Assembly: GCA_963815195.1 (NCBI GenBank)
Contig: CAWFGE010000008.1
Location: 224,001-288,000 of the forward strand
Origin: an uncultured Planctomycetaceae bacterium
Lineage (GTDB): Bacteria > Planctomycetota > Planctomycetia > Planctomycetales > Planctomycetaceae
Direction: 5' to 3'
Length of the DNA stretch: 64,000 nucleotides
The position numbers and the translations under genes were made by a program. This document shows positions 1-64,000 of this stretch, piece by piece (the first letter of the stretch is position 1; each line of letters begins with the position of its first letter). The notes beneath the pieces are model-generated. The model made no database searches. It was not told the origin of the DNA and saw only the letters and a list, made by a program, of their open reading frames with translations.

Positions 1-787
1 AAAACGGCATGAACGCGGAGCCGGTTTCGATCGCCGACATCAAGCAAATCGGCAGCAGGAAAAAGAGCGCGACCCCGGCGAAAATCCAGAACGGACCGCC
101 GAGAAACTCGACCAGCTTGCCGACGCCGAACGCGAGGGCGACGGCGGTCATAATCGCCGGCAGGAGACCGAACAGCTCGCCCGTCCACTCGCGCCAATCC
201 GGGTCGGCCCAGCCGGTAATGCGGTCGTTCCCGGCGGCGGTTTCGGTGACGATGGTCGTCCCGCAAGATGCGGCATAAGAAAACGTCCAGATCGACAGCC
301 AGCCGAAGGGAAAGCCGAACGCATAACCCGCCCGCGCGAACCAGCCGCCCCGCGCAAAGCACCAGTGCATCGCCAGGTAGAGCACCATCACAATGGCACA
401 GCCCAGCGACATCATGACCCAGCGGAACAAGCCTTCCGGATACCAGGGAAAGCTGAACGTCCCCTGCAGAAAGGGCAACGCCGGCCGGTAAACCTCTCCC
501 GCAAAACGTTCCTCGGCCATCGCTTCGAAGATGTTCATTTTGTGAACGGCGGGGGCGTCCGATTCTTCCGCGTTCTCCGCCCGATCCGCGTTCTCCGCTC
601 GGCCGGGGAGCGGAATGGGTTTGTCGCAGTTCAGGCAGGCGGTCTCCGACTGGTCCTCCCGCACGGGCGTGCGAAACCGCGTTCCGCACGCGGGGCAGGT
701 TACGAGAACGCTCTTCCGGGACCGGCGTTTCTTCGCCGGGGCGGCGGGTTTCGCCTGCGGCTGCCGGGAGTCGGGTCGCTTACCCAC
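1..787 (-). CDS. Zinc-ribbon (CPxC..CxxC) multi-pass membrane protein, runs off the window start
   Basis: My translation from a GTG overlapping the upstream stop (gtgggtaa): VTCPACGTRF...CLNCDKP, then several hydrophobic segments; no stop seen before position 1, which explains its absence from the ORF track. Confidence 0.7.
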   Translation of the reverse strand, partial: MGKRPDSRQPQAKPAAPAKKRRSRKSVLVTCPACGTRFRTPVREDQSETACLNCDKPIPLPGRAENADRAENAEESDAPAVHKMNIFEAMAEERFAGEVYRPALPFLQGTFSFPWYPEGLFRWVMMSLGCAIVMVLYLAMHWCFARGGWFARAGYAFGFPFGWLSIWTFSYAASCGTTIVTETAAGNDRITGWADPDWREWTGELFGLLPAIMTAVALAFGVGKLVEFLGGPFWIFAGVALFFLLPICLMSAIETGSAFMPF

Positions 788-1685
788 GAGACATGCTCTT
801 GATGACGCGTTCAAAAATCGGCCGGCACACGTCCCAATCCTCTTCGGGGCAATCGCAGATCACGGTGTATTGCAGGTTGAGTCCCAGCATGGACGCCCGC
901 ATTCCGCGAACGTCCGAGAAGCCGCTCGTGCCCGTGAACTCCGACACCCGCGTGTCGCCGAAACCGGTTTCGATCGCCTTTGGAGCGCTCTCCTTGTAGT
1001 CGCCGTATTCTGGAGCGAATTTTTCTTTCGTCAAATTATGCACGGTGGCAACCGGGGCCCGTTCCTCCGCGGTTTCTCCGTCCGACATGCCGCCCGTGTT
1101 CTTGGCGATGTCTCCGATCGCGCTCATGCCCATGCTGCTTTTGACTTGAATTTTCACGTCGCCCTTGATGAACTTCGCCCACGGCGGGGCCCCGGACTGG
1201 CCGCCGCCGCTTTCCACGGTCCAACCGCTCGGGTATTCGCACTTGAAGGTCTGTTCCTTGCTATGGCTGAACTTGTCGTAGGACTCCGGCGGCTTCATCG
1301 GCTCCTTTTTGCCGAAGAACAAGAGCGGAACCCCGATCAATAGCGCCAGCCCGAGCACAGAGACGATACCGATCAACGCGGGGCTTTTGCCGGCGCTGGA
1401 TTTTGCCCGGGGCTTTTTTTTGGGCTCGGCGTCGGCGGACTTGGGCTTCTTTTTCTTCGATTTGGACTTCACGCCCACCGTGCGCGGAGGCAAACCGCCG
1501 GGGGGGCTTCCGCCGCCTGCGGATTTTTTGGCGGGCCGTTTGCCGGCCGCGGCATTGGCCTGTTGGACGGCAAACGGCTCCTCGCATTCCCGGCAGCGGA
1601 CTTTCTTGCCGACTTGGGAATCGTCGGCAAACTTGTGCTTCGCCCCGCAGTGGGGGCAGACGGATAACATGGCCACGGACTTCAC
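780..1685 (-). CDS. Zinc-ribbon domain protein with single TM helix
   Basis: CPHCG...CREC N-terminus, Lys-rich linker, hydrophobic helix LIGIVSVLGLALLIGVPLLFF, then a soluble domain. Confidence 0.75.
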   Translation of the reverse strand: MKSVAMLSVCPHCGAKHKFADDSQVGKKVRCRECEEPFAVQQANAAAGKRPAKKSAGGGSPPGGLPPRTVGVKSKSKKKKPKSADAEPKKKPRAKSSAGKSPALIGIVSVLGLALLIGVPLLFFGKKEPMKPPESYDKFSHSKEQTFKCEYPSGWTVESGGGQSGAPPWAKFIKGDVKIQVKSSMGMSAIGDIAKNTGGMSDGETAEERAPVATVHNLTKEKFAPEYGDYKESAPKAIETGFGDTRVSEFTGTSGFSDVRGMRASMLGLNLQYTVICDCPEEDWDVCRPIFERVIKSMSRG

Positions 1686-1831
1686 TCGCGAAATAGACAG
1701 GCTGACAACTGGAAGAGAATCGGGAGAGGAAAGAACCTCGTTTTATTTTCCTCGAAGACACGTCTCTATTCCAGCGAATCGGAAATGCATTCGTGGATTT
1801 TCTCCAAACCGCGAACCGGATTCGGCTGCTC

Positions 1832-3139
1832 TTAAACTTCCTCGGCGGCGGTGAGGCTGACGGTGCGGTCGACTTCGATGCGGAGCTTGTGGATTTTTCG
1901 CTTGCCCGCGTTCAGCACCGTGACCCGCAGGTTTCGCCAGGTGAAGGACTCGCGGTTTTTGGGCACGCGGCCGAGTTGATTGAACACGAACCCGCCGATC
2001 GTTTCAAAGTCGCCGTCTTCCGGCAGGTCGAATTGGAACAGTTCGTTGAGTTCATCGACGTGCGCGCGGGCGTCGACTTCGATCACATCCTCGGAAATCT
2101 GGTGGATTTCCTCTTCTTCTTCGATGTCGTATTCGTCCGTGATTTCGCCGACGATCTCTTCGAGAATGTCCTCCAACGTGACCAGCCCGGCCACGCCGCT
2201 GTATTCGTCGATGACGATCGCGATATGCACGTGCTCGCGCTTCATGCGTTCGAGCAGTTTGTCGATACCCGTGGTTTCGGGGACGTAGATCGCTTCGCGG
2301 ACAATGTCCTTGAGCGTGACGGCCCGGCCGTTGGTACTGTCGAGATGCCGGAGGAGATCCTTCGCGTACAAAATGCCGATGATGTCGTCGATCGTTTCCC
2401 CGACGACCGGCACGCGCGAATGGCCGCCTTCCAAAAGATCCCGGCGGGCCTGGTCGAGCGGGGCGTCTTCCCGCAGGACGTGCATTTCGGTGCGGGGCGT
2501 CATGATCGCGGCGACATCTTCCTGCTGGAGCTCCATCACGCGGTGGATCATCGTGCGGGCCTGCGGTTCCAGAATGCCCTCCCTCTGGCCTTCGTCGATC
2601 ACCGACAGAAGTTCCTGCGTCAAGCTCGGCAACGTGCCCGCGGCGGGTTCGGGAACGCCGGCGAGACGATGGGCCAGTTGATCGAACTTGGCCGCGATCC
2701 GCAGGACCGGCGAAAGCGTTTTGCGGAAAATGCGAATCACCGGCCACATCCGCACCAGAAAGGCTTCCCCCGACACCCGCGCCCACGTGCGGGGAAGCAG
2801 CACCGCCCACCACGAAAGGAACACCATCACGGCAACGAATTCCGCGGACCACGCCGCCCAACCCGGGACATCGTGCGAAAATCGCGACCAATCCTTAAGC
2901 TCGAGAAACACCACGCCCGCCAAGACGGTGAACGCGACCGCGAACAAAATCTCCATCGCCAACAGGGCGTTTTGGTGCTGGTTGAGCAGTTCGCCGAAGC
3001 GATGCTCGACTCCCCGGCTTTTGCAGAGTTCATCGATCCGGTTGCGGGAGAAATCCCGTAACGCATACTTGGCGATCGCAAAAAACCCGATCAGGACAAG
3101 CAGCAGGCCGGTCGCCGCCGGCAGGAGATACGGGGTCAC
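1832..3139 (-). CDS. HlyC/CorC (CNNM-CBS-CorC) family transporter-associated protein
   Basis: N-terminal TM helices, IMTPR, GHSRVPV, VIDEYSGVAGLVTLEDILEEIVGEI, C-terminal TIGGFV; directly downstream of ybeY as is typical. Confidence 0.92.
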   Translation of the reverse strand: MTPYLLPAATGLLLVLIGFFAIAKYALRDFSRNRIDELCKSRGVEHRFGELLNQHQNALLAMEILFAVAFTVLAGVVFLELKDWSRFSHDVPGWAAWSAEFVAVMVFLSWWAVLLPRTWARVSGEAFLVRMWPVIRIFRKTLSPVLRIAAKFDQLAHRLAGVPEPAAGTLPSLTQELLSVIDEGQREGILEPQARTMIHRVMELQQEDVAAIMTPRTEMHVLREDAPLDQARRDLLEGGHSRVPVVGETIDDIIGILYAKDLLRHLDSTNGRAVTLKDIVREAIYVPETTGIDKLLERMKREHVHIAIVIDEYSGVAGLVTLEDILEEIVGEITDEYDIEEEEEIHQISEDVIEVDARAHVDELNELFQFDLPEDGDFETIGGFVFNQLGRVPKNRESFTWRNLRVTVLNAGKRKIHKLRIEVDRTVSLTAAEEV

Positions 3140-3738
3140 GATTCCGTACTCCGTGAGGGGGAGGAAGAGCCGCCCGAAGGTCTCTCGGGGTCTTCGTCGC
3201 CGGGTTCCGTCGGCGCGGGGCCGGAACTCGCGGACTCGCCCGGGCTTTGAGAAGGGCCGGGGGTTATGTGAAAAAGCGTCAACATCGCCCGCTCTCGCGC
3301 GCGCATCACAGCTTGCTCCATGCTGGTGAGGTCATCGTATCCCACGAGGTGCAGTAACCCGTGGATTAGATATAATACAACTTCTTCCCTCGGACTCCAA
3401 CCATATTTCTGGGCGTCCTGCAGCGCCGTTTCTGTGCTGATGATCACCTCGCCGTCCAGTCGCTTGCCCCGCCCGCGACGTTTAGGGGGCGGTTCCGAGG
3501 CGGAATCCTCCGCTTCCGCCGATTCGCAGCCGAGCAGAAAGCTCAAAACATCCGTGGCGTAGTCGTGGCTCAGAAACTGCCGGTTCAGTTGATGAATCGT
3601 TGCATTGTCCACCAAAGCCACGCTGATTTCGGCCGCGGCAACCTGCTCTTCCGCCAACACCCGCTCGGCGACCTGGACCAGAAAGTCTTCATCAAGCTCC
3701 AAGCAGTCCTGCGAATTCGCAATGGCAATTTGATACAT
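3136..3738 (-). CDS. ybeY: rRNA maturation endoribonuclease YbeY
   Basis: LNRQF..HDYATDVLSF and HGLLHLVGYD motifs; start chosen at MYQIAIAN. Confidence 0.92.
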   Translation of the reverse strand: MYQIAIANSQDCLELDEDFLVQVAERVLAEEQVAAAEISVALVDNATIHQLNRQFLSHDYATDVLSFLLGCESAEAEDSASEPPPKRRGRGKRLDGEVIISTETALQDAQKYGWSPREEVVLYLIHGLLHLVGYDDLTSMEQAVMRARERAMLTLFHITPGPSQSPGESASSGPAPTEPGDEDPERPSGGSSSPSRSTES

Positions 3739-3982
3739 AGGAATGTTAATCAGTCGTCTGTTCTCAGCTTTTCGGTTTTCGGCTCGCCCGGTGTCTCGCA
3801 ATCTCGCTTCTTTTCTCAAAACTGAAAACCTCAGTCCTCATATTATCCGCCGATGCTCCCTCCGGTAAGTTTGAGTATGATGATTTCGAGGCGGCATCGC
3901 AATCGGGCGTTGCCAGGCGCGGTTGTCGGATTTTCCCGACCGAGGTTGTCGCGTTGGACGCTTCGGTTCAAAGGAGGTTTTC

Positions 3983-4267
3983 ATGCCGAAAGCAATTTGG
4001 AACGGGGCCGTGTTGGCCGAGAGCGACCGGACGGAAGTCGTGGAAGGGAACCATTATTTTCCGCAGGATTCGATCCGCCGCGAATATTTCCGCGACAGCG
4101 AGCATCACACGGTCTGCGGCTGGAAGGGCACGGCCAGTTATTTCGACGTGGTGGTCGAGGGGAAAACCAACCCGCAAGCGGCGTGGTATTATCCCGACCC
4201 CAAGCCCGAAGCCGCGAATATCAAGGACTACGTGGCCTTCTGGAAAGGCGTGGAAGTCCGGAACTGA
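3983..4267 (+). CDS. DUF427 domain protein
   Basis: AIWNGAVLAES, VEGNHYFP, CGWKGTASY, AAWYYPDP; strong RBS AAGGAGG upstream. Confidence 0.9.
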   Translation: MPKAIWNGAVLAESDRTEVVEGNHYFPQDSIRREYFRDSEHHTVCGWKGTASYFDVVVEGKTNPQAAWYYPDPKPEAANIKDYVAFWKGVEVRN

Positions 4268-4300
4268 ACGCGACGCATCTCAACTCGCCCAGTGCGGTGG

Positions 4301-4981
4301 TTATTCACCGGCAAGCCGACCCGCGATGGTCCAATGCCGGTCGCTGGTTTGCCCGACCCAATCCGCCGGCAGGTCCTGCTCGGCGAGCAGTTCCCGAACT
4401 TCCTCGAGCGTCAACGCGGCGTGGAGGGAATCCCGAAACATCTGCTGCTGGTGGGCGTTCTCGCCGCCCGCATAGGTTTGGACGAGTTGGTGCAACGTGC
4501 TTTCGTCCGCGGGCCTCGACAAATCCCGCACGAACAACAAGCCCCCCGGCCGCAGAACCCGCTTCATCTCGCCGAGGACCGTCCCCGGTGCGGGGATGTG
4601 ATGAATGATGCTGTTGGAGATTACGGCATCGAACTGCCCGTCGGCATAAGGCAGCCGCTTGGCATCGACATATTCCACGCGAACCCGCTCGGAAAAACCG
4701 GCACCGGCCACATTCCGTTCGCCGAGCTTGAGCATCTCGCGGGACAAATCGATCGCGGTGATCCGGCAATCGGGATGCCGGCGACAAAGCGCGACGGGAA
4801 TCTGAGCCGTCCCCGTGCCCACATCCAGGACGTGTTCGAGAGCGGTTTCGGGCCCGCGGTTGGCCGCGTCCAAAAACTCTTGCACGAACCGGCGGTTGAC
4901 TTCCGCGTGGTCCATCGCATCATAATCCGCCGCCTCCCGGGCGGTGTCCATGACTTCCGGTTCGAGAATCCTGGGGATCAT
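4301..4981 (-). CDS. Class I SAM-dependent methyltransferase
   Basis: VLDVGTGTA motif I, FDAVISNSIIHH, RVLRPGG. Confidence 0.9.
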   Translation of the reverse strand: MIPRILEPEVMDTAREAADYDAMDHAEVNRRFVQEFLDAANRGPETALEHVLDVGTGTAQIPVALCRRHPDCRITAIDLSREMLKLGERNVAGAGFSERVRVEYVDAKRLPYADGQFDAVISNSIIHHIPAPGTVLGEMKRVLRPGGLLFVRDLSRPADESTLHQLVQTYAGGENAHQQQMFRDSLHAALTLEEVRELLAEQDLPADWVGQTSDRHWTIAGRLAGE

Positions 4982-5052
4982 TGGTCCTCCACGATAAACC
5001 AAAGACATCCGACTGCATCTTCTTAATCTTCATTCTCAAAGTGTAAGCGTCT

Positions 5053-5194
5053 GGGTGGCTGGGGCGCAAATCCCCCTTGGAATAAGGCTTGGACTGCGAA
5101 AGCTGGGGCTGTGGCCCGGCGAGAAAAATCTCACACGGCCCCAGGCCTCAAATCTCCTTTTTCCTGGGAACATTCCTTTGCGCCCCAGCCACCC
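5053..5194. mobile_element. 142-bp MITE-like element, copy 1
   Basis: Perfect 18-bp terminal inverted repeats GGGTGGCTGGGGCGCAAA / TTTGCGCCCCAGCCACCC; no credible coding capacity; three copies in the window. Confidence 0.75.
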
Positions 5195-5290
5195 CATCGC
5201 ATCATAATCCGCCGCCTCCCGGGCGGTGTCCATGACTTCCGGTTCCAAAACCCTCGGAATCATAGGTCCTCCACGATAAACCAACGACAT
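5195..5290 (-). pseudogene. Duplicated 5' fragment of the methyltransferase gene (copy 2)
   Basis: Encodes MIPRVLEPEVMDTAREAADYDAM, then runs into the MITE. Confidence 0.8.
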
Positions 5291-5334
5291 CCGACTGCAT
5301 CTTCTTAATCTTAATTCTCAAAGTGTAAGCGTCT

Positions 5335-5476
5335 GGGTGGCTGGGGCGCAAATCCCCCTTGGAATAAGGCTTGAACTGCGAAAGCTGGGGCTGTGGCCCG
5401 GCGAGAAAAATCTCACACGGCCCCAGGCCTCAAATCTCCTTTTTCCTGGGAACATTCCTTTGCGCCCCAGCCACCC
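5335..5476. mobile_element. 142-bp MITE-like element, copy 2
   Basis: Near-identical to 5053-5194, same TIRs, offset 282 bp. Confidence 0.75.
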
Positions 5477-5575
5477 CGTGGTTGACTTCGCGTGGTCCAT
5501 CGCATCATAATCCGCCGCCTCCCGGGCGGTGTCCATGACTTCCGGTTCCAAAACCCTCGGAATCATAGGTCCTCT
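5477..5575 (-). pseudogene. Duplicated 5' fragment of the methyltransferase gene (copy 3)
   Basis: Encodes MIPRVLEPEVMDTAREAADYDAMDHA, then runs into the MITE. Confidence 0.8.
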
Positions 5576-5607
5576 GCTCGCTCCAAAGACATCCGACCGA
5601 CTGCATT

Positions 5608-5647
5608 ATCTTACTCTTAATCTTACTCTTAATCTTACTCTTAATCT
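5608..5647. repeat. 12-bp tandem repeat (CTTACTCTTAAT) x3
   Basis: atcttactcttaatcttactcttaatcttactcttaatct read directly. Confidence 0.85.
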
Positions 5648-5677
5648 GCCTTTCTTCCATAAGCTCCCGACCCGCTC

Positions 5678-5722
5678 TTGACAGAATTACGTCTGTACGT
5701 GTAATCTTCGCAAATTACAGTT
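5678..5722 (+). promoter_or_regulatory. Putative sigma70 promoter / BlaI-type operator
   Basis: TTGACA followed 18 nt later by TAATCT, with an ATTAC...GTAAT dyad, immediately upstream of the BlaI-family gene. Confidence 0.4.
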
Positions 5723-5730
5723 GTCCTTGA

Positions 5731-6126
5731 ATGGAAAGGGATCAACCCATGACGGATCGCCCGGCCCTCTCCAAGGGGGAAATGGAAGTCGCCCGCATCT
5801 TGTGGGACCTTGGCTCGGCCACCGTCCGCGAAGTTCACGAAGCCTTCCCCGCGGACCGGGGCATCGATTTTTCGACCGTGCAGACCTACCTCCGCCGGCT
5901 CGAGCAAAAAGGCTACGCCCGCGCGAAGCTCCAGGGTCGAACCCGCGTGTACTCGCCCCGCGTCAAGCCGCGGACGGTGATCCGCGAAACCCTCGACGAT
6001 CTGATCGACCGGCTGTTCGGCGGCGAGACGCTGCCCTTGATGAGGCATCTGATCGAAGAGGGAAAAATCACCGGCGAAGAACTCGTGGAGCTTCGCGAAA
6101 TGATCGACCGCCTGGAACGCGAATAG
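5731..6126 (+). CDS. BlaI/MecI/CopY family transcriptional repressor
   Basis: LSKGEMEVARILW..GSATVREV, STVQTYLRRLEQKG, RLFGG; precedes an M56 peptidase. Confidence 0.92.
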   Translation: MERDQPMTDRPALSKGEMEVARILWDLGSATVREVHEAFPADRGIDFSTVQTYLRRLEQKGYARAKLQGRTRVYSPRVKPRTVIRETLDDLIDRLFGGETLPLMRHLIEEGKITGEELVELREMIDRLERE

Positions 6127-6166
6127 GATTCGTCATTCAACAGCCTCCGAAACGGATACACAAAGG

Positions 6167-9100
6167 ATGGCCGCGATGGAACACGAGTGGACACGGATGC
6201 TGTGGGCCGAGGCGTGGCAGGTGACGCTGCTGATCCTCGCCGTGGCGGTGCTTTCGCGATGGGTCGGCCGGAATCATCCGCACTTCGCGCACGCGCTGTG
6301 GGTCGTCGTGCTTCTGAAAGCCGTCACCCCGCCGATCTGGAGCAGTCCCAGCGGCGTCTTCAGTTGGCTGCAATCCCCCGTCATCAACGAAGAAGAACCC
6401 GCCGAGACAATCGCAGTCCCCCAACCCGCACCGCCGCCGGAACCGGTTTCGAGACTCGCTCCCGTCCTTCCGGTCGAAGCCGATGCGGAAGGCGGGGAAT
6501 GGCCGGAACCTCAAATCGCCTCCGCACAAAGGAACCATGCGTTTGAACCGATCGTCATTGAATCCGAGCCGGTGATGGAAATCCCCGAACCGTTGGCGAA
6601 ACCCGCCGCGGTGCCCGTCGCCGCGCCGGCGGAATCTCCCGCGTGGCCCCTGTGGCAAGTCGTCGTTTTGGCGGTCTGGTTGTGCGGTATGCTGGGGAGT
6701 TTGCTCTTGGCCTGGGCACGGTGGATGGCCTGCCGGCGGGAAATTCGCCGGGCGGAAGTCGTCGATGATCCTGCCGCCCAACAACTCTTAAACGATCTCT
6801 GCATCCGCTTGCGGGTGCGGCGGAATGTTCGGCTGATCATTTCGCGAAGCCGAATCGGGCCGGCGGTCTTGGGCGTGTTTCGGCCGACGGTGCTCATTCC
6901 CGCCCGGATTCTCGAAGGCCAACCGCCCGCCGACTTGGAACCCATCCTGGCCCACGAACTGATCCACGTCCGCCGGGGCGATTTGTGGGTCGGCTGGCTG
7001 GAGGTCCTCGCGCAGTCGGTGTGGTGGTTTCATCCGCTCGTGTGGTGGGCGGGGCGATTGGTCAAGCGCGAAGCCGAGCGTTGCTGCGATGAGGAAGTCA
7101 TCGCGGAACTCGCGATGAAGCCGGCCCGTTATGCGCGGGCCTTGTTGGACGTTTTGGAGCTCAAGCACATCTTAAAACCCGTTCCCGTTCTGCCGGGCGT
7201 CAAGCCGGTGGAGATCACCTCGAACCGATTGGAGAGAATCATGCTGCTCAGACAAGGATGTCGCAAACGCACCCCCTGGTGGTGCTGGCTGGTGATGCTA
7301 TTAACCGCCGCCCTCACGCTCCCCGGTGCCGCCTTCGTGGCACAGGGCAAGGAGAAACCGAACCGAAAGCTCCGCGAGAAACAAAAGGCAGAGGCCTCGC
7401 AAACGAATGCCTTGCGAACTCGGCGTTTCAAAGTGGGGGATGTCCTCGAACGATACCAAGGCGAGTACAAGATTCGGGACGAAGCATTCGCCCGTAGCAC
7501 GCTCGCCGAACTTCTGAAGGACATGGTCGGCGAACTCTGGTGCGACGAAACTTTACGCACCAACGGCGAGGCCGTGGCGCCGCCTTCGATTACAATCAAA
7601 GGCAACACGCTGCGGGTCCGCCACACGCCGCGGGTTCTCGAAAAAATTTCCGAGGAACTGGAAATCCTCCGCGAGCATGGTTTCGCGCAGATCGCGATCG
7701 AGGCCCGGATCATCACCGCCAGCCGCGATGTGGTCGAGAAGGCGGTTTCCCATTGGGAAGTCCTGCCTGCCGAAGGTCCCGAACGCACCAGGCCCGAAAC
7801 CAAGGTGGAAAACGGCGTGCGGTCGACGATCGAAAAATCCGCCCCCCTGCGAATGGCGATTCTCGATGACCCGCAAGTTAAAAAATTGATCGAGGTCTGC
7901 CAGTCGGATGTGCGCACGAATCTCATGTTTTGCCCGAAGGTGACGTTGTTCAACGGTCAGCACGCCATGATTCAAGACACGGTCCAAAGGCCGTTCGTCG
8001 TGGGAATTTCGTCCGACGGCAAGCCAACAATTCGAGGCGTGGAGGAAGGCACCAAAATGCAACTCCGGGCGGTCTGGAAGGGAGATCACATCCGCCTGGA
8101 AAGCCACTTGACGCTGTCCGACATCCGCAAGGTGGACGTTGTGGACCTGCCGGGAAAAGCAGGAGATGAACTGTCTCCCAAGGTCCAAGTCCCCGAAGTC
8201 GCCTCCACACGGATCAACAACACCGTGAAACTGCCCTCGGGCGGCAGCGTTCTGTTGGGCGGCCTGAAACTGCCGGACGAGGGCAGAGTCCCGGCCGGCC
8301 GCAGTCTTTTCAACCGTCTCGGGTTAACGACCGAACCGCAAAAGCCGGAGCAGCAGCTATTCGTCGTTTTGCGCGTGGTTCATCTGGAAAACCCTCCTGA
8401 GAAACTCCCCGCTCCCCCCAAGAACGCTGCGAATTCGTCCGATGTGGAAGTTCGCTACGCGAAAAAAGCCGCGGAGTTGGCGGATCTCGAATATGAAAAA
8501 GCCTTAAAAGCCAATCGCCATTTAAAGGGAACCGTGTCCAGCCTGGAAGTCGAGCGCTTGAAGCTAACAGCGGACATGGCCCATCTACACGTCGAGCAAG
8601 CGGAGCATGAATTGGAACTGAAGAAGGCGGGGACCAGGCTCAAATCGCAGCCTATGAACAATTCAATGCTATTGTATTTTGAGGCCGACTGGTGCGGTCC
8701 CTGCCAGCAGATGAACCCCATCGTCTCGCGATTGAAACGCCAGGGCTATCCGGTGCAGACAGTCGATGTGGACAACGAACGCGACTTGGGCCAAAAGTTC
8801 AACGTCCGCAGCATTCCGACGTTTGTCCTCGTCGTGGATAGAAAAGAACGGAAACGCATTTACGGGGTGACGTCCGAAAGCCAACTGCGGCGAATGCTTG
8901 CCCAAATTCCTGCCAATCCGCCGAAAGCGATGCCGCACGAAACGCTGCCGCACAAAACGCTGCCCTACCATGGCCTGGGGACAAACAGCGAGGCCGGTCT
9001 CACGGGGCAGATCGTCCCCAACGAGAAAAACTTTGAGACGAACAAGATCGAGCCGCCCACAAAAGAGGAAGTCCTCAAAGCGGTGCCCGAATCGAAACTC

Positions 9101-10938
9101 GAAAACGTCGATCCCAAAAGCATTAAAGTCAAAATTGAAAAAGTCGCCGAAGAAACCGGCGAACCGCGGTTCTATCCCATGGTCGGACCGGCCCGATTGT
9201 ACAAGGTCCGCTTCAAATGCACGGTAACGATGGATGAAACCATCCACAGTGAATGGCCCGTTCCCTTTACCCATAGCGACCGCCGGCAGGAGGTGGTGTA
9301 TATCGATCATAACCACCTGATCCGCACAGTGGGGCCGACTGCGGCCGATGACAAAACCTCGGCATTGGAAGCCGGCTTTTGGGAATCGCTGCGGACGAAG
9401 CACCAATTCACTGATGAACGGCAAGGTTGGTCGATCACCGTGGCGGACGTGCGCGGGAAGACGCTCGTCAAACCCACCCTTCAATACACACACCCGGAAA
9501 AGCTCGCATGGCATGATTATCTTTGGGAAGAAAATCTGGTTTGGAAAAAGCTCGCGACGAAACAAGCGGCGACCGGCACCGTGGAATTTGACCTGAAAAA
9601 CAACCAGATCGTTTTGCATTTGACAAAGGGCGAAGTCGACCTGCCGGGCAAACGCCGCGCCTGGTTTGAGAAAGAAGACATCACGTTGCAGCTGCCGGAA
9701 GATGCCCCGGCGAAAGCCGCCGATGCGCGGCCCATCCCGCCCACACCGGCGATCCTGCCCGCGGGACATACTATGGTGTATGATCTGAAAGACCATCCCA
9801 CGCCACCGGCTGCCAAACAAAAACCAAACGAGAAGTCGGCAGCAGAAGAAGAGCGCATCGCGAAGGCATTGGACAAAAAGATCACGCTCAAGTTCGACAA
9901 GACGCCGCTCTCCGAAGTCGCAAGGCAGATCGCGACGCACGCGGGCATCAATCTTGTTATCGACAGCCTCGGACTTTCCGACGAAGGCGTGACGCCGGAC
10001 GAGAAGATCACGATCGATGTCAAAGACGTGACATTGAGCAGTGCGCTCCAGTTGATTCTGAAGCCGCTCCGCCTGGCGTTCTTGATCCAAGACGAGGTGC
10101 TCAAGATCACCAGCGAAACCCGAGTGCAAGGTCCGCTGGAGGTGAGAACCTATGCCGTCGCGGATCTGGTCGTTCCGATTCCCGAGCGGCGTGAGCTTCG
10201 ACCTGCGGGAGAAGCCGGCGAAACTCAAGCGTCCCAAACTCGAAAACCTAACACAGGTCAATGCCGTAAAGGACGCGGCGATGGACGCGGAGAACCTGAT
10301 GGACCTCATCGCGACCACGTTGATCCCGATTCCTGGGCCGAGAAGGGCGGCGGCGGGATCATCCGCTTCTACGAGACCACGTTGAGTCTGGTGATTCGCC
10401 AAACGCCGAAAGTCCACGAAGAAATCCGCGACCTGCTCGAACAGCTTCGCCGGCTGCAGGATGTGCAGGTCTGCCTCGAAATCCTGCACCATCGAGGCGG
10501 AACAACTCGCCGATCGAGACTTGACGGAAAAACTCGGCCCGGCAATCGCGTGGTGTTGGTTGCCCCCCAAAGCGGCGGCGCTGATTCAGTCGGTTAAAAA
10601 CGACAAGACCGCGAACATCAAGCAACTTCCCAAAGATCACGCTGTTCAACGGGCAGACGCTGAACTTGCTCCTGCCCGAGTTGGACAAAGAGGACGCCTC
10701 GATCGAAGTCTCGCCCGTCAGCTCGGCCGACCGGCGGTTCGTGCGGCTCAGCATCAGCGCCAAAGTTGGTGACAAGCAGGCGATCAATTCGCTGCTGACG
10801 TTGAAAGACGAGCAATCGGTGTTGTTGGATACGACAAAGCTCACCGGGCGCGAATCCAAGAAGCGCACGTTCATGCTCGTCACGCCGAAGATCGTCGTCC
10901 AGGAAGAAGAGGAAAAACTGCTCGGCACGGAGAAGTAG
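6167..10938 (+). CDS. BlaR1/M56 peptidase fused to secretin-like and thioredoxin domains (frameshifts near 10.2-10.65 kb)
   Basis: ILAHELIHVRRGD, WWFHPLVW, EAERCCD; WCGPC thioredoxin; CPKVTLFNGQ and IREL/LEQLRRLQDVQV secretin-like segments; ORF 10666-10938 supplies the LVTPKIVVQEEEE C-terminus. Confidence 0.8.
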
Positions 10939-11028
10939 CGTCCCGCGATCGTGAATCTCACGCCAAGGCGCAACTGTGAGCGGTAGGCGCTCCTCCGGTT
11001 TCGATGAAGGGATCATCCCACAATCAAC

Positions 11029-11118
11029 GCCGGCGGCTAGCGCCGTTCCGCTCAAGGCCGGCGGCTACGCCGTTCCGCTCAAGGCCGGCGGAGCGCCGTT
11101 CCGCTCAAGGCCGGCGGC
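11029..11118. repeat. Tandem array (3+ units, 26-28 bp) of REP-like GCCGGCGGCTAGCGCCGTTCCGCTCAAG
   Basis: Units at 11029, 11057, 11084 and a partial at 11110; between convergent genes. Confidence 0.85.
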
Positions 11119-11143
11119 TTGGCGTGAGTCTTTTTGGCTGGGC

Positions 11144-11806
11144 CTAGAATCGGCCTTCGATGTAGACCCCGGATCGCGGCCGGCGATAGGGCCGCCAGCG
11201 GTAATGCGGTCCAAAACCACCGAAAACGATCGGCCGCGGCGGTGCCGGTTCCACGATCACCACCGGCGGCGGGGACGGGGCGGCGACGTAAGCGGCCGGT
11301 GCAATGGCGGCCGGAGCAACGCCGGCGGGCGGGCTGGATTGCATCGCGGCGATCACGTGGTCGCTGACGCCACTGGCTTTCAGGTTGATGAGCGATTGGG
11401 GGCTGGTGTCGAACCGGCCGCCTCGGGTTTGAATGGCGTTGATGATCACCTCGTCGCCCAAGCCGTTCTGGGCCATGTAGACCACGTCGTGATTGCTGAC
11501 CGCTCCCGCGAGTTGCTGCTGTCTCTGGGTGTTTTGGGCGTAGGCATACGCGGCGTCGCGCTCGGCCCGGGCTTTTTCGGCGTCGCCCACCAAGGCTCCG
11601 CCGAGCGCCCCGGCCGCGGCTCCGACCAAGGCCCCAGTGCCCGCGTGTCCCGATCCTTCGCCGATGATCGCCCCGGTCAAAGCCCCCAGGCCCGATCCGG
11701 CCATTGTGGTCCGGGTGACCGGATCGTATTGGGCACAACCCATCGGCCAGCACGCGAAAAGTCCGAGGCCCATCCAGGGCAAAGCGAAAATGCGAATCCG
11801 TTGCAT
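11144..11806 (-). CDS. Glycine-zipper putative lipoprotein
   Basis: Signal-like N-terminus with Cys, GSGLGALTGAIIG...GALVGAAAGALGGALVG, Pro-rich C-terminus. Confidence 0.75.
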   Translation of the reverse strand: MQRIRIFALPWMGLGLFACWPMGCAQYDPVTRTTMAGSGLGALTGAIIGEGSGHAGTGALVGAAAGALGGALVGDAEKARAERDAAYAYAQNTQRQQQLAGAVSNHDVVYMAQNGLGDEVIINAIQTRGGRFDTSPQSLINLKASGVSDHVIAAMQSSPPAGVAPAAIAPAAYVAAPSPPPVVIVEPAPPRPIVFGGFGPHYRWRPYRRPRSGVYIEGRF

Positions 11807-11982
11807 TTTTGAAGTTCCATGTTTGATGCCGAGCGGAAGGAGAGATTATCCCCAAGGTTCCGATTGGAAAAATCGGCGAAGTTTACCGGCCCACATGAAA
11901 AAAGTCACCACGAATCTCGTGGTGACTCACAAAAAACCAGTTGGAGGCGGGGACCGCCTCGGAGCCGTTTTCCGAGACGAAA

Positions 11983-12639
11983 TCAATCCCGGTTAAACAG
12001 GGCGGATAAGAAACTGAGCAAACCCAGTACGAACATGATGGGCGGGTAGAAAAAGATCACGCCGCCTGCGAGTCCCGCCACAAACCAGATCACCGCAATC
12101 ACCATCGCCACAATGCCCCCGATCACCGTGGGCGGCGTCTCGCCCGACTCCCGGGACCGCGAGGAGCGTTTTTTCTTTTTCGGTTTGGATTTGGGTTTGG
12201 AGGCCCGGCGAGCCGGGGGACTTCGGCGGGGCGGCGGAGCTTCGTAGTCGTCGTAGGATTCGTAGTCGTCGTAAATTTCGTCATTGCCGTAGTCCTCGAA
12301 GTCGGTGGCAGAACCGAAGTCATCATCCGGGGTGGAAATGATCTCGAAGACGTTGGGATCCGCAACCGCCGCTTCGCGGTTGGGCTTTCGGCGTGCGGAC
12401 CGCTGGGCGGTTTTCGCCGTCGTGGAAGAGGACCGTTGCCTCACGGGAGTGGTCTCGGATGGCCGGGAAGCGGCGCGGCGCGGATTGGCGGGTTCCGCCG
12501 TGACGACCGAAGCCTCCGGCAGGGGGATTTCAAACGGCGTCGTACACTGGGGACACTTCACTTTTTTGCCCCAATGTTTGGAACTGGCTTTGATCGTCGT
12601 TTTGCATCCCGGACATTTCACTCGGACTTGATCGCTCAT
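11983..12639 (-). CDS. Zinc-ribbon protein with C-terminal TM hairpin
   Basis: VKCPGC...VKCPQC, acidic/basic linker, two hydrophobic helices. Confidence 0.75.
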   Translation of the reverse strand: MSDQVRVKCPGCKTTIKASSKHWGKKVKCPQCTTPFEIPLPEASVVTAEPANPRRAASRPSETTPVRQRSSSTTAKTAQRSARRKPNREAAVADPNVFEIISTPDDDFGSATDFEDYGNDEIYDDYESYDDYEAPPPRRSPPARRASKPKSKPKKKKRSSRSRESGETPPTVIGGIVAMVIAVIWFVAGLAGGVIFFYPPIMFVLGLLSFLSALFNRD

Positions 12640-12969
12640 CTCGGCTCCCGCAGATTGTTCCCCCAACGGGGTGAGTCGGAAATAAAGATGCCTGAAGTGA
12701 ATGAGGCGAGGCAATAGGTTAGAGGATACCGGAAATGCGAGAAGTGTCCAGAGGTGTCCGCGAAACTTTCTTGCTGTACGATTTACACAACGGGGCCCCT
12801 CGCCGAATCGGGATTTCTATTTTATCATGGCATTGGAGAACGAGTGGGAAGCTGAAACCGAACCGCTTTGTTCGCGAGTATGGTCTCTAAGTTCTGCGAC
12901 ACCAAATCCTTGCTCGCGGGTTCGATTCTGAAAGACGGATTCCTTCAAAGAAAAAACTTGAGGATCATC

Positions 12970-14928
12970 ATGGCATCTCGAATGATACTGGCGGCGGCCC
13001 TGCTCGCTTTGGGCAGTCAACAGGGACTGGCTGCGGAAGATAAGGCGAAGGCTTCGCCGGTGGGTCGAGCCGTGGCCGAGTTTTCGCTCAAGGATTATCG
13101 CGGCAAGGTGCATAAGCTCTCCGACTCGACCGACAAGAAGCTGCTGGTCGTCGTGTATCTGGGCACCGAATGCCCGCTCGCGAAACTCTATGCCCCGCGG
13201 CTGGCGAGTCTTTATGAAAAGTATGCGGACAAAGGCGTGGGCTTTTTGGGGATCAATGCAAATCGGCAGGATTCCCTCACCGAAATCGCCGCCCATGCCC
13301 GGATTCATGACCTGAAATTCCCGGTGCTCAAAGACCTGGGCAACGAAGTGGCCGACCAGATGGGAGCGGTCCGCACGCCGGAAGTTTTCGTGCTGGATCA
13401 AGACCGCAAGGTCCGCTACCACGGGCGGATCGACGACCAGTACGGCGTGGGCTACATCCGCGAGCAAGTCACCCGCGAAGACCTGGCGGCCGCGCTCGAT
13501 GAACTCCTCGCGGGCCAGAACGTCTCCCAACCGGAAACCGAAGCCGTGGGCTGTTTCATCGGCCGGATTCGGGACGTGAACCCCAAGGGCCACGTCACCT
13601 GGTCCAATCAGATCGCCCGGCTGTTCCAGAAGCGGTGTGTGGAATGTCACCGCGAAGGCGACATCGCTCCGTTTTCGCTGACGAATTACGACGAGGTCGC
13701 GGGCTGGGCGGACACGATCGCCGAGGTCATCGAAGACAATCGCATGCCGCCCTGGCACGCCAGCCCAAAGTACGGCGAGTTTGCGAACGATCGGCATCTG
13801 TCCGACGCGGAAAAGAAATTGGTCGACCAATGGGTGGCCGACGGCGCTCCCGAAGGCGATCCGAAAAACCTGCCCCAGCCGCGGACGTTCCTCACGGGCT
13901 GGCAACTTCCGCAGGAGCCGGAACTGGTCATCAACATGCGGGACGAGCCGTTCGATGTCCCCGCCGAGGGCGCGGTGCGGTATCAGTATTTCCAGGTCGA
14001 TCCCGGCTTCACGGAAGACAAGTGGATCAAAATGGCCGAGGTCCAACCGGGCAACCGCGCGGTGGTGCATCATATCCTCGTCATCGTCCGGCCGCCCGAA
14101 GGCTTTAAGAGGGGCGGCCTCGAGCGGAGCGAATGGCTCGCGGGTTATGTGCCGGGACTGCGGGCGAAAAAGTATCCGGACGGGCACGCCAAGCTCATCC
14201 CGGCGGGATCGAAGCTCGTGTTCCAAGTCCACTACACGCCGGACGGCAGCCCACAGAAGGACCTCAGCCGGGTGGGGTTGATCTTCGCCAAGCCGGACGA
14301 AGTCGAGAAGGCCATCGTGACGACGAAAGCCGTCAATCACCGGTTTCGCATTCCGCCGCACACGGACGACCACAAGGTGGAAGCCAGCAGCGGGAGCCTG
14401 CCGGTCGATGTGGAACTGTTGGCGATGATGCCGCACATGCACCTCCGCGGCAAGTCGTTCCATTACGAAGCGGTCTATCCCGACGGCAAGCGGGAAATTC
14501 TCTTGGATGTGCCGGCGTATGATTTCAACTGGCAGACGGGCTATCTGCTCGAACAGCCGAAGACGTTCCCCGCCGGCACCAAGATGCACTGCGTGGCCCA
14601 TTTCGACAATTCCAAGTTCAACCTCGCCAACCCCGATCCGAAGAAGACGGTGACCTGGGGCGATCAGACGTGGAACGAAATGATGATCGGCTACTTCGAC
14701 ATCGCCGTGCCCGTCGAAATCGTCCGCCCCGACAAAGCCAAGGACGCCAAAGACCGCGCGGCCGCGATCCTCAATCGCTACGACAAAAATCAAAACGGCC
14801 AAATCGAGCGCAGCGAACCGCCCCAAGCCCTCCTGGGAATCTTCGACCGCCTGGACCAAAACGGCGATAAAGTCCTCACCGAAGCCGAACTCCTCAAAGC
14901 CGCGAAACTGCTGCCCAACCTGCGGTGA
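12970..14928 (+). CDS. Secreted redoxin + cytochrome c + Cu-monooxygenase-like + EF-hand protein
   Basis: Signal peptide; GTECP and RTPEVFVLD (AhpC/TSA-like); CVECH heme motif; VVHH, PHMHLRG, EMM; DKNQNGQI and DQNGDKVL EF-hands. Confidence 0.8.
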   Translation: MASRMILAAALLALGSQQGLAAEDKAKASPVGRAVAEFSLKDYRGKVHKLSDSTDKKLLVVVYLGTECPLAKLYAPRLASLYEKYADKGVGFLGINANRQDSLTEIAAHARIHDLKFPVLKDLGNEVADQMGAVRTPEVFVLDQDRKVRYHGRIDDQYGVGYIREQVTREDLAAALDELLAGQNVSQPETEAVGCFIGRIRDVNPKGHVTWSNQIARLFQKRCVECHREGDIAPFSLTNYDEVAGWADTIAEVIEDNRMPPWHASPKYGEFANDRHLSDAEKKLVDQWVADGAPEGDPKNLPQPRTFLTGWQLPQEPELVINMRDEPFDVPAEGAVRYQYFQVDPGFTEDKWIKMAEVQPGNRAVVHHILVIVRPPEGFKRGGLERSEWLAGYVPGLRAKKYPDGHAKLIPAGSKLVFQVHYTPDGSPQKDLSRVGLIFAKPDEVEKAIVTTKAVNHRFRIPPHTDDHKVEASSGSLPVDVELLAMMPHMHLRGKSFHYEAVYPDGKREILLDVPAYDFNWQTGYLLEQPKTFPAGTKMHCVAHFDNSKFNLANPDPKKTVTWGDQTWNEMMIGYFDIAVPVEIVRPDKAKDAKDRAAAILNRYDKNQNGQIERSEPPQALLGIFDRLDQNGDKVLTEAELLKAAKLLPNLR

Positions 14929-14941
14929 GTTCCTTCATGCC

Positions 14942-15679
14942 TCAGCCGCGGCCGAGGTAGAGTTGATCGCTCGGCAGCACGATCGCTTCGAGGAAGTTCA
15001 CATCCGGCGGGAGCGTCAACATCGCGAGCGCGGCTTGGGCGATGGTTTCCACGGTCATCATCGGTTCCTCGTCCGCGGAGTGGCCGCTGTCCTCTCGTCG
15101 TTCCACGCGGACGTTGCCCGGGTGCAGGCAGCTGCACGCGATGTGAAACGGCCGGCCGTCGAGGGCGACCGCTTGCGTCAGCCCCCACACCCCGAACTTG
15201 GCCGCGGCGTAAGGCGAACCATTTGCGCGCGGCCGCTGCGCGGAGATCGAGCCGATGTTCAGAATCCGCCCGCCGCCTTGGTTCTTCATGATGGAGAACG
15301 CGGCCCGGCTGCACAGAAACGCCCCCGTCAGGCAGGCCCCGATCACGTTGTTCCACGCTTCGAGCGTGACTTCATCCACCCGCCCGCCGTCGAACGCCCC
15401 CGCGTTATTCACGAGGATGTCGACGCGGCCGAACCGCTTCATCACCGCTTCGAAGAACGCCGCCACCGCGTCTTCGTCGGCCACGTCCACTTGCCTTGCG
15501 AGCACATCCACCCCGTGCTCTTCCAGATCGCTTTGGGCGGCGGAGAGCTTGTCGAGGTTCCGTCCGCAGATCGCCAGATGGCATCCCTCGCCCGCGAGCG
15601 CCTGGGCAATGCCTTGGCCGATCCCGCCATTGCCGCCTGTGATCACCGCGACTTGATTTTCCAACCGTTTCCGCGCCAT
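14942..15679 (-). CDS. SDR family oxidoreductase
   Basis: TGGNGGIG, VNNAG, YAAAK. Confidence 0.92.
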   Translation of the reverse strand: MARKRLENQVAVITGGNGGIGQGIAQALAGEGCHLAICGRNLDKLSAAQSDLEEHGVDVLARQVDVADEDAVAAFFEAVMKRFGRVDILVNNAGAFDGGRVDEVTLEAWNNVIGACLTGAFLCSRAAFSIMKNQGGGRILNIGSISAQRPRANGSPYAAAKFGVWGLTQAVALDGRPFHIACSCLHPGNVRVERREDSGHSADEEPMMTVETIAQAALAMLTLPPDVNFLEAIVLPSDQLYLGRG

Positions 15680-15765
15680 CGGGTCCCGCCTCTTTTCCAA
15701 GTGTCAAAAGAAAACTGTCGATTCCCGTTCGATCGTAGTGGATCCGTGCAAAGCTCGGCAATGGG

Positions 15766-16050
15766 CCGCGCGACCGGAGCGGCGGCATCTTGCCGCCGGA
15801 GGGGTGGCTGGGCGCAAAGGAATGTTCCCAGGAAAAAAGGGATTTGAGGCCTGGGGCCGTGTGAGATTTTTCTCGCCCGGCCGCAGCCCCAGCATTCACA
15901 GTTCGAGCCTTATCTCCAAGGGGATTTGCGCCCCAGCCACCCGAACCGCGCGACCGTAGCGGCGGCATCTTGCCGCCGTGGATGGAACTACGGCGGCTGG
16001 AAGCCGCCGGTACCGAAAAACGGTTCGGGGCCGAGATGCCGCTGCTACGG
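15766..16050. repeat. REP-like cluster (G[T/G]AGCGGCGGCATCTTGCCGCC family) flanking MITE copy 3
   Basis: 33-bp direct repeats 15766-15798 and 15946-15978 (1 mismatch); inverted partners near 15991-16013 and 16029-16050; a related pair at ~37823-37880. Confidence 0.7.
15802..15942. mobile_element. MITE-like element, copy 3 (inverted, diverged)
   Basis: Reverse complement of 5053-5194 with scattered substitutions; same TIRs, one G shorter. Confidence 0.75.
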
Positions 16051-16398
16051 AACAACAGATTTTTTGCGATTTTTCCGGTTTTTTCGATCCGGGCGGAATT
16101 CTGTTCTGCCCGCGATTTTTTTCGCTAAAATGAACTTCGGGAAATCTCCCGAATTCCGTGAACCCGGACCCGGCAAACTGCGTTTAACGTAAGGTAAGGT
16201 GATGAGGGCGGTTCAATCCCTCGGCCGGCCAGTTTGAAAAAATTTCTAAAACCCGGCAAATCGAGTTAAGAACCCCAAATCCCCAACGAATAACCCAGTG
16301 TTTGAGAGGCCCGGCTGAGACGTTTCACCCAGAAAAACAGCCTAACCTCTTGATAAGTAAGCGTTTGTGTCCCGAACACGCAAAAGTGAGGAGTAGTC

Positions 16399-17214
16399 AT
16401 GTGTAAAAAAGCAGCGATTGGTGCAGGAGTTCTTTTTGTTGTGGGTGCCCTGATATTCGGCGTCAGCAACATGGTAAGCATGATGAAAGTCGGCGGGCAC
16501 AAGGTGTCCGACTACGTGAACGATCAGGTGCCCATCTCGGCCAAGATCGAACTGCTCGATCAGAAGCTGAACGAGCTGGGTCCGAAAATCGACGACGGCA
16601 AACGGATTGTCGCCAAGCAGGAAATCCGGGTCAAAAAGCTGAATGGTGAAATCGAAGAAAAAATGGCCGCCCTCGACAAACAATGGAATGCCATTGTCGA
16701 GTTGCGGGAAGCCGTCGCCAAGGACGAGCCGCAATACGTTTACGCCGGCCAGACTTACACCAAAGAGGAAGTTCAAAGCGACCTGGAAAAGAAATACGAC
16801 CGCTACAAAGCCGCCGAAGACGCCGCCAATCAGCAAAAAGAGCTGCTGACCGTTCGGCAGCGGGTTTTGAAGGCCAATCAACAGTCCCTGGCGAATCTGG
16901 CGGATTCCCAAGCCAAGCTCAACATCATGATCGAGAAGCTTCGCGCCCGCCAGGAAACCATCAAAGCCAAGCAGATCGAAAACCTGCAAACGGTGGACGA
17001 TTCGCCGACCGGCGACATCAAGAAGCTCTACGACAGCATCGATGAGCAACTCAGCGTCGAAGAACGCCTGATCGAAATGGAAGGCGACGACGTGGGCGAG
17101 ATCAAAGTCAACGAAACGAAGAAACAGGACATTCTCGAAGAGATCGACGCCCGCCGGGCCGAAAAAGCCGTGGACGGGAAGAAGACCGAACTTATCAAGA
17201 GTGAAATCCACTAA
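16399..17214 (+). CDS. Membrane-anchored long coiled-coil protein, PspA/IM30-like
   Basis: Strong RBS GAGGAG; N-terminal hydrophobic anchor followed by heptad-rich helices; length similar to PspA. Confidence 0.55.
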   Translation: MCKKAAIGAGVLFVVGALIFGVSNMVSMMKVGGHKVSDYVNDQVPISAKIELLDQKLNELGPKIDDGKRIVAKQEIRVKKLNGEIEEKMAALDKQWNAIVELREAVAKDEPQYVYAGQTYTKEEVQSDLEKKYDRYKAAEDAANQQKELLTVRQRVLKANQQSLANLADSQAKLNIMIEKLRARQETIKAKQIENLQTVDDSPTGDIKKLYDSIDEQLSVEERLIEMEGDDVGEIKVNETKKQDILEEIDARRAEKAVDGKKTELIKSEIH

Positions 17215-17249
17215 ATCAGGTCCTCGCGCCTGACTTGTCCGGGACATCG

Positions 17250-17282
17250 AGGCAACGGGTTTGGAAATCAGGCCCGTTGCCT
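17250..17282 (+). terminator. Stem-loop downstream of the coiled-coil gene
   Basis: AGGCAACGGGTTTG...CAGGCCCGTTGCCT; weak U-tract. Confidence 0.45.
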
Positions 17283-17342
17283 TCTCCCTGCCACGGTTTT
17301 CTTTAGGGTCCGCTTCGCTTTGCCAATCCGCTGAGGCTTTCG

Positions 17343-18023
17343 ATGGATAATGCCGCCGCGACTGTCAACCTTCACTCAAATCCTCCGGGGGACGCACTCG
17401 CCCGGCAGTATTTGTTGTGGGTGGACGGGGTCGGCGTGTTTCTGTTATGCCTCGAAGAGGAAGTCAGCATCGGCGGGCACCGCAAGGACGAAGATCGGGC
17501 CGACGTGTGCCTGATGTCGAACCTGGCCCGCAAACACGCCGTGATTCGCCGGGCGGCGGGTGACTACCACATCGAAGCCCGCGGCGAATTGACCTTAAAC
17601 GATCGACCGCTTTCCGAACCCGGCGGAACGTCGGCCTTGGGGCCGTCGGCGGAACTGGTTTTGGGCGGGGATGTGCCCGTGCGTTTTCGCCGGCCGAACG
17701 GTCTCAGCCTGACCGCGACGCTCGAATTTCAAAGTTCCTACAGTCCCCTCGCCGGTCAGCCGCCGATGATGGTGGACCAGGTGATTTTGATGGAACAGAA
17801 CTGTCTCATCGGCCCGGGGGCCGATCAGCATGTCCGCCTGGACGATTGCGAAGAAGGCGTGCTCTTGTACCGGAGCAAAGGCCGCTTGTGGTGCAAGTCC
17901 CGCTCGTCGTTCGCCGTCAACGACAAGCCCGTCATCCACACGAGCCGGCTGGCTTCGGGAGACGTCGTGGCGGGCCGCGATTTTCGGTTCCGGCTGGAAG
18001 CTTTGGAACCGGCGGAGAAGTAA
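17343..18023 (+). CDS. Tandem FHA-like domain protein
   Basis: VSIGG..ADVCL.SNLARKHAVI, and a second repeat CLIGPGADQHV...LASGDVV; upstream of a Ser/Thr kinase. Confidence 0.65.
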   Translation: MDNAAATVNLHSNPPGDALARQYLLWVDGVGVFLLCLEEEVSIGGHRKDEDRADVCLMSNLARKHAVIRRAAGDYHIEARGELTLNDRPLSEPGGTSALGPSAELVLGGDVPVRFRRPNGLSLTATLEFQSSYSPLAGQPPMMVDQVILMEQNCLIGPGADQHVRLDDCEEGVLLYRSKGRLWCKSRSSFAVNDKPVIHTSRLASGDVVAGRDFRFRLEALEPAEK

Positions 18024-18190
18024 AAACAAGTGAAGAAAAGACAGCCTCGCACGAAGTCAGCGGCAACAGAAGCGTGATAAAGTAAAACCGACCGCTTACT
18101 TCGTGCGCGGCTCTTCAGAGAGTTTTAAGAGCGACAAAACCTGTTGGCATTATTCCGTATTTCGGCCGCGAACCTGATGGCAGGCCTATT

Positions 18191-20191
18191 ATGAAACTCA
18201 CCTATCCCCCCGAATCCAAGCCGCTCGAGGGATACACGATCAAACGTGCCATTGCGCGTGGCGGGTTTGGCGAGGTGTATTACGCCGTGAGCGACGCCGG
18301 CAAGGAAGTGGCCCTCAAACTCCTCCGGCAGAACCTGGAAGTCGAGTTGCGGGGCGTGTCACAGTGCCTGAATCTCAACCATCCCAACCTGGTTTTGATT
18401 TACGACATCCGCACCGATTCGCAGGGCGACCACTGGATCATCATGGAATACGTGGCGGGCAATACGCTCGACCAGGTGCTCGATGATGCCGGGGGTCCCT
18501 TGCCTTTGCGCGACGTCCGGCATTGGCTGTCCGAGATCACCTCGGGCCTCACGTATCTCCACAGCCGGGGCCTCGTGCACCGGGACCTCAAGCCGGCGAA
18601 CATTTTTGAGAGTGGCGGCACGATCAAGATCGGCGACGTGGGGCTGTCGAAATTCATCTCCGAAAGCCAGGCCCATGCCCAGACCCAAAGCGTGGGCACC
18701 GTGCATTACATGGCCCCGGAAGTCGCCCACGGCCGCTATGGGAAAACCGTGGATGTGTATGCGTTGGGCGTGATTTTGTGGGAGATGATCACGGGCGAGG
18801 TGCCGTTCGACGGCGAATCGCAAGCCGAGATCTTGATGAAGCACCTCACCGAGCCGCCCGACCTCAACAAGCTCCCGCCGCGGTTGCGGCCGATCCTCGC
18901 GCGGGCTCTCGAAAAAGATCCGAGCCGGCGGTATCAATCCGCGGCCGAGCTGGAGCGAAACTTCGAGCGGGCGGTGAAAGACATGGAACACGGAATCACT
19001 GATCTGGCCGATACGGTTTACCCCGCCGGCTCTTCGCAGGGCAAGCGCCCGGTGGCGCCGCCGCCTCCGCCGCCCATTCACGAACGCTACGCGGCGTCCT
19101 ACGACCGCGACCGGTATTCGCGTTATGCCGGGGCGGGCGAACGCTCCGGGGGCTTGGGGGCGGGGAAGTGGATTTTGGTCGCGGTCGTCGTGATGGCTTT
19201 GTTTCCCCGGTTGATTTTCGGGCATGGGTTTTCCCGGTTGGTTGTGCTCGGCGGGTTGGTGACGGCATTGCTGTATGCTCTGAGCCGATTGCGGAATTAC
19301 GCCCTGGGCACGCCCGCTTATCCTTTGCCCCGGATCGATCGCCGGCCTCCTCCGCCGCCCCGCCCCACGCGGGAGGAACTTCGCTACGTGGCGCAGCAGC
19401 GGCGGCAAGAGCGCATGGCGGCGTTGGAGGAACGAAAGGCCGCGATCCGCGCCGCCCGAAACGCCCGCCGGTTTCAATATGCCACCCGCCAAAAACGGCG
19501 CGGCTATGCCAACGTCTCCCCGTCGGCCCAGCGGAATCTGTCCCTTCGGCAGCGGGCCTCGGAGATGTCCACCTCGTTGACGTTCGCCTCCTTGACCACC
19601 GCCTTGTTGACGGCCGGGCTCGTGTTGATGACGAGCTTTCTCGCCGACACGCGGCTGGCCTTGTTTGGGGCGGTGACGCTCATCGGTTCCTCGGTGATCC
19701 TCGGGACCGCTAAACTGCTCGAAGGCCGCGGCCAGGGTTGGGGCAACAAGCGCCTCGCCTTTTTAGCGGCTGGGGCTCTCGTGGGAGCGGCGGCGTGGTT
19801 TGTGACGACGAACCTGTTCATCACGTTCCAACAAACCATCGACGGTGACATGGCCCGCGGCGAGACCGCCTTCGGCCCCGTTTCCAGCCATATCGTTTTG
19901 ACGGACACCGCGGGACAACCGACGATTGCCGGGTTTGCCTTGTTCTTCGCCGGGCTGTTCTTCCTCAGGCGTTGGGCCTGGCATGCCGATTCCTTCCGCG
20001 ACAAGCGGTTCCGCCTGCGGTCGGTGCTGCTCACAACGGGGATCGGTTTTATCTGGGCTTTAGTCGTCGGGTTCCCCGTGATGTGGGGCGTGACCTGGGC
20101 CGCGGCCCTTTCCAGCGTGGTGCAACTGTCGGCCTGTTGGGTTCCTCCCGAAGAACGACACCGAATGATGGAGACCCAAAACAATGTCTAG
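18191..20191 (+). CDS. Hanks-type Ser/Thr protein kinase with multi-TM C-terminus
   Basis: IARGGFGEVY, VALK, HRDLKPAN, DVG, GTVHYMAPE, DVYALG. Confidence 0.95.
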   Translation: MKLTYPPESKPLEGYTIKRAIARGGFGEVYYAVSDAGKEVALKLLRQNLEVELRGVSQCLNLNHPNLVLIYDIRTDSQGDHWIIMEYVAGNTLDQVLDDAGGPLPLRDVRHWLSEITSGLTYLHSRGLVHRDLKPANIFESGGTIKIGDVGLSKFISESQAHAQTQSVGTVHYMAPEVAHGRYGKTVDVYALGVILWEMITGEVPFDGESQAEILMKHLTEPPDLNKLPPRLRPILARALEKDPSRRYQSAAELERNFERAVKDMEHGITDLADTVYPAGSSQGKRPVAPPPPPPIHERYAASYDRDRYSRYAGAGERSGGLGAGKWILVAVVVMALFPRLIFGHGFSRLVVLGGLVTALLYALSRLRNYALGTPAYPLPRIDRRPPPPPRPTREELRYVAQQRRQERMAALEERKAAIRAARNARRFQYATRQKRRGYANVSPSAQRNLSLRQRASEMSTSLTFASLTTALLTAGLVLMTSFLADTRLALFGAVTLIGSSVILGTAKLLEGRGQGWGNKRLAFLAAGALVGAAAWFVTTNLFITFQQTIDGDMARGETAFGPVSSHIVLTDTAGQPTIAGFALFFAGLFFLRRWAWHADSFRDKRFRLRSVLLTTGIGFIWALVVGFPVMWGVTWAAALSSVVQLSACWVPPEERHRMMETQNNV

Positions 20192-21065
20192 TATCGGCTT
20201 CGGAATTGTCTTTTTGGTAGTGGTCGCCTTTGTGCTGGGAACCAGCGCGCTCGCGAGCCATCGGCGGCTGTCCTGGAAAGGCAGCCTGACCCTAGGCTTG
20301 GGGAGCCTGTTGTGGGCATCGCCCGTGATTGCGGTGCTGGCATTCGTGGCGGTGCGGGTGATTCCCTATTTCCAGTTCGGCGCGGCGAACCATCACGCGC
20401 CGACGGCAAAACCGTCCTGGCTTCAAAGCGACGACGAGACCAAGACCGTGGAACTCGTGCCTTACTTCTCGAACGAGACGATGGATGTGTCGACGGACGA
20501 ATCCTCCAAGGAAAAACTGCCGGAGTGGACTTCGCACAAAATTCAACTCTTGGCGGCGACGAAGGGCCGGCCCGAACAGGAACATTGGCGGATCGTCTTG
20601 GAAAGCGATTGGGAAGTTTCGCCTGCCAAGGCCAATGAGAAGCTGAGCGATAAAGCCGCCCGGTTGGTGGGGGAAGACTTCCACCGCTTCTCTCCCGGTG
20701 GATCGGCTTTGCCTGCGGAAACCGTTCGGAATGCCGCGGTCCGCGCGGAAGCCCTCGCCGAGGAGACCTTCAACGAAGACACCAACCCCTTCAAAATGTA
20801 CAAGGCCTATTGGCAGGTGGAGCTCTCGCCTGAAGTTCGGCAGCAGGTGTCCGACACGTGGAAGCAGGAAATCTCCATTCGCCGCGCCTGGCTGTTGGGG
20901 GCCGTTCTCATGTTGTTCACTTTGATCGCGGGGACCTTGGCCGCGTATTTCCGCTTGGACGAGCGGTCCAACGGCCAACATCGGACGCGGCTGAAACTCG
21001 CCGCGGCCGCATTGATGACCGCCGGGGGCCTCGGTGTTTTGGCGACCTTGCCGCTTCTGGTTTAG
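20184..21065 (+). CDS. Membrane protein (2 N-terminal and 2 C-terminal TM helices)
   Basis: Overlaps the kinase stop; hydrophobic ends around a soluble domain. Confidence 0.7.
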   Translation: MSSIGFGIVFLVVVAFVLGTSALASHRRLSWKGSLTLGLGSLLWASPVIAVLAFVAVRVIPYFQFGAANHHAPTAKPSWLQSDDETKTVELVPYFSNETMDVSTDESSKEKLPEWTSHKIQLLAATKGRPEQEHWRIVLESDWEVSPAKANEKLSDKAARLVGEDFHRFSPGGSALPAETVRNAAVRAEALAEETFNEDTNPFKMYKAYWQVELSPEVRQQVSDTWKQEISIRRAWLLGAVLMLFTLIAGTLAAYFRLDERSNGQHRTRLKLAAAALMTAGGLGVLATLPLLV

Positions 21066-21156
21066 ACGATTTGTCGCGGCGGATTGGATTTGGATGAAAC
21101 CTCCCCGGTTTCCGCGCGGGAACCGGGGTTTTTCTGGGAACGCCGGGTGGGGAGTG

Positions 21157-21546
21157 ATGGGCAGTTTGCCGTTTTCCATTTCGGCCTACGGCGGATTGGG
21201 CCGGGCCGATGGCCTTGTTCGGCTCGAGGGGCATTCGGTGATCGTGGAGTTCGAAGTTCAAGACCGGCTCTTGGGCTGGTTTCGTTCCGAGCTCAAAGAG
21301 CAGCGGATTCCCCTTTCCGAAATCGACGACATCCGCCTGGAGACGCGCTGGTTTCGCAAGCCCCGGTTGGTCGTGCAGACCGAGACGATGCGGGTCTCCC
21401 GCCAAATTCCCGGCAGCCAGCACGGGACGTTCGAACTGACATTGGAACCCGGGCACGAACTGGCGGCGAGGCATCTCATCTCGACAATCGAAATCGCCAA
21501 GGCCGACGGCCGTGCTTCTCACCAGTCGCCCAACGGCTTAAAATAA
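21157..21546 (+). CDS. Hypothetical protein (beta-rich, possibly PH-like)
   Basis: RBS GGGGAG before ATG; plausible globular sequence. Confidence 0.6.
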   Translation: MGSLPFSISAYGGLGRADGLVRLEGHSVIVEFEVQDRLLGWFRSELKEQRIPLSEIDDIRLETRWFRKPRLVVQTETMRVSRQIPGSQHGTFELTLEPGHELAARHLISTIEIAKADGRASHQSPNGLK

Positions 21547-21604
21547 GTCGTGAGAGACTGTCGCATTTGTTCGGTTTTGCGGATAAGCGGATCTCCAACA
21601 CGGA

Positions 21605-21674
21605 TGTGAGCGGCACGGCGCTAGCCGCCGGTTCCTCGTACAAAAAACCGGCGGCTAGCGCCGTGCCGCTCACA
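21605..21674. repeat. Perfect 29-bp inverted repeat (REP-like pair)
   Basis: TGTGAGCGGCACGGCGCTAGCCGCCGGTT - 12 nt - its reverse complement; same family as 11029-11118. Confidence 0.85.
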
Positions 21675-21696
21675 GTCTTCTTCCCACTCGAACGGG

Positions 21697-22344
21697 ATGC
21701 CCATCATCATGTCCACCTCCTTTGGCGAGCCGGAGTTGATCGAACAGATTCGGGCGGGGAATTCCGACGCCTGGCAGGCATTGATCGATCGGTTTGAAGG
21801 CCGGCTTCTGGCGTTCGTCAACAGCCGGCTGCGGAACCGCCCGGCGAGCGAAGACGTGGTGCAGGAGACCTTCATGGGCTTCCTGGTGAGCCTGCCCAAC
21901 TACGACGACCGCACGCCCTTGGAGTCGTATCTGTTTTCCATCGCGGCCCATAAGCTGACCGACCAGATGCGCCGCGAAGGCCGGCGGCCGACGATTCCGC
22001 TCGTTCTCAAGGACGAAGACGCCGGCCCCGAACCCCGGGGCAAAGCGCGGCCCGCCTCCAGCCTGGCCCGCAGCCAGGAACGCCGGGTGATCGAGCACAA
22101 CATCATCGGCCGCTGCCTGGGGGATTTGATCGCCGGCTGGCGGGAGCGCGGCGAATACGAGCGGCTCAAGTGCATCGAACTCTTGTTCGTAACCGGCTTG
22201 GCGAACAAGCACGCCGCCCAGCGGCTGGGCATCAGCGAGCAAGCCGTCGCCAACCATAAGCACTTTGTGGTCTCCAAGCTCAAAGACGCCGCCGCCTGGG
22301 CCCGCGTCGAAGACTTCGATCCGGAAGAGTTTGGCGTCAACTGA
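21697..22344 (+). CDS. ECF RNA polymerase sigma factor
   Basis: AWQALIDRF, SEDVVQETF, YLFSIAAHKLTD; region 4 NKHAAQRLGISEQAV. Confidence 0.9.
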   Translation: MPIIMSTSFGEPELIEQIRAGNSDAWQALIDRFEGRLLAFVNSRLRNRPASEDVVQETFMGFLVSLPNYDDRTPLESYLFSIAAHKLTDQMRREGRRPTIPLVLKDEDAGPEPRGKARPASSLARSQERRVIEHNIIGRCLGDLIAGWRERGEYERLKCIELLFVTGLANKHAAQRLGISEQAVANHKHFVVSKLKDAAAWARVEDFDPEEFGVN

Positions 22345-22355
22345 GTCCCGGTCGG

Positions 22356-23114
22356 TTACCGTTCGCGCAAAAAGGAAACCAAGCCCGGGGACAAATCGTC
22401 GTAGGGTCTGGCGGCCGGGGAAGCCGGGGCGTGGAGGAACCGAGCTTTATGAAGATCGTCCGGGAGCATGAGGAGGCTGGACGAGACGGTCCCTCGGCCG
22501 GCCACGCACGGCAGGCACAATGCATCTCCCTCGGCCTCTTCGCCCAAGCCGCAAAAGAGTTGGGCCTCCTGGATCCAGCCTTCAAGCGTCGGCCCTGTTT
22601 GGTGAAACTCGCGGAGCAGGCGGCGAATCCGGCGGATGCGCGGGTCCGCGGGATCGTCCCAATCCCCGTTGGCGACGGCGTGCACTCCGGGCGTGATGGG
22701 TTGGATTTGAAGCGGATCGCCGGCCGAGAACACGAGTCCCCGCTCGCGGGACAGAAGCATCAGGTTGAAGCCAGCGAACTCTTCGCGGTCCTGTTGCCGA
22801 TGAAACTCCGCGACCGCGGCCTCAAACTCGCCTTGCTCCAAAACCTCCCGGCACAACAGGCCCCGCGATTTGGGGCAATTCGGCGGATGCGTTTTCGGGC
22901 GGTTGGTGACGGCCACGATGAGGCCCGTGCGGTTGATTCCCAACCAGGTGCCCCCCGCCCGCAGGTCGCGTCCGCCGAGCCAAGAGCCTAAGGGATTGTG
23001 CCCCTGCGCCACCTCGGGAAAACCACTTGGCCGGTCGATGAATTCTTCCCGATTGGCCAGCACCAACACCGGACAGTTGGGAATTGTCTGGTAAACGACT
23101 GCCAACAAGCACAT
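22356..23114 (-). CDS. NRDE/TANGO2 family protein
   Basis: MCLL, ANREEF..RP, GGTWLG, VTN, SRGLL, GFNL, GTVSS. Confidence 0.88.
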   Translation of the reverse strand: MCLLAVVYQTIPNCPVLVLANREEFIDRPSGFPEVAQGHNPLGSWLGGRDLRAGGTWLGINRTGLIVAVTNRPKTHPPNCPKSRGLLCREVLEQGEFEAAVAEFHRQQDREEFAGFNLMLLSRERGLVFSAGDPLQIQPITPGVHAVANGDWDDPADPRIRRIRRLLREFHQTGPTLEGWIQEAQLFCGLGEEAEGDALCLPCVAGRGTVSSSLLMLPDDLHKARFLHAPASPAARPYDDLSPGLVSFLRER

Positions 23115-23589
23115 CAGATGTTACAATTCGATAGACAGAATTCTCGGTAGCGGGGGTCGCCCGGAGATTTTAAGATATTTTCCGGGCGAGCGAACAACTT
23201 GGAGAATGGCGGGGGTCGGGGAAAATCACAAGAGACCCCTGGAAAAAGCTCCGTATCTCTTGAGCAATTCGTTCAAATACCCCATATTCACCTGACGGAA
23301 CGATGCGACCTGAAATGGCAGTGAATCCCGAGATCGCCCGGGATCTATGGCAAATCCCGCTAGTTTCGCAATCGAGAAACAGATATACTCCACAAGTTAT
23401 TCCAGGCGATGCGTTCCGTATTCCCCTGGAACAAACACACCCTACCCCGAGCCCCTCTGTTTTCACAAGTTGACCATCACCCTCTGAAAGCGGCGTGCGA
23501 TTGGGTTGGGCACGGAAGCCTCGATTCGTAACATCGTTCCCCACAAGTCCTTTCTCTCGATTTTGAATCCTCTACCGGATTGTAGAGTT

Positions 23590-24771
23590 ATGGCACATAC
23601 CACTCCTCATCTTTCCTCCCAGAATCTCGCTTCTCCCGCGCAAAATGAACTGAGGGACACAGTTCCGGTGGCCGTCGCGGAGAAGGTGTCTCCCGCTCCG
23701 ACCAATGGAAACGGAGCCAAGCCCAATGGTTCGGCCAAGCCCGACGCGAAATCGTCGGGCAAACTCTTCAAACTCAGCCGGCGCACGCAGTCGCTGATGG
23801 GCGTGCAAGTTGTGGGGACCGGATCATACCTCCCCAAAACGATCGTCAGCAATCGGGAACTTGAGCAAAAATATGGCATCGAGCAAGGCTGGATCGAGCA
23901 GCGGACCGGGATTTTGAGCCGCCGCCACGCCGCGCCCGGCGAAGCAACCAGCCAGATGTGCACCGAAGCGGCCCGGCGGGCGATTCGCGCGGCCCAGATC
24001 AACAAAAACGACATCGACCTGGTGGTTGTGGGGACGTTCACGCCGGACTACCACTGCCCCTCGACCGCGTGCCTGGTGCAGAATCAACTCAAACTCGACG
24101 CCCCGGCGGTCGATCTGCAAGCCGCGTGCTCGGGGTTCGTTTACGCCCTTGTCACCGCGGCCCAATACGTCGCCACGGGCAACAGCAAGATGGCCTTGGT
24201 CTTGGGCGGCGACACCAACTCGCGGATCGTCGATCCCTGGGACCAGCGGACCGGGCCGTTGTTCGGCGATGGGGCCGGGGCCGTGATTCTGACCAAGGGC
24301 TCGGACAAGCAGGGCCTGGTGTGCTATCAAATGGGCGCCGACGGCAGCGGCGGGCCGCTCTTACAGATTCCCAGCGGAGGCACCGCGGCCCCGTCCCAGG
24401 CGAAAGACCTGGAAAACGGCGGCCTCTATCTCCAAATGGACGGCCGCAGCGTTTTCAAATGGGCGGTCCAAGCCCTGACGGAAACCATTGGGCTGATGCT
24501 CGACACCACCAAACTCTCCGCGAACGATGTGGCCTGCTACCTGATCCACCAGGCCAACATCCGCATCATCAACAACGCCATGCAGCAATTGGGCATTTCG
24601 GAAGACCGGGTGTACAACAACCTCGAAAAATACGGCAACACCTCCGGCGGCTCGATTCCCATCGCCCTCGACGAAGCCCAAAGAGCCAACCGCTTCGACC
24701 GCGGCGACACGCTGCTCTTCAGCGGCTTCGGAGCCGGTCTCACCTGGGGCACCGCGCTCTTCCGCTGGTAG
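23590..24771 (+). CDS. fabH: Beta-ketoacyl-ACP synthase III
   Basis: WIEQRTGI, AACSGF, FGDGAGA, HQANIRI, YGNTSGGSIP, GFGAGLTWG. Confidence 0.93.
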   Translation: MAHTTPHLSSQNLASPAQNELRDTVPVAVAEKVSPAPTNGNGAKPNGSAKPDAKSSGKLFKLSRRTQSLMGVQVVGTGSYLPKTIVSNRELEQKYGIEQGWIEQRTGILSRRHAAPGEATSQMCTEAARRAIRAAQINKNDIDLVVVGTFTPDYHCPSTACLVQNQLKLDAPAVDLQAACSGFVYALVTAAQYVATGNSKMALVLGGDTNSRIVDPWDQRTGPLFGDGAGAVILTKGSDKQGLVCYQMGADGSGGPLLQIPSGGTAAPSQAKDLENGGLYLQMDGRSVFKWAVQALTETIGLMLDTTKLSANDVACYLIHQANIRIINNAMQQLGISEDRVYNNLEKYGNTSGGSIPIALDEAQRANRFDRGDTLLFSGFGAGLTWGTALFRW

Positions 24772-24850
24772 TAAGGCCGGCAAATCAGCCGCGATGGGAA
24801 GGCTGAAAATTAGCCGCAGGGCGCTCGCCCCGGTTCTTTTTCGGCGACTT

Positions 24851-25417
24851 TCAGCAAAAGGCGATGACGACGCCTTGTCCCCGGTTCGCGGCCTGGCTCA
24901 AAAAGGTCCGCAGCGATTCCACGTGTTGAGCCAGGAACTCAAAATCCTCGGCTTCTTCCAGCGTCCAATCCTCGTCGTCAGAATCCTCAAGCTCGATCAG
25001 AATGTGCGAGACGGAATACTCCCAATGATCGGACTCCGCCCGCCGGTCTTCGGAAAGACGCCGGTAGATTCCCTCGTCGGCAGGCCCCATGCGAAACCGG
25101 CGTTCGAGTTCCACGTCCGAAAGCCAGGTCAACGCCTGATGGAATCGCTTGACTTCCTCCGGGCTGAAGAACCGCGGCGGATCGAGGGATGGTTCGACCG
25201 GTTCGAGCACGCAGCCGCCCGTCTGCAGGAAACTCGCCGTCTCGTCGCCGACGGCCGGCGGAAACGACAACACGCGGTGAATCGCCTGCCAGCACGTTTC
25301 CAAATCGCACCACGCCGCCCCGCCGAGCACGCTGCGCCCGAGAACCCACGCGGGATTCGCCTCGAGATCGCCCCGTTCCGCCGCATCCACCGCAAATAGC
25401 CGGCAGTTTTCGCCCAT
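24851..25417 (-). CDS. DUF1877/YfbM-like protein
   Basis: DLETCWQAIHRVL, PPRFFSPEEV, LRTFLSQAA..GQGVV pattern. Confidence 0.65.
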   Translation of the reverse strand: MGENCRLFAVDAAERGDLEANPAWVLGRSVLGGAAWCDLETCWQAIHRVLSFPPAVGDETASFLQTGGCVLEPVEPSLDPPRFFSPEEVKRFHQALTWLSDVELERRFRMGPADEGIYRRLSEDRRAESDHWEYSVSHILIELEDSDDEDWTLEEAEDFEFLAQHVESLRTFLSQAANRGQGVVIAFC

Positions 25418-25552
25418 GTCCCGCTCCAAAAGCCATTCGCGCAAAAGCATCCCAGGCAGAAAACTCGCGCCCTCCTGCAAAATAAAGATAGCTTTTGAAC
25501 GGAGTCGTCGCGGAGATTTCTGCCGAAATCTGCGCGGCCAATGGGGAAACGT

Positions 25553-27676
25553 CTATTTTGCGGCGGGCAGGAACTGCACGGCGTCGATAATGACGTAGCC
25601 GTTTGTTCCTGCATTGGAGATGACGATCTTCGCCGATTCACCGAATGCGAAGGTGCCCACGCCCGTCGTGAGATCGTCGTGTTGGGGCGGCTGTTTTTCG
25701 TTGAGGACGACCTTCGTGGCTTCGCCTTGATGATGGACGGCGATCGGCACGTTCGTCGCGCGGTTTGAGCCGGCGGAATAAGCGATGCGGACCTCATACC
25801 GGCCGGGTTTGAGCTTCGCTTCAAACGTGGCGGTCTTCTCGCCTTTGTTCGCGTTGGCGTCGTGGCGGTAACTGACATCGACAAACTTCCCGAGCGTGGT
25901 GCTCGTGCCCCAGTCGCCGGTCAATTTCGCCTGGCGGTCGTCGATGACGGCCCCTTTAAGATCCTTCGCGGGCACACTGGATGGATGGGTCGATTCCAGA
26001 ATCTGCCCATCGGCGAGCAGTTGTTTCTTCAGGGTGTCATAAGGCAGATCCTGCACGGCGATGTTGTTGTCCATCGACAGCACCGCGGCGGTCGCGGCGG
26101 ATTGGCCCAAGATCATAAACACCGGCTCCATGCGGATCGAACCGTAGGCGATATGGCTCGACGAGACGCACACCGGCACGAGCAGGTTTTCGCACTCGGA
26201 TTTTTTCGGCACGAGCGAACCGTAGCCGATTTCATAAGGCCGGGGCGGTGAGACGCCGATGTCGCCTTCGTTTTGCACATGGCCGTCCGGCGTGACGTAC
26301 CTTTGGACGTTATGCGAATCCATCGTGTAAGACCCCATGCCCACGGAGCCGGGCGTTTCGCGGGTGTCGAGGCAATCGTGTTCGGTCATCACGTATTCGC
26401 CGATCATCCGCCGGGCTTCCCGCACGTAGATCTGATGCGGCCAGTTTCCCGTGTCGGTGAACTCATCTTTCGCGAGCCCCCAGGTCGCCATCTTCTTGCG
26501 GACGTCCGCCGGTACGCGGGGATCGTTGGCGATGAAATACATCAGCCCCTCTTGGTAGGTTTTGTGTTCGCCCAAGATCTCCTGCCGGCGTTCGTAGCTG
26601 GCTTCGGGGTAATCGTAGTTGTAGCCGATGTTGTCCGTGCTGAACGGCCCGTGGTTGTTGGTGTCGGTTTTGTGATTGGGGATCGGATCGAACTTGTTGA
26701 ACGTCTGCCGCCAACCCGCGTTATACACCCGCAGCAAAAGCTCGTACTGTTTGGGGTCGTATTTTTTGGGCTTGGGAAACGGCACGCGGTTTCGGTCATC
26801 GTTCGTCAAACACATGCGGTAGCAATACGCCTGCACGCGGCTGTCGCCTTCGCCTTTGGTTCCCGGCGGATCGGCACTGATGCGGGGCAATAATCCGCTC
26901 GTCGGGTCGCCCGGTTTGGCGTAGGGATCGACCGGTTTTTGAAACCAATGCCCGTGATGCAAGACGCCCACTTGAATCCCGTTCCAATGCTCGCCATACA
27001 CCGAGTTCGCTTCGCGGCCGACGTGGTATTGGACGCCGGCGGCCGCCATCAAGTCGCCTTCGTAGGTCGCATCGATAAACATCTTCCCGCGGTAGGTTTT
27101 GCCGGAGAGCATCTTGATCGCGCGAATCCGCCCGCCGGATTTCTCCACGCCCCCGCCGGGTTTTCGGTCCAGCCATTCCTCGCGGTGCACGGGGATGTTG
27201 TATTCGCGGACGAAATCCTCGTACACGCCAAGGGCGGCGTGCGGCTCGAAGATCCACATTGTCCGCTGGGCCCCATCGATGGCGGGCGTGCCTTGGCCTT
27301 TGTTGCCGTAGTCTTGGCGGTCCTGCCAGGTCCAGGCCTCGTCCTTTTGATAATGTTTCCAGATGCGATGATAGAACTCCCGGCTCAGCCCGCCGATGAC
27401 GGCTTTGTTGCCCGTGTCGGTAAACCCCAAGCCGCCGCTGGTCATCCCGCCCAAATGCCGATCCGGGCAGACGATGATCGCCGACTTGCCCATTTTCTTC
27501 GCCTGGACCGCCGCGATCACGGCCGCGCTGGTTCCGCCGTAAACGACGACATCGTAGCTTTGCCCGGCCGATGCCGGCTTGTCTTCTGCAACAATTCGCG
27601 CGTCTCGGCCCGCGGGAAACACGGCCAGGAAACTTAGGACGGCGGCCAGAAAAAACTTCGGATCAATGCGGTTCAT
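25553..27676 (-). CDS. Secreted FAD-dependent oxidoreductase with C-terminal golvesin/xanthan-lyase-like module
   Basis: DVVVYGGT, GGMTSGGLG, IDATYEGDL, YVREARRM, SIRMEP; C-terminal GRYEVRIAY...GYVIIDAVQF. Confidence 0.85.
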   Translation of the reverse strand: MNRIDPKFFLAAVLSFLAVFPAGRDARIVAEDKPASAGQSYDVVVYGGTSAAVIAAVQAKKMGKSAIIVCPDRHLGGMTSGGLGFTDTGNKAVIGGLSREFYHRIWKHYQKDEAWTWQDRQDYGNKGQGTPAIDGAQRTMWIFEPHAALGVYEDFVREYNIPVHREEWLDRKPGGGVEKSGGRIRAIKMLSGKTYRGKMFIDATYEGDLMAAAGVQYHVGREANSVYGEHWNGIQVGVLHHGHWFQKPVDPYAKPGDPTSGLLPRISADPPGTKGEGDSRVQAYCYRMCLTNDDRNRVPFPKPKKYDPKQYELLLRVYNAGWRQTFNKFDPIPNHKTDTNNHGPFSTDNIGYNYDYPEASYERRQEILGEHKTYQEGLMYFIANDPRVPADVRKKMATWGLAKDEFTDTGNWPHQIYVREARRMIGEYVMTEHDCLDTRETPGSVGMGSYTMDSHNVQRYVTPDGHVQNEGDIGVSPPRPYEIGYGSLVPKKSECENLLVPVCVSSSHIAYGSIRMEPVFMILGQSAATAAVLSMDNNIAVQDLPYDTLKKQLLADGQILESTHPSSVPAKDLKGAVIDDRQAKLTGDWGTSTTLGKFVDVSYRHDANANKGEKTATFEAKLKPGRYEVRIAYSAGSNRATNVPIAVHHQGEATKVVLNEKQPPQHDDLTTGVGTFAFGESAKIVISNAGTNGYVIIDAVQFLPAAK

Positions 27677-27880
27677 GCGGAACGTGTCTCCAAGACTTTT
27701 TCAGGACGACGGCTTCGTGGCAGGCAAATCTGCGGGCCAGAGCGATGGTGGAGATCGCCGGGAAAGGAAAAGGCCAGCCCACTCAACTCAACGAGGACTG
27801 GCCACGAACAATGTTATCATGGGTGGAGGGGATTTGCACGATCAGGCCACGGTTTTGCCGGGGTGCGTGAAACCATTGCA

Positions 27881-30020
27881 TCAGTCGAATGGATTGATGC
27901 CGAGGGTTTGCCGATCCAACCGCAACACAAAAACCTGCCCGTTCGTGTCCGTGCCCCAGATCAGCTTTCGGCGGGGGTCGAACATCAGGCCATCGGAGCG
28001 GCGGTGAGGAAAATCGCGCGTCGTCCTTCCGGCCCGTTGCCCCGTCGCATATTTGATGTCGAGCGTAATCCAGCGGTTCTTTTCAGAGTCGTAAGCGGGC
28101 GTCGGCGTGTGATCGCCGGCGTCTTTCAAATAGGCCCCCAACAGAAGCAGATCGTTTGCGGCATCGTAGCAGCCCTTGTCGATGTTGGAAAACCGCTGGG
28201 CCTGCGCGGCCCGCGGGCGAGAGGGCCTTGACGGTTCCAGTTTTCAGGTCGAGCGACCACACCTGCCCGTCGAAGGGTTTTCCATAACCCAGCGTGTTGA
28301 GCATCAGCACTCGGTCGCGTTTCGCATCGTAGGCGATCGTGGAATTGTCCACATAAGCCCCGGGGAGCGTGTCGCCGGAAAGCTCCAGTTCGAGCCATTT
28401 TCCCGCTTTGTGGTCGTAGCGATGCACGCGGCCGTTCTTGTCCCAGCAGACGACCCCGTGAGGCGTTGCGGTCAAGGTCAGCGTGTAGAAACAACTGTTG
28501 TACTGCATGGCCTGGGGCTTTTCGCCGCGGCCGACCCAATCGCCGGCGTCGGGATCATAAATATAAAAATGCCGCGGCCGGCCCGTCTGGATCATCATCC
28601 GGCTGGGCGGATCGTAGTCGTAATTCTGATAGGTATGGCCGGTCATCCAGGGGCGTTTGTTGAAGTTGAAGCCGTCGGGGTAGCTGGTGTTGCTGTAAAG
28701 CTGACCGAGCGGAAACTCGACGGGGAACGGCAGCTCCCAGCGATTCGTGGCGAAGTGAAACTGCAGAACGTCGGTGCCGCCGTGCGCGGAATGCCCGCCG
28801 CTCCAGCGAAGCATCAGATCGCGATCGGGGTCGATGCGGGCCGTGCCCCAATCGCGATTCAACTGCGGCAAGCGGGGCGGATTCGTGGGCGTCCATTCAT
28901 TCGCGGGAATCGCTTTCAGCCAGGCCTCGAACTTTTCCGCATCGGGACTTGGCCCCTCGAAATAAAACTCGGGATGAAAGGGGCCGGTGCGGTAAACGCG
29001 CGAGTCGGGGGCCACAAGTTGGCCACCGGTCCATGTGTCGGCTTTCAGGTTATAAGTCCATTCCCCGTCATCGAGATCGACATATTGTCCGCTGACATAA
29101 TCGGTGGCGGACGAATACGTGTAACCGGCGGTCATGCGGATCGTGCCGTCGCCTGGAGCTTTCAAGCGATGGTTGGCTCGCGGCGGCGGTGCGGATTCGG
29201 GATGCCGTTGGAACCAGCGCTCGACTTTCGGATCGAAAACCCAGGTGTCATTGGTCAGATAATCCAGATGATCCCCGCCGAACAAAACGTACAGCCCGGT
29301 TTGGGAGTCATAAACCAGCGTCTCACCCTCGGCACCGAAATTGTCTTGGGACCGCCGCGCGGCTCCGCAGTTCATGGCCCGCGCCGGCGGCTCCGCCTCG
29401 AGCGCTTCGGCCGCGATCTCCAATTGAATTTGCGCTCGATGCAAATCGGAAAGCGAATCCGCTTCGGCTCCGTTCTGAAAATCGGGGATCAACTCTCGGG
29501 CACGCGCGAGGTGTTTCTGGGCAAACCGGGCTTGCGATTGCCAATAATTATCGTCCGTGGCGGTCGAGGCTAGCGCAGATTCGAGTTCGCCGAGATCGCG
29601 TTCCCGTTTGGCCAAGGGCATTTTGACTTTGCTCTTTAGAAGCTCCCCAACGTCCGCGGCGGGACGCCCTTGAAAGTACATCGATCGGGCACTCGCAAGA
29701 ATGTTTTTCACCGATTGCCGCTGTGACCAGACTCGTTCGTGCAGATTTTGCAGCGGATCGGCATTGCGGAGTTCGGCGCGAATCGGTTTCCACCGGCCGT
29801 CCATCAGAATCCGCGTATGGGGCCGCCCGTCGTCGGCCATTTGATCTTGCCCGCCAAAGGCCAAGCCCCGGCCTTCCGGCTCGCGGCACGCGGCTCCCCA
29901 AATCACCCGTTGCTTGAGATCCACGCTGTTCAAGCGATAGCTCTTCTGTTGCCCCCTCGCGGCGACGGCCTGAACGAAGATCAAACAAATCACGGTGACG
30001 GCATTATGCGCGATTCTCAT
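27881..30020 (-). CDS. Secreted Kelch/beta-propeller protein (frameshift near 28.2 kb)
   Basis: YVLFGGD..TNDTWVFD and WSGGH repeats; ORF 27881-28141 continues the propeller pattern. Confidence 0.7.
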
Positions 30021-30543
30021 ACGGTCCCCCCGGTTGGAACGATTGGATTGGCGGACTTTTTTCGGCCGCGTTTCATTAAAAGCAACGGCACTCAATTTGT
30101 CCATCAATCGACAGAAAGCCCAGGAGCAGATCGCTCTGCGGCTGGCTGGCCTGGTTGACGTTTCGGCATCAGCAAAGTCACAGCGGGGCGAACGGCTGGT
30201 TCTGGGCCGGGTTCGTTTTTCTTTTTGGTCTGCCGGGCTATGCGGGTTACCGCCTGCATCGCAGTTGGCCGCCGGCCGAACCCTTGCCGGCTCCCACACG
30301 GACGGGGCGGGAAATCTTTGAATAAACTGAAATTAACCTACGTGACCCCGTGGACAAAATCTGGCGAACAAAACCGGGTTCATTCCAGGAATTTCCGCCC
30401 ATGTTTCCGATTCGATTCCGCTTCAAAACTCCTCATATTTAAGGGGAAAGGAGGATCGACTCCTCCGTTTCCATTTCGGCCCCCGGCCATTTGCATTATA
30501 AGAGAATGATTATGGGTCGTGGCTGAAATCACAAAACCCGAGG

Positions 30544-33500
30544 ATGGAGAAGACAGGTGCAGTGTGGCAAAGAAAAAAACGGGCCTCGCGAAAAAAAAGC
30601 GTCCCTCGAAAGGAGAAAGCGCAAACGTCTTCTCGAAAGACATCCGCCCAAAAAACAAAAGAGGCTTCGCGCGGTGAAACCTGTGCGATTGTGGGCATCG
30701 GGGCTTCGGCGGGCGGCTTGGACGCCACCCGGAGATTCTTCGATGCCATGCCGGATGATCCCGGACTGGCGGTGGTTGTCATCCAGCATCTCGATCCCAG
30801 CAAAAAAAGCTACACGCCGGAGTTATTGGTCAAACACACGGCGATGCAGGTCACCGAAGTCTGCGACGATCCGGTGGTCAAACCCAACCGGGTGTATGTG
30901 ATCCCGCCCGGCAAGTATCTGTCGATCGCCCAGGGCGTTCTGCATCTTTCCGAACCGGACGAGCCCCGCGGCCAGCGGCGGGCCATCGATTTCTTTCTGC
31001 GCTCGCTCGCCGAAGACCAGAAGCGACGCGCCGTCGGCGTGATTTTATCCGGGACCGGGACCGACGGCACGCTGGGGATCAAAGCCATCAAGCAGCGGGG
31101 CGGAATGGTGATCGCCCAGGATCCCGCCACCGCCGGCTTCGATAGCATGCCCCGCAGTGCCGTCAACACCGGCGTCGTCGATTATGTCCTGCCCCCCGAG
31201 CAAATCCCCGAAACGCTGGTGCTCTACGCCCGGCATCCCTATGTCTGCGAAGAGGGATCGGCCGAGCGGGAGGACGCCGAGGAAGCTCTCGACACGGAGC
31301 CGGCGGAATCGAAATCGGAGAAACCCGCCGGGCTTGGCCAAATCCTGGCCCTGTTGCGGACGCGCACGCGGCACGATTTCCAGAACTACAAGGAGAACAC
31401 CATCATCCGCCGGACCCACCGGCGGATGTGTTTGTTGCACTTGAACGACTACGCCGATTACCTGGATTACCTCCACGAGCATCCCGCCGAGGTCCTGGCG
31501 CTGGTGAAGGATTTGCTGATCAGCGTCACGGATTTCTTTCGCGATCCCGAAGCCTGGGGCGAGCTTCAGCCGTTGCTGCGGGAACTGATTTCCGGGAAGG
31601 AACCGGAAGCGGCGATCCGGGTCTGGGTGCCGGGCTGCGCGACGGGCGAAGAGGCTTACACCTTGGCCATGCTCATCATGGAAGAGTTGGAGAAGGCCAA
31701 AAAGCCCTGCCCCGTGCAGGTCTTTGCCTCGGACATCGACAACGACGCATTGGAATACGCCCGGCACGGCCGATATCCGGCCAGCATCGAGGCCGATGTT
31801 TCCCCGGAACGGTTCGCGCGGTTTTTCACGAGTGCCGACGGCAGCGAGTATTACCGCGTCGACAAGGCTCTCCGCGAAGCGGTGGTGTTTGCCGACCAGA
31901 ACTTGATCGCCGACCCGCCGTTCTCCAAGCTGGATCTCATCTGCTGCCGAAACGTGTTGATTTATCTCAAGCCGGAGGTGCAGGACAAGATCATCGCCAT
32001 GTTCCATTTCGCATTGGTCGAGGGCGGTATTTTGTTCCTGGGCAGCAGCGAAACAGTCGGCCGGCATAAGGCGCTCTTCGAAACGATCCACAAGCGGTGG
32101 CGGATTTATCGGCGCGTCGGTCCCACGCGATACGATCAGGTGGAGATCCCCGTGTCGGCCGCGTCCGGACCTCGCCACCGGATCAACGAACTGCCCGTGC
32201 CCGGTCACGGCGATCGGAACCATCTGGCGCATTTGGCCCAGCAATATCTGTTGGATTGGCTTGCTCCGCAGGCGATTCTCGTCGATAGAAGCTGGCGGAT
32301 GCTGTATCTGTCGGGGGAACTGGATCGGTATCTTTCGCGCGGGCCGGGGGTGCCGAACGATCATTTGCTGGAGAACTGCCGCCGGGGTTTGCGAACCCGC
32401 TTGCGGAGCGCCGTTCATGAAGCACTGAATGAAAAACAGGCCGTTTCGGTCGTGGCGAAACTGCAGCGGAACAACCAGCTGGAACGCGTGCGAATCACGG
32501 TGCGTCCCATCCCGCAGCGGGACGACCTTCCGGAATTGGCGCTCGTCGTGTTCGAGCCGGGGGCTTCGGAAGACGTGGAACCGGCCGGGAAGAAGCCCCT
32601 CGCCGGGCCGGACAAGCCGACGGCCGCAGAGGAATCTCGTCCGGGCGAACAGCCTCGGGACATGGAACTCGATGAGCATGCCATCTTCAAGCAATTGGAA
32701 GACGAGTTGGCGTCCACGCGCACGGAACTCCAGGCGGCAGTGGAGCAGTTGGAAACGTCCAACGAGGAATACAAGGCGGCCAATGAAGAAGTCATGTCGA
32801 TCAATGAGGAGCTCCAAAGCACGAATGAAGAACTGGAGACCTCGAAGGAAGAGCTCCAGTCGCTGAACGAGGAGTTGAGCACCGTCAATAACCAACTCTC
32901 CGGCAAAGTGGAGGAGTTGGAAACTAAGCATGCCGACCTGAAAAACCTGATTTCGGTGACCGACGTGGCCACCGTCTGCCTGGACACGGACTTGTGCATT
33001 CGCTGGTTTACGCCGGCGTCCAAGACGGTGATTCGCTTGAGCGACACGGATCAAGGCCGGCCGATCAGCGACTTCGCCCACGACTTTGTCGATAGCGATC
33101 TGGTGGCCGCGTGCCGGCGGGTGCTCGACAAGCTGATCCCCGAAGAGTCCGAGGTCGAGTGCCGCGACCACCGCTATTACGTCCGCCGGATCACGCCTTA
33201 TCGCACCGACGACCACCGCATCGGCGGCCTCGTGACGACGTACGTGGACATCACGTCCCGCAAGCAGTTCGAGCAGCAGCTCCAAGAGAGCGAACTGCGG
33301 TTGCGGCGGGCGGCGGAGTCCGCCGAGTTTGGGACTTACGATATCCAGCCTCTCACCGGGGTCGTGCATTGGTCGCCGGAAATGAAGCAGCTTTACGGGC
33401 TGCCTCGGGATGCGGACGTCCCCGTGGGACCGCTGGAAGTTCCTCCCCAAGTCTATCCCGAAGACCGCGAGAAAGTCAGAAAGGCCTGGGAAGCGGCCAC

Positions 33501-34905
33501 CGATCCGAAAGGCGACGGACGTTTGAGCGGCGAGCACCGGGTCGCGTTGGCTTCGGGAGAGATTCGCTGGGTCATGTTCCGCGGACTGACCTATTTTGAA
33601 GGGGAAGGCGAAAGCCGTCGGGCCGTGCGGGCGGTGGGCACCGCCTTGGATGTCACGCAGCGCAAGCAGGCGGAACTCGAGTTGCAAAAGCTCAATGCAT
33701 CGCTCGAAGAAGAGGTGGCCCGGCGGGTGGCCACGCTCGCGCTGCTCCAGGAGATCACCGTCGCCTCGAACGAAGCCAAGATCTTCCGCGAAGCGGTTTG
33801 CGCCGCCCTCGCGCGGATTTGCGAGTACAACGGCTGGGTCGTGGGCCATGCCTGGGAAGTCTCCGAAGAGAATCCCGAGGAACTGGTGTCGCTGCGAGCG
33901 TGGTACGTGTCCGACGAGCCGCAGCCGGAGACAGCCCGCCGCTTGGAGGAATTCCAGCGAATTACGGAACAGATCCGCATTCCGATCGGCGGCAACTTTG
34001 TGGGCCACGTCGCCCGCACCGGCGAACCGGCCTGGCTGGAGGACGTCGACGACTTCCCCGACTGGTCGCGTGGCAATCCGGGAAAGTTCGGCCTGGCCTC
34101 GTGTATTGCCTTTCCCATTCTGATCGACAACCATGTGGCCGCGGTCCTGGAGTTTTATGCGCATGACGCGATCCGCCGGGAAGAGCAGTTCATGGAGATC
34201 ATGTCCAACATCGGGATTCAACTGGGGCACGCGTTCCAGCGTCAACTGCTGGAACGGGCCATCGACGCGGCGACCACAAAGTACCAGCGCTACATCGCCC
34301 AGGAACTCCACGACAGCGTCGCCCAAGAGCTGACCGGATGCAGCATGATGGCCGAGGTGCTGAGGGAAAAAATCGTCAGCGGCGACGCCGATGAGGACCT
34401 CGCCGAGAAGCTGCAATTCCATCTTCGGGCCGCGGGGGAAGAGGTTCGCCGGCTGTCCCACGGCTTGATGCCCGTGGTGGTGGACGCGGAAGGCTTGATG
34501 CGGGCCCTCGAGGATCTGGCCGGGCACGCCCGCGAATGGCATTCGCTCCAATGCGAGTTTCACTGCGAGGCGCCGGTCGCCGTGGAAAACGCCGACGTGG
34601 CCACGCACTTCTATCGCATCGCGCAGGAAGCCCTCCAAAACGCCGCCAAGCACAGCCGGGCCGATCACGTCGATCTGACCCTTCGCCGCGAAGGCGATGA
34701 CGTCGTGCTTTTGATCCAAGACAATGGAAAGGGCGTTTGCGATCCCAAAAGTTCCGACGGGCAAGGCTTGCAGATCATGCGGCACCGGGCCAACCTCATC
34801 GGCGGAGAATTCGACATCCGCTCGAGCGATGGCGAAGGCGTGACCATCACCTGCCGAGTCCGGCAAGCCGAAAGCCAAACACCCGCGTCCGATTCCTGCC
34901 AATGA
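30544..34905 (+). CDS. CheB/CheR fusion with PAS, GAF and HisKA_3-type histidine kinase
   Basis: GIGASAGG, QHL, GTGTDG (CheB); VPGCATGEEAY, CRNVLIY (CheR); NEELQSTNEELETSKEELQS coil; ELHD, EALQNAAKH, DNGKG. Confidence 0.92.
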   Translation: MEKTGAVWQRKKRASRKKSVPRKEKAQTSSRKTSAQKTKEASRGETCAIVGIGASAGGLDATRRFFDAMPDDPGLAVVVIQHLDPSKKSYTPELLVKHTAMQVTEVCDDPVVKPNRVYVIPPGKYLSIAQGVLHLSEPDEPRGQRRAIDFFLRSLAEDQKRRAVGVILSGTGTDGTLGIKAIKQRGGMVIAQDPATAGFDSMPRSAVNTGVVDYVLPPEQIPETLVLYARHPYVCEEGSAEREDAEEALDTEPAESKSEKPAGLGQILALLRTRTRHDFQNYKENTIIRRTHRRMCLLHLNDYADYLDYLHEHPAEVLALVKDLLISVTDFFRDPEAWGELQPLLRELISGKEPEAAIRVWVPGCATGEEAYTLAMLIMEELEKAKKPCPVQVFASDIDNDALEYARHGRYPASIEADVSPERFARFFTSADGSEYYRVDKALREAVVFADQNLIADPPFSKLDLICCRNVLIYLKPEVQDKIIAMFHFALVEGGILFLGSSETVGRHKALFETIHKRWRIYRRVGPTRYDQVEIPVSAASGPRHRINELPVPGHGDRNHLAHLAQQYLLDWLAPQAILVDRSWRMLYLSGELDRYLSRGPGVPNDHLLENCRRGLRTRLRSAVHEALNEKQAVSVVAKLQRNNQLERVRITVRPIPQRDDLPELALVVFEPGASEDVEPAGKKPLAGPDKPTAAEESRPGEQPRDMELDEHAIFKQLEDELASTRTELQAAVEQLETSNEEYKAANEEVMSINEELQSTNEELETSKEELQSLNEELSTVNNQLSGKVEELETKHADLKNLISVTDVATVCLDTDLCIRWFTPASKTVIRLSDTDQGRPISDFAHDFVDSDLVAACRRVLDKLIPEESEVECRDHRYYVRRITPYRTDDHRIGGLVTTYVDITSRKQFEQQLQESELRLRRAAESAEFGTYDIQPLTGVVHWSPEMKQLYGLPRDADVPVGPLEVPPQVYPEDREKVRKAWEAATDPKGDGRLSGEHRVALASGEIRWVMFRGLTYFEGEGESRRAVRAVGTALDVTQRKQAELELQKLNASLEEEVARRVATLALLQEITVASNEAKIFREAVCAALARICEYNGWVVGHAWEVSEENPEELVSLRAWYVSDEPQPETARRLEEFQRITEQIRIPIGGNFVGHVARTGEPAWLEDVDDFPDWSRGNPGKFGLASCIAFPILIDNHVAAVLEFYAHDAIRREEQFMEIMSNIGIQLGHAFQRQLLERAIDAATTKYQRYIAQELHDSVAQELTGCSMMAEVLREKIVSGDADEDLAEKLQFHLRAAGEEVRRLSHGLMPVVVDAEGLMRALEDLAGHAREWHSLQCEFHCEAPVAVENADVATHFYRIAQEALQNAAKHSRADHVDLTLRREGDDVVLLIQDNGKGVCDPKSSDGQGLQIMRHRANLIGGEFDIRSSDGEGVTITCRVRQAESQTPASDSCQ

Positions 34906-34908
34906 CCG

Positions 34909-36180
34909 CTATTCCTCGACGGCGGCGTCTTCCGGTTTCTTTTGTCGAGCGGCCTGTTTCTCGGCGGCTTCTTCCGGCTGGACCTCTTTTTCGGATTGTT
35001 CTTCCTCGGCGGCTTCTTGCTCGCTTCGGGAATGGAACCACCGCGCGATCAAAACGTCGGTGGAGGAATGGGCCAGGATCGACATCGCCACCACCAGCCC
35101 GACGATGTGAAACAATTGCTCGCCGGAACCGAGGCCCATTTTCAGGAGATACATCCCATAAACGACGGAGGCAAATCCCTTGGGGCCGAACCACGCCGCC
35201 GCGATCCACTCCGGCTTGTTGATTTTTCCTCCCAAGAGCGCCAGCCCCAACGCAATCGGCCGGACGAGAATCAGGACCAGAACAACGAACGCCACTTCCC
35301 AGCCGGTCGTCTGGCCCAGGTATTCCAGCGACATCAAGGCTCCGAACACCAGCAGGCTAAGGAGCTTCAAGAGTTCCGAGATGATCTGGCCCAGGTATTC
35401 GAAGGACTCGCGGACGACGGGGTTGCAGGTGGCGACGGTCATCCCGCCCGCGAACGCCGCCAGAAACTGGTTCAAGTGAAAAGTCTTGGCGAGGATAAAG
35501 AGCAGAAGCCCGAGGGCAAAGGCGTTGATGGGGCGATAGTCTTCCGAGGCTTGGAAGAACCGCGTGCCCTCCAGTCGAATCGCCGTCCAGGGCAGCGCGA
35601 CGCCCAGGGCGATTCCGCCGAGAATCTCGCCGCCGAGTTTGAGAAAGTTCACCGTCTCGGAACTGGCATAGCTGACGAGTGCCACCACGACCGGGAGAGC
35701 CAGGCCGTCGTTGACGCCGCTTTCCACGTTCAATAAATGCCTTAAACGGTAGGGCACCTCTTCGCGGCCGACGATGGCCGAGGCGAACATCGGATCGGTG
35801 GGACTGAGCACGGCCCCCAACAAGAACGCGTGGAGCCAAGGCAGATCGACGAGCCAATGCGCAAGGGCCGCGATCATCACGAACACCAGCGGCATGCCGA
35901 GCACCAGGGCCCGGCCCGGCAACCGCCAGGCGCGGGTCAAATCCTTCAGCCCCACACGCATGCCGTCGGTAAAGAGCACGCTGAACAGCGCGACTTGCAC
36001 AAGCAGATCGACAAACGGATCGCCGGCGTGGACGGTGAGGATTCCCACCGGTTCCAGCCCCAGGACGAGTCCCGCGCCCAAAAACAGGACGGACGTGGAG
36101 AGGATGCTCCGGTGCGCGAAACCGGAGATCATCACCGCAAACAAAAGCGTGACGGCAAAGACGAGTGCTAATCCCATCAA
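34909..36180 (-). CDS. Cation:proton antiporter (CPA1)
   Basis: LSPTDP, ESGVNDG, WFGPKG; many TM helices. Confidence 0.88.
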   Translation of the reverse strand: MMGLALVFAVTLLFAVMISGFAHRSILSTSVLFLGAGLVLGLEPVGILTVHAGDPFVDLLVQVALFSVLFTDGMRVGLKDLTRAWRLPGRALVLGMPLVFVMIAALAHWLVDLPWLHAFLLGAVLSPTDPMFASAIVGREEVPYRLRHLLNVESGVNDGLALPVVVALVSYASSETVNFLKLGGEILGGIALGVALPWTAIRLEGTRFFQASEDYRPINAFALGLLLFILAKTFHLNQFLAAFAGGMTVATCNPVVRESFEYLGQIISELLKLLSLLVFGALMSLEYLGQTTGWEVAFVVLVLILVRPIALGLALLGGKINKPEWIAAAWFGPKGFASVVYGMYLLKMGLGSGEQLFHIVGLVVAMSILAHSSTDVLIARWFHSRSEQEAAEEEQSEKEVQPEEAAEKQAARQKKPEDAAVEE

Positions 36181-36509
36181 TCCATTTGTCCTGATGCCAT
36201 TCGCCGAGAAACGTGGACTGCGGGCCGAGAAAGAACTCTCGCGCCGCCGACGGCCTTCCGTCTCGCCTTGGCCGACCGCGAAATGGCACGGTATCCCGCA
36301 AACTGCCGGTTGATCGCACAGCCTGCTCGCTGATCGTCAGCCGTGATGATCCATGATGGATTTCACCTCCCAAGGGGAGGTGAAAAAGCGCGCACGAGGT
36401 ATTCTTTAATACCGTCCTATTTGCCCCCTGATTATCCGGAAGGACCATTTCAATTTATTTTATCAGCCGCAGGGCGCTCGCTAGACCCCGTTCGCGGAAC
36501 ACCCGGTCG

Positions 36510-37586
36510 TTAAAACCTCACCCGTTCGGCGAGCCGGTTGGGAAGTGACCGCTGCTTCTCGACGAGTTTTTTCGCTCCGCCCAGCGCCAAAACCGCCCCG
36601 CCGAGCGCCACGCCCGCCAGCCCCGCGGCGATGGTGCCCCAATGCGTGTTCGCCCACAATTGCCAGCTGTTGGACGAAGACCGCCGGTCAAAAATCCCGT
36701 GCGCATCATGCCCGTTATGCGCCGGGCTGAATAAATTGTCGGGCCGATCGGACGAGACGGGATCGTCCGTTTGCTGACTGTCGTATCCCATCTTTCCCAA
36801 ATACCAATCTAAGAGTCCGGGGAAAAACTTGTTGGCCCAGATGGCTTTCCAACTCGAGCCGCCCACGATCAACTCCCGCCGGGAATGATCCGCCGCCCAG
36901 ACAATCGCCGCCGCGGCGACTTCCGGCTGAAAGATCGGCGGAACCGGCTGCGGATGGTGCGGCAACCGCGTCCGGCACCAGTTGAACTGCGGCGTGTTGA
37001 GCGCGGGAAGCTGCACCATCGTGAGTTGAATGTTCTTCTTGTCATGCAAGAGTTCGCACCGGAGCGAATCCGTAAACCCGCGGATGGCGTGTTTCGCGCC
37101 GCAATACGGGGCCTGCAAGGGAATCGCCCGGTAAGCCAGCGCGGAACCGACCTGCACGATGCTGCCGCGATTGCGGGGCGACATCCGCTTGAGAGCCGCC
37201 ATCGTTCCGTAAACCGTGCCCAAATAGGTGACTTCCGTAGCCCGCTTAAACTCTTCGGGCGAGATTTTTTCCAGCGGAGCGAACACGGTCGTCATCGCGT
37301 TATTGACCCACACGTCGATCGGGCCGAACTCGCGCTCGATTTTTTCCGCGGCCTCTTCGACCGCGCCCGCATCGGCGACGTCGGTGGGCACCGCCAGCGC
37401 TTGCCCGCCGAGTTGCTCGACTTCCTCGCGGGCCGCTTCCAAACCGTGCGGATCGCGGGCCAACAGGCCGATCCTCGCCCCGCGTTTGGCAAATTCCCGC
37501 ACGACCGCCCGCCCGACTCCCGCGGAAGCCCCTGTGACCACGACCACTTGCTTTGGTGAAGATGGATTTGGATGATTCATCGGCAA
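36510..37586 (-). CDS. SDR family oxidoreductase
   Basis: TGASAGVG, WVNNA, YCGAK. Confidence 0.92.
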   Translation of the reverse strand: MPMNHPNPSSPKQVVVVTGASAGVGRAVVREFAKRGARIGLLARDPHGLEAAREEVEQLGGQALAVPTDVADAGAVEEAAEKIEREFGPIDVWVNNAMTTVFAPLEKISPEEFKRATEVTYLGTVYGTMAALKRMSPRNRGSIVQVGSALAYRAIPLQAPYCGAKHAIRGFTDSLRCELLHDKKNIQLTMVQLPALNTPQFNWCRTRLPHHPQPVPPIFQPEVAAAAIVWAADHSRRELIVGGSSWKAIWANKFFPGLLDWYLGKMGYDSQQTDDPVSSDRPDNLFSPAHNGHDAHGIFDRRSSSNSWQLWANTHWGTIAAGLAGVALGGAVLALGGAKKLVEKQRSLPNRLAERVRF

Positions 37587-37972
37587 CCTTTCCGCTTAAA
37601 ATATCGAGAGTTCGCGCGCCCGGCTGGGAATTTTTCCCAACCGCCGCTGGGTGGTTTCGCCTGGGAGGGGCTTCCAAAATTGAAAAGCCTCCAAGAGTCC
37701 AACGTGCAAATCGCACGCCATTCCCAAATCGCCGCCGGAGTTTTTCCCTTGCGATCGCGAATCGCCCGGCATGATCCTTGCGGAAACACGTCGCCCTTTC
37801 TTAAGCGGCAAAGCCGCAATCAACGGAGCAGCGGCATCCGGCCGCTTTCGATGGATTTCGGCGGCTGGAAGCCACGGTTAGGCGACACTTTGCAGCCTTT
37901 GCTCTCCAAGGTCGGCATGATTTCCAGGAAACCCGTTTTGAATTGCAGACCCAATTGCCTAAAGTTTGAACT

Positions 37973-39439
37973 ATGACTTTCCTGTTCTTGGCCGAGGTTT
38001 GGAACAACCTGTTCAGTTCGACTGTTGGAATCCTTGTCGTGGTCGGGTATTTCCTAACCTGGCTGCTGATCCCGTGGGTTCTATTGAAACGCCGCGTGCA
38101 TCAGTCGGCCGCCGTCGCCTGGCTGATTGCGATCATCTTCGTGCCGTTCCTGGGGGCGTTCTTCTGTGTGCTCGTCGGGAACATGCGCTGGGAGAAGCAG
38201 TCGGCCCGCAAGCGCGAGGCGTCTCGGGAAATCCATCGGCAGGTCGCGGGACGCCACGAGGCCTGGGAAGCGTCGCCCGATCAGCTCGGTCATCTCGCGC
38301 CTCTGGCCCGCCTCGCCACGCAAATGACCGGCGTTCCGCTGACATCGGGCAACCTCCTCGAGCACCTCCCGGACACCAACCGAAGCCTGGAAAAAATCGA
38401 GGAGATGATTCGCGCGGCCCGGCATTGGATCCACATCGAGTTTTACGTCTGGCGGCACGATCGCGCCGGACATCGCATCCAGAAAGTTCTGATCGAAAAA
38501 GCCCGCGAGGGGCTCGACGTTCGCTTGCTTTATGACGGGTTCGGTTCCGTTTTCCTGGGCCGGAGGTTTTTGAAAGCGATCGAAAACGCCGGTGTCAAGA
38601 CGGCTCCGTTCACGCCGGGCCTTCGGATCTGGCCGATCGGGACGCTGCATTTGCGGAACCATCGCAAGATCGTCGTCGCGGACGGAACGCTGGGGTTCAC
38701 CGGCGGAATGAACATCGGCGACGAGTACATTCATCCCACCAAAAGCTTCGGAAAATGGCGCGACACGCAGCTTCTCGTGCGCGGCCCCGCTGTCTTGCAG
38801 TTGCAACAGGTGTTCGCCCAGGACTGGTACTACGCCACCGGCGAAGCTCTTACGGGCGACCGTTATTATCCCGCTCCCGAACGGCCCGGCCACGTGCCCT
38901 GCCAGGTGGTCGCCGACGGACCCGACAACGATGTCGATATCTTTTCCTGCCTGCTGATCGCGGCCTTGGGTTTGGCGCAGGAGCGGGTCACGATCACCAC
39001 GCCCTATTTCGTCCCGCCCGATGCCCTCGCGGTCGCCCTCCAGACCGCCGCCCGCCGCGGCGTCGAGGTCCGCATGATGATCGCGGACCGCGGCAATTAT
39101 CTGTGGACGAAAATGGCCGGCCGCTCCTATTACCAGCGGCTGCTGGCCGCCGGCGTCGAGATCTTGGAATATCAAGCCGGCCTCTACCACGCGAAAACGA
39201 TCGCCATCGACGGCGAGTGGTCGCTGGTCGGCACGCCGAATTGCGACTACCGCAGCTTGTTTCTGAATTTTGAAGTCGCGGTGTCCTCGTTTGACCGGAC
39301 GCTGGCGGGGGAACTCGAAGAGCAGTTTCGCCGCGATGCCCAACAAGCCGTCCCGATTCGCCTCGATGATTGGAGGAAGCGATCCACCCTTAAGCGGCTC
39401 CACGAAGAGTTCTGGCGGCTCTTCGGCCCGGTGATGTGA
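37973..39439 (+). CDS. cls: Cardiolipin synthase
   Basis: N-terminal TMs and two HKD motifs (NHRKIVVAD, HAKTIAID). Confidence 0.9.
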   Translation: MTFLFLAEVWNNLFSSTVGILVVVGYFLTWLLIPWVLLKRRVHQSAAVAWLIAIIFVPFLGAFFCVLVGNMRWEKQSARKREASREIHRQVAGRHEAWEASPDQLGHLAPLARLATQMTGVPLTSGNLLEHLPDTNRSLEKIEEMIRAARHWIHIEFYVWRHDRAGHRIQKVLIEKAREGLDVRLLYDGFGSVFLGRRFLKAIENAGVKTAPFTPGLRIWPIGTLHLRNHRKIVVADGTLGFTGGMNIGDEYIHPTKSFGKWRDTQLLVRGPAVLQLQQVFAQDWYYATGEALTGDRYYPAPERPGHVPCQVVADGPDNDVDIFSCLLIAALGLAQERVTITTPYFVPPDALAVALQTAARRGVEVRMMIADRGNYLWTKMAGRSYYQRLLAAGVEILEYQAGLYHAKTIAIDGEWSLVGTPNCDYRSLFLNFEVAVSSFDRTLAGELEEQFRRDAQQAVPIRLDDWRKRSTLKRLHEEFWRLFGPVM

Positions 39440-39456
39440 GAACGTGTTGGAAAATC

Positions 39457-39548
39457 TGAGCGGCGGGTACCCTCTGGGTCGCTAGCCTCCGGTCTTGACT
39501 TCGCGCATATCGATTCATCGAAACCGGAGACTCGCCGCCGACCGCTCA
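39457..39548. repeat. Degenerate REP-like inverted pair
   Basis: TTCATCGAAACCGGAG...ACCGCTCA resembles the reverse complement of 10977-11008. Confidence 0.55.
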
Positions 39549-39731
39549 TGTATTTCGGCGGATAAGTCGAGCGAGGTCGCGCGAGGGTGTTCAGGTGCGC
39601 TTCAAGAGGTTCCCCCGGTGCAGAATCAGTCGTCAACGGATTCTCAAAACGAATGGGCGGGGAATAATGGCGTCAGGTGGCGAGATGTTCTCCCGCGACT
39701 TTTCAGAGTCTGATTCTTGCAAGGAAGATTC

Positions 39732-40451
39732 ATGTACCATCACGTCAAAAAGTTGATGTATACGGTCAATGTCGGAGAAGCCGATCCCCGTTTTGGAAAA
39801 ATGTTGCTCGAGCAATTCGGCGGTGCCAACGGCGAACTGGCGGCCGCACTCCAGTATTCCGTCCAGGGGCTCAACTGCGACGACCCCAAACGCAAAGACC
39901 TGCTGATGGACATCGGGACGGAGGAACTCAGCCATCTGGAAATCATCGGCAGCCTCGCGCGGATGCACTTAAAGCCGTTGAAGGACGGCTCCCGCAGCCA
40001 GGCGGAAGCCGACCCCCTGATTGCCGTGGTCGGAGGCGGCGGAGTCTCGCTGAACAACTCGCAAGGCAATCCGTGGACGGCCGACTATTTGAAAGTCACG
40101 GGCGAGTTGGATGTCGATCTCCGCAACAACATCGCCGCCGAAGCCCGCGCGAAAATCACCTACGAACGGCTCATCAAATTCTGCGACGATCCCGGCACCA
40201 AAGATGCGCTCAACTTCCTGATGACCCGCGAGATCACCCACATGAAAGCCTTCAGCATCGCCCTCGAAAGCCTGGGCAAGGACCCGCTTGAGGTGGGCGA
40301 ATTGCCCGTGATGGACGAATACGTCAACAAGTTCTACAACGACTCCACCGGCCAAGGGGAAATGGGCGAGGATGCCGAGGGCCCGTGGAACTCCGGCGGC
40401 GATTGGGAGAAGGTGGACAATCCGGCGTTTTCCGATCTGCAAAAAACTTGA
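39732..40451 (+). CDS. Manganese catalase family protein
   Basis: EQFGGANGEL, DIGTEELSHLE, NIAAEARA, REITH. Confidence 0.92.
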   Translation: MYHHVKKLMYTVNVGEADPRFGKMLLEQFGGANGELAAALQYSVQGLNCDDPKRKDLLMDIGTEELSHLEIIGSLARMHLKPLKDGSRSQAEADPLIAVVGGGGVSLNNSQGNPWTADYLKVTGELDVDLRNNIAAEARAKITYERLIKFCDDPGTKDALNFLMTREITHMKAFSIALESLGKDPLEVGELPVMDEYVNKFYNDSTGQGEMGEDAEGPWNSGGDWEKVDNPAFSDLQKT

Positions 40452-40603
40452 CGCATTTCCGTTTTGAGCCCTTTCCCAACAAATCGGTCCATCGGGAACG
40501 GCTGGGGTTTATCGTACGTTCCATCCCGCCCCGGCCGTTTTCGATCCCCGGCGTGTTGAGTTTGTCTTTCCAGGTGAAACGCGAATTGCAGAATGATCCC
40601 GAC

Positions 40604-41668
40604 ATGCCGGATTCCCGTGTCGATCGCCCGTTCATCCAGCGGACGCTTTGCGTCCTGGCCTTGGGCACGGCCACGGCGGCGTTGGTCGCGGTGGCGATTC
40701 TCGGACAGTTTGTGTTTCTGCTCCTGTTCGGCAGCGTGCTCCTCGCCATTCTGCTCAAAGGCTTCGGAGATCTCCTCGAACACTACACGAAAATCCCGCA
40801 TCCCTGGAGCGTGACGGTCGTGATCGTCGTGTTGGCCGCGGGTTTCGGCGTGTTGACGGCCAACTTCTCCGTCCACATCGTTCAACAGCTTCACGAATTG
40901 AGCCGGCAGCTCCATCAAGCCAGAGATTCGCTCGAGGCCCAGCTTCAAAGCTCGCGACAGTTGGGGTCCGTAATCCAACATGTTCCCACGCTCGATGAGA
41001 TGTCTTCCTCCTCGTTTGGCGGCGGGTCCTCGATGCGAAGCTGGGTCATGCAGATCTTCGACGCCCTGTTTTACGGGTTCATCCTCGTGGTCGGATCGCT
41101 GTATTTCGCCGTCGATGGGGGCCGCTATCGCAGGGGCATCATCGCCTTGGCCCCGCCGCGGAACCGCGAGCTGACGGGCGATCTGCTCGACCACATCGGC
41201 TTTGTGCTGTGGCGGTGGTTTTTGGGACGGCTGTTTTCCATGACGGTCATCGGCGTGGCCACATCGGTGTTGCTCGCCGTCCTCAACGTTCCGATGCCCA
41301 TCACGCTCGGCGTGATCGCCGCGCTGTTTACGTTCATCCCCAACATCGGCGCGGCGCTCGCCGTGGCGATTCCCGCACTCTTGGCTTTGGAGCAGGGGAC
41401 GAACACGTTCCTCATCGTCGTGTGCGGTTACGTCATCCTCCAGATTCTCGAAAGCTATTGGATGACGCCGATCGTCCAGCAGAAGGTCGTCACCTTGCCC
41501 GCGGCGCTCGTGATCTTTGCCCAAATCCTGGCCGGCACGCTGTTCGGCATGCTGGGCATCGCATTGGCCTCTCCGATCGCAGTGTTCGTATTTGTGCTCG
41601 TGAAAGACCTCTACGTCCGGCGCGGCCTGGAAGACAAACCGGCCCCGCTCGAGTCGGACAAGTTGTAA
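40604..41668 (+). CDS. AI-2E family transporter
   Basis: FIPNIG, QILESYWMTP, LFGMLGIALASP. Confidence 0.88.
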   Translation: MPDSRVDRPFIQRTLCVLALGTATAALVAVAILGQFVFLLLFGSVLLAILLKGFGDLLEHYTKIPHPWSVTVVIVVLAAGFGVLTANFSVHIVQQLHELSRQLHQARDSLEAQLQSSRQLGSVIQHVPTLDEMSSSSFGGGSSMRSWVMQIFDALFYGFILVVGSLYFAVDGGRYRRGIIALAPPRNRELTGDLLDHIGFVLWRWFLGRLFSMTVIGVATSVLLAVLNVPMPITLGVIAALFTFIPNIGAALAVAIPALLALEQGTNTFLIVVCGYVILQILESYWMTPIVQQKVVTLPAALVIFAQILAGTLFGMLGIALASPIAVFVFVLVKDLYVRRGLEDKPAPLESDKL

Positions 41669-41711
41669 ACGGGTGTGTTTGAACAAAGTTCGCCGTAGGA
41701 AAAGCCGCTTC

Positions 41712-43961
41712 TCATTTCGCGAGGTCTTCGAGCTTCCGCACCACATCGTCCGGCAGGAACTTGTCGCGATGCCCCGCCGCGCGGTTGATTTGATCCAGCT
41801 CCAAAGCGGTTTTCGCTTCATCTCGCGCCCGTTCCCGATCCCCGGCGAGTTGAAACGCCGAGGCCCGCTCCGCCCGCAACGGGGCATAGTTTGGATACCG
41901 CTCCACGGCTTTCGAGAAATACTCGACGGCCCGGCCGGCCTCTTCGGGCGAACTCTCGATCGACGCCCGCTGCGCAGACATCTCGCCCAGCCGGCGATAC
42001 CCGGCGTAGCTCGCCGGGTCGCCCTTGACGGCCAACTTCCCGGCGAGGGCGGCCCGCTCAAAATCCCGCGGCCGCCGGCTGCCCTGCCAGATCTGAAAAT
42101 ACAATTCCGCCAGATGTTCGGCGGGTTCGGGCGAATCGGGATCCGCTTCCTCGGCCTCTTCGAAGGCCCGGGCCGCCGCCAACGGTTTGCCATCCGAAAC
42201 CGCCGCGTTGCCGATCAAAAGATACAAATTCCGATTCCACACCGGCCCCGTGGCCGAGACCAGGCACAGAAAAAACGCAAGCAGCGCCGCCGCCCGCGAT
42301 CGCAAAGTATTCGCTTCGGAGCGCGCTGGATGAGGAGAGAATGTTTCGCGTCGGATTCCCACGGCCCCCAATCCAAAAAGACCAACAGGATCAAAGCCGT
42401 TTGCGTGATCGCGGGCATTTCCATCCCGCCGGCTCCCAACAAATGCACCATAAGCGCTGCGATTCCCGCAAACATCGCCTCGCGCGGAACCTTGGCCAAG
42501 GGAGTTTTTCTGAGGATCGCCCACACAATGACTCCGGCCAAAAGCAGCCCAACCAGCCGCAGTCCGACGAAATCGCCGGAGACCCAGCGAACGAGCATCA
42601 CCAAAAAAAACGCCGCCGCCGCGCCCGCTTCCCAGGCGGAAAACGAAAGGCCGTTCTCCGCGGAGGCGTCGACCGTTCGCTCGCGGCGAACCTGGCGAAC
42701 CGCCCATCCCAACAGCAGGAAGGATCCCAACAGGGCCAAGAGGCCGCCGCTGGTCCAGAGATCGAAAATCCAATTGTGCGGGTCGGCGATTTCCTCGCTG
42801 GACTCGGGGAGCTTGTATTGCAAGTAATGTTGCCGAAAATTCCCCGGCCCCGTGCCCAGCCAGGGATGCTCTTTGACGACGTCCCAAGCCCCGGCCCAGT
42901 ATTGCAAACGATACGCGAGCGACTTGGGGGCCTCGGAAATCACTTCCCGATCGAACCCCCCGCTCTGGGCCGCGATCCAAAAAAACACGCCCGCCGCGAG
43001 GACCATGCCGAGCGCCGATCCAACCCCAGCGGCGGTTCCGTCCCGGCCCCGCCAGCTTTGCCGCGAAAAACCAGGCGGCAAGCCCCGCGGCGAATCCCAC
43101 CCACGCCGTGCGGCTTTTCGTCAAGATTAAACAGAACCCGATCAGCAGCAAACACAAGAGCTTGACCGCATCGCCCCACACAGCGCCCGACCGAAAACTC
43201 GAAAACCGCGTCCGGAATTTGAGAAAGCCCATCCCCGCGAACAACCACGCGACGAGAAAGCCCGCCAGGGTGTTGGCGAGCGCGAACGTCGCAAACGGTT
43301 CGGTGGACCGCAGCCGGTTTTCCCAAAGCGATCGGCTGACCGGATTCTCAGGCGCGCCCATCTCCGCGAGTTCCCGCTGGAGGCGAGCCGCTTCTCGGCG
43401 GGCGGCGATCGTGCCGATGCCCGATTGCTCGCCGAGTTCCCTGGTGATCCGTTCGTAGTCTTCCGCGAGCCGAGGCAGCTCGACATAGTGCTGCCAGATT
43501 CCCAATCCCGCCAGCAAAGCCGAGGCGGCAATCATCAGCACCAACAACCGCCGGCCGTCGCCCGCCGTTCGCAGCACCTGCCGGAGCACAAAAAACGACA
43601 GCCCCAATCCCACCCACTCCCAAAACATATTGAGGGCGGACCGCTGGTTGCCGTTCCCGGCGAGCACCCACAGCGTCGAGATCCCATGCCCCGCGACAAC
43701 GAGCCAAACCGCTGCATCGACCCAGCCGAGCTTCAAGCGGTAGTCGTCCCGCCGGTAGGCGTCCCAGCCCCAGAGGACCGCCGCGAGGATCCAAAGCTGC
43801 GTGATCCAAAGCGTCTCGCCGAGCACCGAGGCTTCCGCCGGGATGAGCAATCTCGCGACAATCAACAACGCCGCGAGCGCTTGGAGAAGGCGATACAGCG
43901 AGCCTTCGGCGAAGCGCTCGCTGTGGACGGTTTGGGCGGCGGGGGTTTGTGAGCGGACCAT
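41712..43961 (-). CDS. O-antigen ligase-family membrane protein with C-terminal TPRs (internal frameshifts)
   Basis: LTKSRTAW; the alternative frame 42215-43081 has RLQYW, PWLGTGPGNF, DPHN; TPR-like tail. Confidence 0.8.
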   Translation of the reverse strand: MVRSQTPAAQTVHSERFAEGSLYRLLQALAALLIVARLLIPAEASVLGETLWITQLWILAAVLWGWDAYRRDDYRLKLGWVDAAVWLVVAGHGISTLWVLAGNGNQRSALNMFWEWVGLGLSFFVLRQVLRTAGDGRRLLVLMIAASALLAGLGIWQHYVELPRLAEDYERITRELGEQSGIGTIAARREAARLQRELAEMGAPENPVSRSLWENRLRSTEPFATFALANTLAGFLVAWLFAGMGFLKFRTRFSSFRSGAVWGDAVKLLCLLLIGFCLILTKSRTAWVGFAAGLAAWFFAAKLAGPGRNRRWGWIGARHGPRGGRVFLDRGPERGVRSGSDFRGPQVARVSFAILGRGLGRRQRASLAGHGAGEFSATLLAIQAPRVQRGNRRPAQLDFRSLDQRRPLGPVGILPAVGMGGSPGSPRANGRRLRGERPFVFRLGSGRGGGVFFGDARSLGLRRFRRTAAGWAAFGRSHCVGDPQKNSLGQGSARGDVCGNRSAYGAFVGSRRDGNARDHANGFDPVGLFGLGAVGIRRETFSPHPARSEANTLRSRAAALLAFFLCLVSATGPVWNRNLYLLIGNAAVSDGKPLAAARAFEEAEEADPDSPEPAEHLAELYFQIWQGSRRPRDFERAALAGKLAVKGDPASYAGYRRLGEMSAQRASIESSPEEAGRAVEYFSKAVERYPNYAPLRAERASAFQLAGDRERARDEAKTALELDQINRAAGHRDKFLPDDVVRKLEDLAK

Positions 43962-43997
43962 TCGCGATCGGGTAAGGCGCGCGGACAGCGGACCGCG

Positions 43998-45374
43998 CTA
44001 CGCAATGATGTCGTGCACCACGTTGCCGTACACGTCCGTCAAGCGAAAATCGCGGCCGGCGTATCGGTACGTGAGTTTTTCATGATTGAGGCCGAGGAGA
44101 TGGAGCATCGTCGCGTGCAGGTCGTGCATGTGGACGCGGTTCTCGATGGCGAAATACCCGAACTCGTCGGTGCTCCCATAAGCGAGGCCCGGCTTCACGC
44201 CCCCGCCCGCGAGCCACGTGGTAAAGCCCTGCGGGTTGTGGTCGCGGCCGTTCGTGCCCTGGGCGATCGGGGTCCGGCCGAACTCGCCGCCCCACACCAC
44301 GAGCGTGTCGTCGAGCATGCCCCGCTCTTTCAGATCGGCAAGCAAAGCCGCGATCGGCTGGTCGGTCAGCAGGGCGTTCTTTTCGTGGCCGGATTTGAGG
44401 TTGCTGTGCTGGTCCCATTTGTTGCCGGTGGAGACTTCGACGAACCGCACACCGCTTTCCACAAGCCTTCGGGCCAACAGGCATTGGCGGCCGAAGTTGT
44501 CCGTGGCCGATTCGCCGATGCCGTAGAGCTTGTGAACGTGTTCCGGCTCCCGGCTGAGATCGAGCACATCCGGCGCGGCGTTCTGCATGCGGTAGGCCAG
44601 ATCGACCGATTCGATCGCCCCCTGGATTTGCTCATCCTGCTTCGCCCGCTCGAGATGATCGCGGTTCAACGATTGCAAAAGCTGAATCTGCCGCCGCTGC
44701 TCTGCCGTGGACAAGCGGTCGTTGCCGAGGTATTGGATTTTCGCGTTGCCGAGGTCCCCCGAATGCCCGATGGTCGTGGCTTGATGAATCGCCGGCAGAA
44801 ACGCGGAGCCATAGTTCCGAGGGCCGCCGTGCCCGCTCGCGGGGCTGATGGACACGAACGACGGCAGATCGGGATTGTCCGTGCCCAAGCCGTAAGACAC
44901 CCAGGCTCCGACCGACGGCCGCACCAGGTTGTCGCTGCCGGTGTGGAGCATCGAGACCGCCTGCCCGTGCGATTGGCCCCGGCTGTGCATCGAGTGGATC
45001 ACGCACAGATCATCGATGTGCCGGGCGGTGTGCGGCAGGAGTTCGGAGACCCAGTTCCCGCACTCGCCGTGCCGGGCGAACTTCCACGGGGACTTCAAAA
45101 GCTTGGGCGTGGCGTCGATGTTCTTCGCCGGCTCGAAGGGCAGCTTTTGCCCGTCCATCTCCTGGAGCTTGGGTTTGTAGTCGAAGGTATCGACCTGGCT
45201 CGGGCCGCCGTGCATGAACAGAAAAATCACCTGCTTGGCCTTGGCCGGATGATGGGCCTTCCGCGCATGGAGTCCCGCCTGAGCCAGCGAAGCCGGCATG
45301 GTCTGAAGCGCCAACCCGCCCAAACCGAGCGCGGAGAGTTTCAAAAGATCGCGGCGCGTGTAAGAAGTTTTCAT
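43998..45374 (-). CDS. DUF1501 domain protein (Tat signal)
   Basis: [38 protein letters not shown]. Confidence 0.92.
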
Positions 45375-45481
45375 GGCGGGATATTTCCGGAGGACTGTTG
45401 AAGAATATCTTTTATTCTTATGTTTCCCAAGCCGACGCCGCTGGCGTCGGACCGACGACAAGTCGTCGGCTTGGGACCTCG

Positions 45482-48411
45482 TCAATTCAACATGCGAAAT
45501 TCGGTCGAGGCAAACAAGGTGTGGATCAACTGCGCCAGCGGGCGGGGCGAATCGGTCTTCTTGTTGGCCGACTTGGCTTCTTCCGCGGCTTTCAAGAAGG
45601 CTTCCGCGCGCGCGGCTTCCGAATCCGTGGGCGGGCGGGAGAGCACCAATTCATACGTTCGGTCGATGAGGTTTTTCGGATCATCGGTTTCCGCCGAGTT
45701 CTCCACGCGGGCCGCGGCGCGTTCGGCTTGGTCCATGACGAACGGGCTGTTTAACAGGAGCAAGCGCTTGAGCCGGGACGTTCGTCACCGACCGCCGGCC
45801 TGTGACCAGATCGGGATCGGCGAAATCGAACACCAAGAGGATCGGCGGGAGTCTCGGCCCGGATGATCGGCAGATAGGCGCTGCGATGCTCCGAGGCCTT
45901 TCGCTCGAACTTGGTTTGCTCGGATGTGTTCTGCGTGACCAGCGTGCCCAAGCCTTCCACGGGCGTGCCGCCGGGCGAAAGATCGACCGCGCCGCTGATG
46001 GCGAGCATCGCATCGCGAACAGCCTCGGCCGGGAGTCTGCGGCGGTTCGCCCGCCAGAGCAGGCGGTTCTCGGGGTCGGCGTTCCAGGCGGCAGGGTTAA
46101 GTTCGCTACTCATCCCGTACGCCCGGCTGAGCACGATCCGCCGAATGGTCTGCTTCGTCGACCAGCCGTCCGCGATGAAATCCGCCGCCAGCCGGTCGAG
46201 CAATTCGGGATGCGAAGGCCGATCGCCGAGCTTGCCGAAGTTGTCCACGCTGGGCACGATGCCCTGGCCGAAGAGATGATGCCAAATCCGGTTGACAAAA
46301 ACGCGGGCCGTCAGCGGATTGTTGGGATCGGCGATCCAATCGGCCAGTTCCTTCCGGCCGCTTTGTCCGGGCGAAAACGCCGGCAGTTCGCCCCACGTCG
46401 CCACTTGCAAAACCCCGCGGGGCACGACCTCGCCGCGATTTTGATGATCGCCCCGAACGCAAATCGCGCAGTCGGCGACCTTCGGGGCCTCGGTGACCGC
46501 AATCGCCTTGGGCAAAGGCGGCGGGGCGTTTTTTTCGAGCGTCTTGAGCTCCGCTTCCAACCGCGCTTGTTTGCCCTTCGCTTTTTCCAAAGCCGACGCG
46601 GCCTTCTTGAATTCGGGATTGTCCGCCGCAACCGCCGCATGCACCGGCTTGCCGTTTTTGTCGAGTTCCACGAGCCGGACGGCATCCGCGATCACATAGC
46701 CTTCGGTGCCGCGCGTGGAGATCGTAATCACCGCCGGCTGTTTTTCGCTAAAGGGAAACTTCCCGACGGAAGCAAACAACCCATCGATCGGCGGTTTCTT
46801 TGACTCATTCAAAGTGACTTCGACCTCGGCGTCGGCGTGCTTGATGCTCACCGGCACATTGCTCGCCCGATTGCCGCCCGTTGTGTAAGACAGCCGCACC
46901 TCGTAAGTCGCCGCGCGGGGAATCTCGATCGTATATTCAATCCACTTCTCGCCCTTCTCGGACTGGTCATCGTGCACATAGCCCGTGCCGATGAAGGAAG
47001 GCGAATACGTGGAATCCTTCCACACGCCGGTCTTCTTGGCGTCGGCATCGTCCGCCGTCAGCGAACGTTCGCCCGCCTTGAGCTTCGCCAAAGATTTCTC
47101 CAGGTTCGTCTGCTGTTTCTTCGCCTGGGCGATGGCGGACTTGAATTCCTTCTGTTTGGCCTCAAACTTTTCGACGGCGGCGAGATGCTCAGGCGAAGTC
47201 GGCAAAGTCCGGCGGGGCCAGGTGGAGACGTATTGCTGGCTTTCGCCTTTGAGGGTTTCCGTGCTTTGAAAAATGCCCGCCATCGCGTAGTAGTCGGCCG
47301 TGGGGATCGGATCGAACTTATGATCGTGGCAGCGGGCACAACCGACGGTCATCCCCAAAAACGCCTGCCCGATCGTATTGATCTGCTCGTCCACGACATC
47401 CATCGTGAGCTTCATCTTGTCCCGCTCGCTGAGCATCTTCGCCCCCATCATCAGAAACCCCGTCGCCACGACTTGGTCGGTGCGCTCGGCATCGGTTTCG
47501 CTCGAAAGCAAATCGCCCGCGATCTGCTCGCGCACGAACTGGTCGAACGGCTTGTCGCGGTTGAAGGATTCGATGACATAGTCGCGGTACTTCCAGGCGT
47601 TGTGGAAGGTCGCGTTGAAATCGCCGCCGTTGGAGTCGGCGTAGCGGGCGACATCCAGCCAATGCCGGCCCCAGTGGACGCCGAACTCCTTGGAATCGAG
47701 CAGCCGATCTACGACCCGCTCCCAAGCCCCGGGTGAGTTATCGCTGAGAAACTCCTCGACCTCGGCCGGCGAAGGCGGGAGGCCGATGAGATCGAAATAC
47801 AGCCGGCGAATCCGCGTCCGGCGGTCCGCGTCGGGGGCAGGCTTCAAGCGGGAGTGTTCTAACTTCGCCAGCACGAAAGCATCAATGTCATTAAGCGGCC
47901 AATTCTTGTCCGAGACCGCCGGCGCCTCCGCCCGCTTCACCGGCTGAAACGCCCAAAACTTTTTGCCGGCTTCGATGTCGATCGTCCGCGGGGCCGCTTT
48001 GGGTTCCGCGGCCGGCGTCTCGGTGCGGGGATCGTAGGCCCCGGTTTTGATCCACCGCTCGAAGTCGTCGATGATCTTCTTCGGCAACCGCCCGGCGGGA
48101 GGCATCTCGAAACTTTCGTAGCGGAGGGCTTCCATGAGCAGGCTTTCCTCCGGCTTGCCCGCCACCAGAGCCGGCCCCGAATCCCCGCCGTCGAGCAGAC
48201 CCGCCGCCGAGTCCACACGCAGGTTTCCTTTAATTTCCTTCGCCGTCGCGGAATGGCATTCGTAGCAATGCTTCACGAGCACCGGGCGAATCCGCGACTC
48301 GAAAAACGCCCGCTCCTTCGCATCCTCGCCCAGCGATACGCGTGTCCCCCAAAGGGCGGACACCAATGCGGCCAGCATGATCAGCGTGCAGCGAACCATA
48401 AAACGAACCAT
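45482..48411 (-). CDS. Planctomycete cytochrome c / DUF1549 / DUF1553 protein (frameshift near 45.8 kb)
   Basis: [51 protein letters not shown] 45482-45763 supplies the C-terminus. Confidence 0.9.
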
Positions 48412-48710
48412 TCCAGGTAAGACAGGTCTCGAGCGGATGGAATTTTCGGGGGGGCGGGTCTATTCGGCAGGCGTGATGCTCCCATGATACAAGACTCCAT
48501 CAAAAAATGCACCGCTCAAACTCGCTCCAAATCCAACTCGCCGGCGAATTTCCGATCCCAGTCAATGAAGCCGAACCCCGCTCGAATCGGGAACCGCCTT
48601 AACAATCCCCGCCGCTCTCTTGACCGGCCCAGTCCACAAAATTAGGATCAACACACAAACGGTCATCAAGATTTCCCCCGCCCCAACCGATACAACCAAA
48701 AAAAGTCTCA

Positions 48711-48783
48711 GGCGCCGTAGCCAAGTGGCCTAAGGCAGCGGATTGCAAATCCGCCATCGCCGGTTCAAATCCGGCCGGCGCCT
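48711..48783 (+). tRNA. tRNA-Cys (GCA)
   Basis: GGCGCCG/CGGCGCC acceptor stem, GCGGA-TTGCAAA-TCCGC anticodon arm, GGTTCAAATCC T-loop, U discriminator. Confidence 0.95.
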
Positions 48784-48786
48784 CTT
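48738..48786 (+). repeat. attL core (3' part of tRNA-Cys)
   Basis: GCGGATTGCAAATCCGCCATCGCCGGTTCAAATCCGGCCGGCGCCTCTT. Confidence 0.92.
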
Positions 48787-50307
48787 CGGACATCAGCGGA
48801 CATTCGCGGCTCATCATCGCCCAAACCCTTAATTTTCAAAGGGTTTGGGCGATTCGCTTTTTTTGGCGTCGGATCGGGGTTTTCCCCACTTCCGGACATC
48901 TGCGGACATACGCTGCCGGGGGCTGGTCCAAGTTTTGGTCCAAGTTTTTGCGGAGCCTGCCCGTCCGTCCCGGTCGCCTGGAGGGATTCCGGGCGGTCCG
49001 ATCCGCCCGGTTTCGGAACGACGGGAACGCCCACCAGAGCCGCCGCCACGTCCCGGGCCTGCAAATGACTGTATCGGTCCATCGTGAGCTTGAATCGTCG
49101 AATGGCGGGCCAATTCCTTGGCCGTGTTGGGGTGAACCTCGGCCGTCGCGAGGGACGAAATGAAAGTGTGACGCAGGGCGTGGAAATCGAAGACGCAGCC
49201 GCGGGCGTCTTCGTACTTGAACAGGTCGGATCGTTCCCGTTGCTCCCGGACGAACGATTTCGCATCGTCGATCCAATTCGTTCGCGCGGCTTCCAGGTCG
49301 ATGCGAAGCATCTTCGCGGCGGTTCGCCACCACGAGCCGGGCCACAAGAGGGCGTCCGGGTCATCCTCCCGCCGTTTCGCAATCCAATCGGACAACCAGG
49401 CCGCGGCCTCAGGCGAAAGCGGTTGGACATCGAGCCGGCGGCGTTTCGAGTAGGCTGCAGCGACGGTGATGGTCGGGGGATTCGCGGCGAGGTTGAACGA
49501 CCTGGGCGTGAGGGACGCGAGTTCCTGCGCCCGCAGCCCCGAATAAGCGGCCGTGAAATAGAGCATCATGCGATCTTCGCCGGCGAGCCGCCGATAAACT
49601 TCCTCGGATTCCTTCGCGGCCTTGATGAGCCATTCCAATTCTTCGGGCGTCGCGGCCCGGCGTTCCCGCTTCACGTCCACGTCTTCATTCACCGGCGAGA
49701 GATGATGCGAAAAGATTCTCCGGCCAACGGCGTTCCTTGATGAGCCAGGTTCCGAAGTTCTTGATGACCTGCAAATAATCGTTGCTGGTCGCCGCGCCGA
49801 TCCGGCCGGAATCCGCGTTCATTTTTCAGCCAGTCCGCCACGCGATGCGCCTGCAGGTGTTGCAGCTTGATGAAATCGGCATCCGTCGAAAAGCCGTTGA
49901 AGGCGGTTGGCTTGCTGTTGAACATGGTCGGGGGAATTGTCTTTCGATTCGAGATGCCGGCGGAAATCCTCCACGTGTTCCGAAAGCATCCGCTCGCGAT
50001 GCTCTTCATAGGGATCCGAGTAGCCATTCTTTTCGCGGTTCGCTTTGCGGACGATCTCGCGGAGCATCTCGGCCGCTTCGTCCTTGTCCGCCGAAAGCGG
50101 CTCGCGTTGAATGACGCCATCGGCATCCCGATACTTGCCGTACCATTTTCGGGTCTTGCGTAGGCAGCGTTCGCCATCATCGGTGAGCGGGGCCGTGATC
50201 ACCCGGCCGCGGGTTCGGAAGCGGGCGAACTTCCGCCCGTCCTTCTCGACGATCTCGGCTTGTTTCGGGATGGGGGCGGGGTAGGTGTGCTGATACAGAT
50301 GGGCCAT
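48765..50307 (-). CDS. Tyrosine recombinase/integrase (split over several frames)
   Basis: SGLRAQEL, FHALRHTF, LARHST and TMDRYSH catalytic motifs spread across ORFs 48829-49692 and 48765-49430; N-terminus in ORF 49819-50385. Confidence 0.88.
48924..48948 (+). repeat. Putative integrase arm-type site (left)
   Basis: TGGTCCAAGTTTTGGTCCAAGTTTT, identical to 63701-63725. Confidence 0.7.
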
Positions 50308-50405
50308 TGGATTCGATCCTTTCTGATACGCGCCGGCCACGCGGGGCGGCGGGGTATCAGTCCCGCTCGCCCCGGCAGCCGGCAAAGGTCAATAACACCA
50401 TAACA

Positions 50406-50711
50406 TCACCGATGGCCGATTTCATCTCGGATTCGCTGCTCTTCCATCGCCTGCCATTCGCTGCGGGTTGGGAGCGTTCCGTCTGGCTTTTGGGATGCCA
50501 GCCAGCGGACAATCACATCCCGAAGCCAACGCTTCGAGCGCGTGCCGATCGTCAGGGCCTTGGGGATCTTGCCTTCCGAATCCAACCGGCGGACTTGGCG
50601 TTCATCCACCCGCAATTCGCGGGCGAGTTCTTCGGCCGTCATGGTCAAAGGCGGCGGAAGTTCATCCGCAGATTGCGGCGGGGGGAACGGGATGGTTTCG
50701 GGTTTGCTCAT
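50406..50711 (-). CDS. AlpA/excisionase-like HTH protein
   Basis: MTAEELARELRVDERQVRRL..EGKIPKAL.IG..SKRW. Confidence 0.85.
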   Translation of the reverse strand: MSKPETIPFPPPQSADELPPPLTMTAEELARELRVDERQVRRLDSEGKIPKALTIGTRSKRWLRDVIVRWLASQKPDGTLPTRSEWQAMEEQRIRDEIGHR

Positions 50712-51213
50712 GTCAATTCGCTTGATCTATAGCGTTTGCGATTGTGAAAAATGATGAACCGTCAGTCGCCATTGCTGTTCCGATCCGCGGCCGGGCTGAT
50801 GGAGAAGCCCAACCGCCTGAAGAGTTTGCCGGCCTGGGCCGTGTTTGTAATTTCTTCCATTCGGCTTTTTGGTAACTAGGATTTACCGTTCACGGCAGAG
50901 TTTCACGGCCTCTTTTGAGGCATGTTTCCATTCCCCGCCCCGCTTCTTTTTCAGCCGGTTCAAGGCTTTCTCCGCATCCTCACCCGGTAGCGGCTTCGGC
51001 GGCGGTGCAGTTCGCGGGGCGAAATCGGCCCAGCCGAACCGAGACAGGTCAAAAGGTACTTCCCCCCGATCGCTCTTATTTTTCGTGAACGAGAAGTACC
51101 GCAGGTATAAAACACACTTTGTTTCTTCGCCGATACGGGCCATGTTTTGGTGTCCTGACGCCATTGACACTGACACTTTTGGTTTTCCCGCGGGATTGAA
51201 CGAATAACGTCAT

Positions 51214-53147
51214 TCAGCCCGCTCGCCAGTCCTCGAAATCCAACAGCCGAAACTCCCGCCGGGGGCGTCGGCGGGTTTTCACCAACCGCCATTCCCCGCC
51301 CCGCTTCCTTTTCAGCCGGTTCAAGGCTTTCTCGGCTTCTTCGCAGGTGCGGTAGCGGCTTCGGCGGCGATGCAGTTCGCGGGGCGTGATGGATCCCCCG
51401 TTGGCTTTGATGACCAATTCCAGATCCCGAAATTCCATCAGTTCTTCATCAGCCCCGCCGGGAACCTGGAAGGCGGAATAGATACGTTTCGTTTCCCGGC
51501 CGAACCATTCCGCCAAACGGATCCCAGCCCGCAAACTCTCCAGCCCCACGGCTTCGCTCTCGGCGTTCAACGTCACGAGTTCCACCAAATGCAACAGAAG
51601 AGCCAGCCGCGCCGCATAGCTTTCCAGTTTCGACCAGGCCGAAGCCAAAGCCCCGAAAGGTCGGCTTGTTCCTCCCCGTGCCGATCCATGAATGCAATCC
51701 ATTCGGTCCGGGCGTCGGGAGTCAGCCCCACCAGCTTGGGGCGGGGCATTCCCATATCATCCCGTTCGGGTTCCAAATCCAAGAGTCCCTGATAAACGTC
51801 GGCCAATTGAGCTTGAGCGGTTTCCCCCACTTCGGCATCAATCCAGCGGCGGGGCGTGCGGGGCGGCATGGCCATCAGAAACCGGGCGGCCAATCCGTTC
51901 TGAAAATGCTCCCGTCCCAAAACGGATTTCAGGATCTCCGGCTGAATGCCCCCGGTGATCGAAACCGCGGCTCGGCTGATGTGAGTCACGGGAACGGAAG
52001 TCTTTCGATCCACGGTGATGGAATCCGTATCAAACAGCGAAAGCCATTTCGCCACATCCCCGCCGTTCCCCGAACGGTACTGATTGAAACTCTGAAACCA
52101 GCCGCTCAATTCATCGCGCTGCACCAACAGCCCTTTCGGGTTTTCCATCAACCGCACGGGCAGGGCTTCGGTTGTGGTGTCATCGATCAACAGGCGGCGG
52201 GCGGTGGGCGGGGCCGGCGAATCGGGCGGCGGTTCCCCGCGGCGGCGGCCGGCCCGCTTCCATTCCGCCAGGTCCGCATCGAATTGGGTTTTGTCTTGGG
52301 CGTGGCGCTCGAGGTCTTCATCGAATTGGGCGAACCATCGGCTTTGAATCGCCCGCAGCGGCCGCAAGGCCATCTTCATGGCGGGGGATTTGCCCGTTCC
52401 CGATTCGCCGATGGTGCAGGTCCAAATCACGGGCGGGACGATCCATTCCTCTTTAATCCGAAGCGCCGGGAGATGCCCACGCATCCGCCCAAGGCGGAAA
52501 GGATCGGCAGAGCGATGAACGCGGGATCGCAGCCGGCGGACAGGGCGGCGCGGGACGTAAACTCTCCGAGCGGTTTCGGCAGACAATCCACGGGGAACGG
52601 CTCGAACGTTCCCAGTTCGCCCAGTTTTTCGGAAGGCGGGCAGGAATCAAACAGGGCGGCGGGATCATCTTCTCCCAACCAACGCGCTTGGATTTCTTCC
52701 CAGGATTCGGCGGGGTTCATCAATGCGGCTTGCACGGTCTTCGCTCGCGCGAGCAGCCGACGGCGTTTCGCACATTCGGCCACGATGCCCGCGTAATTCC
52801 GCACGTTGGCGGTGCTTTGCGGGGCTTCCATGATTTCCGCAAGAAACAGCGCCCAGCCATCGGCGGGCGCATTCTTGGGGGGCAAGCGTTGCGCCAGAAT
52901 CACCGAATCCACGGGCAGCCCGTCGCGGTCGAGTTCCAGGGCCAAAGCGAAAATCGTTTGATGCTGGTGCGTTGTAAAAATCGCCTGGCGCAATGATTTC
53001 GCCGGCGGCTTCGATCGCTTCGGGACTGTTGAGAATGACCGAACCCAACACGGCCCGCTCCGCATCGGGATTGTTCGGGGGCAATTCAATCGACCGTTGC
53101 CGGCCGTTGTCGGGTTGATTGAAGAGACGATTTATCATCGGACTCAC
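51214..53147 (-). CDS. Replication protein: DnaB N-terminal-like domain + DUF3987/YfjI P-loop domain (frameshifted)
   Basis: LPPNNPDAERAVLGSVIL; FPVDCLP; GESGTGKS Walker A; DTTTEAL; RDELSGW; GGIQP. Confidence 0.78.
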
Positions 53148-53354
53148 TTCGTTGAAGTCTGGTGAGTCCCGGCAATCGTCGCGGAATCCGCGTTCCCAAA
53201 ATCGGTTCTGGTCCGTAAGATGGTGTTGCGAGATTCCGGCAAACCGCCGGGGTTCCCACGGCCGGCCCGGTCATCACGGGTTGGCCGTTCCCTTTGCGCC
53301 CATGCAAAAAGCCCACGGGGGATCCGTGGGCTTCAGTGCGCACGGCGGTTTGGT

Positions 53355-53552
53355 TTACTTGGGCTTCGCGTTCGGTGAAAAATTCCACTGGCGTTCTTCA
53401 ACGTCGTCAGCGGTCCAATCCCAAGACTTCGATGAATTGAGTCTTGGGGCCGGGAATTTGCCCGTTTTGAGAGAGTGGCGCAATTGCCAATAGCTGAAAG
53501 AGTCGGAAATCCGCGGGATTGGATTTCCGAAAAGTGCTTCTTGAGTTGTCAT
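53355..53552 (-). CDS. Small putative DNA-binding protein (AlpA-like)
   Basis: GGAGG RBS; SYWQLRHSLKTGKFPAP..W.WT.DDV. Confidence 0.5.
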   Translation of the reverse strand: MTTQEALFGNPIPRISDSFSYWQLRHSLKTGKFPAPRLNSSKSWDWTADDVEERQWNFSPNAKPK

Positions 53553-54142
53553 TAATAACCTCCACAAACATGTAGTTTTAGCTGGAGGGTCGATTCCGAT
53601 CGCTGGGCACCATTTGACAGGTTATAGCGGGCCATGACCGCTCGCGAAATCTTCATCAAACATCCTCCAAGAGGAAAATTCGGTCCGGTTGACGCTGGCA
53701 TTTAGACAGGCACCCTCCAGATTCCCCCAGATGTGGGGCAATGCCGGCCAAGGTCGCTGCAACAGTTCTAGCAAGTTGTGGGGGAATGTCAATCCGCAAA
53801 CACAAGATGTGCGGCCCACATTGTCCCGCGTTCGCAAAACTTTCGGCGATTTCTGAGGAGCCCAATGACAATATTCGTTTTCCCGCTTTGTTTCACGTAA
53901 AACTGTCAGTGTCAACGGCGTCATCGGCTGGGAAAGCCGGTCAAAAAAACTTGGCGATATTTTTTGCCGGTGCGGGTCCTTCCGAGACCCTGCCCCCGTC
54001 CCGCGGGTATCCAATCGCTGGTTTTTCGCCGATAAATCGGATCTTTATGGGGGTTCTTCTTCTTACTCTTTGGTGGAGCGAATCGGCGAACTCGCGGACA
54101 GAAGTGGCGGGATGCCAAAGGACCTGGCTACAACGAAGCGGG

Positions 54143-55148
54143 CTAATCAGCGGATTCGTCGGGATGTGGGAGATCTGGTTTGGTTTTGGGCGGTTCGAGT
54201 TCTTCGGCCGTCGGTTGATCGGGTTCGGGGGCCTGGTCCTCATCCTCTCCCATAACGGTGTACCCACTTTCCGTTTCCGCCCGCATTAACTTATCTCTCC
54301 GCTTCGCGATCGTTTCGTTGATCTTTCCGTACTTATCGTCGGTGTCGCCCCCGATGAATGGGCGAAACAATGGGGGCGTATGCTCGTCGATGAACCGTCT
54401 TAGAAATTTCCTGAAATCGTCCTGCGATCCTGCACGGTCGCGATGCAATGTTGCCACGGTATCTTCCAATTTATCTAGGCAGTTATCCTCAGCCGCATCT
54501 ATCCAAACAAGGGGATAGGGGTTTCCGTTCAAGACGCCTTTGAGTTCTTTTCGCCCATCGCACCGAAATTCGCAGAAGTCCTTTTCCAATTCGAGTTTCT
54601 CGATGGCGTCCAGCAGCATCAAAGCCAAATCCGCGGTCAGCATGAATTTCCGGGGGGTGGCTTGACTGGCCACGCGAAAGCCCAAGTCGATGGAGGGTCC
54701 GACAAAATCCCGAAGTGATTCGTTATCGGCCGTCGAAAGGGCAAGTTCCGTGTTGGTGACGGGAAAACCAGCCAACCAACCGGAGGCTTTCAGCCGGAGG
54801 GGAACTTCCTTTTTCTGCCATTCCTTCGGATATTTGGTCACGGCGTTTTTGAACGCGGCGATATGGGTGGCCACGTGCCGATGATCCGAAAGCTTCGCTG
54901 TAAAGAGAATTTCATCCCCGGAGAATTTCCAGGGCTTCACTTCCTCGGAGCAGTCGGGCAGTTTTGAGTCCTCGAAGTCCGCGAGTTTTCCATACTCGCC
55001 ATGAAGGAAGCGTGGGAAATCTCCGAAAAATGAACGGAAGGTTTCCGCCCATTGCGTCGGATCTTCCGCGTGAGAGATTTTGTAGGCGGTGGAACCGGCA
55101 AGATCGGCGCTCAGAAACAAACGAAGCTTCCAGCCCCAGCACCATCAT
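54143..55148 (-). CDS. Class III nucleotidyl-cyclase-like protein
   Basis: LSADLAGST, WKFSGDEILF, DFVGPSIDLGFRVAS; likely start is the ATGA overlap at 55148 with a 1-nt indel (ORF track starts at 55120). Confidence 0.6.
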
Positions 55149-55648
55149 CCGGCAACTGCTTTGAGGGATTCATTCCTGACTCGTGCGGCATCCTCTGAGA
55201 CGTAGAACTTCACCGCAAGATCGGCAATTGACTTCCCCTGTTGCATCTCGGCCAGAAACTCGTGGCACGGCATAAGCAACTCAGCCGCAAACCAATTCGC
55301 TTCCCACTCGATTCGATTGGAGCCGGAACGAAAGGCAATTATGGGCTTTTCGCCTTGCCGAGAATGTAGGAAATAATGCCCCAACTCGTGAGCGGTAGTG
55401 AATCGGTCTCTCAAGGGACTGGTGAACGAAGGAAGGACAATATCGAACTCCGTTTCTCCATGCACGTAAATGGAGCCATCTTCGGCGAACCATTCGTCAG
55501 CCGGTTCAAAATGAATGCTGCCCCCAAGGCGCTCGACCATTTCCCCAATGGGTTCGCCCACGCGGAATGTCAACGCCTGCGCCACTTCGCGCATACTCCT
55601 CAACTCGATATTTGGGCAGATTGGAAGGGCGGATGTTTTCGCCCTCAA
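55145..55648 (-). CDS. ImmA/IrrE family metallo-endopeptidase
   Basis: RDRFTTAHELGHYFLH, EWEANWFAAELLMP, LAVKFYVS; start uncertain. Confidence 0.88.
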   Translation of the reverse strand: MRAKTSALPICPNIELRSMREVAQALTFRVGEPIGEMVERLGGSIHFEPADEWFAEDGSIYVHGETEFDIVLPSFTSPLRDRFTTAHELGHYFLHSRQGEKPIIAFRSGSNRIEWEANWFAAELLMPCHEFLAEMQQGKSIADLAVKFYVSEDAARVRNESLKAVAG

Positions 55649-55817
55649 CGTATTCCTTACCTGGTCGGCGAAAGGAGGGCATGGTGCTTGGTTTTCTATC
55701 GGATTTGGAAAGGATTGTTTTCAGCATCATTGCGGGAAGGGAATCAAATTTCCAGTCCTCCGCTAAAATAGAGATACAATTTCCCAAATCGGTTCGCCAT
55801 CGGTGCTTTTCCGATTT

Positions 55818-57133
55818 CTACTTCACCGCGTAAACTTTCAGCACTTCGTCGCCGTAGTGGTTGATGACCTTCACCGCGATTTTGCCCGTGTCGGCTTGGG
55901 GAACGGTTCGCTTTTTGTGCTGTAGAGGCTGGCCCAGGCGTCTTCGTCGATTTCGGCTTTGAGGGCGCGCTTCAGGTTGGCGTAGGGTTCTTCGGCCCCC
56001 GTGAAGTAGGCGTGGCGGACGAAGAAACTCTCGGCATCGTAGTTGGTGTCGATGAACCAACACGCGATGTCATCCGTCGAATCGCTGCGGATTTGGCCCG
56101 TGGTCGGGTCGTAAACGTCGATCCCGTGGATCTCCACCACCATTTCCCCATCTTCGGTTTCGTCCAAGGTGATGTCCGGTTCGCCGAAGATCATAAACAG
56201 GTTGCCGGCCCCGGTCTTTTTGAGCAGTTCATCGCCCATGCTGAGATCGGGATTCATCCGGCAGATTTCCACTTGCAGTTTGCCGTAGGTTTTGGATTCC
56301 TCTTCCACCATCGGATCGAACGCGAACCCGCAGACCAACAGCAAATCGTTCCCGAAGCCCTGCATGGCTTCCTTGGCGGCTTCGCGGACCAAATCCGGCC
56401 CCACGGTCCCGAACTCCGGCCCGATGCACACCGCCACGGTTTTCAGGTTGCCCGATTTGTCGGTGTATTCGCCACGGGCGTGAATCCATTCGCCGGGGAA
56501 GGGTTCCAGCACATCGAACTTGAGGCGTTCGGTCTTGATGCGGTTTTGAACGCCGGCCGAACGCAGGTTTTCGATGATGGCATTGCCGAAATGATCCGGC
56601 CCCACCACCCGCATTTTCACCCCTTCATTGGCCAGCTTCGCCTTTTCCTGCACGTCGATCCGGCGGTGGGGCGAAAGGCTTTCTACGGTAAACGGCCCGG
56701 TCACGCGGAGCGTGTGCTTGTCTTCGTAGGGCTGATCGTAGAGCAATTCTTGATCGGCGTTCCGGGCGATGGATTCATCAATTTCGGCCTGGCGCTTGCG
56801 GCGGAGTTCCCACCACTTTTTGAGATGCTTTTGATCTTCGCTGCTCCAATCGCCCTCGGCTTCGCGGGGGATTTCCCATTCCTCCCAGGACTGGCCGCGC
56901 GAGGCATTCAGGCTTTCGCGGATCGGTTCCAGTTTCTTCTGCCACTTTTCGTGAATCGCATCGATTTCTTCGTTGTTGGCAATGTGCTTGAGCATGACGT
57001 GCGGCACGCGCTTATAGACAAAGCCCTTTTTGATGTCCCCATGCGTGGGATAATCCGGCGGCGTTTTGCCGGTGATCTCGGCTTCCTTCCGCACCCCTTC
57101 GGCAGAATCGGCCATCAGATACCACGGATACCG
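55818..57133 (-). pseudogene. C-terminal half of a type III R-M methyltransferase (Mod), 5'-truncated
   Basis: RYPWYLMADS, GFVYKRVPH, GPFTVESLSPH, GNLFMIFGEPD, WFIDTNY, KIAVKVINHYGDEV; no DPPY or SAM-binding motif present. Confidence 0.75.
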
Positions 57134-57287
57134 CACCACACCACCCGCCTAAGCCGGCGATGGCCCCGATTACCCGGTCCACGTCATCGCCCTATGCCCC
57201 AACTGCCACCACCGCGCCCATCACGCCGACGATGCCGCGTCCTTCAATCAGGAATTGAAGGATGGGTTGAAAGAGTTGGGAAGGTGA
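57131..57287 (+). pseudogene. C-terminal remnant of an HNH endonuclease
   Basis: My translation: PHHTTRL / (1-nt shift) AGDGPDYPVHVIALCPNCHHRAHH...ELGR*. Confidence 0.7.
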
Positions 57288-57322
57288 TGGGAAAATAAGC
57301 CGCGTTCAGACCACTATTGAAA

Positions 57323-58114
57323 TCATGTTGATGTGGAACTCCCACCTTTCTTAAACCTCACTCCAATCGATTCCATCTTTCCCTGGCTGGAATTGTGAGA
57401 AGCATCTAAGGGAAATGAAGCTTCATCAATACTTGTGGGAGTGTAGGCGGTTTCACGAACCGTCTGAGCGGAGCGATTTAGCGAGTGAAGCACATAGCCA
57501 GCAAGAGCAATTCGCCACGGTTCTTCACCTTCAATTCCCGCCTGTACCCGTCGTCGTTCGTCTTGGACGCCGTCTCCGTATGAGTTGGTGAGTGTCGCCA
57601 GATTCACTTCCGGAAACTTTGAGGGATCAAGATTAAGAAGTTGAATGTCGGCGCCCTCTTGATAGCACTCGCAGACGAATCCCACACAACTGAACTTCCG
57701 AAATCGTTTGTTGCCAGTCCGCTTGTCATTAACCCAATCGACGGGTGGATTGACGATGTAGTGCGTCAAAAACCCTTTGGGCTGTGTTGCCATTGGTGGA
57801 GTTTGAGTGTCGATTTCAGCGAGAATCGTTTGGATGCCCGCCACATCGTCGGGTGATAGATCGTCAAGAAACCCTGCAGCATGCACCTTGCACTCATCGA
57901 ACGCATGATTGGAAAAAGCACTTGCTTTCTCTCCTGCAATGATTGGCGGAGTACAATGCCAAACCGCGACAGAATGACCAAAAGCAAGATCAGAACCATC
58001 ACGTAGCAATGCCACATGAAGCACAAATTGATCCTGCTCTGGCCGGGCATACATACCCACTACTGCAAACTTCGGAACAGGTGTTGGGGCAGCCTTCAAG
58101 CGAAGTCCAGGCAT
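57323..58114 (-). CDS. Hypothetical protein, permuted papain-like (NlpC/P60-type) Cys hydrolase candidate
   Basis: N-terminal FVLHVALL...VWH and downstream FSCVGFVCECY (His-before-Cys order). Confidence 0.55.
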   Translation of the reverse strand: MPGLRLKAAPTPVPKFAVVGMYARPEQDQFVLHVALLRDGSDLAFGHSVAVWHCTPPIIAGEKASAFSNHAFDECKVHAAGFLDDLSPDDVAGIQTILAEIDTQTPPMATQPKGFLTHYIVNPPVDWVNDKRTGNKRFRKFSCVGFVCECYQEGADIQLLNLDPSKFPEVNLATLTNSYGDGVQDERRRVQAGIEGEEPWRIALAGYVLHSLNRSAQTVRETAYTPTSIDEASFPLDASHNSSQGKMESIGVRFKKGGSSTST

Positions 58115-58138
58115 TCGCGAAATCCCGTGTCGTGCAGG

Positions 58139-59449
58139 TCAATCTTGGTGTTCGAGTTTTCCTAACTGTTCCTTCACAAGTTTCGCAGCGGGGTGTTTCA
58201 TGACATCCGACTTTTGTGACCACGCTTCGAGCAAATTCATCAATTTGCGTTTAACCTGCCGGGTAAGCCATTTCATTTCGAGTTGTTGAATCTTCTCTAC
58301 ACACTCGTTCAAACGTGAATCTCCCAGCGCGGCCAACGCACACGTTGCGTTTTGGCCAAGGGCGGCTTTTTCACCCGCCACTAACCAATCCCGATCCAAG
58401 AACTTCACGGCCAACTCATGAATCCGATTTGAGAGATTTTCATGCTGTGTTGTATCATCCGGAGGCTGAACTTGGAATCGATGCGTCACGCAAAGCAATG
58501 TTACCAGCCGCGTTTCAATTGGCTTCGGCGGTTCAAGAAATGGCAAAAGCGTCTCGGCTTGCTCGGGGCGAATCATCGAGACATAGGTGCGAATTGCTGA
58601 TTGAACGATCGGCTTCATTTCCGTAGCGGTCGAGTGCAGAAGGGTCGAGGCAAGATCATACAGCCGTTGAGTGAGACGGTTACGAAGTTGCTCATCCGTG
58701 AACTGGACCATCTCTGCCGCCAAGATCATAGTGTTCCGCCAGCGTGCGCTAAGCCCTTCCCGTTCCAATTCATCCACGATGAAGTTGGCTACAGAATCAG
58801 GCTCCTCAAAGTGAAGTTCATTCAGGGCTTCAACACGTCTTTCAATTTCCGCGTGCGCATCTTTCACAATGGCCCAGAAATCTTCACCAGTATATATCTC
58901 TGCTTCGGTTTGGCCTTGTTGAGGATCCAGTGGAGGAGATTCTTGTAAAGACTCTTGACCGCCCCATATTGCAGCCGCTTGGTTTTTGCGTTTAATCCAA
59001 AAATTCGAGAAATTCGCGTATTGATTCCGAGGATCGTCTCTCAGATCGGATTGTGTCAAGAACCTAATATAATACCGAAGCCATGCGGTATAGCCACCAG
59101 GGCTCGACGGAACCCAAAGTGCACCAAACTCGGGCTGTTGGCTGACAAGTTTTGTTTCGGTAATGATCAGCGGGAAATTCTTTTGGGCGGATTCAATAAG
59201 AAGATCTACCAAATCTGCGTGTTCACATTCTGTGGTTGTGTAGAACTCACGATGAAAGGTTCCGGAATTGAAGACATTTTCAACAGCGGTACCTGCCGAA
59301 CTCGGTTGCTTCTCGTCCGATTCGAAGCCTTCTCTGGCTGTGGAGAGAATCCGGCGTGGAATTGGAGGATCAAGTTCATCGCAGTATGGTTTACGTGCAA
59401 CTCTGCGTGTCCGCTTCGCATAATCTACCAGAGTGGCGGTCTTGCTCAT
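58139..59449 (-). CDS. Hypothetical protein with alpha-helical (HEAT/ARM-like) C-terminal region
   Basis: Intact 436-aa ORF with ATGA overlap to the upstream gene; amphipathic helix pattern from ~aa 190. Confidence 0.7.
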   Translation of the reverse strand: MSKTATLVDYAKRTRRVARKPYCDELDPPIPRRILSTAREGFESDEKQPSSAGTAVENVFNSGTFHREFYTTTECEHADLVDLLIESAQKNFPLIITETKLVSQQPEFGALWVPSSPGGYTAWLRYYIRFLTQSDLRDDPRNQYANFSNFWIKRKNQAAAIWGGQESLQESPPLDPQQGQTEAEIYTGEDFWAIVKDAHAEIERRVEALNELHFEEPDSVANFIVDELEREGLSARWRNTMILAAEMVQFTDEQLRNRLTQRLYDLASTLLHSTATEMKPIVQSAIRTYVSMIRPEQAETLLPFLEPPKPIETRLVTLLCVTHRFQVQPPDDTTQHENLSNRIHELAVKFLDRDWLVAGEKAALGQNATCALAALGDSRLNECVEKIQQLEMKWLTRQVKRKLMNLLEAWSQKSDVMKHPAAKLVKEQLGKLEHQD

Positions 59450-60150
59450 TGTTCTGTCAATTCCCCGTAAGTCACTAAATTTGAGCCCTTCTCAATTGCT
59501 TCCCGTTTGACGACGCCAATCTTCTGCCTCGCCCGATTCATTTCGATCTGCAAATCTTCCAAATCGGAACTGTCCAAACTCACGTGCAACGTTCGGTTTT
59601 GCCCATCCCAGTATTCCAGCACCAGCGTGTTTGTTTGAAGTACAGCAAGGGTTCTGGATTGTTCCTCATTAAAGATTGGCCGAAATTCCGTCAGAATCCG
59701 GGCAGACTGAAAAAGAGTGGGGCGTTCGGAAAGAAGATCAAACGCCTTGCTAACCTGTGCGAAGAAGTTGTCCGGCTCAAAAAATGGGGAAAGATGTGGA
59801 ACAATCGCCTTCCAAGAATCCAGATGGTTTTCCCTCCATTTTTGGGGCGACTGATTGGTGAGGGTATGGTCAAGTGCTGTAAGAAATTCTGCAGCAGGCA
59901 ATTCCAGGCGGCGCCTCAATCCATTGAACGAAATCAAGGCATTGAGAATTCCGAGTTGAAGTGTGCGACGATCACATTCGAGGTCGGCGACCAAGCGATC
60001 GTAGACATTCGACAAATTCAATTCGAGTGGCTGCTGACATTGGATTCGTGCGAGTTTGGCCAAATTCTCCTCCCCCAACTCAATGAGGGCTTGAATGCCG
60101 ACAATATCTTCGTTTTGAATCGGGATTGTTTTCGGGGGAGATTCGGACAT
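59446..60150 (-). CDS. Hypothetical protein, COMM-domain-like candidate
   Basis: Helical N-terminus, then ARILTEFRPIF / TNTLVLEYW / TLHVSLDSSDLEDLQIEMNRA (three strands plus helix). Confidence 0.55.
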   Translation of the reverse strand: MSESPPKTIPIQNEDIVGIQALIELGEENLAKLARIQCQQPLELNLSNVYDRLVADLECDRRTLQLGILNALISFNGLRRRLELPAAEFLTALDHTLTNQSPQKWRENHLDSWKAIVPHLSPFFEPDNFFAQVSKAFDLLSERPTLFQSARILTEFRPIFNEEQSRTLAVLQTNTLVLEYWDGQNRTLHVSLDSSDLEDLQIEMNRARQKIGVVKREAIEKGSNLVTYGELTEQ

Positions 60151-60161
60151 GTCTCAATTCC

Positions 60162-60170
60162 ATTATACCA
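60162..60170 (-). promoter_or_regulatory. Extended -10 promoter (TGnTATAAT) for the three-gene cassette
   Basis: Minus strand reads TGGTATAAT, ending 11 nt before the ATG at 60150. Confidence 0.6.
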
Positions 60171-60379
60171 TTGTTAGCCTTGGATTGTGGCAAATTCAAG
60201 CCAGGGCGGAAGTTGCGAAGAATCAACGCTCAATCCGTTCTTCCGGAGAGTGATGATACCGAAATCTACTTTGGACGAACACCCAGGCAGCGGGGAATTG
60301 GGATCTTGCATCCTCCAACTCAAGGGGGGGAGGATGACAAGGATCGTTCCCAATGGGATTGCCGGGAATTCCTGAAATC

Positions 60380-61727
60380 TGTGGGTAAAGGCTTTGAAGC
60401 ACCCCTGCAACACGGCCGGAAGGCGGGGTTCTTCGGTGAGCTGGGCATCCTTCCGGCCCACCTTGGGGAGTTCATCGCGGATTTCCGGCCAGAGATTGCG
60501 GTACTTCGGCATCGTCCCGACCATCGAATCATCGGCCACGGGAACGCGGGGCACTTTGACGATTCCCGATTCGATGGCATCGATCAGAGAGAAATCGGAC
60601 ACCACCCAGGGAAAGAGCGTTCCTTCCTGGTAGCCCGAACCGCTCAGGAAGAACGGCGTGGCCGAGAGATCATAAACCGCCTTGATGCCGAGTTTGTCTT
60701 CGATGGCTTTCAGGCCGGAAATCCACAACTGGGCCTGTTGGTTCCGTTCTTCGGCTTCCTTCTTGTCTTCCCGGCTGAGTTTCGGCCCGTTGGAATCGTC
60801 TTTTTCCTTGCGAAGATAGCAATGGTGGGCCTCATCATTGATGACGATGATATTTCGTTTGTTGCCGAGTTCCCGGCAAACGCGGTTGACCATCTGCTGC
60901 GGAGTTTCGCGGAAACGGTCGGGATCATCGCCGGCAAGAATCTTTTTCGTCAGCCGCGCTGCCTGCACCTGTTCCTTGCGATGGAAGGCGTGGTAATTGG
61001 TGATGATGATTTTGGCCGATTCCAGATGGGGAATCTGCCACGGGGGAAGGATGTCCCGCTGCCGGTAATAGTTTTCGGGATCGTTGGGGAGCAAAACGCG
61101 GAGCCGGTCGCGGATCGTGATTCCCGGCGTGACGATCAGGAAGGCATCGGTAAACCGGGCATCTTGGCGGTTGGAAAGTTTGTTGAGGATTTGCCACGCC
61201 ATCAGCATGGCCATCACCACGGTTTTCCCGCTGCCGGTGGCCATTTTGAACGCCAACCGGAACAGCCCCATGTTGAAGGCTTTGTTTTCTTCGCCGAGCG
61301 TGTTTTCGATCCAATGATCGTTGAACTTGCCGGCCACTTCGGTGATGTAGATGGCGGTTTCGACGGCTTCCCGCTGGCAGAAGAACAGTTTGCGTTCCCG
61401 TTCGGTGTCGCCCCAATAATCGAGCAAGCGCTGCGTGGCCCGTGTCACGCCGGCATAACCGCCTTCCCGCCAAATCCGAATCTTTTCCCGCACCTGGTTG
61501 ATGAAGGGATTATCGGCGAGGGCGTTGCTTTCCGGGTCAAAATCGAACGTGGCCTGTTTGGAATTCGCCTTCGGTTTGGCGATGGGAACAAAATAAGCGC
61601 TGGGCCGGCGGCTTTTGATCACCGTGCTGGTGATCCCATCTTCCTTGAACCGAAAATGCCGATTCGGTTCGACAAACGGGGAATTGAGAATCGGATTCTT
61701 GATAACATCCTGCTTCATGGCGTCCAT
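60380..61727 (-). pseudogene. N-terminal half of a type III restriction helicase (Res), 3'-truncated
   Basis: FFCQREAVETAIY, KMATGSGKT, NDEAHHCY, DLSATPF, DAIESGIVKVPRVP; recognisable similarity ends near 60380, before the second RecA domain and nuclease. Confidence 0.8.
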
Positions 61728-61967
61728 CCTGACAACGGGGCGAGAACCGTATCAGTTTCCATCGGCACGTGAAGCGCCTATCGGTGAAAACCCGGCCATC
61801 AATGCGGATCGGCGGGAAAATGCGAAATATGCGGCCGGTGGGATTGTGCGGATTTGGCTCCAGAAACGAGGTTTTTCAACAATTGACGTTGTGTAGCCTC
61901 CTTCCGCCACCTTTTGAAGTCCAAATCCGGCGGGATTTTGGAAGGCACTGCCTTCCAGGAGGTTTTT

Positions 61968-62186
61968 ATGGTTGCACCAACCTCGCAACCGCACGAGTGG
62001 CGAACGGGGCAGGACTGCCCTCTCGCCGGTGTGTATCGCTTCGACCGCTACACCGATGGCACATCGTCGCCATCGCCAACGCATGAGGAAGCATACATTC
62101 CGATGATCTCACCCGGCCGCACCTTTCCACCGATTAAATCGGCAAATAAGGGGGCCGTTTGGCGCTTTGAGAGACTCATCGAATGA
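61968..62186 (+). CDS. Small YjzC-like protein
   Basis: AGGAGG RBS; RTGQDCPLAGVY...GRTFPP...AVW. Confidence 0.6.
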   Translation: MVAPTSQPHEWRTGQDCPLAGVYRFDRYTDGTSSPSPTHEEAYIPMISPGRTFPPIKSANKGAVWRFERLIE

Positions 62187-62196
62187 CGTTGTGACG

Positions 62197-62234
62197 ACGA
62201 AAAGGGGAGGCCCAATTGGGCCTCCCCTTTTCGT
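62197..62234. terminator. Bidirectional intrinsic terminator
   Basis: Perfect palindrome ACGAAAAGGGGAGGCCCAA-TTGGGCCTCCCCTTTTCGT between convergent genes. Confidence 0.85.
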
Positions 62235-62281
62235 TTTCTTGGCGGGGTTTCCTTGGCGGGCCACGAAAGAAAGTAGCACCA

Positions 62282-62717
62282 TTATGAAACAAACTCTTCT
62301 TCCCTGACATCAACATTCGATTTCAGTTCCACGCCGAAAATCTCCAAAAGCCGATTCGCACGATCGAGCGTGATGTTGTGGTACTCGTTTCGCTCATCGC
62401 GTGAGACTTGGGACTCATGGCAGCCCAACTTTTCGGCCAGTTCTTTTTGGGTGAGTCCACGAAAGATGCGCAGCCCAATGAGCAATTCGCCGATTCCGGC
62501 AAGATTGTGGAGTTCTTTAAACTCGCCCCGTTTCAGTCGTTCGTAGGAACCGATTTCTTCGCGGATTTGCTCCATGAAAGAACGGACGGGTTCGAGGGCG
62601 CGTTCCACTTCTTCGGGCGAGAGAGTTTCGCCAAGCTTCTCACTTCCTTTTCAATCGCTCTGTTTCGGCTTTCAAACGGCGGTTTGCTTCCTGATATTCT
62701 GATTCACTGCGAATCAT
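62282..62717 (-). CDS. XRE-family HTH protein, putative antitoxin (frameshift near 62640)
   Basis: MIRSESEYQEA N-terminus; RIFRGLTQKELAEKLGCHESQVSRDERNEY. Confidence 0.8.
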
Positions 62718-62722
62718 GTGAT

Positions 62723-63280
62723 TTACTCCACAATTTTGACAATGCCCCGCGGCGTATGGTCGCGGGCTTGTCGGAATGCTGAAGGGAAAGTGAGTTCGTG
62801 GCCGTGTTCGTCCCGGAATGCCAGCATGATTGACCATAATGGGGATAAAGTTCCACGCGGTATCGATGCCACATCGGGAGTTGCCGTTTCGAGGAATCCG
62901 GGTGAGGCCTTCGGCTTTTCCGGATCCCAAGTCCAAACTTTATGCGGATCAAGCAAGTTCAATTGGCGTTGAAGTTCACCGCTCGCCAATTCGTGCAGGT
63001 CACATTCAAAATAACCATCAATGTCGTTCGGATGGTCCTTATCTTCCACAAATGACCCATCAATGAAGATCTCAGTGATTCCGACGGTGCGGAGTTGGTC
63101 CACGAGCGTTGCAAGGTTGAAACAGAGCTTTTCCCGCCAGCCCAATCCCAGTTTGGCGAGCTTGGATTTCCTAAAACGAGATGAGACGCGGCCAATTCGG
63201 ATTCTGTGAGTTCGTAGTCGCCCGGAGGGAGAAAGCCATCGGAATTGAAGGGTGGAAGATATTGTTGTTTTCATCGGCAC
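62723..63280 (-). CDS. Pol-beta-type nucleotidyltransferase (DUF6932-like), putative toxin (frameshifted)
   Basis: IFIDGSFVEDKDHPNDIDG; an alternative frame gives FNSDGFLPPGDY; C-terminal PRGIVKI. Confidence 0.7.
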   Translation of the reverse strand: MPMKTTISSTLQFRWLSPSGRLRTHRIRIGRVSSRFRKSKLAKLGLGWREKLCFNLATLVDQLRTVGITEIFIDGSFVEDKDHPNDIDGYFECDLHELASGELQRQLNLLDPHKVWTWDPEKPKASPGFLETATPDVASIPRGTLSPLWSIMLAFRDEHGHELTFPSAFRQARDHTPRGIVKIVE

Positions 63281-63292
63281 TCCTCGGAGGGA

Positions 63293-63321
63293 ATCTTAAC
63301 AGGCTTGACATTTATGTCAAG
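63293..63321 (-). promoter_or_regulatory. Sigma70 promoter with palindromic operator over -35
   Basis: Minus strand TTGACA-N16-TAAGAT (TG-extended); CTTGACAT-nn-ATGTCAAG dyad at 63304-63321; GAGGA RBS downstream. Confidence 0.65.
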
Positions 63322-63700
63322 ATTTTATGCAAGGTGGTTCCAGCACCGCCGGGTTCAAAACCAAAACTTTTGATTCAAAACCCTTCAAAAAATGTGCGCG
63401 GCTGCCGTGCGGTATCCGGGCCAAAAGCCCTCAGCGATTTTGCCACCCCCCCCGGTCGAACCGTGGGCCAGAATGCCGGCCCGCCGTTGAAACAAACTCT
63501 CTCTTTCATGCCGGGTCTTTACCACGCCCCGCCGATCACACCGATGTTGGGGAAGAACCTAGGCGGCGACATCAGGTCGGCTTCGCCGATGCTTCGATCA
63601 TCGCCAGGATCCCCGCTTTGATGGCATCGGGCAGCGTGGGCCATGACTTCGATGACGCGGGAGAGTTCCGGACATTCGCGGCCATGCGATGACGGCAGGT

Positions 63701-63725
63701 TGGTCCAAGTTTTGGTCCAAGTTTT
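63701..63725 (+). repeat. Putative integrase arm-type site (right)
   Basis: Identical to 48924-48948. Confidence 0.7.
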
Positions 63726-63757
63726 CGCCCAGATCCCTTGTTTTTAAGGGTCCGCTC

Positions 63758-63806
63758 GCGGATTGCAAATCCGCCATCGCCGGTTCAAATCCGGCCGGCG
63801 CCTCTT
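63758..63806 (+). repeat. attR core (duplicated 3' part of tRNA-Cys)
   Basis: Identical 49 bp to 48738-48786; lacks the tRNA 5' half. Confidence 0.92.
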
Positions 63807-64000
63807 GCTTAATTCCCTTGTATTTCAGAGATTACGCCAAACGCCTTGCGGAAAACCGCAGGGCGTTTTTTGCTGATTTCCGCTTGGTTGCACGGATTTT
63901 CGTGAAACCAACCGGCCGCAGAATTCCAATGACCACGGGACCGGGCACACGCTGACAAAACGCCACGATCGGCACACGGCCAAGCCCCATTCGCGCCGCC

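Follow-up and report, generated by a model that had tools for sequence, protein, structure and literature searches.

A COMMD-headed three-gene cassette with a permuted papain-like enzyme in a planctomycete integrative island: a candidate gated toxin-antitoxin-like module

Three adjacent genes carried by an integrative island of an uncultured Planctomycetaceae bacterium almost certainly constitute a real, conserved module, predicted to encode a prokaryotic COMMD-like protein (gene A), a helical protein (gene B), and a circularly permuted NlpC/P60 (papain-like) thiol enzyme (gene C). The module is apparently rare, patchy, and undescribed, and we put the chances at about even that it is a mobile three-part toxin-antitoxin-like pair gated by an exchangeable component. 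The genes lie in a stretch of 64,000 nucleotides (the window, to which all positions refer), for which a sequence-only reading had proposed a dedicated three-component system. The linkage of the parts is conserved, but the trio is not fixed: its core is the pair B-C, ahead of which another gene may stand in for A, or none at all.

Genomic context of the cassette

As had been described, the three ORFs are co-oriented, all on the minus strand in the order A-B-C: gene A (59446..60150, 234 aa), gene B (58139..59449, 436 aa), and gene C (57323..58114, 263 aa), with an ATGA overlap and a 24-nt gap between them. None of the three proteins has a hydrophobic segment. A computed GC profile agreed with the claim that the cassette is AT-richer than its host (0.48–0.50 against about 0.60). 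The GC of the A, B, and C ORFs is 0.479, 0.490, and 0.500, respectively, versus 0.575–0.604 across 25 contigs, and their GC3 is 0.52, 0.48, and 0.44, versus 0.70–0.75 for the flanking res and mod genes.

The cassette was also correctly placed in the middle of a type III restriction-modification (R-M) locus. On one side is the 5' half of the type III restriction gene res (60174..61727, minus strand; identified by Pfam ResIII and by tblastn with a relative), in which the tblastn homology to the relative ends at 60369. On the other is the 3' half of the methyltransferase gene mod (55871..57139, minus strand; PADLOC MTase_III, E = 1.4e-134), a fragment covering positions 532–962 of the 983 in that PADLOC model. 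No second res or mod copy was found in the assembly by tblastn. Judged from the flanking sequence, the cassette took the place of the middle of this locus, between the two halves; no convincing junction repeat was seen around it, the best being one 8-bp match. All of this lies within a tRNA-Cys-anchored integrative island of about 15 kb (48738..63806, no strand assigned), with integrase and DUF3987 primase-helicase genes, copies of a 49-bp direct repeat at 48738–48786 and 63758–63806, and the tRNA-Cys gene at the boundary. On contig C7 lies a sibling island with what looks by eye like a type I R-M system, so that both islands have R-M cargo.

Upstream of gene A, the extended -10-like motif TGGTATAAT (60162..60170, minus strand) ends 11 nt before the ATG and is a candidate promoter; it is rare, with 30 copies in the 8.9-Mb genome. 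The proposal that the cassette has its own promoter holds as far as the presence of this motif, but the motif is absent from the output of a -35/-10 promoter scan, and the upstream regions of 19 further COMMD-like genes showed none of its type. Likewise, the three ORFs are uninterrupted, as claimed, but the contrast with broken neighbors counts for less: the integrase and primase genes near the cassette are split, and rpoC of the same assembly is broken as well, with 492 aa from stop to stop. Because assembly frameshifts reach even rpoC, being intact among broken genes is weak evidence, and the broken neighbor genes may in part reflect sequencing indels. Comparison with three to four relatives was more informative. 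Codon positions 1 and 2 of the cassette ORFs are 52–78% identical and position 3 just 28–38%; position 3 being saturated while positions 1 and 2 are conserved, the pattern shows purifying selection.

Linkage and distribution

The co-occurrence of the genes in other genomes, a test set in advance, was found. Gene B is directly upstream of gene C in 22 of 26 gene C loci (24 from Planctomycetota and two from Myxococcota; L028 and L033 are duplicates of others in the set), and the full A-B-C order is present in 14. The four loci without an adjacent B comprise two contig-edge cases and two fragments. Gene C was detected in two of 40 relatives, in none of 24 genomes of the same family, and in one of 400 genomes of the phylum, with only seven candidates scored per genome in this last set; COMMD genes were found in five of the 400. 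Viral contigs yielded one partial gene C locus, and plasmids gave no match for gene C or for two COMMD queries. The loci have no shared neighbor genes, and their insertion sites are unrelated.

The predicted proteins

The COMM-like fold suggested for gene A was confirmed at the level of both profile and model. A profile of 33 homologues matches PDB 9q6a over nearly its full length (E = 9.1e-19). The structure model (pLDDT 88.2) matches the same entry in Foldseek (E = 2.2e-9, TM 0.69), with human COMMDs ranking next, and the VIA structure comparison gave a fold match with Z 13.7, rmsd 3.6, and 211 aligned residues. A helical HN domain (about 13–141) leads into the COMM domain (146–221), which comprises three strands plus one long helix. 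On these grounds, gene A is a genuine COMMD-like protein of the prokaryotic kind, sharing the HN plus COMM architecture and sequence similarity with the prokaryotic COMMDs described recently (PMC13392464, 9q6a). That study lists 250 bacterial and 111 archaeal members, which assemble as rings of eight or ten and whose function is reported there as unknown (Liu et al. 2026, PMC13392464); by analogy with these solved relatives, gene A would form a ring of 8 or 10 subunits. In the available text of that study, Myxococcota COMMDs have T6SS-like neighbors and the prokaryotic COMMDs studied have no predicted partners, and its text supplements contain neither "planctomyce" nor "peptidase"; relative to that text, three-gene modules with a hydrolase or toxin are described only here. 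No link of COMMDs to defense or toxin-antitoxin systems was found in the literature searched, which took in few subscription papers.

For gene C, a permuted papain-like hydrolase had been guessed, and the conserved residue order, together with modest but consistent fold matches, agrees with this. Cys143 is invariant in 36 gene C homologues, His53 and Tyr119 are nearly so, and His33 is kept in every alignment row covering that position. The order His33-His53-Tyr119-Cys143 is the same as that of the catalytic residues of BcPPNE, a permuted NlpC/P60 enzyme (His49/Glu64/Tyr127/Cys154; PMC3142127). The structure model is middling (pLDDT 63.4), and with Foldseek neither the PDB nor the viral libraries yielded a match at E ≤ 0.001. 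With VIA, six of eight matches are to what we take to be permuted NlpC/P60 folds, the best being YiiX (Z 6.2, rmsd 4.7, 140 aligned), and an Atlas model of a gene C homologue matches Peptidase_C92 (TM 0.49/0.53). A match to a second papain family, met below in related loci, is limited to the region of the Cys helix (probability 72%). Taken together, residue order and models support well the assignment of gene C as a permuted papain-like (NlpC/P60) enzyme. It has in common with the known families (YiiX/YaeF, Peptidase_C92, PPPDE, and TseH; PMC3142127) the His-polar-Tyr-Cys order and, at modest scores, a resemblance in modeled fold. Unlike them, it has no signal or membrane segment and has a predicted dedicated helical partner, and none of its 36 members matches the Pfam families of those four groups. 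Permuted NlpC/P60 enzymes prefer lipid-like substrates (PMC3142127), and by family analogy a lipid-acyl linkage would be a marginally better guess than protein as the target of gene C. We regard the enzyme as a predicted toxic effector, a role that is somewhat more likely than not.

Gene B is a helical protein from a large unnamed family and is proposed to serve as an antitoxin or adaptor for C. A search of 1.84 billion sequences with its profile gave 876 representatives (E ≤ 1e-10); the core (about 190–436) is conserved through the C-terminus, and the N-terminal extension is variable. The alpha-solenoid fold proposed earlier is hinted at by the Atlas look-alikes of a B homologue (alpha-solenoid-type, 0.92, of low recognition value) and by sub-threshold HEAT_2 matches in three of 114 homologues. 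In a domain-fusion scan covering those 114 of the top 150 homologues, the core was found fused, in single sequences, to a TIR domain plus STAND NTPase (P0138), a receiver domain (P0148), and an anti-sigma zinc finger (P0093). Two of the top 150 open with a COMMD sequence fused in frame, one of them being P0180, an eight-member cluster in which a COMMD HN domain is fused to the B core. Fusions of this kind may have arisen by in-frame deletion between neighboring genes.

Neither gene B nor gene C, nor the family of either, matched a solved structure in single-sequence or profile searches of the PDB. The predicted B-C complex scored 0.90, against 0.06 for the best of three controls. Of solved complexes, 116 of 157 reach the mark set for this score, and of mismatched pairs 2 of 215; these counts apply roughly here, where our own alignments were used. 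At least 77% of the contacts agree between prediction runs, with a partner pLDDT of at least 82. The interface residues of B outrank the rest of its core in conservation (0.46 versus 0.31 at polar positions), and its most conserved polar residues (Glu246, Arg287, and Ser291) sit in the predicted interface. On C, the contacts fall on its long helix and on the hairpin that precedes Cys143. This interface covers residues 89–116 and 128–138, is largely of low confidence in the monomer model, and does not exceed the remainder of C in conservation. On this modeling, B very probably binds C. Because the predicted interface excludes His33 and Cys143, inhibition of C is not evident from the model.

The N-terminal extension of B varies with the first gene. 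It is 75–206 aa long in loci with a COMMD gene (n = 15) and 0, 17, 23, 35, 68, 152, and 209 aa long in those without a first gene (n = 7; five of seven below 70), a difference with p 0.024 in a comparison in which kin are not independent, L011 is left out, and L031 is judged on 500 bp upstream. A beta-meander extension, scored with a profile that is not independent of the loci, is present in most loci with one COMMD clade (9 of 11) but in none with the clade of the window (0 of 4) or without COMMD (0 of 8). The extension type thus tracks the COMMD clade and not the B-core tree, a pattern that fits binding of A to the extension, and there is a little less than an even chance that the COMMD protein works through it. 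In the four genomes examined with COMMD-less loci, whose completeness is not given, no COMMD match was found elsewhere, and loss of A together with the N-terminus of B could be a single deletion of adjacent DNA. The idea that a "DxQS" motif in the beta-meander N-termini is a cleavage site for C was set aside as speculation, and the B of the window has no match to it.

Exchange of the first gene

COMMD genes are not confined to the A-B-C order: they stand first in further triads whose third gene is another one. In all seven COMMD loci found without B-C, a closely linked pair of genes from other families follows. The third genes belong to a second permuted-papain family (L035, L036, and L049), to DUF7689, which by eye is papain-like with a Cys...His order (L038), to an ART-like group assigned by eye (L037), or to a metallo-beta-lactamase-like family (L032); L082 is still a three-gene unit, with its third-gene family unassigned. 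The second papain family was not found in viral contigs. Two ideas on kinship were rejected: B has no similarity to the middle gene of the second-papain triads, and the middle protein of L082, which by eye seemed to resemble the beta-meander N-terminus common among B proteins, showed no such likeness when tested.

The same slot is also filled by TIGR04255, in which neither similarity to the COMMD profiles nor a structure match was detected, and of which no mention was found in the literature searched (again, few subscription papers). At L011, the B-C pair stands behind a gene that scores 59.5 bits against TIGR04255, where the cut-off is 30. In a Rhizobium plasmid defense island, TIGR04255 heads a second permuted-papain pair, and this triad adjoins multiubiquitin/ThiF and DUF87/DUF4297 genes associated with anti-phage functions. 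The DUF7689 pair occurs behind both COMMD and TIGR04255 (E = 1.5e-23 and 5e-33), as does, weakly, the ART-like pair, whose assignments are mostly by eye (E = 9e-6 and 0.0035). TIGR04255 is present in 18 of 150 other genomes of the phylum. Among 21 of its loci, two linked genes follow in most, with the exception of L060 and L067, which lack such a triad; downstream partners include PIN toxins in two of the 21, a weak HicA match, and three Xre-type middle genes. As read from the sequences, two unrelated proteins share one slot ahead of at least four pair types. TIGR04255 triads thus resemble COMMD triads in the first slot, the gene order, and four downstream pairs, while TIGR04255 itself, unlike gene A, has no detectable similarity to COMMD. 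The recurrence of four pairs behind both is, with the additional COMMD triads, what is new here; TIGR04255 would be no more than a putative chaperone.

Discussion

As the sequence-only reading had stated, the cassette matches no recognized defense system: Pfam, PADLOC-DB 2.0.0 (2023 copy), and NCBIfam 20 name none of A, B, and C, the best PADLOC match being PDC-M05B on gene B (E = 0.018), and the related triads are likewise without a match to catalogued defense systems. Its suggestion of ubiquitin-type parts found no support. By raw counts without a baseline, and with neighbors chosen by a heuristic that passed over some genes, clear defense genes are near only 7 of the 23 loci L001–L023, ordinary genes near 13, SNF2 helicases of unclear role near two, and transposases near one. 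The seven comprise CRISPR Cmr, a methylase, DISARM DrmD, Eco57I with OLD/UvrD, UvrD with Eco57I, AAA_21/RloB, and an AriA-like ATPase. This neighborhood is no more than suggestive, and an anti-phage role of the module seems to us evenly poised.

The closest parallel is with toxin-antitoxin-chaperone (TAC) systems such as CmdTAC and HigBAC, in which the antitoxin is stabilized by a SecB-like chaperone that a phage protein displaces (PMC11618068, 10.1101/2024.02.24.581848). As far as these accounts describe them, both are three-gene operons, the oligomeric third component of TAC is reused with varied toxin-antitoxin pairs, as the COMMD slot is, and the partner has a long, poorly conserved extension in both. 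The module, known from sequence and models, differs in its predicted papain-like effector, and it is not a TAC member, a placement that was considered and rejected, because it has a COMMD protein and no SecB, its gene order is reversed (COMMD, partner, enzyme, with the TAC chaperone gene last), and the extension of B is N-terminal, whereas the ChAD of the TAC antitoxin is C-terminal.

In the mechanism that we propose, C would be the effector, a cytoplasmic Cys-His thiol hydrolase. B would hold C by its conserved helical core and keep it harmless, and A, as gate or chaperone, would sit as a COMMD ring on the variable N-terminal extension of B and keep B stable or inhibitory. A foreign protein, most likely phage-derived, would compete for the ring; B would then be released or degraded, and C would arrest the cell. 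The overall logic would be that of toxin-antitoxin-chaperone systems, with COMMD replacing SecB.

A defense- or conflict-type reading of this kind is favored because of the patchy distribution, the lack of shared neighbors, the island location, and the exchange of third genes. An inflammasome-like arrangement, in which B is an activating adaptor that is clustered by the COMMD ring or a fused sensor and orders a loop beside the active site of C, would accommodate the fusions of the B core to TIR plus STAND NTPase, receiver, anti-sigma zinc finger, and COMMD HN domains, as well as an interface on C (89–116 and 128–138) that is much of it low-confidence in the monomer and leaves the catalytic residues free. 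However, the fusions are single sequences, at least four loci have B-C with nothing in the first slot and hardly any extension, and first-slot proteins also front PIN-type toxin pairs. In such pairs the middle gene is normally the antitoxin. We therefore regard activation by B as unlikely.

Still less probable, in our judgment, is a non-defensive role in stress signaling or lipid remodeling, in which C modifies lipids or acylated proteins under the control of B and A. The lipid-like substrate preference of permuted NlpC/P60 enzymes (PMC3142127), the 13 of 23 loci among ordinary metabolic genes, and the hint of regulation in the receiver and anti-sigma fusions speak for it, but patchiness, unshared neighbors, the island site, and third-gene exchange fit conflict systems better. 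The cassette could also be a selfish toxin-antitoxin pair with a stabilizer that retains itself or the island, with no phage role, and it did replace the central part of an R-M locus, which is an addiction module in its own right, and is inserted at unrelated sites elsewhere. Pure addiction nonetheless seems the least probable of these readings, as an exchangeable oligomeric third component is easier to explain as a sensor, and a related triad lies in a plasmid defense island.

To return to the gated toxin-antitoxin-like reading, the locus gives COMMD proteins a conserved operon, a candidate client in the N-terminal extension of B, a predicted B-C complex, and a mutable catalytic residue, so that an immune-type job for a bacterial COMMD becomes a testable hypothesis. 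In its broadest form, which we hold only tentatively and think rather doubtful, COMMD rings would be phage-sensing hubs of an undescribed tripartite toxin class, interchangeable with TIGR04255 and parallel to SecB, and the eukaryotic COMMD ring of the Commander trafficking complex would derive from a chaperone of bacterial immunity whose ligands are the unstructured tails of its partners. If right, the gated toxin-antitoxin-like reading would define a non-SecB class of gated toxin-antitoxin systems, give TIGR04255 a role, add a new papain-like effector family, and tie a eukaryotic trafficking scaffold to bacterial immunity.

Besides A-B-C, the island carries, on the minus strand, a gene for an IrrE/CapP-like metallopeptidase (PADLOC capP, E 3e-24) followed by a 325-aa ORF (window 54143–55648), and these are possibly a second defence cassette. 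The ORF had no match in Pfam, PADLOC or NCBIfam; judged by eye, it may have a likeness to the nucleotide-cyclase fold. At the end of the island, also on the minus strand, lie a DUF6932 gene (PADLOC PDC-M63A, E 1e-10) and an HTH gene (window 62282–63280), a candidate toxin-antitoxin pair.

The sibling island on contig C7 of the same genome (L079, about 91900–105800) is 91% identical to that of the window across 2.9 kb of core, and its cargo was read by eye as type I R-M-like and Fic-like genes. On contig C19, rpoC is interrupted, with 492 aa between stops. This is a sign of indel errors in the assembly, and other "pseudogene" calls in this genome need caution.

The window's own genome also contains a triad headed by TIGR04255 (L072, C17:127076–130678), whose third gene is ART-like by eye. 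Seven other such triads (L057, L059, L061–L064 and L071) share an unnamed third gene with the motif QGD...TQ(T/S/D/E)CD and no Pfam match, preceded in three of them by an Xre-HTH middle gene.

At locus L003 the A-B-C cassette has, directly downstream, a gene that fuses adenosine deaminase to NE0113, together with Cmr genes of type III-B (10875–18235). In a planctomycete MAG (L015) a minus-strand metallopeptidase gene (11463–13037; weak Pfam ATLF/M90 match) lies downstream of a B-C pair. The B homologue P0138 (608 aa), found on five contigs, joins TIR, a STAND/NACHT-like NTPase and the B core, an NLR-like domain architecture.
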